A stretch of DNA of 64,000 nucleotides from the NCBI GenBank assembly GCA_965285935.1, contig OZ260663.1:81778001-81842000 (forward strand), written 5' to 3'. The DNA comes from Ophelia neglecta (taxonomy: Eukaryota). The notes beneath the pieces are model-generated. The model saw nothing but the letters and a program-made list of their open reading frames with translations, ran no database searches and was not told the origin of the DNA. Position numbers and translations under genes: made by a program. This document shows, in pieces, positions 1-64,000 of this stretch (the first letter of the stretch is position 1; each line of letters starts with the position of its first letter).

Positions 1-269
1 GATTGTTTTTGCCTTGAATAGTGTTGCTCACTCAATCGCTGGGTGACAGCACTACTTGGTTAACTAAACCAACGAAGAAGTGGACGTTCACTAGGTGGCG
101 CTATGCACTAACCAGTGCCTATTTAAATACTTCACAGCACTCCACAACAACTGCACGTAGTCATCGCCGTGACAATACTTCCTAGTAAATTTAATATTTT
201 CGAGTTTCGCATTAATAAATAAGCAAATAGGTGATGTATATGTATAGAAGAAGTGTGCGACAAACTTAC

Positions 270-365
270 CCGTAGCTGCCAAAAATCACCGATCTGTTGA
301 GAGCGCGAAAAAAAGCGCTCTGCTAATCGATTAAATTCATCAGCTGAGATTGAACCTGCCGCCAT
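270..365 (-). CDS. ATG10: Ubiquitin-like-conjugating enzyme ATG10, coding exon 1 (gene continues off the left edge)
   Basis: ATG at 365-363; 32 codons MAAGSISADEFNRLAERFFSRSQQIGDFWQLR followed by a GTAAGT donor (acttac at 264-269). The F..F...SQQIGD.W..R motif matches the recalled N-terminus of metazoan ATG10 (human EFIKHSQQIGDSWEWR). Confidence 0.8.
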
Positions 366-1381
366 CGAGGTGAGAGGGGGAGGATGAAAGATCAGCGGAA
401 CCTTCTAGGGCTGAGCACAAGGTGGATATGAGGGGTGGGAGGCTTCAAGCTGTTAAAGTCTACAGGGAAAGAAAAACAATGAGAATTCATATGGTGTGAT
501 ATAGAACGAGACGTTTTAAGAAGGCTTGAATGACATTCGTTTCATCAACAGCATTCTATCAGTATTGTCCGCGGGTTTAGTTTTTTTTACTGCGATTATT
601 GTCATTCACGGCGTACAACAAATCTGTACAAGCCCTATGGATCGGGAGAGGTGGTTTCTGTATCCCCATCTGAAGTAGTTCAATGAACACAACTGGGTCA
701 AAATGATCCGCCGTGTTTAAGTTTTGACGCAAATTATGAATGAAGTGTATATTTTTGAAGAACTTCTGTACTAGCTAACTTGTGCATTTGCTCTGACAAA
801 TTTTAGGTATAAAAATCGCAGTCAACTTGCCACTCAGACCATTGAACGGCGCCCAATGCCGGGCGTGAACAAAACTACATACACAAGCCGGCATCTTTTG
901 TTCACTGCAAGCCCAGAGCGATAGTGTCCTAATAACATTGGCTGTTACAAACTCCTCCCCAAAACCGCTTCTACATATTTCAACATTTCTTAATGTAGAC
1001 GATATGTGGGCATGATAAAAACTGACACCATGTCGAAAATGTTAATTTAAAACCACGTTGGGTTTTCTTTAGATGTCTGCTATTTTAAAGCAATTTTAAA
1101 TACGCTTATAACTTGCCATTTATTCTGGCCTCCGAGGGGTGTTGCTCAATCAATACAAAAGCGAGTTTATCTACAAAGCAGATTGGCGTATTGCCAGCCG
1201 TTCTTTATCGTTGCGCCCATGTGATATTTTGACTGGACGGTTTCAGGACACCTCGGGCAGCCTAAATAAAGCCAACCAATCAGCGTTTTTCTTGGCTCAG
1301 GTCACCGTCTATGTTACCATGACTACGGGGTCAGTGTCGGCCCTGATGCCTTGACAGGTGTGTGACAGTTCAGCAGCAAGC
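366..1381. promoter_or_regulatory. Putative bidirectional promoter shared by ATG10 and SSBP
   Basis: 1016 bp between two divergent ATGs. Visibly CpG-rich compared with the introns. CCAAT boxes on both strands (ATTGG 937-941 and 1182-1186, AACCAATCAG 1274-1283), RFX X-box-like GTTACCATGACTAC at 1313-1326, Inr-like TCAGT at 1331-1335. Confidence 0.7.
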
Positions 1382-1437
1382 ATGTACGCCAAGGGAAAGG
1401 GGTCCACGGTCCCCTCGGATGCCCAAGCACGAGAAAA
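1382..1437 (+). CDS. SSBP3: SSBP exon 1 ([19 protein letters not shown])
   Basis: ATG at 1382, canonical SSBP N-terminus, GTAAGT donor at 1438. Confidence 0.96.
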
Positions 1438-4400
1438 GTAAGTACTTATCTATTTTCTATTCATCAGATTGGTAGAGCTGGTTAGGATCTACCCGGCGCA
1501 TTCGTTTTGCTAGACCAGGTCATCAGGAATTTTGCAGAAACCGCTCATTTTCCACCTGTTTCGGGGGATGTCCCCTCTTCCTGTAGTGTATAATGGCTGT
1601 TCCGGTAATCAAACGCACCCAAAAATGGCGCTACACAGATGTAAATAATGTTATTTTGATTGTCAGCGTCGATTGTTTTAATGGTATTTGTTCTCAAATA
1701 AAACTTTAAACATGTATTAATTAAATTTACTAGCTTTCTTGTTAAAACAACAAATGTAAACGAAACATATCCAGCGATTTATTTTATTTAAAGAGAGACC
1801 TTTGGTGTTAATCCACATCAGTCCCAGCATCTAAATGTTACTGTGTTGTAAAGACTACGAGTCTGCACATCTTATGCCAATATTATGTCTCATTTGGTGC
1901 TACCGATATCAAAAATGTCTCTCCTTTTTCCTTTCAGATTAGCGTTATATGTATATGAGTATTTATTACACGTAGGAGCACAGAAAAGTGCACAGACATT
2001 TTTATCAGAAGTAAGTGAACCTTGTTTTCCCCTATTATCACTCCCCTAGACCCTCTATGTATTTACATCCACAAGGCCTTCTCAACAATCGTCGAATATT
2101 AATTTCATTCGTATATTTAGTTAGTGAATTGATTTAGGTGGTGAATATATGCCCTGCACTGTATGTCAGAACCAATTCTTTCCACAGTGTCATTTCGTAA
2201 AGATGTGCTATTCAACTTCAGTGAAACTAATGGAAAAAATTAAATGAATATATGAGAATATTGCCCTACCCATTGACCATTAAACTGTTCCCTGTGATGG
2301 GTTGTAAATTTGCAACTTCCCTCTACCTCAATATTCAAAGGGAGCCTAACCATTAGTAGGCTGTGTGCTACTACTAGATGATGTTATACATCTAGAATTG
2401 CAGCCCTTCCACTGCCATAATGTCTGCCAATTTCAATGTGGGCACTGACATTTGAAAAAATTGAACAGTTGACCATCAGTTGAATGGAAAACATCTACAT
2501 GTGATCAGTATAATCTGCATTCAAAAAAAGTGGTTTAATACTTTTGGCAATGATTTCCCTGTGTGATCAAGATTAACTTTGACAGTTAAAAAACTGTGCA
2601 TGACTTTCTAAGGCTGTGATTGTTCTGCTATGAATCTGTGTTGAAATCCGCAGTTCTAAAGACTAAGATTTAGAGGGGATGTGAGACCAAACCAGTGATT
2701 AGTGGAGTCAGTACAAATGTGATGTTTCAAAACAGAGTCTGAAGCTACATTCGCCTAAACCAGTGCCTTTAGTCATTGAAATCAGCCTGAATTCCCCAGT
2801 TATACTCATGATATTTAAATATTCATATAACTAAATGCTTGCTTAATCATTGAAAAATAGCTTTCTTGTTGATCTTTTGCAGTTGGGGCAAATTGCACAA
2901 AAAGTTTTTTAATTGTACAAGTTACTTCCCAGACTAAAGCCTTGTCTAAGTATGGTATTAATATATTTTGAATAATCCTAGTGCATGTAGTGCATTTTCC
3001 ACTCAGATACCAGGTGCATTTCAAGGCAATTCAGAAAAACTTGTTTTGTTATATTTACATATCATAAAGCCACATTCATTCTAGTTCCTCCTACTCCCAG
3101 TAATCATCGAGGCTCTCAAGGATGGAAACTATTTAAACAATGACACCAACAAATAGTTTTGAATAATACATGGACCAAAATCAATGTTCAGTCATATCTG
3201 GAGATATGTTGCTTGTTCAGGTTTCTTTTATGATAAATGTTTTAATTTCTATTGCAGATAAGATGGGAAAAGAACATAACATTAGGAGAGCCTCCTGGGT
3301 TTTTACATTCGTGGTGGTGGTAAGTTTCATTCTTTTTCTTTTGGCAACAAGATAATGGTAACTACTTTTATATGTTGAATGATTTGAAATATATGTTTAA
3401 AACCCATATAAAAGTAGTCATCATCAAATAAACACTAATAAATGTTAATACGAATAAACACTAATGCTGATTTCACACGAAATATGTAACACAAAATATT
3501 TTTTTGATTAAAGAATGAAAACATTGTAACAATATAATGCAAGATCATCCAAATATTGTTTGAAATTGTGGTAACAAAGTACCCTGACAGCCTAAATATA
3601 TGTATAAATATAATGATATCATGTTTGATATGATATCATGTTTGATTCCCTATGTCAAAGAGACAGGTTTGCCATCTTGTTGCTGATGAAAAGCTTGCTC
3701 TGTTGTTGCATTTCTTTCCCTGTTGGCCTCGCAGGTTACACTTCTTACCTCCCTGAATAATACACTGCATTACCCACAATGACATAAATACAATTGAGAT
3801 CATTCAAGACACAGTTTACAAGTCTGTGTATACAATTGATGTCCCTGCATGTGTTTACCCTTGAGTAAGATGAAGCCATCAGTAGTAAAGGTCCTTGTCC
3901 AATGGACTGTGTGTTCTTTAACTTGCAGTTCTTGGTCCACATTGTTAACACTACCCCAAGCTCACTGCACCCTGTCCCACTCTCATTATTCCCCCATGCC
4001 CTGTTACCTGCAGTGGCTGTTGCCATTGTGGGCAATGCTTTTGGGCTTGTTGCTTTTGACTTGAAATAATAGGCTGTTTTGGTTTAGGCACCAGTATTAC
4101 ACTGTCTGATATGAATATATATATACAACTGGGCAATATTTTATATAAATCAGCTGTATTGATTTTTAAGCATACAAGTTGTACTACTTATGGATGTTGT
4201 TCTACATTTTGGGTTACTTAAGGTCAACTAAAAATAATGTTGTATTTCCTATAACAAGTCAAACACTTTAAGGTTAAGTATGTTCTTTAGGTTACTCTGG
4301 TTAAGTATTGGTTCCTGGTCTTTTTTTTACTTGTTCTTCCCTCTAAATGAATCACCATTCAACCATAACTAATATGAGGGCTGTTTTAATACCTACATGT

Positions 4401-7400
4401 GTTAAGTACTTGTCTAATAGTTTCTAGGAGATGACTATTGAACAAATTTACACAAAAATTTAATGCCTATAATAAATGCTTTGACTTTAAAAAAAGTGGA
4501 TATTTATTGCTAGGAAAATATAGGGATTGTAAAGTTACAGGATATGTTTTCATGTCATGTGGCCATGTCGGATTGGTTGGTACTCTAGTTGGACTTTTAT
4601 CCTTAAGGTTCATTTGTGTCTGCATGCCAGTTCCTTGTTCAGAAACGTACAAGTGACAGTTTGGCCTGTGGAAGCATTTGTACAAGAACAATATTTGTTT
4701 TCTTGAAAGTTTTGTCTTATAATATTAGACAAAACTTTCAAGAAAACAAATATTGTTTTTTAAGGCAATTGGCTGGTTCTGCAAACATCCTCCCTTCTTT
4801 ATTGTGAGGAGATGGCAGCAGCCTTTGCAGTTTACAGCCTCAGTAAACTGATTAACTGATGATTTGCTAATTTTTTTATCTTGGTGCCCCACATATTTGA
4901 AAAGGAATAAATGGAGGGATTTGTACTGAGAAAGAAACGAATTTTATTTACCCCCCTATGTGTATAAAATCTATTGTGAGCACTTTCACGGTGGACAGTC
5001 TAAAGGTATATCTGTCAGCAGTCATTGCTTGTGCTCAAATTTCAGGGTCCTCCCCTATTATCAGGGCGGGGAGTCAGCAAACAAACGCAAGGACGGATGG
5101 AAGCAGTAAATGCTAGTAAATAAGTGTTTATTCTGGCTATTACATTTGAGTGTCGCAATGTTTCGCTATCTGAAAATAACATATTTGTTTTCCCTGACAC
5201 TTTACAACTCCCAAGAAGACATGAATGCAATCGGGGCACCGTATAATAATTATAATGACATAAGCGGAGGAGTTTGTGCCTACAAGCAGCAAAACAGGCC
5301 TTATCAGTGTGGTCAAGACAGTTGCTTTTCACAACGGGACAATTGTCAAAAACAATTGCAAAACCTATGGTATTCGGATAGCGAAAATAACTACAACTAC
5401 AAGAGCCCAAGCAATCACCTATTATACTTGCATCAGTTTTGGCGACTTTTATTTCGAAAATTGTACTGCTGCCATCCGTCCCTGTGCTTCTTTGCTGACA
5501 CCGCCACAAGAACAGAGGACTACAGTGGAAACCCTGATGAAAGACGGCCCAAAAAATTTCCAAAATAGCCCTTTTGCACAATGCTTTGCTATACCTGCCA
5601 TGTATGTCAGCCCCTGAAGAGAGACCCCTCCCCCCTCTTATAAGACCACTTATATGGTGATCTCTCATGAGGGGTTTCACTGTACCACGAAATTTGAGCA
5701 GAAGTATGACAGCCGAGAGATAGCCGTTATGACTGTCCACCTTTTTTTATTAGAACACATATCATTTATTCCATTTCTGATAGCTCTTATATTTGATCTT
5801 GATTCAACACTTTAAGAATAAATCCAAAATAATTTTCTTGGCTATTTCATCTGCGTCTTTTAAGAATATTTTAGGTGTTGTATTTAGTCATCTGATGACA
5901 CCCAATTCCTGATGTTGTCCAGGAGGTTCGATCCCGATCGCGTCAAACCCAAGACATAAAAATAGGCACTGATAGCTCCACTGCCAGGAGCCCGGTATTT
6001 TTCAGGGGGTAGTATCAGGACTGGTCAACCCGGTGTCAGTATAATGTGACTGGGTGGGGTTCCCTGTCTGGCGTCTACGGCAGGTACTCCTGTGAGGCAG
6101 CACCATAAAGAGGGCATTGAGCCCACTGCCACAAGTAGGCACCGTGGCGATATGACCAGATAAGTGTTGAAAGTCACGTAAAACCCCAAACAACCAATCA
6201 ACCTTGTCCAGGGTCATCAAGGTCAAATCAGTTGTATGTAATATTATGGCTTTACTTTTGCACATAGAGCCTAAAAGCCATAAAAGACATCCCGCTGCTA
6301 ATAAAGTCTATGACCAGGACAATGACCTATACTTTCAAGGTCGATGGACAAAATACTATTTATAAGCTTTAATTTTGCATATAAAACCTTTGTGTGTATT
6401 GAGAGTGAGCCAAGGAAACATGAGCTGACCTTCATTGTTGTGTTAAAAGTCGATCCAGAAATATTCCTACTAAAAAGTAGCATTTTTAATATAGACATAA
6501 TCCTCTGTTTGCTAACTCAAAACAGCTGATCAAAACAGGCATCACGGGTCACTCCAACCAGTCTTTGTTTGTTATAATCTTAGTAAAATGTTACAATCTG
6601 TAAACTTAATTCTCTAGGCAGCAGTGAGCTGACCATTTTCTTTGTTAACATGAAACTCTGTAGCACCGCCCACTCCCTAGTACATGTACAGTGAAACCTG
6701 TAAATTCAGACCACCCAAGGGACTGGAAAATACTGGTCTCTTTATGGAGGTGATCCATTTAGACAGATAAATTATTAAAATTGAAAGTGGGCAGTATGGT
6801 CTTTATATTTGTGTTTAGAATTGGCTGGGCATCCGAATATAGAGGTGGTCTTTGAGGCAAGTTTCACTGTTTCAACTTGTAAAATGTAGTTGATCAAAAG
6901 GTTATGTCTATTGTTATCACGATAATTGAGTATAATTGAAAGAAAACCAACAATCAATTTAATCAAAATCTAAGTTTGTTTATATGAAGCCACTAGTAAT
7001 AGATGGTTTCACTCCCAAGTTAAAGCTATGAATGTGCGGTTGCAAAGTAAAATATTTTGAAAATATGAATTGTTGTTGGAAGACTGATTAAAGCAAACTA
7101 GAGGTTAAAATTGTCTTTTTTTGTATATAGGATACTAATAATAATATCAGAGTGTGTTGCTGCCCTTGTAAAAAGAGGATTTGGGGGAAGAAGGGGGGGG
7201 GGGAGCATCTATCTATAGGGATGCAACATGTATGTGACCTAGAAAACTAAGCCCAAAAATGTACTCTTTGCCAAAAATGACAATCAGAAATTTTCCTGAA
7301 ACATAATGTTAATTAACTCCGAACCAGTTGACCTTTGAAGCTGTTTTTCAGAGCCATTCACATTGATTGTTTATAAGCCTTTTAAGAGTCGCCATGTTTT

Positions 7401-10400
7401 TTCTTGTATTTCACAGCAGTATTTTGTTATTCTTACCAGTTTGGGCCATACACGTAGAAAAGCAAATGCTGAAAATGACACTATTTACTCAAAAAAGGCT
7501 CTGCTAAATCAAAGTACAGTTAACAAATATGAGTACAAAATAAATTTTTTTTCCTCACTCCGGCAATTTAGAATGCGGTAGGTATAATTGCCTGTCTGAG
7601 GTCCCAATACCAGTTCCACCACTGCTGTGGCTCTGCAATGGCCAGTGGGGTTTCCTACAAACCATTTCCCAAATGTTCATGTCTTTCAAATTTATTTGGG
7701 AATACTAACCAAGCGCTGCTTTGGTTAGTACTTATTATCCCCTGCTGGCCTTGGAGAGCCCGAAGGGGGGATGTAGGAATGGTTCTGTGCGTCTGTCTGT
7801 CCATCCTGCTTTAAGCAAAGTTTTTGGTTTGAGGTTTGCATGTATTGATTTATCAATGTCAATACCATACCCTTTCAGAAGCAAAATTATCATACTAAAC
7901 ATTTATAGTCAACCAAAGTAGTAAACAATTTAATGGATAATTTTACCCTAAAATATACCCATATAAGGTATGGAGGAACTGGTTAAAGTTTTAGCATGAA
8001 AAGTTATGGAAATTTCTAAAAGTAATAATATTACAAATGCTTGTCAGATTGGAACTGCACATGGTAAACTTTAATATGTGTGCCAAAATATTTATATTTG
8101 AACAGCAAAATTTGTGTTTGTACCAATACCGTATTCAGTTGTAATATATCATTTGCCTTTATTATAGTGAATTGGGAATTCGTATGGACAATAACAAGCA
8201 TTTTTGATAGAATAAGACTACTAGTAAAAATTTTAAGACTTTTAATTTTATTTCTTTTGATATTTTTTCTATTTAAACTATTTAATTCTTATTAAATAGT
8301 TTAGAAAATATATAAAGATTTAATGATGAGGCACCTTAGTGCATTGATTTATTACATTGTAGTTTATAAGTACTATTTGGTTACAATAGAAATGCAAGTT
8401 AAATTTGGAAATGGTTTAGTTGTTAGCTGACTGCCACTTCTTCATTTTTGTGCAGATAGGCATTTAAAATATATTAAGAATTGAATGCTATGATGCCAAT
8501 GATGTTTCTGAATTTTGACATTGTCCTATATTATCAAAGTCCAATCACTAAAATACTCATTTGGGCAGAGGGATATGCCACCTAACATGAAAAGTAATGA
8601 ATAGGAAAAATGTGTATTGTGTGTTAGTGAAGCATGAGCTGAAAACTAGATCGTGTCCTTGAATATGACCTTCAAGGACAACTTAAAGGTCAAACTGGGA
8701 ACATTCCAATGCTTTAAATAAAAAAATCAATGTTATTGGGTAATCAGATGTTTTACCCTTTTGCTGCAATGATATGACTAGGTTTGGAGTTAGAAGACCT
8801 TAAGTTTGTAGTTTTTAGAAGTCTACAAAATATATCTAACTATCATTATTGTGGCATTGATTAAACCAGTTCAATTATTTGGTTCCTTGGGAATGCAACA
8901 ATACACACCCATACCGTTATATGCAGTTACCCTGCTCAGTTGTTTAGGTGTGAAGGTACTTCAAGGTAGATGGTTTCATGCACTATACACCTGTACCATT
9001 GTCCACAGTTATCATGCTCATGGGACATGGGTTGTGGTGTGACAATAGATTGTTTCATTCACAAAGTGACTACTCATTTGGTCATATCAATGCATTATTA
9101 GGCTAAATAAAGAGAGCCACTGTCAACGACCAGAGCATGCTCATTTGTTGCTCACACATTGTATAGGCTTGGCTCCATTTTGCAACAGCCAATCAACAAT
9201 AAAAATAGCATGGATTGGCTGAAATATTATTGTGTTGATTGACACAACCCAAGTCTGATGTACCTGGCTTTTTACCTAATCAGTGCCTTAGCATATTCCA
9301 GGGTTAGCCTTTACAAGCTACTCAGTGTAATGATTGTACCAATTGATGATTTCCAATGATATCTATATTGGTGTTTGTTCAAGTGAACCTATGATGTACC
9401 GTAGGATGCCCAAGAATTTGCATGGCATGCTGTGTATATACCACACGGTGTGACCCGAGGCAGCCCCATGTCTAAATTTAGTCTTGACAAAGAACCGGAC
9501 AATATTTCCTAATCTCACTGCAGTATCCCAAATACCGTATAGCCCTTTGTACTAACCGCAAAATATTCAGGTTTCAGATCAATAAAAGCTGCAAATATTC
9601 TTGCCAGACAGGGGGTGTGGTTTAATCAAAGGGATTTTTTTGGGTCAAGTCAAAAATATGTTGAATTACGAAGCTCAAAACGGCCAGATTCCAGTGAGTG
9701 ATAATATAGAATAATAAGGCTAGTGTCGACTTGGTAGGGGGGGGGCGCTGGTGGCCGGCCGGGGTGAAGGTGTGGGCTCCCTCCGTCATCCCCGTAGCCC
9801 ACAGAGCCCGGTAACGATCCTTGAAGGGCTTGTTGATGGCCACATCTAACGGATGCAGGATCGAAGTGAGGCCACCTGGAATGACAGCCATGTCGACTTT
9901 CCTTCGCACTAGCTCTGCCTTCACGGCGTCTGTCAGATGAGCGCGGAAGGAGTCCCAGACTAGGAGCTTCCTAGCCGAGCCCGGGGCGGGAAGTGGGAAG
10001 GCGGCTCTCAACCAATCGAGGCAGCCTGCCTCGTCGACCCAGCCCTTGGCCTGCACCTTAGCGATCACACCCGGTAGCGTGCACGACTTGCCAAGCTTCC
10101 ACTTTCCCTTGAATATGGCGTGGGGAGTTAGCTTCGATCCATTGGCAGCACAGGCGAGGACAACGGTGAAACCACGTTTCTCCGCACCGTTGGTTCTGAT
10201 GGGCACTGTCTTATCTCCCTTCTTGTGTAATGTCCACTCCATCGGCAGATCAAACTTGAGTGGAGTTTCGTCCATGTTAACGATGTCAGACAGGGCGTAC
10301 TGTCCATTGAAATTATGGTTAAAATATCAACACACACGATATATGTATACTACGACTGATGGCAGTAAATTATGTTAATGCAGGGGTAGGTAACCATGGC

Positions 10401-13400
10401 CATGTATGCAAATTAGAGAGGTCACTATGATACACAGTGGGTAACCATGGTCATGTATGCAAATTAGGGAGGTTACTATGATACGTCACAAGCATCATCA
10501 TCAATGTGATTACCGTTCTATTCTCATAATAAACCGCAATATGATTGTATGTAAACAACAGCTGTAATGGTTTGTCGTTTTAAATAACTTTCTTTTGATG
10601 ACTTCAGTACAGAGTTTGTTCCTCTCATCCCTTTGATCGTAAACGGTTACATTTTGAAATGTGCAAAAGCTTTGGCCAGTGCCAGAATCGCAATCAACAA
10701 GTTAACAAAATGACACCTCTTTAATTTGTGTTATCAGAGATCATCTAAGTACCAAGTGTGCAATACCAGGTGTGGCGGTTGGACAAATCTGTGAAAGCCA
10801 ATTGGTGTCAGATCTCCGGAGCACAAATGTGACACCTTTGATTTTGCCGCTGTTCTAGATCAAATGCCTCTCGGAATTGAGGTTACTAACGATTTTTTAT
10901 TAATGCGGTTTATTGTAAGGGTTTTTCTTGGGATGTTTCAAGGCAGGAAAAAAGGTTTTAAAGGCCCTTACAATGGGGGTGCGGTTTATTCAAGATGGCG
11001 GTTAGTACACAGGGCTTTACGGTACTGATGTCATCGAGCTTGCGGACTGCAATTGACACTTTAAAATGTCAAAAATAGGTTTTATTTGGAAAAGGGTGGC
11101 TTATATGGGGCATTCTAATGAGAAAAATTCATATTTAAACTATGTTTGCTAGTAAAATATTACCCATAAGCAACAACAGCAATTGATAATGTTCATTTCA
11201 TCAATTAGCTGCTATAATCAGCCAAGATTTTGGGAGCAACCAAACTTTAATAAATTTAGTTGCCATGGCACTGGAAATTAAATTTTTATCTCTTACTTCT
11301 TAAATGGCAATTTGGCTATAAATTACTAAGGGGAGGATATAAAAAAGTATATCTTGCTCTTTCAAAAGTGTCTTCAGATTTGACCTTGACCTGTTTTTTC
11401 AAGATAAATTGGCAAAAATTGCATAAACCACAAAAGGCCTTAACTGGGCAAAGTCTTGAAGCAGAGGCTTTAGTGTGATACAGCAAAATATATTATAGGT
11501 GTGGTACAGGAATGAAGCACCTATTTCTGGCTATGAACTGACTTACTTTTGGGAGAAATCTGAAATACTTCTTTAATATGGCAGTTATGCCTTTAATTAC
11601 TATGAGGGAGGTGTAGCAAAGTGTAAACTGCAATTCCTATGGCCTTTCATATTTGACCTTGACATTTATTATCAACGACACATGGCTGTTATTAGGTAGC
11701 CCCCCTAGCTGGGACCAAAATGAAACACCCTAACATTTATTTTCAATTTCAATGTGACCAGATATATTTGGGTGGCGGTTGGGAGGGGCAAAAAACCAGA
11801 AGGGTCTCTGCCATTGTAAATGATCACCACCCCCAGAGCATTATATGGAGATTTCTAGTGTTCTTAGCAATCATTTTTATTTAATCACCATGATCATCAT
11901 GTGGTTTCACCAGGATGTTTGCTTTTCCTGTATTTGTATGAATTACTTTCATTAATACATTTGACTGGCAGATTCTTCACTTGCACTATTCAGACAGTCT
12001 ATAGGTTTTGCTTGTATGTTTTAAGTGCCAATTTATCCTTTATGTAATCTCAGCCAGGGTGGACATGTAACATCCCCTTTTGCAGGTCATGAGTGGAAGG
12101 ACATATTGTCTATCCCTACAAATAGGCTGGGGCATGCGTTTCTAAATGGCTTGCTTAAACTGTGCTCCAGTAGTTGGTTGGGGCAACATTTGGTACATCT
12201 TACAGTGTTCAAAGGATGAAGGGGGGGGGGGATATTTTGCCCCAATTTGAAGAAAAAATGTGGTTATATTCTGTATAGTGTTCAGTCCAGTTCAAATTTT
12301 GCTTCAGACCGCCAGTAAACATATAAACTCTGTTCTATTCTGCTCTCTGTAGAACATATAACTTGCAAATTTTTCTTTTTCAAAGAGATAAAAAAAAATT
12401 TAATAAGCATTTATATGTTCTTAAATGATAACAAAAAATGTTGTTGTTTGGACAAAAAGAAAACAAGAGAAGTCTTTTAAATGGCTGCATATGGGACTGC
12501 AGTGTATTTTGATTATCATGTAAGAACAATGGGGGGAATGGAGGGGGGGGGGGCAATACCTGGTTTGAGGATAAGTTGCCTGGCCAAACATACCAACAAC
12601 AAAAAATGTATACAAGAAACCCTGAACAGGGGTGCAACCAGCATGCAGTGGGGAATGCTAGCCATAATATTGGCAACTAGACAATAGGGCATGAATACAA
12701 TGTTTACAGGGTTAGTGGCCCAGTCTATTATCACAAGAGGGTAAAATCTTGAGATTGTGCTAGATAGACTCAAAGAGTCAAATGCCAATTGTGCCGCTAT
12801 TCACCCCAAAGGGGCAGGGGTGGTAGTTTGTACAGTGGACCCTGCGATGTGGGGCCCCTTCGCTGAAGGGCCACCTGCTACGACAGGACAGTTTTTGAAT
12901 TTCCACATTCTATCTTTTTTATGTTAAAGAACCTCCAATGGAGAGCCACCTGCAATGTAGGGCCTCTTTTCTTTGAAGTTAGGGGTGGCCCTACATCACG
13001 GGCACATCTGTACTCCAAACATAGGAATGCCACTCTTCCATCATCATGATAAGATGTATAATTGACTGTCAAAGCTGTCAACCAGATTTAAACACACATA
13101 TACATATTCATGCACTACCACCATAAGTGATGTTCATTCTCCATTCTCATAGGGTCTGACCAGACTGGTCTAAATGAATTTACTATCCCTTTTTTTCTAT
13201 TCAACCAGAAACATCTAGGAATCAGGTTTAATTTTTGTACAGACACTAATGACTGTTAATAAAACTGGTGATGTGTCAGTAGTTCAATTTTTATTGATTT
13301 GTACACATCATGAATCTCGTATCACTGATCGTCTTCGTACCTGAAGGTAAACACTACAGAGCTTTAAATGCCTTCATGAACCTGTTCTCACTGGCAACAG

Positions 13401-16400
13401 ATGCTCTAGTGATAAATCCTTGTAAATTATAAAACACTGCTACATTAAACTAGGTGCCCTTGGCAATTCAATGGGTTTAAACATCTGATTCAAGTTATCG
13501 TAAATATTTTTGTGCTTAGGAAACAATGACTTACAGTAGCGTAATTATCCTATCAAAGAGTGTGCTATATATCACTGTTTGTATAATTATTACTGGTGTA
13601 CCCATCCAAAATGTGACAACAAAAATCAAATAAATAGTGGTATCACACTATACTAGTGTGCGCTAAGCTATTTGTATTAATCTATTGTTTTAGGTTTGGT
13701 ATGTAGTCTTGTCACTTTTCTCTCTCAGAATTTCATATCAATATTATAAAGGTTGCAGTGAGTGATGCTGCTGGAATAGAAATGTTTAATTTATTTCATA
13801 TATGTACCAACAATTCCTAGACATTTAAAAGTATATACCAGGTACATTCACATGTACATGTATACATTTAGAAGCCATCTAGAAACCAAACCGTGTATCT
13901 AAACTTACTGGTGATTGCTCATAACTTCATTACTGATTGTTCCACAGCAGAACACCAACTCTTAGGCCTGTATTAATTAAAGTATTCTTGTTACCGAGGC
14001 AAATATATTTGAAATGAAATAGTTTGGGTTGGTAAAGAAAACACAAACGGTGGACATTGTTTTGAGTATATTACATTGTTTTAAAATGCTTTGTGTTTCC
14101 TCTGTCTTTAAAATGATGTTATCAGTAGGAATCTGAGACAGCCCAGTGTTAGTTAGTGCTGTTGACAAAGCCACTACCTTGTGCATAAAATTGTTCTGTA
14201 GTCAGTATTCCCCAAAGGTCATTCTGCAGCTATTTTTATTATGCAGAGGCTCTCTTTGGGGGTATCTCATTTCTTGCAGAAACATTTTCGATTGGTTAAT
14301 TATTGATTGATTTTCCCTGTAGAATCATATTGCATACACTTTTTTAAAACCACTGCCCTCTGTCTTCTACTGATAAACACCTATAGAGTAAACAAAATGT
14401 TTTGTGCAGGCTTAGCAGTAGAAATCACTTGGGACAAGCATGGTAGGTCCCAGCCTACTGTCAGTGTGGCTGTTACATCAATTGCCTCTCACCCCCCTTA
14501 TTTATCTTTTTTTTTCAGTGTGTTTTGGGATTTATATTGTGCGGCGCCCGAACGACGAGACACATGTGAACATTCTAGTGAAGCAAAAGCATTTCATGAC
14601 TATGTAAGTATAAAAATGAAGAAATTCAACAAATGCATCTATCCTCTAAGACGATCCAAAGCAAGTAGTTTGCTGCTTAATCTCCAGGTGGCAGTGCAAT
14701 CAGCAAGGCAGTCAGAAGTCAATATTTCATGCTAAGGTGTACATTAAATAGTGGAGGTGTACATGTGTATATATATGTGTGGCAGAATTTCTGATTGAGT
14801 GGCTGGTGTAAGAAATGCCAAGAAGTGCTGAGAATGTGCAATGTTTGAGTTAAACAATAACATGCCAAAAGTTTATGGCAAAGAACAACTTTAACAAAAT
14901 ACAAAAATTTATATCTCACTTTTATTCTAACAGTTTTATCAGCAGACAAGACACCTGTCAGAATGAGAAAATAGTTGTACTTGATTCTTTTTTTGACACA
15001 ATTATGCCATTAACAATGTAAATATGATATAAATGGTAAACAGTATTAAAATAGTTTTGGAGCCATCAACCCACATATTAGTGCAAATAGATTGGCTGAT
15101 GTCAGCAGACTTGGCCTTTCTAACAAGAAGTAAAAGGCAAAACATAGAGACAAACCTTTATGATGGCACTGAAATTTAAGTAAACATCATATACATATAT
15201 ATATTGATGATGAAATTACAGTGTTTCAATGCTTAGCAATTTGTCCACCACCTACTGTAGATGTCGCTAAATTTTCATTGCAGAATTTCATAATAATTTT
15301 AACATTTATATAATGGTAGAACAGTGAAGGCATGAAGATAGCACATGTTTGTTTTTGAAGTGAATAGCCCAACAGGGAAAAGCTTTGTTTTAAATAGTTT
15401 GTTTGTGTTTTCAGTGGTTTAACACCTTTACAATGATATTTAAGGACCCTGTCAGAGTTTTTGTAAGCGCACTGTGTGTATATTACCAAGGACCAATATA
15501 TAGGACTATATTATTCTGCTCTGTTCTTCACATACTCTAATACTCACAACATTTCATTGTGCTCCCCCAAACCATAAAATCAGGAACAAGGCATAAATTA
15601 CAATATGACAAACTGTAGTCTACCAAACCTGGCCAATCTTCCCTACAAGCCAGTCGGTGACTGACTGTCTCAAGGGAAGAAATGTTGTTTATTGGAGTTC
15701 AATAATCCTGTCAGTTTTATATTTAATATGTGTTTGATAATGGTAGATCTATATTCTAAAGTATTTCACATGAAAATGTTCTAGGAGTGGTTGGAACCAC
15801 ATATTTCATACATTTTTCAATATCTGTAATCCATTTTCTTCACAAGGCCACCTGACCAGCAGACAGGAGAGTGTTTGTCTGTGCCTGTGAGGAAGCCGGC
15901 AGCCTGTGATAGCATCTAGCCCTGTACAGTCAGTGTCAGTCAGAATGGCTGATCCTCCAATCACAGGAGGAGACAAACACTTAATAACAGTGGCTCAGCC
16001 ACCACCAACAGACCTGCTCAGGCAGGGCAACCAAGGGGGCATTCCATCTGCCTTTTGGGGATAACAATCACCAAGAGCTGCTGTTTATTACACCACAACA
16101 GGCTGTCCCCCCTTCCATACCCACCACAGGGCCTAGCCCTACTAGCCATCAGAGGGTAGTACCTCTGCTGTGAGAAGTTACCCAATCCGCATTGTGTCCG
16201 AACAGCTGAACAATGCTGAATGGCCTTCTGAAACATATATTATGATCTAAAAAGGTACACTATGTATAAAATGTACCTCGAACTACAAAGCCAACTTAAG
16301 GCATCTCAATTTTACCTGCATGCTATATGAATCAGTCACACATGAATACATAAATAATAAAGGACATGGTGACTGGACTAGGCACAACTTCTAAATGTGC

Positions 16401-19400
16401 TGAAGAACAGATTTTGAAAATTCTTTAAGTCTAGCATATTTGACCATCTTTATGAATGGCAGGAGATGCCCCCCTTCATTCCTAGCTAGGCCAACAACAC
16501 ATGCACATAAACCTCACTTAAAACAAAACTCATGACTATACCTATACACACAGTAGCATCTCGTGGCATTCTCTCAATACCTATAGCTATGATATAGGTA
16601 TTGCATGACCTTTGGGCTTTTTACCAAAGAACAAAGATAAAATATTGTTTGAGAAATCAAAATATATATAGTACCCTAATTTCTAATATCTATGTAAAGT
16701 TCTCCACCAATGACAAATAGCTTCTGTTTGTAAAATAAAAAAAATTATAGCAAATTAAAAAAATACGTATTGAGGCAGAGATTGCCCACTAGTGTACATA
16801 TTTATGGTATTTTTGCCCACACTGGTTCATGAAGAGGACAAGACAATGCTGTGAAATGTGACTGTGAAAGGCCATCTGGTGAGGCAGAGAAGCAGCTTGC
16901 CGGCCTAGCCAGGTGACATGTTCTTTTCACCTGTCCAAGCATTGTACTGGTCTAAAGCTGTCAGGTGTAGTGATGTAGCCACAGATAACAACACATCCAC
17001 TGTCCTCCGACTTCTCTGTACACCACTGTTCTACTAGATGAGGTTACAGACCTATTAGATGAGATTCTCAACTTGACTAACAATAAAAAATTGTCCTTTA
17101 TAGAAACAAATAACATTCACTACCTGATTCTATGAACACCTGTTACTTGCTGTATTTAAAAGCCTACCAATTTAAGCGCCAAAGGTATAATTAAATTATT
17201 AAGTTTCTTAATGCCTAGTTTGTGCCTCGTTATATGGAGAGGGGCACAGAAGTGGGCAGAAGAACGTGTGCCAACAATTGTATTCAAATCTAGTTTAGTT
17301 TAAAAAAAAGTCCGGGCTGTTTTTATGAGTGTCGATGCACATTGTACAATTCTTCCAAGTAGAATTGGTGTATGCTTTCTGATAACTGCAGAATGTTCAC
17401 CTCTCCTGTGCCAAGTGGCTGTCATGGTTACCGAGATTTTGATATACCGGTATGTGTGTGCACATTTCTACTTGTGAAGTTAAACTGAAAAAATTACTGT
17501 TTGGATAATTTATTAAATGTAACAAATTTTATGTGAAATACAGATAAGAACACATATATATGCAAGATTTTCCAAAAAAAAACTTGATACTCCCAAAACA
17601 AACAATGTATTTCTTTTAATATTTAATGTTGTAGTAATCTTGGAGATATACTCTATATCCTAGAACAGTACCTTACGGTAAAAAAGGTCCCGTATTGGGG
17701 TTGGGGTGGGGGTGGGGGATGGGGGGCAAGAAGTTATATGTACATACATCTGACCACACCAGGGCAGAATAAGGTAAAAGAACAGCAGGTCTTTTTAGTG
17801 GAAATACGTATATAAGCAAACAGGAGATCTAATAACGATGTCCTAGCTCTGTACACTGGCTAACGATGTCATAGCTCTGTACACTGGCTAGCATTAATAC
17901 ACAATCATACTTGAATTTGGCTCAGCAACACCCTTTTAGGCGTAATTTTATCTCCAGTAATGACACCTTCTCATATTTTTTACCTCATGCTGCCCCTGCC
18001 TGTGTCATAATCTTGTGGGCAGAAAATGCAAGAATGATTGAAATATAAAAGGTAACTAGTGACCCATCTGACTGGCACATCAAAAGGGAATGAATACAAA
18101 AACAGGGCAACCTTTACCACTACAGCACAATTGTAAGATACATTTAACTATTATAAGATACATTCAACAATTGTAAGATACATTTATCAATTATGCTTAA
18201 TATACTCTTTGATTTCCTTTCTCTCTCGCAACTGTAGGGCATAGGGATCATCAATATAGAGTAATTAACTATGGCCAGAAGTATCGTCTATGGATGAGAT
18301 TTTACCTTTCCACATTTGGTGGACAAAGCCATATTTGTTATACAGTGCTTTAAATCCAGTGGATTTATATTATAAGTCTGCCGATAGATGCAGACAATAA
18401 AATAGCACGAAAATAAAGACTTTTGATGCAAATCAATTATTTAAGCCATCCCCAGCGTCCCCACTGTAGATCATGGGTATGTAGCATGGCTGAAATGCCA
18501 ACATGGGATTTTGACGACAGTCGCCACCCAGAATAGGTGCACTCATAAAATATAGATGGCATTCTTTTGATATGCCTCTCCCAGAAGGTGTAGACGGGCT
18601 AAAGTCTGGGACCACAGGTAATCTGGCTCCCATCGTTCCATCCTAAACTGCTACCTTGTCGCAATATTCCCCGCCTTTGTCCAAACCTTGTTCCAGAAGA
18701 AAAAATATCTGTCTATATTTGATTTTACCTACATGTATACCTTGACAAGGTTCCTAGAATATCTATAGACATGTATGATACCACTGAAGAGACTGTCAAT
18801 TACTTCAGTACAAATACACATATCAGTGTGCCTGAAACTGTACTTACATGTGCTTACATGTATATTAGGAGATTTTTTTGGGATTGTCTGACCCATCTAC
18901 CGCAAAAATGTTAATAAAGATCTCACAGTAGTTGGAAAATTTCATTTACTGGTGTGCCAGTACTTGGCATGAAAATTTATGGTTGCCTCAAGTTATTAAA
19001 GTTGTAGCTTTCATTAAATTTATGAAGATAATTATAAAATAACATTCAGCTTTCAGTTATGATATATGCACTTTTAATACTGACATAGGTAATAAATTAT
19101 CTTTTTTTTCTTTTCAGGGTTTTGTAAATTCAGGGTATGGTGTAAATGGAATAGCACATGTGAGTACCATTTATTATTAGTAATCATTAATAATGAGTGT
19201 TAAAATCTATAATATAAAAACAAAACCAAAAAAAAAAAACAAATAGACCTGAGTCAAAAAGGATATACACATATCTCTAATATACATAATATAGGTTAAT
19301 GGATTGAAAAAAAGAATTTAACAAGGATGGGCTAGTTGAAAAAATTAACAAAGCAATTTTTAAAATCAGTAGACAAATTAGAAATGAAAATATATAATAA

Positions 19401-21172
19401 ATACAGTCTTCAGTACATATATATGTATCATTATTAAAAGCAAATAAGTATAGGAACAAGCATTAACAAATGAAACTTATTGTCACTATTAAGGTTTGTT
19501 TGACATCCGCACCAAAAAATATAAAGAGTTATTAGTGCTTAAGTTAGCCAAACAAGAAACAAAATTAAACATATTTCCAAATAACTCATTTCCATGGATT
19601 CACTATAAAAGGTAGTTATATGTTGCTTGCTCCAACTATAGTAGATGCAAACAAATGTCAAATTTAAGTCCTAAAACTAGCCAGTTTAAAACCATAGCCA
19701 CAATTTTCACATGGCAAATTGGTGTTTTTTACGGCACAAGTTGCCTTAGAATAGTTAGTTTGGTTGAGATACATTGAACATGACAGTAGTACATATTAAC
19801 ATAATTACTGTTATGTGTGCCAATGAAAACTGGTTTGTCACTGCTGTATGCACCTCAAATTATACCCTTGATTCAGTCGAAGATGAATAGCTATTTTTCC
19901 ATCTGTATATTGCATATGTGTACATGTATGGCCATGTATGGCCATGTTTGAAAGCAGTAATACAAGGCTGTGCCATCTGTGACAAGCTATAGGCTAGAAA
20001 GTTACAGTTTTGTGCTGGTCAGTGGAAGCAACTGGGCGCTGTGGAGACACTATATCCACAGAGTCTACATTATGTCTGTGACAGCTTTATACCTTGTATC
20101 ATGACTGACATCAATGATTCCGACATTTTTATGCCGAGGAGCTCCTCGTCACATAAGGCCATTATCAAGGCAGCCTTTGTGAACAAAACCCAAAAAAGAA
20201 TGATTGCAGATTGAAGTTCACAGTTCCCCAAAAAGGCAAAATTCTGCTTTTTTCCTTGTGCTTTATTGTTCAAGAAAAGATCAGCAAAATATTAAATTTT
20301 GAATAAGCATTGTTACGAATTGAATGTCTATTGTGATTCCAATGAGGCATCCCTGCAGCTCGATCAGCACATTCATAGTATAATGAATGTTTGGACTGGT
20401 CAACAATGACTAATTAGTGTGTACACCAAACTTGTCTTCAACAATTTATCAAATTTATACTGTGCCTCTGCCAATGGTTGGTTCTGTTAGATGGAGTTTC
20501 TCTAATCCAAAGACAGTACAATGTATATTGTATAGTAAACTTTCACCCACTGATTTTTATTTGAGATAATACTGCAGGCTTTGTATTCAAGTTATATAAC
20601 CTGACCAGGAGTCTGCTGCTCAGGACAATGATCATCATTTCTTTTGCCTAGATACCTTTTAAAAAATACAGATGTCCATTTGATATGTGATTGCATATTT
20701 AGAAATCTGGGGATTTTCCTTTTATTTTTATCAACTTGAAATCTGCTGCCATGGCAACCAAATCTTAAACATTTGTTGTGGCAATGGTGACTCAAGAAAT
20801 TTAGGACTGATTTAAACAGAATGGGTACGATCTATGCATTATACCACATGGATGAAAACCTAAGTTAAAAGAAACTATGAGTTACACTTCTGATAGGGAT
20901 ACAAAGTTCAACTTTACTGGGAGTTTTAGGCTTTGATGTATGATCATTTTTATATTATTAACTTTTATATGAAATATAAAAGCTAAATATCTTAGCATCT
21001 GCTTATATCATCAGAGATGCTCAATGTAAGCTTGTTCTACCGTGTACCAGTATATCAGTATGATGGTAGAGGATTCCTTCACACACAAAATGTCACCTTT
21101 CATGGCAAGCAAATTGCTACCTATTTTGTCTTAACTGGTTATAGAGATCCAAGACACAATATATATACATAA

Positions 21173-21209
<37 letters not shown>

Positions 21210-24200
21210 AATTGATTTGTTAAGTTGCACATTGTTAAAGTAGGTTATCTACCTGACCAGATCTGGCTACAGCCACTTATTGTGTACATCAGATAGATTT
21301 AGGTTTGTCAAGGTAAGTTGTATGCTTGTATGACTGTGACAGTTGGAGTACGAATGTACAAGGAAGTTACCAGTGTGCCTAGATTAATGGCTTCATTGAA
21401 ATGGAATCGAACCAATAATGTTCTCAGTCCAAGTTTTATTAAGGCTCTCAAGATATTCTTTAGTCAAATGGAATTGTCATTTTTCTCCTTACTAGAATTG
21501 AGTAAAATGTAATGTTACCAAAATGCTATATTTTTATGTTCACCACATTAGTCATAGTGCCATCACATTTCCTGTGTAACACTGGTCTAAACATTATTTT
21601 AACTTGTTGTCAGTATCAACTAGAGTCCCGGCTCTAAAGAATGCCGGTACACAAACGCGTCTTTCTACTCGCAAGCCGTGATGCCAGGCTGCAACATGCT
21701 GGCCTCCAGATTACTGTGATTGGGCAATTGTTAAGCCATGAATTTCTTGTGGCATGGTCGGTACCATAGCTTGTGGAGATGCCTTTAGTTGTTATCTTTT
21801 TGTTTTAGTTTATTATAATCTGGTATTTGACAAAACTTAACATTTCTCTGCCTTCTTCCAGGCATTTTGTTGAAATCACACACACATTAACTATACACTA
21901 TATATTTCTAGCTAGGTTACGTGATACTTGCCAAGTTGTACTGCCTGTGCTTAGCACCCTGTCATATTGACTAGACAAAGCTAGGTAACATGGCCCCGGG
22001 CATTCTGAGCGGTTGACCGAGAAATTCATTCATTTGAAAAGTTGCCTATGCTGGGAATCAGCCCTGTGCAGAGTGCATGTTGGTACACCCTAAATTCACT
22101 GCTGATACCTATGCTCTAAGTCATCAGTTGAGATATCAAGCCATTGATTTTGTTGCCTAGCAGCTTCTGTTCTGCCATCTCTTAGTACCATCTCGGAGGA
22201 TACCATACTGTGTATACTACTACACTTAGGCTCTACAAAATGAATGTTGTGCTTCTCAGTTGTGCTCTCATACTTCACACCTGCCCCCTAGTTTCTCTTA
22301 TTATTTTTTTTTATTCAAACATCCTCAATGATAAACATGGCCAAAAGGATATTTTTAAAGAAGTTAGGATATAATGAATAAATAATTCTCTTCCCCATCA
22401 CTTGGCATAAACAGTGCTTGGGAAATCCTTCTTTCTTATTAATACCGATATATTAAAACAAAGAATGACCTGGCTTAATCCTTTGAACATATGAAGTGCA
22501 TCTACGAAAGTTTGGATAATTAATAAAATAAAATAACACAACATCTGCCTGTATTGTAAGAAAAAGTGCCTGAGTAAGAAAAATAAGAATACCCCCTTTT
22601 GAAAAATTGCCCCCTCCCCCCTGCCCCCTTGGCTCACCCTTTTGAAACAAAGGTGCCTGAGAAATATTACATTAAATTTGTTCGACCGTAAAGGCTGAAA
22701 TTTCAAACCACTTTATTCCAACATCAAACCAAATTCAGAGTGGCATTTTGTTTTAACGTAATAAATACAGCTTAAGAGAAAGTGATTTAGACAAAATATG
22801 CCTCTCTGAGCCGTTTACTAATGACAGTGGATTTCTATCAAAGAGGACAGGCATGAAGGGACTCTAGGTGGTTTTGAATATGTCCCTCCGATGTTTGTAC
22901 TTGGTTCCATTGGACTTTGGCCTTTTTCACTGATGAATATCGTAAATATAAATGTGTACATTGACGAGCCTTGCCTGATAGGTTACTTTGAAAAATTTGT
23001 GGCACTTCCTATTTTTACATGATAATAAGAAGTAAGCAGACATCCATTTTTTATATTAATAGCAAAGCAAACCCTTCCTGTATCCAACAGACAAAGCAAT
23101 TAAATATAATATTATATGTTATTTGTTTTTGTATTTGAGTTTACTATTGACTCCTGAACAGAATAAGGTTTAAGATATGAGCATCATGATTTAGCTTTAT
23201 TCTAGCAACAATTATCTTCCAGTTTAGTATAGAGATATTATTGCCATCATGATTTTCCTAGAGGATGTGAGGATGAAATTTTATCAATATGAATGCAGGG
23301 AGCCAGTGAAGTCAGTTGGGTAGGAAATGTTAACACTGGAACAATACAACACCCTCCTATGCACAGTATTGATTTGTGGAGATCCACATGCTCTAGGCTG
23401 GTTCCCGCTGCCCGAAACTATGTCCACATAGAATAACATTTTTCTTTTGTGCTCAGTGTAAATCATCTTCTAAGAAGTGAGGAAGAATGTACCTTTAAAG
23501 TGCTTTATATTTGGTAAAGTTTGCAAGAAAATGATTTTGAATATGACAAACAGTTGTCCATAAGAGTGAACATTTAGTATGATGTCAGGAAGCAGTCTAA
23601 TTTGACTATTGATTTTTCAGCAGATCCACATGGCCTTACACTAGGCTGGAGGCCCCATCTGGGGATTGTCGGAATTGTGGACACTGTGGGAGATGATCCT
23701 GTTTTGTAGGTTTCATTCTTGTCCAGAGTATATGCAATATGGCACCCTTAGCTAGCTGTATACTGTGTCTACTTCTTTTGGCTACTTTCATGCAAGTTGA
23801 GAAAACAGACAAACCAAATTATGCGCTTCAAGGCCTTGATTTTCCAGTAAAGGCTCCTCTGCTCTTAGCCACTTGACAACCTGTCCCCCCTTTGTGGTTT
23901 TAGTTTGGTATGGCCCTGGCAGGTAGGGATTGCAGAGCACATGGCTAGGCCGGTTGGCTTGCTTCCAGAAATATGAACAAGTGGAAAAGACTGCTGTGTA
24001 CCTGTCAAAATAGAAATGTTCTCTATTATTCTAAACAATAAATAAGGCATTTGTTTTTCTCTTGACGTGTCATTTCCTTGGCTATGAAATTTGATATCAA
24101 ATATGTGGCAGTTCACTTATTTCAAAGACTTTAGAAATGGGCATTCTTTTAGTCTCTGAACTCTTTCTGGAACTGAAATATTGTAAAATATTCCTCTTGG

Positions 24201-27200
24201 AGTGGTGATCTAACTGAATATCTAAGATTATTTATAGAAATTCATTTATACCAGTGTCACACTGACTATAAGAGTTAAGAATTTAACTGAAACAGTGTGT
24301 GCATTACTGCCCATTATATTATACTTAACCAGAATCATCAGAATTGAAGGATAGCAGTGAATTATATACTGGCAAATGTCTGTTGCATCAAAACCCATGG
24401 GTCATATTGCTGTAGTGAAATGAACACAGAAACTGTTAAATTTGTCATTACAATAATAAATCCATTGATTTTGTCACATTTCAGGGGTTTGTGTAGTTAT
24501 AATTTCAAGCATTATCTTAATGGAAAATTTATTCTCCACCCTGTACTTATTTTAAAACAGTTCCTCTTGAAATACATGGCGGCTGTTGTTCTATAAAAGG
24601 TATGATTGTTAGCTTTGGTTCTTTTCTTGGTGAAAGTGTTGAAACATCCCTGAATACTATGGTTATCTGGGGCGAGGCTATCTCTCCGACAGTTGGTGGG
24701 GTAGATGCTGGTTCTGTTACTGGTTCTTCTATGACTGCTCCATTGTTCAATCCATCACCTCCGCCAGCCAGACTGATACAGGGCGGAGGGCAAGGGGGCA
24801 GCCTTGAACAGTCACCAAACGGCTCCTACATCTGCCACCCAACCGCCACTACCTGCCACAATTTGTGGCTGGTCATATTCTACAACTCCACAGCCTCTTC
24901 CCACACTGTGGGAGTTGTTAGCCTTCAGGTGCTGTCTGCACTACACTGTACTTTTTAGACTGTGCAGTTTTTAAGAAAAAAAGAGCGCAGCCTATTTTCA
25001 GAAATTAGTTTAAATTATTGCAGTAATATTTTGATGATTCAGAATTTTGGTAGCAGTTGGTTACACCTCAATGATTAATGAAAGCTAATTACAAGTTCAA
25101 CATCACCAGTTGTACAGAAAGGATTCAGTACCAAAGGTATAGCCCTAGCTAATTAGCATAGTGGTGACAAATTACATAACAAGTCTACATGGCTCTGGTA
25201 GAAGATAGAACTTGCTGAAACTGGCTGAATGCGTTTTGAACTGGTTATTAGACTAGTGTGGACAAGCCCATACATGTAGGTGTACTAGTATTTTAAAGAA
25301 CCTGTAGATAGGGCCCTGGTTAGTGTACATGCATCCCGGGGGGGGGGGGGGGGGGGGGGGTACTCCCATTATTTTTGGGTGGGGGTGTGCGGCTGGTACC
25401 TGGCAAACCCTACCCTTGAATTAGGGACATTATGACTTCAAACCTACCCTTGATTTAGGGACATTTTGACTTCAAACTTGGCACTTTGTTATGACATACA
25501 TGTAACCTCGTGGAATGGAATACAGGTTATTCACTGCCCTAGGCAATTCAGAATCATGCCCGACAGGATGAATTTTTTTCTAGAAACCATACCCTTTATT
25601 AGGGAAGAAATCAACAAAAAGGTACCCTTGGTTTAGGGAAGTTTTGAGGAAAAACGACCCTTCTCGGCCGCACATACCCAGTATGCCGGATAATGGGAGT
25701 ACCCCCCCCGGGACATGCATGACCCAATACTGTCACACATTTCAGTTTAAATGTAGTAGTTATAGTTTAGCCTTAAACATATTGATAATTGAACAGTTGT
25801 ACTCAAAAATATTCCTAACATCATACCCTGATGTAACAGGACATTTCATAGGCTCCTTGTGCAAATACGAGGGGGCCTGTTGAAAAATAGCTCAAGTACA
25901 GAGCCATAATGGAGTTTTAATAGCTTTGCGGGCTGCAATGAGGGGTTGGCAAGGGGGGCAGGGTAAGCACATCTCGCTTTCACAGTGCATGTGCTAGTAC
26001 TTGTGTTTTTTGCCTCATAATTGTCATATTTTCAAACAAGTGCAGTCATGCTTGCAGGACAGTATTTGCTGTTTAGTTGTTGATTACCTGTCTGGATGTG
26101 TTCAGACCTTTGCTCTATCCAGATAAGGCTCTTTAGTGCGAATGTACCACAATCCACACATGACTACTTCACTTAAAAGGACTATCTGACCTTAGATGTT
26201 TTAAGTCCAATACATGTATATACAGGTGTTTATCCAAGAAAAAAAATGATACTAAATTGTATTAGCTGCATTGAGTATTAGGGTAATACTATCCTGGCTT
26301 TTTTTTTTGAGGTAGATTTAAACATTTTAATTGATCATTGGCAACAAGGCCTCAGTAAATTTAGAACCTTGAGTGCTACTATTTTTTTGTTAGTTATTCC
26401 AGATTACTGTTTACTAGTATGTTATATATTCAGTACAGTTGCAAGTTGCTGGCCATTCATATTTTATGTCAGTGATGGGCTGATTCAGTTTTGTCATGGA
26501 GCCATGAAGTCTGCATGTTGGGTTCCCTCATGAGAGAGCAAATGGAGACTCTGATGGACACAAGAGTATATCTACCTTGCTAGTTAGCCTATCACAAATG
26601 GACACTGGACACTGAGTCTATCTGCCTTAGTAGTTAGCTTATCGTAGTTTTCTACAGAGTCCTAGTTTGACAGGCTTTATATAATAGTTTTCCTGGTCCT
26701 GACTAGATGAGATGCCTGTCCTGGCAAAAAAACTACCGCGTACCTCTCATCTAGGCTTCCTCTGTATATAAATGGTAGCTTACCCAGAGAAATAGCCGAG
26801 TGACTCTTCTAAGCGCTGAGAGTCACTCCTCTACACCTCCCACTACTTTTGATGTGTAAAATACCTGTTTACACCTGTGTACCAGTGTTACTAGTGATTT
26901 TATTTTGACTTTAGGTCATATTGGCAGCCCTTATATTGATATACAGATGTATGTACTTGTACATACAACTAAACAGTAGAGCTGTTTCCAACAGTGATTC
27001 ATTAGCTTTGCAAGATATATTTAAGATTTGAGTTTACTAGTATTTTGAATTTCTTTTGTTGGGGGTTATTTGAATGTTGAGCTAGAGCTGGGTTTGCTAA
27101 TGTGTGGCCCAGCCTTATTCTTAAATGAATGTTGTATCCTTTCAATATTATACATATATCTCTATTAGATCATTTTATGTTCCTCAGGATTCCTCTCCTG

Positions 27201-30200
27201 ATTTGCTGTGGAGAATTCCAATAATTAATGTTTAAAAGATATTTTTACAGGAGCTATGAGAATATCTTGGTATATGTTTCAATGAATGGTGCTTGACTTA
27301 TTTCAACCCCTTGTGAAATTTGTGAACTAGAAGGACAATATGGTATTAAAGTTAACATATGCTTGAAGTTTTAAACAAAGTCTCAGTCACTGGTGATGAC
27401 CTCCTGCCTGTCCTTAGCCTTAGTGCCCATCTTTTGACAATATGCTTGAAGTTACTTCATTTCATGTTCTGTGACTGTACTTGCACAGGTTAGCCTTTTC
27501 TGCAAGGCATTTTCATATTGGAGCCATAGCATAAGAGAACCTAGTTCTGATCAGTTGAGTGACAGACCCAGCCTATTGGCAAGCTACCAGTGTTTTTTGT
27601 CAGCCCCATACAAGCATGCTGTAATTGATTAAAATATTTATGTCTAACATAACTACGTACAATTTAATGGGGGGACTTCTTTCTCCTTGACCTAAGGTTA
27701 ACCCCTCAAGGTGAGTGCTAGGACCTACCCAGGAGTGAAGCTGGTTAGAAGGAAAATGCTGACGCAGCCAGCATGATGTTTATTGGTGGCACCATAACAC
27801 AATATTGTTTGTTTCCCACCCTTTTTATTATACAAAGGGTAGGATATGTATTAGGCCAAGTCCTCAGCCATTTATTTTGGCTATAGCTTGTTAGGCCCAC
27901 AGTATCTATATCGGACAAGTATGGTATATATGCCTGGGAAATTTGTTTGAATTAGTAGTGCAACCGTAATGCCTATACTCCTTCCTCTAGAGCAATATGG
28001 TGACAAAAGCTTGTTCACAAGATTGCACAAAAAGTATAGGAATTACGGGGGTGAAATTGACAGGGAAGAAATGTTAACATAGACTCATAAATTTTTGGTG
28101 AAATCGGAATAAATTCATTGATAAAGCAATGCCAAATAAAATTGCGAGCGGAAAAAAATGTAAACCTTTTTTTTCTTTCTTGCTATTTCATGCAATTTCC
28201 AGTGTTTTGAGCAAATCAAATATTTGGGGGGGGGGGGGGGGTTGGGAATTTTAAACTTTTTTTAAATTTTTTGCTTCTGTTGCCATTTCCTATGATATCC
28301 AGTGTTTGAGCAAATATATATTTTGAAGATCTTTGTGGAGGGATCTGGGACTTTTTCACCTTGTCATGCGATTCCAGTGTTGAGCAAATTTAACATTTTT
28401 GGTGTGGGTCTTGGACCTAGCTTTGTAGCAAAATTTGCCAAATTTTTCCTTTTTTTATTGCCATTTCATGCCATTTTCAGTGTTTTGAAGAAGTTAATAA
28501 TTTGGGGGGAGGGGGTCTGGGACCCACTCTAGCTTTGACTTTGCAAGGAGCCATATTAAGACACCTGTTTACTATCCCATTCAATTGGTGGGATGCTTGC
28601 ATTTCTAAACTCCTTGTTTTCAGAATGTACTTATTGTCCTCTTTCAAAACAGGATGTTTACAGTTACTTGTAGGTAGACTGGACAACAACTCCTAGATGT
28701 GTTTGTGTCAGATTTTATCACATGTTCAGATTGTATGAGACCATGGGCTATGAATTCCTGTGGGGTCAAAACTACATTTGGGTGGTATGACTTGGAATAA
28801 GTTCATCCTAATTTTTAAGTGATTGTTACCCAGAGAAAGTTGACCCCCCCCTCCCCTCCCCCCCCCCCCCCCATTGTGTTTTAATTCATACTAATTTACA
28901 AGTGAACCCTCCCCATCTTATCATAGATCCAGAATCAATCAATAGTGTGCTAAATGCAACTGTTAACAGCATGGAAAATTGTAATAAATTTCTAGTGTAG
29001 ATAAAGACTACCATTAGAAAAAGATTTTATGGTGTTTCCTGCAGTGGTGTCTCTAAATATCCACACTCTTTCTGTGCTGCTCTCAGTGCCAATGTGAATG
29101 GCTAATAATCCAGATTTGTTCTCTGACTCAGTCTGCTGGCTGTTTAAGGCCTGTGCCTCAAGGATGGGCCAGCCTCAAGCCATTGTGTGGGTTCCCTTAA
29201 CCTTAACCTTTGACCTACATGCACTGTTTAGATGGTCAGTGAATGGATTTTGACCTGTGAATGTCCCCATCTCGAACCAGAGGTTCCTGCTGAATTAAAT
29301 GTTCCTCCGCCTGGTAAAGCCTGGTCACTTTCTTGGCATGATCCTGCTCATTTTCTCTCTTGTGAAGTCTATGTATAGCTATAGGACAAATTAAAATGAT
29401 GTTATTAATAAAGAAATATGTTTGATCTTTCTTGCTTTAATCTTGCTGGAAAGATGATCTCCAAAATCAAGGCCCAAGTTATCTGTTTTTCTGACTATAA
29501 TTGGTAAATAGCTTAAACTAGACAGCCATTTGTGTCAGGTAATTGTGCATTTCTTGAACATGGGCTGGTTTTCAAGACACCATGATCATAGAAATATACT
29601 CTTTACTGTATGGGAGGTGGTGTCTTTGTTACAAAAAGATTCATCTGATATTTTTGACGTCCATGAACGAGCAGTATCTTTGGAAATTGATATTGTTTAT
29701 TAAGGGTTTTTGAGCAAGAACATATTGTGTGAGGGAAAGGTCGGTGCTGAAATGTTTTTTGTCACTTGTAGGGCTGTTATATATATGCAACATTTAGCTA
29801 GTCTTGTCTACAGAAAAACAATCATTGAGTAAAAGCTCTTCATTGTTACCTACACTAGCTTACTGCAATTAATGTCTTCCTTTTGTTGCCAATGAAGTAG
29901 TTTTTTTATGCTGAAGAAAGCTCCCAGAGGGGGTTGAAGCTCTGCCTACTCTGACTACTTCTAATCTGGGCTGGAAACAACATGGCAGTTTTGGCTGTAA
30001 GATGCTTGCAGCCAAGGCTGCTGAGTAAAAGTTACAATAGTATATGGGACATAAATCCAAGGCACAAAACTTCCAAGACTTGCATGTAAGAACCCTTGTG
30101 ATTGATCCATACTCAACTTGAATGAGTTTTGATGCAACTACAACTTCCAACCAATGACAGGGCAGTTTACTGCACTGTTTTGGATTCCGTAACTGGCCAT

Positions 30201-33200
30201 TCTATGCGACTCTATGCCTGTTTTGTGCTGTTTCCTGTCTCTTTCTAGGGATATTTCAGAAAGCAATGCAGTTGCTGAGATTTGGAACCTAAACCTAATG
30301 ATAAGCACACATTTGCATGCATATACCAAAAATAATCACACAAACTAACCAAAGTTTGCATAGCCATTTTGTCAAAAAATTATCATCAGAAATTGGCAAC
30401 ACCCAATCTGAGTCATGCGCCCTCCCCTCCGATCCCCACCAGGTACTGACAATGTACACCCTTACCCATTAAGGTATACAGATTCACATCCATTGTTACC
30501 TTAATAGTATTACTCTTGAAAACTGGAAAGGTCCAGAAGAAAAGATTTGCCACATCAGAACATTTTTCCTGAAAAATATGAAATGGCCTGAAAAGAATTG
30601 CCTATTCAGGACATGTCCAGAAGGTTATCAACGATAGGAAAAACACTGCAACCAAGAAACTCCTTTGGACATGACACAGGCCAAATAATCTGCATTACAG
30701 TCTGTGGATGCTCCTCCCATTTTTAAAAAGCCCCGTGAATATCGAGAGATACATCTCAGATTAAGGGAGTGTGTCCAACTTAACACGTACATGTAGGGGT
30801 ATGTTTGTTTTTTGTGCCAGAGTATTGGGCAGCTAGGAACACCATCCTAGTTCCTTGAATATGTGGTCACTCCGTGTTTTGTAGTTAAAGAAGTCATTTT
30901 GGTGGTTTAATAGTTTATTTGGTTAGGGGAAGTTTGGACATTTTGCTCATCCCTTCCCAAGCTGGCAGAGTAGATTATATTGAAGAGTCTGTGTGCCAGT
31001 CTGTGTCTGTCCGGGTATGTTTAAGTCTGTGTCAGGTAATGGGTCAGTCCATGTGCCTGTCTGTTGGTCAGTCTGTGGGCCAGGGAATGGGTCTGTTGGT
31101 TGGTCAGTCTGTGTGTCAGGGTATGGGTCAGTCTATGTGTGAGCCTATGTGTCAGGGTATGGGTCAGTCTGGGTGCCTATCTGTGTCAGTGTATGTGTCA
31201 GTGTATGTGTCAGTGTATGTGTCATGGTTTGGGTCAGTGTATGAGTCAGTCTGTATGCCTGTCTGTGTGTCAGTCATCAGTCTATGTGTCAGTATGTGTG
31301 TCAGGGTATATGTGAGTCTGTGTGTCAGGGCTTGTATATGTCCATGTTTCAGGGTATATGACATTTTGTCAGTTTGGGTGTCAGCGTATGTATGTAGGTA
31401 CATGTATGTGTGAGGGTTTGATTCAGTCAATGTGTAAGTCAGCCTACATGGCAGAGTAGGTGGAGTATAAATGGACATGGTGTACACAGTCATGTATCTC
31501 AGATTAAGGGACCCTTGTTTTGGGGTATGCATCAGTCTATGTGACAGTCTATGTGACAGTCTATGTGACATGGTTACTAAGCTAGCAGTCTATGTGACAT
31601 TCTATATGACAGTATGTGACAGTCTATGTGACAGTCTATGTGGCAGAGTTACTAAGCTGGCAGTCTATGTGACAGTCTGAGACATTCTACTTGACAGGGT
31701 TACTAAGGTGGGGTATCGTACATATTGTACATGAGATATACATGTTGTATCTCCGATTGAGGGACTCTATATGTGTCAGTCTATGTCAGATGGTATGTGG
31801 TAGTCGGTGGGTTAGCCGTCTAATAGATTGGGAAGCAGTGGTGTTTCCTGCTAGGTATCACCTGATCAATCACACTGGCAGTCACAGCTACACCAGCCAG
31901 GACCAGAACAGTCCAATACTAATCTCATTGGCTCCCTCCACTGCTCCATCCTCTACTGCTATACCTAAAATCAATGAGGAGTCCTGCCCCATGATCTCAA
32001 GACACTGTCATCAACATCTTATGAGATTTGAGTGGGCTTTTCTTCTGCTATTTCATTATAAATAAACACAGATTGTGCAAGCCATTTTTGCTATTTGTTT
32101 TGGCCCTTTGCCGAAGTGGTTAGTCACAATGAAACTTTACAAGTGTTGTTTTTTGAAGGTTTATCATAATATCAAGATGCTATGGGTACGATTAAAACTC
32201 CTTGTTCATAAGCATTGTTCCATCAGCACCTTTAACTCTTTTCATGCCTATTGTCCAGAGGGTAAAGATGTCACAACCCAGGGATATGTGTGCAAGGGTA
32301 ATTAAATTAATCACACTATTACCTTAGATTAAGACCTAACCCTGCCTATGCTAGATGGTTTCATACACTTGACACAGTTTGCCCTGTAGCCTAACCACCG
32401 CCAGTTCTTTACACATGTAAGCAGGTTGGTAAATACTGTTCACTGAGTTGTACAGTCTGTTGGGGGAGTTTAATGTATACCTGGGCCTGTTGTTAAACCT
32501 GCCGTATTTGTTTAGTGGTGACAATGGCACCCTACAACCCCTCCTAACAAATCACGGTCTGGTGCAAATATTGACCAACATTCTTGGTCAAGCTTGGGAC
32601 ACCATGACGGTCTCGTATTCTGTGCCTTAGTTTTACATGTATGTATTGTGAACAAGTGTGAAAAAGAAAGTGTGTGATAAGCAAGGAAATCCTCCTCAAT
32701 ATACTGGACAGAGCAAAATATAAGTCTTCTTTAGCTTTAGAATTGATGCCCCTGGCTCAAAACAGTGTGAAAACCAAAGTGTTCTGTTTGAATGATTTAG
32801 TGTGGACATTATTCTATTTAGTGTGGCTTGTGTCCCCTTCAGTCATATTTTACAGGTTACACACTGACTATGTAGAGTTTGGCAGAAATTTCATTACTTA
32901 CATTTGGCTACTACCAAACTATGTAGCAGTGATTACTGATAGTAGGTAGGCAGAAAAGTGGCGTACACTGCCGACTGGCACACAGGGACATGTCAGGGGA
33001 GGTATCGATTCCTGCCTTCTACATGTGGGGTAGGGTGCCAACTATTCTGCAGGAGGGACATTTTGGGAGGGGGGGGGGATCCAAAATGTGTCCATAGGTT
33101 TTTTATGATCCCCTTTATTGGACTATATGTGGTATAAAGTAGTCTTAATATTTAATGTAATAACCAAATATCTTGTCTGACTTGTCATTTCATTATCATT

Positions 33201-36200
33201 AAATTGTTTTCTGGTCTTAACAAGTACAAGAACAGACAAATGACTAAATATAAGGAATGTTCAGATCTGTTAATTTGGAGATAAGCTCCCTGAGCTTGTT
33301 TTGGGGTCTCACCCTTGTTTACCCTCTCACCAGCTTGGCGGCTCACAGTTTCAATAATGAAGTCCACTGGTGGATCAATAAATATGCACAGATAGCCAGG
33401 TATTGAAGGGACAATGGAATATGTTGGCGCCACAGTGGAGGACTCTGTGATGTCCCCTGCCAGAGGTCTGTACAGAGAGGGAGGGAAAGAGAGGAAGCAC
33501 AGTACAGACACTGTGCCAGTTAACTGCCAGTAAGCAACAAGTAAATTGTGCCGACTACCTGGATCTGAAAGGTGGTCTGTCTGCAAGGCACTAAGTACTA
33601 TAGCAGATTGTTCAGTAATGTCTGAGAATAGCAGGGTTTGGGGGGGGGGGGGGGTAGCAGTTATTGTTTCCTAGCCACTTTAGTACCTCTACCTTACTTT
33701 TTTTTTATCCTGTTGATATTCCTTAGTCCCCCATTGAAGAACAAGTAACATTTAGGTGACAGATTCAGATTTCAGTATTTAATGGCTAAGTGGAGGGTTT
33801 CCATTCCCAGTTCAAATTTATTGCCAATTTGCTTATAGGGCACACAAGCTTACTTGAGACTGCCAAACATCACATGAAACAATAATTCTGATTGGTTGTC
33901 AGTGTGCAATTACACAACTAAAAATGAAAATTTAATTGCTTACTGCAATAGAGAAAACCAGAAGGTCAATCACTCTAGAAGTTTATAAAACATGGAATGT
34001 GGTGCTGTGCTTTGTGGGTCACAGTGTTTTATGGGTGGAAATGCAGGTTTTTGTGTTGTGCCAAAATTTGTGCGAATTCAGGATTTCCGACAGAACAGGA
34101 AGTTTTAAACTATTTTTATCAGTAATTCTTGGTTAGTTTCTTGATTTGCAATCAATGAAACATAATCAAACTGGTAGTGTAGTTAGCTCATGCCTTGTTC
34201 TATTTTCTGTATTGATTTGTCAACAGGCGTTATGGTGATTTATTGTGCGTCTGCTCATTGCCCGTCTGCTCATTGCCCGTGAGTTGTGGCTGGCACTTGG
34301 ACTTGTGCCCCCCTGGATTCTTAGACTGGTCATAGGTGTACATCCATGGTATCATTCCAAGAAACTATGTCATTGTTTCCATGGCAACCTGGAATCAGTT
34401 TTGTTGGATGGTAATGTAGATGTTGCTGCTGTGACTATTTGGATCAGTCTATTCTAGAATCCCAGGGATGACAGATCAGCTAGGGCTGAATTTCCCTGAT
34501 AAAATCAATATTTCTTGGTGGTAGTTGTCTAACATTCCACATGTGTTGTATAAAGTCCCACTCCGGCAGACAATTAAACTATCGGAGGCAGTATAGTAAA
34601 TATATTTATTTTCCTAAGCCTGACTCTAGTGGCAGGTGTAGCACCTGGCTCGTTCAAAAAACAACAATGACTTTTAACTTTTGCCTAAGCCTATCTTTAG
34701 CTAGGATGAGAATCAACTCTGCAATGGTATCTGTAAAACCCCAACACTTTAGACAGTGGTGAAAACATGGCACATTATGACATTTTGGGGTTTGTATCAA
34801 TACCAAACCCTTTCATTTCACCTGCTTTGACCCACTTAAATCTTTACTAAGTCAAATGAAATGTGACATAGTGGACTTTGATTTCTTTTAGTCTGTTTTT
34901 TTTGCATTGATTTTACCTATGGAAAGTTACATTTTATATGAAATACACATAAGGTAGCTTGAGACAATAAAAGTATTTACAGGTTTATTGTTGTACTTAC
35001 ACTGTGCTGGGCGCTGTATTCCAGCTCAAATAAGATATTCATATTCATTAGCAGTGGAAGCAGCATTTTATCTTGGTGAATAATTAGAGAAAACAATAGA
35101 CTTTTCGTTTTAGACTGGGTTGGTTTGTTAACTAGATGGCATGATCTCTACACCTTATTTTATATGATAAAAGACACACTTGGTTAATCTAATACTTAAG
35201 TTAATGTCCTTTACTGAATTATTTCTTGATTAAGATGGTAAGTTCTAAGTAATATGTATGTCTATTGTATAACACACACTCACACACACTTCTATAGCTA
35301 CCTATGTATGCATGTATACACACATGTATACACACATATATATCTGGGCAGAATGAAATGGCTGCATTCCAATAGGCATTTTCTGTAAATAATAAACATT
35401 AGCTTGAATTTTAATTCATTCATATGCATGTATAAGTGCATAATCTGTGTCCCGCTGTGGCTGCACAGTGTGGGATATTTCTGGGCTGATGCACGCTTGT
35501 TTTCCTACCAAAAATCGATTGTGCGGAGTCGAGGCATAATGGTGGGATATACCATCTTGGTATAGGTAAACCACAAAGTGATTTGAAAGGTAAAGGTAAA
35601 AATCACTTTAACTAGCGAGGGCGGCTGCTTCAAGTGGCAATTTGTACCGGTAATTATTGCTTAAATTTGCCGTAAAATTGCTGCAGGTGACTTTGTTTTG
35701 GAGCTTGTTTGGGCCTACCCCCAGCCTGTAAGCATTTATTGGTGCATTGGCTCAGAGAGGTCAGAGAGACAAAATCAATATGCCTGGCTGTTACAACAAT
35801 ACCACACACCCCCCTCCTCTGGGAATGGCTAGCTTTCCACTGCCAGAGCTACTGCTTGCCTAACAGTGTACTAATGTGCAAATGCATTGAATAACTGCAG
35901 CAAAGTAATAAGGAGTGACAACTATTATACAGAGTACTTAGGTTTCTCACCATTGTTTTCTGTATCTGCAAGTTACCAAGAGAAGTAGATCCCTGCTTTG
36001 TTGCTGGGATATTGTCTGAATTTTAAAAATAAAATGTTTTATTCCTTTAGGATCAAATGATGTTTAAATTCATTGTATAACTGTGGTAATATTATCATAT
36101 ATTTAAATTTAGTGAATCTAAAGGCCATACCCCAGGTACTCAGTGATATGTCCAGAGCGTTATCATCTAAATATCATGATTTCTGGAATACATCCATAAT

Positions 36201-39200
36201 TTATTTATCTTTATTTTAAATGCTGTACAACAACAACAAAAAGGTTGACAAATAAATATACAAACATCTCTTTAATGACATTATCAAAACATTGTTCATG
36301 TACACGAATAAAGATTAAGGACTTAGTGAAAGGCAAATTTAACCAGGAATGTTTTGTATTGACAATAATCGTATCACATAATAGAGTGTTTACTGTATAA
36401 TGAAAAAAAAAGTATAACAATAAAACATAAAGAATGAACAACATACTGAGATATAATAGTATTATGGTGTAATGAATGTCAAATATATTAACTGTCTAGA
36501 GTTATATGGCTGTGGTTTGTATGATTTTAAAGAAATTGTTTTTCCTTCCAGAATCCACCGGCACCGAGTCCATTAGGTGGGCAGATGCCTCCTCAGGATG
36601 GCATGCCAGGAGGGCCCATGCCTCCTGGTTTCTTTCCTGTAAGTATTCTAACCACCTTACCTGTAAGTCAATATTGTGTCTGATGGTTGCTTCCATCACT
36701 ACACCTCCAAGTGCCAGCCGTCATTGTCTGATGGCTCACGTAGATCTAAACACATAATTTGAGACAACAAAATAAGGTACTGCTGCAGCCTACACACCAC
36801 TTGCTAATTCTCCCGCCTGGAGTGCAACCCCAACTAAACATTTAAAACATCCAGCTATTGCCACATTCAACAAAGAGTAGTGCAACCTTGTTTACTTCTA
36901 ACCAAGTTCCTATAAATTTGCAGTTGTAAACTGAAACACCAACTAAATACCTGTCGACCAAGGGCGAAGCCCTTCACAATGTTATTTAGTTAAATACTCA
37001 TATGTTGGACTAAAATTATTGGTAAAAGTTTTGTGCAAAGTAGTATGTTAATCAAATAACAACTGCATGCCTTCATTCTACACTCACATGTAAATGACCT
37101 TACCGGATCCCATCACAAGCCCAACAAGTCTTCAACATGTCCATAACATATTATATGTCAATGATAGTGGAACATTCACACACAAACTTGTGTTTGGAAA
37201 GAAACAAAATACAAAATAATTCCCAGTTATGCTAGAACCAAGGACTATTTCAATCCAAAACCACTTTCGACCATCCCTCCTGTCTTCAGCTCCTTACCCT
37301 CCTTAAGACTTGCACTGCGTTGTACCAGTGTGTTCAATCTATGATTTAAGTAGTAATCACACATTTTCCAACTAATTATAATGTTATCATTGGTATAATT
37401 ATATACCCATCTTTGGTGCTTTTTGTTGCATGTATTCCTGACTTCGTTGATTTAAATAGTTTTTACAATAGGCAGTCAAGCATGAGCATTTTGATGACAG
37501 GTCCTCTCTCCTTCAGTCACACATACAAGTCTATAGTAGACGTGCACCAACTGTAGCCTGTTCTTCGTCTGCCAGGTGTCCACGCCCACTGTTAGCTCAA
37601 TGAATTACCTGTAATCATACAAGTTAAAACGCTATTGATACTGATGCTGTAGAAATGATTAACTGTAGAAATTCTTAACTATACATCTTTTTAAGGAAAG
37701 TGTTTAACAAGGCTTGCTACACCTAATCTATCCAGGATACCTGGATTCTTATATGAAGTATTTTATGGAAGTATGAAACAGAGTGATATAGTGCTATTGT
37801 AATATTTTACTGGTGGATGCCCCTTTATATAAGACTAAAACAACTTTAAAAGCCACATTTTAATACAAAAAGTAAAATTATAACAAGTCTTTAAAATAAT
37901 CCCACATTCATAGTAAAGCTCTTCTGTATGTAAAAGGATAACTTTCCACAACTTTTGGTGGACACACTACACATAAAAGTAGCCTTGCCAATACTAGTAG
38001 TAGATTTTCCCAATACCCTCACACTAGTTTAATTCGATTTAACAAAGAATTGCTGCAATAAAATGATAGACCTTAGTTTTAATAGTGTTTTGTTACAACT
38101 AGTCTTGTTAAATGAGTTTTTGGTCAATTGATGACTAACCACTAGACCAATCTCTGTGTTTTCAGTTCAATTTAATACGTGTACATGCAGGAAATAATGA
38201 CTGACTTTAAGAATTATCACAGTCTATTATCCTGTCTTCTTCTCGGTTATTGCAACAGTATTGGGAGTGTAACAGGCATTCTATTAGGATAGTTTCTTTG
38301 TGATTGGTTGGGTAACTTTGCATGGTAGTATATTTGTCAAATTATACTTAAATCAATTAGAGAGCCTCTCATTCAAGTAAGCAAATCTGAAAATGAAAAT
38401 TGAAGCCTGAAAAGTACATGATCACAAAGCAAATCCATTATCTTGGTGCAGACTACACTTGCATGAATGTTAAATTCTTTGTTACTATGTGGTTTATGAC
38501 AATTGTTTGTTTTTAGACGGATTCTATCTGCTTTTTTTCCATAAAATTATGCTGCAGCATGCCTTGCCTGCCCTGAGTCTTAGCAGCTGATTAGTAATCA
38601 CAACATATTGCATGTTTTACAAATCAAATATCAGCATGGTGTATGAAATCAGAATGAATATAGAGAATAGTATATATTAGCGAAATATATTAACAATTGT
38701 ATTGTTTCTGATGAATCTGCCCACCAAGCAAATAGCTACTTTATGGATGTCTTTGCTAAAATCTAGAAATATACAAGAAAATTCCTAATTGATTCTCATA
38801 TATAGTTATTTAATTTACTTTGAAAACTGAAAAAAAATGTATTTTATTAATGTATCTATGTAAAGGCAGCTTCACCAGAAAAATTCTTGTTCTAAGTAAA
38901 TTGTTTAATCACTGGTCATCATTGGTAGATAAGAGACATGTACATGTATGTATGCAAGAATACCCTTGGGTTTGTGCTTGTTTTAGCAGTCACTGTTGGA
39001 TAAGGTTTCCTCTACCTTAGTTTTGGTGTCTTGGCAAAATTTGTGTACACATCATTCCTTCACCCAATTCCTTCCAAACAAATTGTTTATTATTACCATC
39101 AATTGTTCTTGTCATGAAGAATGCTTGGTTTTGGCTCTCCTTTTTCACATATTTTTATTTATAGTTATTCACTTAAAACAGAACAATACAATTAATCAAT

Positions 39201-42200
39201 GCAAGAAAATTTAGACAAAAATACGGGGATATCTATGCTTCATGCGGACACACAAACACCTGCACATTAGCTCAAGGCCGGGGGTATTCTTGATCGGTAA
39301 CTGATCACCGATTGCTTTTCATTGCTCTGATGGCGCCCTCTGTCTGCCTCACACAGAACTCACACATGCGCCACCCCTCTCCGTCGCACCCGTCAGGCGC
39401 CTCTCAGCCGTCCCCACATCCACATCCGCAGCCTCACCAAATGATGCCACAGAACGCAGTGAGTACACCCAAACCATCCTATACTACTAGTACTAATACT
39501 CCAACAGGGGGAGCCTTAATGCTTACAAGACCCCAATAGCTGTAGCATATGCACTTATGTTTTTTTTTCTGACAGATCTGTTTTAAGTATGTGGAATCTT
39601 TTGACTTTTCTACAAGGACTCCAGGTTTAGCAGGAACATAGCCTTGAATATCTATACAACCTTTCATAGATCTATTTGTCTACATATCTGTGAATTGACA
39701 AGTACCTCAAATACCTATCATTAGATCAAATGTTCATTCGTTTAATACTCGTATTACTAATTTTCATAATTGATAATTAGTTGTTAAAAATACACAATCA
39801 CAATTTGAATCCAACACAATTTCAAGTAAACAATCCGCAAACATACTTCTGCCTATTTTTAAGACAAAGGGGTTATCTAACTCTTCAAAAAAAGGAATCC
39901 TTTTCAACTTCAAACCTAGCTATAATGGACTTATACCAGCAAATGTTGGCGTACAGGATTTTGTGAGGTGTTACACATTGGGCGGCAGAATTCTCCTGTC
40001 CCAAAATTAATAGAAGGATGCATTGCTCTATTTATATTAAGATAGTTGTTTTTAAATTAGGGCTTAAGTTTGAACACTTATGATGTCCTCATTGTCCTGC
40101 TAAAATGTATTTAAATTATACATTCAAATGTATTATGAACCTGTGTTGTATTTATTAAGAAATAAATTTTTCTTCCACAATATTTGTTTGATATTCTTTA
40201 CCTTGCTCCTCCATCTTTAATGTTTCTTTCATCCTCAACTTGAATCAATATTTTCAACATGGAGTCATAATGAAGGCACTGCCTTTTAGTGCCACTGATG
40301 GTTACACTATTTCAGATTTAATTAAAACGTGAAGAAGTTCAGCTGAATAAAGATGCCGTCACCTTTGATAACAACTCTTGGGATTTATGAACACTAGCCA
40401 AGTTATTTTCCATGAAACCTACATGCCTACACAAGTCCTTGACTTGTTTTAAGATAGTCTGTCTGCCCACACACCCACAAACTCTCTTTGATTGCCATGG
40501 TAACCAATTTAGCCCCATTTGTCTACAGTGATTGACTGTACTATATGTCCTCTCGTAAGAAACCTACCTTGAACACTGTCGTCAGAGACCTGCCAATACA
40601 TTGCTGGCTCTGCTACATTTAAAGTGCTGCAGAATACTTGGAGTGCACCTCTGCCTTTTTTCCTACCTGTGTATTTGAAGTTCCTATCTCTTTAAATGGC
40701 CATTACTACTTGATGAATATATTTACTGATAAATATATGAATTTAAAGGAATTTCCATAATTTCGAAATAATGATTCTATTTAGTGTAATGATAAATCAA
40801 CATGGATTTCCAAATCAGTCCTAATGATAAATATGCTAGAGTCTACATGCAGCATATTGCTTGTCTTCTCCTAGAAGTCTGTGAACTCTGCCGATTGGTA
40901 CAACTAGAACATGAAGGTGATTTATGGCTCGGCAACCTGGGCCCAGCCACCCATTCCGCCTAGACCGGCTCCAACAAATTCACCTACTAGGTGTTATGGG
41001 TTTCCTGACCCGTGCCAATGGAAATTGACGCCTACATTAAATCAACCCTCGACTGTTTTTGATTGGGATTGTTGCTTGGGCTGGTGAGAAGGGACCTGGA
41101 GGGTGACAAATCTAAGAGACCACTGGGTTGATGGGAAAAATGCTCATTTATGAAAAGGTCCACGCGTGTGAATGAGTGCAGGTGGTAAACTGTGAATTTC
41201 AAATAAGTCCAGTACTTATTGAAATTCATGTTACCCCCCATAGAACATTAAAATTGATGAAGGCTTTTTTTCTGTTAGCCATGAACTATCTCCTTTTAAA
41301 AAGCCTGGGGAAAACAGAGTTACTATGCACAGTTATTGAAAACTATTTCATAAACATTTCGTTCATTTGCCATCATTTGGCGTGTGGAGTAATCCAGGTT
41401 ATGTGGCACAATGGATGAACAGTAACTACACAAGCTGAAACGAAACTCCCTTGAAGCACTTTTAGTGGTAAACCACAATGAGTAATGTTGCCACCTAGTG
41501 AATGACATGGCACTGTGCTACTTCTTGCCAAAGAAATGACTGCTTTCCTATACACTACTGGTGGAAGGTGATTTTCCAGTAGTATAAGACATCACAGTTT
41601 GATATGCTATTGTGAAAAGTAGTAACCGTGTTCTGTTCATACTGCCAGTGCACAATTTGTGTCTGGCTTCAGGCAGTAAAAAGAAATGTTTATTTCTATA
41701 CCTAGTTAAGGATTCATAGAAAGTGCCATTAGGGTGGTTGTTTAGAAACAAAATATTAATGAGTTAGCTTGTCCAGTGCTAAGTCAACTTTAATCAGGTG
41801 CTGTGAGTTGCATCAATTGTCAGGACTTGACATCCTGGTCAATACTTCTTGTGGGTATTATCCACAATCTTCTCATTTCCGTGGCGGGAGATTTGGCTAA
41901 TTTGTTCACGTTTACCCAGCTTCTCACTTACAGGAAGCTCTCAATCAGAGCTGAAACTACGGCAGGCCATGCCAAGGGGAGGCTGGGAGAGGGCAGGAGC
42001 AGAGACACGATGCTGAGGGCTCGCAAAGAACTGATTGGCTGATCAGGCAATCTATCAGAAAGATGTCAGTGTTTTATATCATGAGAACCGAGATTCTCCT
42101 GAGACCAAACTCACCTGTTGGCCTGGATCGGGAGGCCAGACTTGCAATTTATTATTGCTATAAAGCCTTATGGGGCCTGCCAATGGCCAAAGTAACCTGC

Positions 42201-45200
42201 CCTAATGAAAAATGCTGAGTCCATCTCCTGAGATGCAAGCAATTTTAGGTAGAAAATAACTGCTTTTATCTGACAGTCTTCACAGCAAGTCCCAACTTAG
42301 GAGGGTAATCATGACTTGTAAGGGATGGAGTAAGCTGTGCCGTCTGCCGTCTGCAGTGGCCTTGCCAGATAACACAGCGAATTCTCTTGTAATGCAGTCA
42401 CAATGCAGTTAGTTTAGAAAGAAACATTTGGTGCTTTCTGTGTAGGAAAATGGCTCCAAAAGGGAATAAAACATTCAAGTCTGCTGTGCATGTGATTCAA
42501 TTCATTACTCCACATCATGTGCATTGCACTAATTATGCCATGTGCATTTAGATGCAGCATTTTTTTACCAACTTGATGGCTTCAAACTCAATGAGCCTCG
42601 AGGAAAAACAGTGTATGAGCTCATTTCCGGGTGGAATTTACGCCAGATTAAATGTACATGTAGTAGCTTCTCTATTGTGACTGACACAATGCCGAGCATG
42701 GCAATCTCATAACACATGTAAGTCTTTTAGGATTTAAGTCTGATCTAATCCCCAAAGGCCAATTCCTTCAATTTTTTATTAGAAAGAAGATAAATCCATT
42801 CTGAACATTTCTAAAAGAGGGTCTGAATAGTTTATCAGGTGTTAGAGATTGGCAATGCATTGTGGGGCAGTTTATTGGAGAAGTTCTGCCTTCATTGCCT
42901 CCATTGAAGGCTGGTGATTCATTTTCTCACCTAGGATACCTTCTTATTGGTAAATGTGTTGGTGTCCGATGGAAGCAATAACTAAGGAGCAGAATGCTCC
43001 TCTGGCATGCCATTCAGGAAAAACTGCAATAAACTGTCAGTCATGTGCCTAATAATTTGATCATAAATATTAGGATTTGGCCCGACCATAGGTTATTGGC
43101 AAGGGCTGATCTTCTTCTTCCGTGAAGTATGCCCCATTTATCCTCGTGCAAAATAATTTATTCTCTAGGTTTCTCCGGCAACCACCAATGGTGTTTATTG
43201 AATTTGGGAGGAACCAGGTGGAAAAAGTGTCCTTGGTGTGCTGGCTATCCTCCTGACACATGGGATAATAAACCAACTCTGTGCTGAGCCACCTGTAAAC
43301 AAATACCCAGGGACTTTAGAGGAGGCATTTTACAGGGAGTGGCTGGCCTACCAATCTGTTCCTCCATCACTGTGATCACTCCCTCCCTGGACTATGCTAT
43401 CAGTGGTGGACAGGTGGATATGTCAGATATGAATGCCCGAAATGGAATTGTGCTGTAGACTGCCGAGCTAACTGGTTCAATCATATTACGATATAGATCC
43501 ATTCGGTGCTCACCCAAACCAATTTCCTCCATGCCATTGGGGTCCTTGATTATTCATCCCATCAATTGAATGTACAGCTACTCAAATGTCTGGGGCCTTA
43601 TCATGCATGCGTAGTTTTTTTCTAATCTCATTTCGGTTTAAATGAATTACATGCCATTGCATGTGTTTGTCTGGTAAACCTACATACTCTGTTACTAGAG
43701 AGGCTAAAGCAATCGTAAAAACTAGAAATTTTTTTGTGCCAAAAGCATTCTCAATTTGCTAGAATACATCAAATAATGAAAACTCCAGTAGCTTAAGTAA
43801 CCAAAGGTTGGAGATTTATGGCTAAGCATATTTTAATCAGCGTGAGTATGGAGAAAAGATCCATGTGCAATGCACAATGTAGTGCTTTTACCTTCGAGAG
43901 AAACTCACCTGTAGTCGAGCTCATGCACAGACACGCAAATCAAACAAGATTCATTTGTTAGAAATATTGTCTTATGATGACTATTGTAGTTTCTCCACAG
44001 TTCTGTCATGTCTTACTTCCTAATCATGAAGCCCTGAACACGGATTAGCTTTGTTACCTGAAAGCTGTTTTAAGTCTCCCAAGTTGTAGATCTGCTTAAA
44101 CTGTAAAACTGGTGATTCCCCGCTACAAACAAAGAACAGTTGTGAGGGCCTTAATGGGCAGGTGAGACTCCTCAAGCCTGCTCACCACCACCATTTCTTT
44201 GAATGTGCCTGATTAGCAATGTAATGCTTTTCCCAAGACCTTACATGTTTGCTCTCAAATAAAGATCACTATAAATCTAACATGTTTCCTGAGGACACAG
44301 CCGAGAATGACACTATTGTTCAAGTTGACCAAATTTCAATGCAACAGTCATGAGTTACTGGATAAAAACAACACAGTGCTTAATTGAATACACTCTGTGT
44401 ATCTGACAAGTTTCAGCTGCACACACAGATGACAAGCTGGTTTTAAATAATATGATTTATCCACCTTTCCCTACATTATATGTGATACTTTATTAAACAG
44501 TTTTTCATAAAATGCTTTTGCCTTTGTGCAATATATTGTCTTCCACTATGGGAGAGGAGGCCAGGGGGAGGGGGGTCTGAAGATGAATGTATATTTACAT
44601 GAAGCTGTATATTATTATTAAAATTACCCACATTGCATAATATTTTATACTATCATGTTAATGAAATTTTTTTTTTTTTTTTGGGAGTAGGGGACATGCC
44701 AAATACAAAATATATTAATATAAATGTTGGCTTATTTGTTGGCTGTCGCCCACCTCTAGGTTAATCACAGAAGCCTTCCATTTTCTTCTCACATATATTT
44801 TCATGCCTCATACACAATTTTCATACGAAAATATGAACAGCTGGAAGTAGTTTCAATTAGTAATGTTAACTGGTAAGAGTAAGTAAATTACAATTTGCCT
44901 GTGTTGAAAACTTTAAAGTCTGGATCAGCACGCCAGCACTAACACTCTGGTGTATCTGGCACACATGTGTCATCACCAAGTGAGAGCAGATGATCAAAAC
45001 CAGAGACTTACCAGCGTGGAAACAAAATGGTAAAATCATAATCAGAGAACGTCTGCTATGAAGACTGACAGATAGCCTGAGATTAGGTCTGTTGGTAATC
45101 TTTTGCTCTTGATTTCTCCTCTGCTTGGCTAATCATGCCATAACTCAGTACAGTTTGCTCGGTTGTAACTTATATTTTATTAACTTCTAAGTGATAATAG

Positions 45201-48200
45201 AAGTCAACATCCTGGAGTATTTTTGTGTGCAAAGGAAGCCCTATTTCATTACAGTACCTGTGCAAGGGGGACATTTTCTTTTGTCTATAGTAGAGACTAT
45301 GATGTTTTGAAGACCTGGGGGAAATCAACATACAAGTGGTCCAAACTATCATTAGAAAGAGCTAAAAGACCGGGGAGATGAGACAGCCAAACTGGCTTTA
45401 TTGATATTACCAAAGCAATTAAAATGGAAATTAAAATGGGATCTTTCACTAGTGATATGTTACCCTTTACATGCAAGGCCATTATCCTTCAAAGCTAGTT
45501 CCCTTGTTTTCCAATCAAGTAATGATGTGCTTCTGATTCACAGTCTGATCACTGGATAGCTGCAATCTTATTGCCATTTAAATTGCTCTCACTAGAAGTA
45601 TGCTTTGCTCCCTGTTTTATCAAGTTTTCAGATGAGAAACTTTATCCTTCACGTGGATGTGATTCATTTTATACCCGACACACAAGCTCCTTTGATCAGC
45701 TAGAGAGGTAAAATACACTTTAAAGAAAGCAGTCTTGCCAGTGACATAGACTGTATGCAAGTGGTGATATGACTTGGAGGGCTCAGTTTGTCAATGGTAC
45801 TAGAGAAGGCTGACAAGCACAGAATTAATAATACCAACATTTGATGCATTGCTCCCTATTTTAATGAGATACTTTCCAGAGGTATGAGCACATGACACTT
45901 GTGTGATAAAAGCATTGAAATAAATGAATCTTTTTGACTGTTTTATCACATTGTTGAGAATTGCACCATGAAGTCTTTTAGCCAGCCCCAAATGGCCTGT
46001 CAGTGTTAGCTTTCCTGATAATAATTACCTGTACGGGGAAAGTGGCAAAACCAAGTGTTAAAACATGTCCTTCCCATCATGATTTGACCAGGTTTTTAAA
46101 GAAGCATGTAGCTTCTAATGCATCAGCACCAGATGACATTGACTATGTACTTTAAATGTGAGTACTTTATCTGCTCGTTTTAAACAAGATGTTTTCATGG
46201 GCCTTATCTAACTCATAAAGCAATCACTGTACCATCTGATAATGAACTTCATCAATAAGGCTGATGAAAATGTTCGGGGAGTGGGCAAATCCTCCTCGAG
46301 GCATGCTCCCACCATCGAGCTGTGGCCGTGTAATTAGCAATCTGCGGGCAAGAACGGAACAAATAATAAAAGATTGGAACTATCAGGGATCAGTCCCCGC
46401 CTTGACAGGGCTGGTCCTGAACTGTTTCCTGGTCTCAGGCAGGACAGTGGAGTTAGAAATGACAGCAATGCTGCAAGTTCACCCAGAGATCCATCAACAT
46501 CAGTGTAATATTCATTGCTTGCTCGGGCACAAATTACACTTTTCACTCAATAAGTGCTATATGAAGCGCATTTGCCGGAGGAAACCTGCCTGGCATAATG
46601 GCCAGCTGCCCGGGTTCATGTGGCAAGTGTGAGAATGAACACAAGGCCCGTCTTGCATGTCATGCATACAGTACTCAGTTTTGTAGTCTCCTCTCCCACC
46701 ACATCCTAGTCTGAGTGGCTAGTAAAGCCAGCCCATGTATTGTATTATAATTACACATCAGTGAAAGTAATGGATATTTGCCCAACTACCACTTGGGAAT
46801 TGATGCAACATGTGACCTTAGTTAACTACATACCACATATCAATATTTTCCACCATTCTATTATCTGTGAAAGGATTAAAATGCTGAAATATTAAAGTTT
46901 TGTGTGCCCTATTGTCTGAAGGTTACACGTCCTACTCTAACTGAATTAATGTATTGTGTTGTGGTTTTTTCCCCTAGAAAGTCACTTGCAAAATTTACAT
47001 TTATTGCCATCAGTTTAAACTTATCTTGAATGTTGAACCTTCGAGTTGTGATTTATACTAGCATAAGACCTTTTTCCGGTCCTACAAGATCGTAATTTAT
47101 TTTCAAGGATCCTCCCGTGTATCATTTCAGTTGGGTGTTATCTTCTGAGAGTATAGCGTTTCACAATGTAATAGTTTTATAAAGATATCAGAGCACACAG
47201 CCTGTTGGCACACTCGGAACATTGGATAGATAGATAATGGCAGGCTATGAAACATTCATATTTTAAAAATGTACCCAGTTTGTTATTAAACCCTATAGAT
47301 ATGAGACTGTGCTAAGTCAAGTTAGCTATCAAGTCTTCAGCTGACTTTGATATCTAATGACCATTAAAAATGTGTAATAAAGTGTAGCTTTTACTTTTAT
47401 TACTGTGGCTCCAGAAGCAATAAATGGCAGGGTTTATCATATCGTTTCTTGGTTATGAATGCTAAATGGCTAAAATAGAGTGTTTACAAATCTATATGAT
47501 AACTATTTTAATATGCATGCCATGCGGGTTACTAATGGTGGACTATAAGTTGGATGTTAGGCACCCAGCAGAGTTTGAATCTGTTGGTAAATTGTAAACC
47601 TCTACTTTGTAAACCTCTGCTTCCTTTCTCTCTTACTCCTTCAGCTTTGTAAAAGCCTGCATCTTGTATTGGATACATGTGCTTGAAAGCATAGATTGCT
47701 GCTGCATCTTATGATTAAAGTATGGGCTCAATGGATTGTGGGCTGCATGAAAACACATCTTATACAGCAAACAGCATGGTATGAATGCAAACCAATATGT
47801 CAAAAAATATTGATGCTCAGATTTCTAATATGGTTTATAAACTAACTATCACTTTTATTTTTAAGCTTTCCTTCTTTCCTTTTTTAAAGGGAATTTTGAT
47901 TTAAGTCAGTCTTCCTGGCTATGAGCCCTCCTTTCTTAAAAGTATATCAGGGAAAGACTTGCATGTAATTCATTGATCACTACATTGTAAATCTTCATCG
48001 GCTGAAATATGTGAACAGTCAGTGTACATGAATGTGATAGTATTGATGTGTACACTGAACAACAGGAGATCTAAGAAGGCATAACATGGACAACCGAGGT
48101 GTTCACACATCCTCAACATACCTGGACGGAAATATAATTGGTCAAGAAGACCCGGGATCTGCCAACAGCCCATATGAGCCACCTGCCTTCACAAAATAAA

Positions 48201-51200
48201 AGCTTTAAAGTGCTGGTTATGGAGGGCCCCGCTAACCAGGAGTGTGGTATTCGTATCAGGCATGGCAGATCCTCTTTCACAATTAAGCCCCAATCCTTGT
48301 CTTTTTTTTCTGCAGAGAGCAATCCGATCAAAGGCCTATTCCAGTGATCACGCATTAAGATACTCTGCCTCCCCGGATATTCACCATTGTATTCCTAAAA
48401 GCATGGCCTATAATTGCATTGGGCTGAAAACTGCTGGGCATATTGCTGACTTTGCATGCATCCTAACAGCTTGGAGAACATCAATACCGATTGCTATTCT
48501 CTGGGGCTGACAAGTACTAGATTAATGTTTTACAGGCATTTTACCCATTCCAGTCAATCTACCCAACTAAGCTTCTAACTGGTATGTGTAATTTACATGG
48601 TGGAAAAAGCACCACAACCAATGAATGTTCATAAGCTTACCAAGTGAATTTCTCTTTTGCAAGGAAAATAGTGCCCGACTTATGGTTGACAACACTCCCT
48701 GTATGATTTTAGGCTTAATGGAAGAAACGGTTTACAAGGGGCTGTCCTGTGAATTATAATGTGCTGCCATGTCATCTGCCAGGTCTTTTTGGTCATTCTG
48801 CTGTTGTGAAATTACAGGCCCAGTTTTCATATGACAGGCACAAACAGAGCTCAGATTGCCCCATCTTTTAAGTGTCATAGAGAGCATGCTTGTCAGTGAG
48901 TAATACTATAGGCTGCTCTTTGTAAAAACTGCCATGGAAAAAGTGAATATTTCTGCTGCACATGACCGTGAAAAATGGGATGTGCTCTTTCCAACAATGT
49001 ATATCTGATAAATGGGTCTTGTTTTCCTTCTAACTGGACTGCTTTTGGAAACTAACAAGAACAGCTGAAGTTTCTTTGACACTGGAGTAGGGTATTCTTT
49101 AATTGGGATATGTCAACTTTTACTTATGGCTAGCATGAAAAACATGTACAAAGCAACGTGAAGCAAATTGGCAATTTCTGAAGTGAAGAAACAGGCAAGC
49201 TAACCGTTTTTGAAACCAGAGAAGCTAAAATATCAATGGAAATGAAACTAACAGATCTTGACGGCAGGAGAAATGGCTTAACTTTTTTCTCAAAAGAACT
49301 TTTTACAAGATTAGGTGCAGGAAAAAGAAGTTTTTCAGTAAAAACTAAAATACAAATTGGGAAGTTGACTGATGACATGTTCTGTGGCAGCCCTCCCCTC
49401 TCCCTCATCTAATCAAATATAATTGCTATTTATTACTTTTCAGCAGATATAATATAAATGAAAATAACTTACTTTATGAAGTAATTGCTAGACATTTTAG
49501 TCGGTATCTCTGCTGGGCAAATGATCCTTTGAAACCTGTGTAGGCATGTACTGTATCTGGAACACAATTTTAATATATTTTAAGCACATCCTAGGATACC
49601 AATTCCATTATTTTGTATGTTTTATCTTAATTTACATGCCTTAGGGATGTACTGAGCACTTCAACATCAATATTTTTGGCATATTCACACACAGAACAAA
49701 TATTTGCTCTTTGCCAAAATTAATCAGGCTGGCCAAATAAAGCTTACAACATTACAACAAATGATTGTTATATATTTACAACATACTGCACACACACATT
49801 ATTTTGTATATGTATATATATGTATATATCTCTATATATATCTATATATATATCTATATATATCTATATATATCTATCAGGCCAGGTTACTGTAGTTAAT
49901 TAATTCCCATGCACTTCCACTACCATGAGTACATGTGATATTCTTCAATATAAACTTATTTGGGGACCTTTAAATGTGTCAACCTATTCTACACACTGAC
50001 ATTGAATATTATCAAGCAATACAATTTTTATGAGAACCAACATACAACATTAAATAGAAACTTTTTGAAGTCAAAACATGGAAACAATAATAAAAAACTG
50101 TCTAAAGGGCATTAACAGCTGTTAAATTTTGTAATGTATCCTGTATTTATTCCCAACACTGATTACAAAGTATTATATTGGTGTAAATTGTGAAAGCTGT
50201 TGTTCATGGCCAATGCACTATGATTATATCAATCTACCTATTATATTTTTATATGTAAATAAATTGCTTATGTACTATGAACATGTGCTTAATTGTTTTT
50301 TCTTTTAATTTGAATATATTAATTAAAATGATTATATTAATAAAATATGTATTTCTAATTCTATAACTGTGCATAAAATGTATGTTGTATAAACTGGCTA
50401 GTATGCTGATCACCGGGACCTTGTGATGTGTTAACCACAAGAAGGGCCCTATGGCTGTCAGCTCATGAGATCACAGTGTAACGGGTTAGATTCATCGTTG
50501 TGTCACTATGTCACCACTCTGTGTCACTTCACTGTTACTAATGTCACTGGTGTTTCCTTTCAGCCGTTTATGTCGCCACGGTATGCGGGGCCGCGGGGCC
50601 CTGTGCGGATGCCTAACCAGGTAGACTTCAATGTAAGTTCTAAGAACGGCTTGCAGTGCAGCCATTTAATACACTATTTAACCAACTTCTCTCTCTCTGG
50701 CTATGGCTTTTCTGTTGTTGAGTGATTTGACTTGCAAAATGTTTAAATACGCTATGTTTTCCAGATGGTTTTGACCACAAACCTTTTTAAATATTACTAA
50801 TCACTATGGCATCAGAGTGTTGATTGAGTTAAATCAGCTTGATGGAGTCAGGTCATGTCATGTGATACACAGTGTCATGTGACACTCCATATCATCTGGA
50901 GTGGGTTTTTAGTTAAGGGTGCCATGTGCCAGTAATGCCGGTATCAATATCTCTAATCTCACTGTGTAAACTAACAGCACTCACTGATGGGTTTTATTTT
51001 ATTTGTTGATATATGTGCATGCAGGTATCAGTTTTAATATTGCATGCTTAATTCAATAGATGTATATTTTAGTTGGTGCTCACTGGCTTCAACAATCAAT
51101 ATGTGATGATAGATGATGGAAAAGGGGAGAAAAGCATAAGAATGCTTATATTCAACCTCCATTTCTTTATATTATTATGACTTGTCGTCAATTTAACTTT

Positions 51201-51849
51201 TAAACAAGAGTTGCAATGATTTTGGCTGTTTGCTTCCTTTTTTTAGCAACTTCTTTTTGCTTGCAAGATATAATTGCTATTGGCGATAGGAAAACAATTT
51301 GGGGAATAATTTGAAGTTTCTTAAGGCCTCAAAAGGTCACTTGTATGACTAGGGCAAGTAGAATTTGACATCATCATGCCCTATGGACAAGGGTTGACTT
51401 TGATATAGCACCTAACAGATAGTGCATCATAGTGTGTTACATAAAAACAAACAACTCCTCTTATGACTGCAAAACTTAATCTAGTTTTTATATTATAATT
51501 TTTTGTAATGGGTATTTATTAGTATCGACATATGTAGTTGTATGCCTTCTTTAAGAACACAGTGTTTACTAATATATCAGTTGGTACACCTCTTCTTTTA
51601 GTAGTGCTTGGCATGATTATACATGTGTAATTAAAAAATGTATGTTTTGAAGAAGACACATAATAAACTGTAAGTGGCATGATTAATGATGGTTGTATGT
51701 AGTTATACAGCTAGGTAGTTTCACTAGCACACTCGTCATATGACCACATTGTTGTATCCAATACTCATCTTTTCTTTCCTGTGTGTTTTTGTAGGCTGGA
51801 CCCGGCCAGATGCCTGGTATGCCACCAAACAGTATGGAGATGAGACCAG
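1382..51849 (+). CDS. SSBP3: Single-stranded DNA-binding protein SSBP2/3/4 (Ssdp) orthologue, LUFS/LisH domain plus Pro/Gly/Met-rich region; partial, join(1382..1437,1938..2010,3258..3319,14519..14603,19118..19159,36552..36638,39357..39458,50564..50632,51795..51849,...)
   Basis: Nine GT-AG exons join in one frame (631 nt). The LUFS domain is essentially identical to vertebrate SSBP2/3 and fly Ssdp as recalled. 3' exons lie beyond the window. Confidence 0.95.
1938..2010 (+). CDS. SSBP3: SSBP exon 2 ([24 protein letters not shown]; LisH motif)
   Basis: ctttcag acceptor, GTAAGT donor, invariant LisH sequence. Confidence 0.97.
3258..3319 (+). CDS. SSBP3: SSBP exon 3 ([21 protein letters not shown])
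   Basis: ttgcag acceptor, GTAAGT donor, invariant LUFS sequence. Confidence 0.97.
4990..5741. mobile_element. Degenerate fold-back MITE with long (~115 bp) imperfect TIRs, right arm interrupted by a nested MITE
   Basis: Left arm ggtggacagtc...tgctcaaattt...gtcctc...gtcagcaaa...ggacggatggaagcag (4990-5106) is the reverse complement of ctgctgccatccgtcc...tttgctgac...gaggac[insert]...aaatttgagca...gactgtccacc (5467-5741). Confidence 0.75.
5523..5682. mobile_element. Tigger/pogo-type MITE, 160 bp, TA target duplication
   Basis: TA|CAGTGGAAACCCTGATGAAAGA ... TCTCTCATGAGGGGTTTCACTG|TA. Confidence 0.8.
5924..6203 (+). mobile_element. 5'-truncated tRNA-derived SINE (MetaSINE/RUDI-like)
   Basis: Pol III B-box GGTTCGATCCC at 5925-5935; core CCCGGTGTCAGTATAATGTGACTGGGTGGGG; 3' end GATATGACC...TGTTGAAAG..ACGTAAAACCC followed by a (CAA[A/C/T])n tail; 9-bp TSD TTGTCCAGG at 5915-5923 and 6204-6212. 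Confidence 0.8.
6689..6869. mobile_element. Tigger/pogo-type MITE, degenerate
   Basis: TA|CAGTGAAACCTG...AGACCACC on the left versus GGTGGTC...CAAGTTTCACTG on the right. Confidence 0.7.
7733..8800 (+). mobile_element. Degenerate Helentron/HINE (DINE-1-like) remnant; boundaries approximate
   Basis: Starts TTATTATCCCC...GGGGGGAT (sub-terminal IR) followed by a GTCT/GTCC microsatellite. A TGACCTT...AAGGTCAA palindrome lies at ~8666-8693. This architecture is typical of mollusc non-autonomous Helentrons. Confidence 0.4.
9535..11022 (-). mobile_element. pogo/Tc2-type (DD35D) DNA transposon, internally deleted, 1488 bp
   Basis: 25-bp TIRs CCGTATAGCCCTTTGTACTAACCGC / GCGGTTAGTACACAGGGCTTTACGG (2 mismatches), TA on both flanks, sub-terminal GCGGTTTATT repeats, internal DDE_1 transposase ORF. 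Confidence 0.92.
9622..10275 (-). pseudogene. Truncated pogo-family (POGK-like, DDE_1) transposase, catalytic domain only
   Basis: Motifs [61 protein letters not shown]; 35 residues between the second and third Asp. No N-terminal HTH. Homology ends at ~9722. Confidence 0.88.
12833..13010. mobile_element. Tigger/pogo-type MITE, TA target duplication
   Basis: TA|CAGTGGACCCTGCGATGTGGGGCCCC ... GGGGTGGCCCTACATCACGGGCACATCTG|TA, with internal GCCACCTGC repeats. Confidence 0.7.
14519..14603 (+). CDS. SSBP3: SSBP exon 4 ([28 protein letters not shown])
   Basis: Long poly-T/CAG acceptor, GTAAGT donor, invariant LUFS C-terminus. Confidence 0.97.
15850..16240 (-). mobile_element. Ancient LINE RT fragment (RTE-like); boundaries approximate
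   Basis: Translation [22 protein letters not shown] resembles W....I.PIPKKG....C of non-LTR RTs; very degenerate. Confidence 0.3.
18240..18700 (-). mobile_element. Ancient LINE RT fragment (RTE-like); boundaries approximate
   Basis: [12 protein letters not shown]...GDGLNN*FAS resembles GVRQGC.LSP...I.NLRFADD. Confidence 0.35.
19118..19159 (+). CDS. SSBP3: SSBP exon 5, 42 nt ([14 protein letters not shown])
   Basis: Branch-point-like TACTGAC at 19078-19084, poly-T CAG acceptor, GTGAGT donor. The peptide resembles fly Ssdp ([15 protein letters not shown], recalled). Confidence 0.88.
20000..20300 (+). mobile_element. Ancient LINE RT fragment (CR1/L2-like); boundaries approximate
   Basis: Frameshifted traces YPQS / TDINDSDIF / QFPKKAK in the order expected for PQGS, YIND, FN..K. 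Confidence 0.3.
21159..21207. repeat. (TA)n microsatellite
   Basis: A short (AT)n run followed by about 16 perfect TA units. Confidence 0.9.
24550..24930 (-). mobile_element. Ancient RTE-like LINE RT fragment (probable continuation at ~23290-23450)
   Basis: The - strand reads [19 protein letters not shown], resembling RQGCPLSP.LFNIFLE.IM. Confidence 0.45.
25335..25712. mobile_element. 378-bp MITE with CCC(G)nTACTCCCATTAT TIRs and an 8-bp TSD
   Basis: ACATGCAT|CCCGGGGG...GTACTCCCATTAT ... ATAATGGGAGTACCCCCCCCGGG|ACATGCAT; internal tandem CCTACCCTTGA.TTAGGGACATT.TGACTTCAAA x2. Confidence 0.9.
28179..28495 (+). repeat. Degenerate ~80-100 bp tandem repeat, 4 copies, probably within an old non-autonomous element
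   Basis: Recurrent TTGCYATTTCATG...CAGTGTT(T)TGAGCAAAT motif at ~28180, 28281, 28361 and 28458. Confidence 0.6.
30987..31790 (+). repeat. Compound 12-bp minisatellite (GTCAGTSTRTGT grading to GACAGTCTATGT)
   Basis: Dozens of degenerate 12-mers at 30987-31420 and near-perfect GACAGTCTATGT copies at 31532-31680. Confidence 0.85.
36552..36638 (+). CDS. SSBP3: SSBP exon 6 ([29 protein letters not shown])
   Basis: ttccag acceptor, GTAAGT donor; matches the APSP..G..PP.DGMP.GP.PPGFF block of SSBPs. Confidence 0.95.
39357..39458 (+). CDS. SSBP3: SSBP exon 7, 102 nt ([34 protein letters not shown]), probable cassette exon
   Basis: acacag acceptor, GTGAGT donor, phase 0-0; SQPSPH motif shared with vertebrate SSBP3 and fly Ssdp. 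Confidence 0.9.
42900..43600 (-). mobile_element. Ancient L2/CR1-group LINE RT fragment; boundaries approximate
   Basis: In order on the - strand: W*ASHSL*NASSK (~WM..N.LKLN.SK), TKDTFSTWF (~KDLG..FD), LLSYCF (~LDYC). Confidence 0.4.
45000..45500 (-). mobile_element. Ancient CR1-like LINE RT fragment; boundaries approximate
   Basis: [13 protein letters not shown] resembles D.IYLDFSKAFD; downstream FIADVL resembles FADD. Confidence 0.45.
47960..48500 (+). mobile_element. Ancient RTE-like LINE fragment; boundaries approximate
   Basis: [14 protein letters not shown] resembles EI..RI..AR.AF; ALRYSAS resembles LLYG.E. Confidence 0.3.
49808..49878. repeat. AT-rich (TATATATATC)n-type microsatellite
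   Basis: Seen directly in the sequence. Confidence 0.85.
50564..50632 (+). CDS. SSBP3: SSBP exon 8 ([23 protein letters not shown])
   Basis: TACTAAT branch point at 50536-50542, tttcag acceptor, PFMSPRY motif, GTAAGT donor at 50633. A possible alternative donor CAG|gtagac lies at 50621. Confidence 0.93.
51795..51849 (+). CDS. SSBP3: SSBP exon 9 ([19 protein letters not shown])
   Basis: ttttgtag acceptor, CAG|GTAAGT donor, phase-1 end; resembles the PG.QP..PNSMDPTR.G segment of SSBPs. Confidence 0.9.
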
Positions 51850-53619
51850 GTAAGTGACTTGTGTAGTTTACATGAGTAGTAAGAATTATGGAAGAAAGTG
51901 GAAAACATATGGTGAAAGTAGTACGGTGCTTCTCTCCAGGGGGAGGTGCATATAGTCAGAAGTGTAACGCTTGGTCAGATTGTCAAATGGATAAATTCAA
52001 GTCTCCAACTGAGGTTCTTAATTGTGACCTTGAGAAGAGTCTGAGATCAATACCTAGCAGCCATGTAGAAAGAGTTTCGTAAATATAAAGATATTTATTG
52101 TCTCGCAATAAAAACCAAACAAAAACATTAATATTATACTCTATAGAGCTGTCAGTAAATGTCTGAAGTCATATTTATCTATAAAGTCAATAAGATAAAA
52201 ATGAAGTTTATAACCCCTCTTCACAGGAGAAAGACACCACCAGCAGTATTAAAATCCATTTATCACCTTTGGGCTCTTTATACCAATACTTAACATTTCT
52301 CTCCCTAAGAGCTAAGAGGCTTAGTGAGATAAAAAGTTTCCAACACTGATAGGTGAATGTTTACGCTACCTATTGTCAAGATAATAGGCCAATCTGGAAC
52401 ATCTTATGTTCAGTGCCAGTTTCCTGCTTTGCCATTGATATATTCTTCAGTGTGCTTACCAAAAATGACTAAGAGCTCGGGGTTTTTAGCCGACAAAGGC
52501 ACAGCGTGTAACCGAACTAGATATGATACATTTTCAGGAAATGAATAATGATGATCGATGTATCTAGATTAACCAGGCTACAAAGAAAACATCTTTAGGT
52601 ACTTCCCTTTCGGCTTATGAAACACCTTGCTTTAAAAATGTCAAGTGTAGAAGACAAAAGCCACTGTAAAAGTATCTAATATCCCGAGTGAATGGAAAAC
52701 AAGCTTTTAAAAAGCACTTCACTTTGTAGTTATATTTTACGTGTCACAGTACAAGATAGGCATGCTTAATATTTATTAAAGGAGTAATCTTTCAATTATA
52801 CTGTGTATCAAAGCTCTTACCTTGGATGTTGCGAAGGTGAATACTCTTGCCTCCTTGTCAAACGAGGCCAGCCCTCCTTTGTTAATCTTTCTGAAGCAGA
52901 ACACAGGTGCGAAGAAGTGTATACCTCGGCTGAGAATGTGAGCTGAATCTCACTCGAGTATCCGTTGGAGGTAATAACCACCTAATCCGATATGGAGCTG
53001 TTTAATAAATCACACTTATCCCACACCATTCACTGGCCACTGAGCACATAACTGGTATACAGCACCGCTTCCTAGGAAATTACTCAACTTTTCCATTCTG
53101 CTAGTAATCACCATAACTGCGTTGTATAATCCTAGTGTGGTAATATATTTGACTTGATAACTATCCAAAGGTAACAAATTGACAATGAATACAAGCTCCA
53201 CCATATAATAGTATTTAATCACAACTTTAGCACACAAGACTGGCTGAGTGTCTTACGATGATCTTTGTTTGATGAATTCCATTCCCAGGTGGTCACCTCT
53301 GTACCCAGCCTGATCCACAGGTTTTAGACTGATGAATCCTGCCCAATTCTGGCATGTACAATTGCAGGGTACATGACTTGCATGACGGTTTCAGGAGGGC
53401 AGATTATGAGCTGTCCGTGTATCCACAGATGTGACGAGTGACTCCTTTTTTTTGCCCGAGTGCCTGAAGGTGAAAAAGGCACACAGGATATTAGTGTTAT
53501 TTTCTCTGATACTTGATATTGAAATACAAGTAGTCCAGATGATCCAGATTGGGAACAACGGCTGAAAAGTACAAGGTAGTGAGGTTATCTATATACACAG
53601 GGCCATGTTTTTCCAATAT

Positions 53620-56600
53620 TGCCGTCAAGCTGCAAAGTGAACATCAATAAAATGATCGTGACGCCCCTTTGTTGATCTTCTGTCAGCTCCTGCTACTTTT
53701 CTGTTGATATGGCTCTCCGGCATTGCCAACCCTTTGAAAGGAAAAAGATGTAATCGAGTTGAATCATGATTCTCTATGAAAAAATCACGTATATGAAAAG
53801 GCTTACCAAAGGGCTACCCGATACATTACATCTGGCTTGCAATCATAAAAGTCTGCCTGCTGAATGGCCTTGTGTTTCTTGTAAGCTGGCTCAAATGTGG
53901 GTTGTAAACACAGCCAGATCAGTCATGTCTGTTGAATGCCAGACGATTCACCATTCACCCACCTTTATATGGACCCACATACAAAACTCACCACAAACAC
54001 TGGTATTAAATGATGGAATAAAGCATGCAAACTGAACCGTTCATCTTTGATGGCCCATATAACTTGTTTATAATCAGAATCCCATATCATTGATGCACTT
54101 CTATAACACTTACAGAAACGACCAAAACTTGAAACACTTGTACTAGATTGGGTTATTATGTTATGGAACATGTTAAGTGTACCTTAGGGTGAGCGCTGCA
54201 ATGCTTTCTGCCCTGTTCCTGTTAGCCTGAATGGCACAAAATTCCATGCACATCTCTGTGACATTGTGCAGACTCGTGTATATCCGTAGGGGCTTAATGC
54301 ACTCATCCGGGCTACAGGAACAAGATCATGCAATTGCTCTTTCATCTGTATTGACTTGTAAAAATTGGCTTAACAATAGCAGTGTCCTACCTGCAACTCC
54401 TAAATATCACTAGACAAAACCTGTATGCCAGCGTTCAAACCCAATTTGGCTGATGGCTAAGCTGCCGCTGTGGCTGATAAATATACGAGAGCTTACCTTG
54501 GGAGCCCAGCGCCTGCTGGATGGCATTCTGATTGAATTGGCCAGAAAATTATTGGTTAATATCCTCAAATATCCCATGGATTGCACTCCAAACATGATTT
54601 ATAGGCAAACTGACAAATCCATTAACTCTCTAAAAAAGAAATCCTGCCCTGGCTATGGCATGGATTATTCGAAATTATTCTTGGTGGTTCGCTTGATCTG
54701 AACTTATTTGAGGGATGAAATATGGCATTGAGCTGCTTTCCAACTCTCGCAAATCATGGCACGCATGTTGGTGAGCGCCCCCAAACTTCACAAAGCCATT
54801 GAAGGTTGCTGAGAGAAGGTGCACTCCCATTTTACGATGTTGGCGTATGTGAGATATCGTTTGAAGATTTCACCTATTGAGATTATTTCTAAGGCACTTG
54901 CAGAGAGCGTCTACAATTGATGAACAAAACTCCTTACACAGGAATTAATCATGTTGAGACGCAGTTGAAGTTGGGCTTCAATTTGCTTGAAACCCAGTTC
55001 CTGATAAGAATCGGTTATTATATGGCTGCAAGAAAAGATTACCATTGCTCTTTGACAATTCTAAGTTTGCTGAATAATGGGAGACATTCAGCTTTATCAG
55101 CTTTTAAAATGTCAATTGTAAAACTGTGTGCTGGCTTTACAGTCTTCTTTGACATGATATGTTTAGTGGCTGGGGTATTTTGATGCTGGATTGTGCAGGT
55201 GTTTGTCTAATCAGCAGTACCTTTCTACACAAAGTGTGTCTTGGAGGTAATATGCAACCTGAGCAAGAATATCCTTTATAATATTAATAACCAGTTGATA
55301 TGCATACAAGGTAATAAGCTATAAGCGTAAGGCACCAGGGATTTGAGCACAGATTTTACTATGGCAACCATACAATATTTACCTTTTAATTGGTCATTTT
55401 TTACTGTTCCTGTTTCCCCAGCTCATGTATTTGCCGTGATGGGTCCCGGTGAATGTCCTTTATTGGCAACAAGCCATTTGAATCATCCTATCAGCAAATG
55501 TAGTAATTTAGTGATGGTTAGCCTTGATGCGGAGGGCTGACTCCTCAGAAGCTGCAGCCTGCCTAACCTTCTAATGGGAGTGCTATTAGCGATTCCTTTT
55601 GTTTCCGAGCTGAACAACTGCTCCGTCAGTTAAAGCTGTCAGCTGAGAGTATACTCAGTTGGTTTGTAGCTTCCATATTTGCTAGGACCAATTGCCATTA
55701 ATTCATGGCAGAGGCTGGTGACAGAGAACCTTGAAAGCAGGGTCAGAGGTGACTTTCATACATCATGACTTTCATAGCTACCCCTGTATCCACCGGGTGA
55801 CATGTGCCCTGGATCTCCCGAGGGCAGATTGCTGCTATTGTGAAGCCATAACTCAATGTGATTTCTTCCATGGTCTTAGGAGTATATTCTTCGCTCAATC
55901 ACCTGCATGTCAAATTTTCAATTATAGCAATAATTGTGCATGGATGGATGTCAATATGAAGTTCTGTGGCTGTGTGCCCTGCCAGAATGATGAATCAGCA
56001 GCCATCATTGTTGAAACTTCTCTCTCACTCTGGTTCCCTGGCTCTAACACTTATTTCTACACCTTTCCCTAGTTTCTGCACTCTGGGGAACTCAGTTTTA
56101 CCATTATATTGCTCCCATAAGCCAATATTTCATCTCTTCCTTGCCAGAAAGAAAAAGCTTGCATATGTGCTTTTGAGCTTCCTTGATAAGTCTTTGTCAC
56201 TAGAGTTTGCCTTTATCATTTATTAGTTCAAAGTTATTTACAGTTTAAATAACATTCATGTGACAATTGTGCTTGTAGTTATGTCTCCTTCTTTTAGTTG
56301 ATGATGTTTTTTGTCTAGCTAAGTTTTACTCCTATGAATGTTCATCATTTTCCTTGAACATTGCTGGCACGTTGGGCCAATGGATGGTCCGCTCAATGGG
56401 CCAATCAATGGGTAAATCGAAGAATTTAAATTGCAACTCGCTCACATGGAAGGGGTGTCCACTCCCTCATGGGATACTTGAGAGAGACAGGGAGAGGGGG
56501 GGGGGGGGGGGGGGCGGTGACCCCTCGCTCCCTGGGTGAAATCTAACCTTGTTTTGATCTAAGTTGTGCTGCCATGATCTGCCCATCCATTGAAAGTTGT

Positions 56601-57750
56601 CAGCCATCAATTGCCTCGCCTGATTAGACAATAATTGCCGCCTAAGATTACTACAAGCAATGCAATCTAATGAAGAACAAGAGCCAGTTTTGGTATATTG
56701 TGTTCCAATAGAGAGTGTAATGAAAGAGTTGAGGAGGCCAGAATTCTATATCCTGCAGGATCGCCTTGTTAATTTCCTGTTGGCAGGCACAGTTCTGATG
56801 GCTGTCTTATTGCCCGAGTTTTTCCCGCTTGGCAAACAGTGGAACCATGAGAGGGGACAAGCCATGGAGTGTTGAACTGAGGAAATAGGAGCATGCAGCC
56901 ACAAAACCAAGGGTCATAAAGTGAACCGTATCCCTGCCATCCAGCATGATATTGAGCTATCAGGAAGGCACACCAATTTCAGATGGAATCGGTGTGGAAT
57001 GTTATAGCTTTTAGAATCCGCTGCACATGGACAGGCCGCTGATAGCTTTCCAGCCTCCATAAACAACATCATCTGTGGTGGAGCAGCAGGCAGAAAACTG
57101 AGTTTCTGCACTCCCACAATATGGAGATTTACGCCAGCAGACGGCAGATGCATTTGCCAGAGTGGCAGAGAAATGCCCTAAAACACTAGATATGTTAAAA
57201 CAGAAGGCAGGCCCCTCATTAACTCCATGCACCCCCATGTCCCCACCAGATTGTGTGCCTGTAAACATGTTCATTACCCGGGCCCAAGTGTTCCTTCTGT
57301 AAATCAAATCCTCTTTTCTCCGATGGTGGCTGACATTCACAATATTCGCCCTTGTAAAAAAAACTGCGTCTTGTCCAAATACCTTGGGGTCGACCCAACC
57401 TTCTCCACTCCACCTCCTGGGTGATTGCAACAACATATCTGTTTTGTTCAACATCAATTTAGTTGCTTTTCTCCTGGTGACCTGAGCCCCGCTGGGAACA
57501 GGTCCTGAACGGTAGATGGAAATCAAAAGTACATGTACTGTACCACATGAGAGACCAGTCAATTTGCCATTAGCTGTTTGGTCCGTGCCAATAAATATGT
57601 TTAATCAAACAGTAGGCATATCCAGTATCCAGTATACCATAATCTTTATTGTAGATGTTTTCACAATTGTTTACTGATCTGTGAGCAGTTTCACTCATAA
57701 ACCGCACTATGACATTTCCACCGTCTGCTCGAAACTCATCACCAGATTTT
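53620..57750 (-). mobile_element. Near full-length, highly decayed L2/CR1-group LINE (SGNH-esterase ORF1, APE, RT), antisense in SSBP intron 9; 5' end may extend to ~58800
   Basis: Colinear degenerate motifs on the - strand. Esterase: GGNVIVRF (~GDSIVR), NIFIGTDQ (~HVGTND), VLLISIYR. APE: LRPWKK..TIAAICP (~LRP.RLPR...IYHPP). RT: KLKPN, ALTNMRAMICES (~SLTS...KI.E), NTDERAI (~YVDDTTI), NVTEMCMEF, RSASMIWDS (~EYAS.IW), FFLSKGW (~FFP....WN). Confidence 0.6.
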
Positions 57751-60379
57751 AAATAGATTGCTTCTTAATAAAAATATGTCCAAATTTGTTATCACTGTTT
57801 AACCTTAAGTTTGTCCAGGCCTGCTGGCATCTGCAATCATAGTGAGTAAATGTTGAATCTGACATTTTCTTAATTTGAATTTTTCGCCTGTTACATTTCT
57901 TTAAATATGTGTAAACAAGGCGAGATAACTGTAGAAAGAATGCTTAGTTTTGGGCGCCCTGCAGCGAACAGTTTGCTGGGTGGGGCTGGGAGACCTCGTG
58001 AATAAGATGGCACTGTCAAAGTAATTTTCTAACCAATCTTGAGATAAGAAGTTCACGTCTGTCATTCCGGGACGTTTCAATATCCTTGCACTGGGTGAAA
58101 TTGAGTATCGGAGCACAGTCCATGTGATTCTCGTCTGCCATGTGATTTTCATCCTTCCTCTTTGTTAGGCACTTTTTACCATTTGCTGATAGAGTTGGTG
58201 ATTTTGCCATTCAGGGGGGCACGTCTTGGCATTCTTTTCTTGACAACCTTAGCATGATTCATATTACTCTTATCATCAATGCGACTAGTTTCACTGGGAT
58301 ACTTCGGGAATAGTTCTGCCACGTCCCAAAGAGCTTCATTTTCCATTTGGCATTTTCCCAGCAAATTTCCTTCATTTCCAAGAGTTGTGTATTTCATTTG
58401 GCAGTCAGACTCTGTGAAATGGTGAGGAGTTGACACATCTATAATTGAAAGCAAAATCTCATTACCCTCTCTGGGTGAATGTGTTCTGTGAATATTATTA
58501 GCGGGAATCCCGTCTGGGTAGGAGAAGCTAGTTCAAGTGGCCATTCAAAAACACCTCCAGGGTTAGAAAACGGCCATGAAAGCAATAAACTCAATAAGGT
58601 TGTGAATAAGGGACTTAGATATTTACTTTCTGCTGTAGTTCACCGCACTTCAGACAATGCTGCCGTTGTGTGTTCAGTATCTTGTAAATTGGTGCTTGAG
58701 AACAGCCTGCTTTTTGTACTTTCTCTTCTGCTTTTTGGATTTCTCCTAAATGTTTCAGCATTTGATACAATGGTTTTAATTCATTTCCGAATTTCCATGG
58801 GAAAGGTTCATTTTTTAGGCCCTTGAATTAATGAGCAAAAAAATCGATACTAAAAACCTAGTCATTGTTAGTACTCATTATCATGACAATTGCTTTGACC
58901 AGCTAAGGCCATTTTAAATTTCAACAGGGATGATGCAAACGCTCATAGCCTACTACTAGTTGTAAATACAAACCAATTCATGATGAAGAAAAACATGAAA
59001 ATTATCTCGGACGATGTTTAACCTCCTGCATCCTGGATGTTTAGTCCCGTACATGTACATTTATTTATAGGCACACTTCAAACATGCACCTGTGCTGTCT
59101 GATTTCCAGTGATAAGTCATACAATAATCAGCTAAATTAAGTTAATATGCTTGGTGCAGGTTTCCGTCTGACAGGTCCTAGATAACATATTCAATATTAA
59201 ACATATCAGAAGCCGGGGTTTTTTCCATTTTATATCCTTTTCCTTTATATTATAGCCAACATATAAACAGATGACTATCAAGTTTACAGACTAAAAGCAG
59301 ATGCATAATGAGTTTCCTAGTTGATATGGGCGTTGTGGTGTTGGTGTGGTGTTGGTGCGGTGTCGGGCATCTGAAGGGTGCTCCAGTTTCTTCAAGTTTT
59401 CCTCTTTTCTATTAAACACTTGTGATTGAATGTATTCTTCTCTCCGGGCTTTCATTTGGGAAGAAACACTTGTCCTATGCAGGGTACCAGTCTGTTTCTC
59501 AGGGTACCAGTCTGCCTGACTGCCACGTTACATTGCCATTAAATTTCCCTGCACAAATTGTGTTTACAGTCAATCCACACAGCATTCCTTTCTGGCCCCA
59601 TCAGCCAGATTAGCTGGTGGGTAAATGGACATGTGCAACAAACAAGCTGGCTATGTTCATCTAATCAACTGATTGAGCCATGGGGGTTTGCTCAACTTAA
59701 CATGTAAGCCTGCAGATTTGTACCTGCAAGGAGTGAGTTCAGAGTTGGGGCCTTGCCCAGCTACATAACATCTGTCCTCAACTGTTTACTGTCAGGCTGT
59801 TCATGTAACATCTTGGGAACCAACTCACACAGCTCTCCCTCAATCCCCACCAAACTGATTTCCCCTTGTGTTGAGAGAAATTTATGTGCTGCTCCTATGG
59901 CTATACCCCTATGGCTCCACTCCTATGGTAACCCGAGCATTTAATACATTACTCCAAAACATCAGTCACAGAAAACCTTTCATACAGGCCATGTTCATGA
60001 TAACTAACAGGAAGACCATGCAATCAAATATACTGCTGATCTACTGAACTCAGACTTTTTACCATGTTTTAGATGGACAACCACTTATCCTAATCAGATA
60101 TGACATGAATACTTTGTATGTCATCCAAAACTTAGAGCAAAAGCTCGGCATTATTTTGTGGCAAATATCAGAAACTCGAGCAGATCTCAACTGGTTGGTC
60201 GAGCACAATAATTGAAATTGCGAACTTGACTTCAGACATGTTCAATTTGATGGGCTCTCTAGTCTCTCTAGTCTGATACATGGTTATCAAAATATTCATA
60301 TCTATATTGATCCTCTGTGTTGCACACTCACCTCATTTCCTGTGTTACAATTAAGCTGCATTTTTCTCTGTGTTGTTAC

Positions 60380-60900
60380 ACGTAGCTCACAGGGGTAATC
60401 TCGGAAGGAAGCCGACCAATATCTGTAGTTGTGTAGAAATCAAGTCTTCTGCCCACCAGCAGGTAAACAGAGAACTTGTCATTTACCACAGCCGCCGCAA
60501 ATAGACGGCAACTTTTGTGCCTATTAGTCTAACCCAATCCCTTGAAACTAGTGGGATGATAGGAGGTTGATCAAGTTCTAAGAGCAGAGCTTTCCACGGA
60601 GGCCCTCGACTGATGCTGGAGCTGTCCGACTATCAAGAGATCCTTTTCGTCTGTCTGAAATATGCAGGAAAAACCACTAGATATCATTTATCTCTGGTGG
60701 CTGCTGGAAGTTCATCGGGATGATCAGGCAGTTTTCCGAGATTTCAAGGTTCAGTGTGTCTCCCATGACAGAGGCCAGGAAGCAAATAAAGCTGGGTTCC
60801 AATCAATCCCCTAGTGTTTCTGGTTATATGAGCACTGATCTTTCCTGAAAGAAACCAGTTATTTGCCAAGCATGCTCCGCGTGGCATAGTAATTTATGGA
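60380..60900 (+). mobile_element. Ancient CR1-like LINE endonuclease fragment; boundaries approximate
   Basis: CVEIKSSAHQQVNRELVIYHS resembles W.EIK......L.G.IYRSP; HDRGQEANK resembles TR.R.GQ.P..LD. Confidence 0.35.
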
Positions 60901-62969
60901 AGTGAAACATTACCTTCTATTACTAAGATGAGCCCAGCTACTATTGCATTTCAAAGCAGAGGCAGTTTGGTAAATTTATATTCTCTGTCATGACTTCAAT
61001 GCCAGCCGAAGTCATTCATGTTATTTTGTGTGAATTGAAACCCGGGAATGGTGTGGTATCGATCCCACAGAATAGGATGAACTAGATAAAACATTGATAA
61101 CCTGCTCATGCTAGGTCACAACTATATCTAAATACATTGATCACAGGGCTTGGGGTAATCCTTTGTTATGATAATGGATGGCCACATTAGATTGTTATTA
61201 GTAATAATGAAGATAAACGCTTTAGCTGTGTGATATATGCACAATTTATACCGATTAATATTTGTACCCTTGGCCAGCAAAGAAGCCTTGTTTTGACCGT
61301 CACCTTTGGCCTCGCCAAACCCTTTTGAGGTTTTCTGAAGACATTTTCATTTTGATTGAGTGTCTTCTTCTTGATTGTTCAAGTTTTGTTAAACATGGAG
61401 ACATGTGCTGTGTCAAGCACGATTGACACCCTGATGATTTGCAATAGACATTTGTTAATCTTGAGGACAAGACCATTGAAACCACTCTCAAAGCTGCTCT
61501 TAAACTTTACTAAAGCAAGAGTGTAGTATTCATGATATGGTGTACGAAACCATATGAAACATTCTCCCAGCTGCAAAATGCTGGCTTTAAGTTTGCAATG
61601 TGATCTATCCAATTCTTCTCCACACCAGTTAATTAATTAAGTTGTTAAAACTAGAAAGGGCATGATCTTTCTACATAATAATGTGTAAGTTTTTTAACCA
61701 CATAACTTTACTATGCTGGCTGAAAGTCAGGTTAGCTTGAAAATGGAATGATATATATTTTTTGGCATTAGTAATACTGTATGCTGCTTGAATATTAGAA
61801 AAAGGTACTGTTACCTTCTGCAAGGAACAAAGCTCTTGTTATTTTATGGGGGGGGGGGGGGGAGAGAGAAAACAGTCAGGCATTAGTCTGCAAAATAACT
61901 ATTGTGTAGTTTTTTGGTAATTTGGTAAGATAAGGAATGTTTTTGGTGAAGACTGACAAATAATATATTTGTAACGAGTGTTTTTTTTTTCCTTGGAGTG
62001 AATAACAGAATTCTTTCTTACCAAAATGAGTATTAAAATTGCTTTTCCTCCCCCCATGCATATGAAATGCTCCTGCTAACTGGCTAGGCACATGCCTTTG
62101 GCTGGAAGCATTGAGGTTGAAGTGGTCCTTGTAACTAGGCACATTTAGAGTGGCACCTACTCTGCAGAAAAGATTACCTGCTCCTTCAACATATGTTTGG
62201 GAGGTTATTAACAGGGGACCTGCTGTAGGCCCTGCTCGATGAAAACACCCCCTATCAACACTCGGGGTTGATTAGGCTAAAATGATAGCAGCAATTTCAA
62301 CCAACTGGAGTTGATAAAATTGAAATATGGTGAATCACTTGGCGTTGAATGATACTCCATGTGAGATCGGGCCTGCTATCACCCCATGCTTTGATTAGGG
62401 CCTGTGTGGCAAGGAAATCAACCAGGAGTTACTGCTGTGTCTTGATAATGTTTATGTTATTAGAAGCCAAGCACCTCTAGGGCTTAGCATTTCTATGGCA
62501 GAGCTCAGATACCCATCAAATGCCAATGCACCTGTGAATGTTAAACTGCAACCAATATCAGACATTTTATTCTCATCGCTGGCATTTAAAATTGGTTTTT
62601 CTGTAAACGAATTCCTATGTTTAAAAACATGGTACAGTATAAAGCTCCCAGCTGAACCATCCTATATTAGCAAGTTTGGGTTTTAATGTTATCAGCTGAT
62701 GAATCAGTATGTAGATATTTCCTATAAAATTCACATGGCATTATCTGCACCAAATCCTTGGTAGAGATATACTAGCATGCTGGGGGCCTGTTGTGACAGC
62801 TCTGTTCTCTGATCTCAATCTTGATCCTAAGCTGGTACAGATATCCCATTCTCATCCCAACACACTGCCCATAGTTACCTATTAAAAACACAAAATACTC
62901 ATTTCCTGTTAAACACTTGCTTACTCATTCTCATATTATACCACACACTAGCTCAATATGTACGTATGG

Positions 62970-64000
62970 GCAGCCTTTACAGATAAACTCATTCTCTATT
63001 ATAAAGAGGTACATATATATCTGTACCCATCTATCTTCCTTCTTTACCAAACAGCGTTACAGATAAAATGATATTCTTATTATCTCCTAAACAATGATAC
63101 AGATGCCCTCTTTACCACACAGATATAGTACAGATATCCCCCCGTCCCCACAAGACATTGCTCATCCTCTATAAACAGCAGGACTTCTGTTCCGATCCTC
63201 TACAAACAGTGGTACATATACATGTAGTATCATTATCTACCATACAGTGCCCATTCTCTACAAAAAAAAGTGGTACAGACACCCCCATTTTCTGAGAAAC
63301 TACTACAGATATGCTCATTTCCTACTAACAGCAGTACAGATATTCCCATTCTCTATAAACAGCTGTATATATATCCAAATTCTCTATAAACAGCTGTACA
63401 GATATAATCATCCTCTACTTACAGCTGTACTGATATCCTATTCCCTATAAACAGCTGTACAGATATCCTCATTCTCTATAAAAAGCTATACAGATATATT
63501 CATTCTCTATAAACAGCTGTATGCAATTAACATCTATACTGATATCCTTTTTCTCTGTTAAGAACATTATGCAATAAACAGCTGTACAGATATCTTCATT
63601 CTCTACCAAATAGCTGTACAGATATCCTCATTCTCTACCAAATAGCTGTACAGATATCTTCATTCTCTACCAAATAGCTGTACAGATATCTTCATTCTCT
63701 ACCAAATAGCTGTACAGATCAGGGGCTAATCTACCGTGATGCACGGACGCACGTGCGTCATCCCTGGCCTGTATTTAAATGCCCTATTTTCTGTGGAATT
63801 AACAATAAAAATTAATCGTTAATTTAAAAATATTATGTGCATCCACCCTAAAAAATCCTGGATTAGCCCCTGCAGATATCTTCATTCTCTACCAAATACC
63901 TGTACAGATATCCTCATTCTCTCCCAAATAGCTGTACAGATATCCTCATTCTCTACCAAATAGCTGTACAGATATCTTCATTCTCTACCAAACAGCTGTA
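62970..64000 (+). repeat. 31/32-bp tandem satellite, runs off the right edge
   Basis: Unit CAGCTGTACAGATATCCTCATTCTCTATAAA (31 bp) grading into TAGCTGTACAGATATCTTCATTCTCTACCAAA (32 bp); degenerate on the left, near-perfect on the right. Confidence 0.95.
63720..63872. mobile_element. 153-bp MITE inserted in the satellite, 12-bp TIRs, 5-bp TSD
   Basis: CAGAT|CAGGGGCTAATC ... GATTAGCCCCTG|CAGAT. Confidence 0.9.

Follow-up and report, generated by a model that had tools for sequence, protein, structure and literature searches.

SSBP2=ATG10 is listed as ancient pair GRB192 in Tables S1 and S3 of Touceda-Suarez et al. 2020 (PMC7530604), the source being the set of conserved ancestral microsyntenic pairs compiled by Irimia et al. 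2012 (PMC3514665). According to these tables, human SSBP2 and ATG10 hold successive ranks on chr5 (291/292) and lie 220,773 bp apart, SSBP2 being classed as the trans-dev gene and ATG10 as its bystander; this is the single linked copy kept in human, SSBP3 and SSBP4 being unlinked. The pair is scored in two of eight non-vertebrate species, under the key GRS=01010000. An 'Ssbp2 promoter' is, separately, one of the 25 bilaterian-conserved regulatory segments of Frith & Ni 2023 (PMC10735318, Fig. S32), where its aligned rows run from human to bootlace worm and carry the labels RFX, NRRE, PKNOX, MEIS, TBX and E-box. Conserved pairs are described by Irimia et al. as enriched for 5'-5' orientation and short spacers. 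For instance, HSPE1-HSPD1 and HADHA-HADHB are 5'-5' pairs with a spacer of ~1 kb in invertebrates and high measured co-expression, and HSPE1-HSPD1 lies <1 kb apart in human, with a known bidirectional promoter (PMC3514665).

The linkage, like the conserved SSBP promoter, has therefore been published before, and the observations reported here are mostly confirmatory. The joint observation, that an ancient promoter lies within a divergent spacer shared with ATG10, was not found noted, and the supplement of Irimia et al. 2012 may hold the layout. ATG10 has no matches in the main text and supplement of PMC10735318, and the backing of the promoter onto ATG10 thus goes unremarked there. Among the papers listed and judged by title, none on the linkage was found in the literature on ATG10 with SSBP2 or Ssdp, nothing functional on this spacer was listed for the ATG10 promoter or the SSBP promoter, and SSBP, Ssdp and ATG10 are absent from the main text of Davies 2015 (PMC4613772).

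The window, a stretch of 64,000 nt (G000:C5:81778001-81842000), comes from the 762-Mb genome of a lophotrochozoan. Near its start, two genes stand head to head, and the following features are referred to below.

270..365, minus strand: first coding exon of ATG10, 32 codons, with a phase-0 GT donor at 270 (exon-1 profile iE 7.3e-10)
366..1381, no strand: divergent ATG10/SSBP spacer, 1016 bp, single-copy and CpG-retaining
368..449, minus strand: ATG10-proximal block, likely 5' UTR or core promoter, aligned in register with locus L077 only
460..479, minus strand: splice-acceptor-like tract, 94 nt before the ATG10 start, score 12.1 bits
1218..1244, plus strand: upstream part of the SSBP module, with E-box CATGTG (-164) and GGTTTC (-143)
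1274..1283, plus strand: conserved CCAAT (NF-Y-type) box, the sole conserved one, 106 nt before the SSBP ATG
1313..1368, plus strand: core of the published 'Ssbp2 promoter', from the conserved alignment, with labels from Fig. S32 of PMC10735318
1313-1326, plus strand: RFX X-box-like palindrome within this core
1327-1335, plus strand: GGGGTCA/TCAGT, NRRE-labelled, a possible initiator
1344-1368, plus strand: TGATG..TGACAG-N5-TGACAG with CAGGTG, carrying the PKNOX/MEIS/TBX/E-box labels
1382..1437, plus strand: SSBP/Ssdp exon 1, 56 nt, phase-2 GT donor, ATG at 1382-1384
1938..2010, plus strand: SSBP exon 2, LisH-like (weak PF08513 match, E 0.014)
3258..3319, plus strand: SSBP exon 3, from the tblastn exon map
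14519..51851, plus strand: span of further SSBP exons, near 14519, 19118, 36552, 50564 and 51795

The locus resembles GRB192 in that the same two gene families are immediate neighbours, as in the two non-vertebrate species scored in PMC7530604. In contrast to the human gap of 220,773 bp that is filed as a genomic regulatory block, the spacer here is 1016 bp; the published rows give neither orientation nor invertebrate spacing, and here ATG10 is small and the long introns lie in SSBP. With the Ssbp2 promoter of Frith & Ni it shares, in a by-eye comparison, the position at the SSBP start and the motif string, that is, an X-box-like RFX site, NRRE, and PKNOX/MEIS/TBX/E-box over TTGACAGGTG-GTGACAG. 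Unlike the genes of HSPE1-HSPD1 and HADHA-HADHB, SSBP2 and ATG10 are 220 kb apart in human, and their proteins act in different pathways. One mouse preprint is reported to place peak expression in brain for Ssbp2 and in heart for Atg10 (bioRxiv 2022.03.02.482700).

The minus-strand exon at 365-270, with its start codon at 365-363, is identified by homology as the start of an intact ATG10 gene, of the Atg12-conjugating E2-like family. The other five coding exons are found beyond the window start, at G000:C5:81774270-81770954 (a distance of 3.7-7.0 kb), and together the six exons give a 657-nt frame of 218 aa with GT..AG at every junction, no internal stops and an HPC motif at residue 164. Two of the five exon pieces scanned pass the PF03987 (Autophagy_act_C) cut-off of 24.4 bits (27.5 and 31.8 bits), and the model scores 241 bits against a profile of 80 homologues. 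Its best matches are 36-44% identical; eight of the ten looked up are named, and all eight are ATG10 (Lineus, Anneissia, Batillaria, Patiria, Holothuria, Lymnaea, Patella and Lamellibrachia). Single ATG10 exons gave no match at E<=0.001 in word-index protein searches, and the homologues were recovered by a HMMER search of representative proteins where the word-index search had not done so. The gene spans 7.4 kb, and its largest coding-region intron is 4.0 kb. The single other PF03987 locus found in the genome is ATG3, which is separate, on C1. This ATG3 is one intronless 320-aa frame (L001:1480-2442, G000:C1 near 79.18 Mb), is the sole ATG3 locus scored in the genome search, and is possibly a retrogene replacement; its best named match is Lingula, with molluscs next. 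Downstream of ATG10, the next recognisable genes are minus-strand exons of an M1-family aminopeptidase (L005-L006), ~28-40 kb before the window start and apparently belonging to two tandem genes.

The plus-strand exon at 1382-1437 is likewise assigned as the first exon of an SSBP/Ssdp gene. The exons mapped by tblastn run from 1382 to ~14.3 kb beyond the window end, giving a gene of ~77 kb, most of which is its own introns; ATG10, at 7.4 kb, is thus the small partner and SSBP the large one. The exon chain is intact and holds a conserved N-terminal LisH/LUFS block and PF04503 matches, and the N-terminal exons are 86-92% identical to spliced SSBP records. SSBP works with LDB1/ChiLS. Within SSBP intron 3, a DDE_1 transposase frame (window 9625-10326, minus strand; PF03184, E 2.5e-21) coincides with a CpG-rich patch at 9-11 kb and may represent a DNA transposon of recent origin. 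Downstream of the SSBP end, at a distance of ~1.7 kb, is an open frame of 694 aa that matches no Pfam family (L009:1966-4047, plus strand; region of genome stretch 81862001-81872000).

Both gene identities given in the initial annotation therefore stand, as do its two divergent start codons 1016 bp apart (365-363 on the minus strand and 1382-1384 on the plus strand, with 366..1381 between) and its statement that the human genes are neighbours across a much larger gap (ranks 291/292 on chr5, 220,773 bp; PMC7530604). With this distance between the ATGs, the two start sites would be <1 kb apart if both lie inside the spacer. The description of the spacer as CpG-rich is apt for its CpG observed/expected ratio (0.81, against 0.31 for the window), but not for its GC content, which is just 43%. 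The CpG retention extends from ~1 to 2000 of the window and is likely the trace of an unmethylated promoter region in a methylated genome, as read from the CpG ratio. The CCAAT boxes on both strands are present too, but four CCAAT/ATTGG (853, 937, 1182 and 1276) against 2.44 expected (P=0.23) are not an enrichment, which was rejected as a candidate signal, and only one of the four is conserved. At this chance level, the CCAAT boxes alone carry no weight.

The spacer is single-copy in the genome, and nothing beyond short two-copy matches was found in a search for repeats in window 1-2100. It is spanned by a single contig in three of three runs, all from one sample that is possibly the assembly's own source. 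This sample has 4 variants in 1-2000 and 37 in 2001-4000; with one sample and linked haplotypes, this difference is no evidence of constraint. The mitochondrial contig of the assembly (L116-L117, G000:C223, 17,755 bp), with frames read by eye, has an unusual-looking gene order, with nad1, nad3, nad2, cox1, nad4L and nad4 on one strand and cox2, cox3, cob and other long frames on the other. Its COX1 has AAA at conserved lysines and ATA at conserved methionines, which corresponds to table 5 and not to the echinoderm code. In a tree of 33 proteins, the host falls in a spiralian set of 20 rows (support 94/88, below the starred level), and it is accordingly taken to be a lophotrochozoan protostome.

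Metagenome contigs were scanned with a degenerate SSBP exon-1 pattern, and the best 80 of 105 stretches were used. True SSBP first exons were present in 68 of the 80, and the 66 with at least 60 nt upstream fell into 46 groups (39 genomic, 7 spliced). A profile of 39 ATG10 N-termini, run on the DNA upstream of SSBP, detected a divergent ATG10 first exon in five loci, L077, L069, L021, L029 and L015 (iE 1e-7 to 2e-4), the next real match having iE 0.91 and the best reversed control 0.011. L021 also carries downstream ATG10 exons (iE 9e-23). Among the matches listed, the linked loci are thus 5 of 39 genomic groups, 5 of the 24 with at least 1.2 kb upstream, and 3 of the 16 with at least 2.2 kb; many of the ATG10-negative groups are close relatives of one another. 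The spacers in the linked loci are 615, 728, 1042, 1753 and 1998 bp, a roughly threefold range, and the orientation is divergent in all six linked loci, the window included. We take the human pair to be divergent as well. L029 is without an in-frame ATG at the ATG10 exon and appears to need an upstream, ATG-bearing ATG10 exon; its start may lie ~580 nt closer to SSBP.

In L015, which has a spacer of 728 bp, the ATG10 exon shares 91% identity with Amphiura filiformis ATG10 over 35 aa. L015 is therefore brittle-star-like, and the compact pair occurs in a deuterostome as well as in this lophotrochozoan. The best matches of the L077 ATG10 are annelid and gastropod proteins, and are weak (43-52%). 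The initial annotation placed the linkage before the protostome-deuterostome split and suggested that the compact locus may show the ancestral state; the first agrees with the pair being found on both sides of the split, and the second is likely for the same reason. Adjacency recurs in the five metagenome loci and in human, but a different gene precedes SSBP in three of six ATG10-negative loci scanned (Sds3-like/HECT, a kinase and Spaetzle; the scan covered 147 of 199 upstream frames), and the linkage appears to be broken in several lineages. The window, the five metagenome loci, the human adjacency and the published listing together agree with the definition of a conserved ancestral microsyntenic pair. 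Additionally, in the Nematostella column of an orthogroup table (PMC13317027), the gene IDs LOC5510671 (SSBP) and LOC5510669 (ATG10) are 2 apart. In the same column, the HSPD1/HSPE1 IDs are 1 apart and those of HADHA/HADHB and ISL/SCAPER are far apart. As IDs and not coordinates, they hint that the pair is older than bilaterians.

Conservation along the spacer is limited to 1206-1381 on the SSBP side and, with one locus, to 368-449 on the ATG10 side. Tiles covering ~450-1200 were compared with 10 other loci, and none stood above the reversed controls (top middle score 36, control maximum 34). A shared central element was accordingly dropped as a candidate, since the middle tiles score like those controls. 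Among the metagenome matches listed, 7 of 46 groups can be aligned to the 117 nt that precede the SSBP ATG (z 9-33, 0/200 shuffles each), and L069 aligns to this stretch more loosely. In 13 loci examined, the CATGTG E-box is present at -164 to -168 in the window, L061 and L077, and GGTTTC at -141 to -145 in the window, L015, L061, L077 and L087. CCAAT is found at -105 to -108 in the window, L011, L015, L061, L077 and L087. The string of RFX, NRRE and PKNOX/MEIS/TBX/E-box labels stands at the SSBP start here in the same orientation as published, and the TGATG..TGACAG..TGACAG pattern has one occurrence in the 762-Mb genome. The ~160 bp adjoining SSBP are, by motif content and a by-eye comparison with the supplement, recognised as the published bilaterian-conserved 'Ssbp2 promoter'. 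The spliced SSBP record L027, which carries the module, starts at the TCAGT, 58 nt ahead of its ATG; this is a weak hint at an SSBP start site there.

Three upstream ATGs lie in the conserved SSBP module, at 1311, 1319 and 1346 (window 1311-1357, plus strand), and the X-box ATG at 1319 is invariant in 8 of 8 aligned sequences; if transcription starts further upstream, these would give short uORFs. Two loci with an MFPKGKG-type N-terminus, L016 and L085, have a partial TGACAG-ATG module ~70 nt before the SSBP ATG (z 2.2), hinting at a second SSBP paralogue that keeps part of the module. A set of 13 loci from related animals (L012, L019, L025, L035, L036, L038, L043, L046, L049, L059, L066, L074 and L076) is without the bilaterian module and has a different conserved 5' element, with core GATTTAATA, in the last 100 nt ahead of the SSBP start codon. 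In none of these 13 loci did the search detect an ATG10 exon upstream of SSBP.

Module and linkage do not always occur together. ATG10 is linked and the module undetectable in L021 (z -0.1) and L029 (z 0.4), and in module-bearing loci no ATG10 exon was found within 4.5 kb (the L011 group) or 3.1 kb (L087), where a long 5' intron is possible. In human, the module is kept at SSBP2 (PMC10735318, Fig. S32) with ATG10 220,773 bp away (PMC7530604, tables). Among the matches listed, ATG10 is linked in 2 of the 4 groups that bear the module and in 1 of the other 12 (Fisher P=0.14, the groups being non-independent), a weak trend toward coupling.

On the ATG10 side, 368-449 aligns with the same position in L077 with a score of 47 (z 9.6, 0/1000 shuffles) and gave no alignment with the other four linked loci. 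In the ATG10 direction, no upstream ATG was found in 366-460. The acceptor-like tract at 479-460, chosen after the fact, lies above the 75th percentile of 64 true acceptors, and 0.35% of 2000 random stretches reach its 12.1 bits. It may mark a candidate non-coding first exon of ATG10; the best donor candidate, near 882, is weak (6.5 bits, under the lower quartile of true donors). L077 also has an acceptor-like site ahead of its ATG10 start, but this was not retained in favour of a 5' intron: it sits in the conserved block that L077 shares with the window, and the window lacks an AG there.

The arrangement could reflect several kinds of retention. We regard it as probable, by a modest measure, that two separate proximal promoters lie in one open region, with ATG10 a passenger in an ancestral compact pair. 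It is unlikely, in comparison, that the spacer is a true bidirectional promoter with co-regulation, in which a non-coding ATG10 exon near 900-1150 would be spliced to 459 and the NF-Y/E-box/RFX module would drive both genes. The strong acceptor-like tract, with no upstream ATG between it and the ATG10 start codon, would suit such an exon, but the best donor falls below the lower quartile of true donors. The CCAAT boxes at 1182 (minus) and 1276 (plus) face outward, but the minus-strand box at -200 is not conserved in orientation in other loci and the CCAAT count is at chance. The identical orientation in six of six linked loci also fits. The CATGTG E-box conserved in three loci may resemble the MiT/TFE sites that act on autophagy genes. 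However, ATG10 has its own conserved block beside its ATG (368-449), the human gap is 220 kb, and module and linkage dissociate. The initial annotation had proposed that a shared promoter or enhancers kept the linkage, which would couple the ChiLS cofactor to autophagy. Coupling by a shared promoter is not supported by the data: the module hugs SSBP and is kept in human with ATG10 220 kb away, L021 and L029 are linked without a detectable module, the middle of the spacer is unconserved, and several lineages appear to have lost the linkage.

A classical genomic regulatory block, in which SSBP enhancers in or beyond the ATG10 introns pin ATG10 in place, is the published classification and is distinctly unlikely here. 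Table S1 of PMC7530604 places a trans-dev gene (SSBP2) beside a non-developmental bystander (ATG10), and in human ATG10 and the gap to the next gene amount to ~301 kb (522,106 minus 220,773), which is ample room for enhancers. However, in that source the label follows from gene category (a GO-defined trans-dev gene with a non-trans-dev neighbour), with no pair-specific enhancer test. Human bystanders average 2.7 introns >10 kb (PMC3514665), and ATG10 here has none, its 7.4 kb including a largest coding-region intron of 4.0 kb, while SSBP introns fill most of 77 kb. That an old neighbourhood persists on purely neutral grounds, in genomes that rearrange slowly and with separation carrying no regulatory cost, is very unlikely, even though ATG10 is kept in just 3 of the 16 genomic groups with at least 2.2 kb upstream among the matches listed. 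RPS23 is presumably the next human gene beyond the pair, whereas here RPS23-family genes are on C1 and the next gene is the M1 aminopeptidase; the ATG10-SSBP pair has thus outlived its surroundings. The published key of two in eight non-vertebrate species (PMC7530604) would also suit neutral survival, but the shuffles reported by Irimia et al. (PMC3514665) give a false-discovery rate <0.0002 for pairs of this definition.

The preferred reading, two proximal promoters with ATG10 as a passenger, builds on the geometry, the CpG retention, the same layout in five other loci and the module set against the SSBP start. The head-to-head 1016-bp arrangement was likely inherited from the bilaterian ancestor, and ATG10 and SSBP each likely fire from their own proximal promoter, at opposite ends of one open and likely unmethylated region. 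We infer that the module, with its putative NF-Y, RFX, nuclear-receptor and TALE-type sites, controls SSBP, whose transcription would begin near 1330; the positions of the starts, factor binding and the mechanism of retention are all of this conditional kind. ATG10 would be a housekeeping passenger, proposed to stay because a breakpoint would have little room and a high cost in a spacer of 0.6-2 kb that holds two promoters, and because open chromatin would benefit it. The bond is loose: several lineages appear to have broken it, and in human the genes have moved 220 kb apart, with the SSBP module remaining at SSBP2. The passenger label is in part a conclusion by default, and a non-coding ATG10 exon may bring the ATG10 start nearer the module.

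A bolder variant, with a slim chance of being correct, is that the ultraconserved Ssbp promoter was ancestrally bidirectional and drove ATG10 through a short non-coding exon, the vertebrate gap later giving rise to a genomic regulatory block. If this were true, the supply of an LDB/ChiLS looping cofactor would have been tied to the ATG12-conjugation step in the bilaterian ancestor, perhaps earlier, and vertebrates would have moved ATG10 220 kb off, turning a co-regulated pair into a regulatory desert. The conversion of a bidirectional promoter into a genomic regulatory block could then be traced at this locus.

Overall, the modest addition to the literature covered is that one of the 25 bilaterian segments shares a divergent spacer of 0.6-2 kb with ATG10 in invertebrates of both the protostome and the deuterostome branch. 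The pair is thus a cheap test case for what keeps old pairs together (shared promoters, enhancers within bystander introns, or little besides the small size of the breakpoint target), and for whether one kind of retention converts to another as vertebrate intergenic DNA expands.
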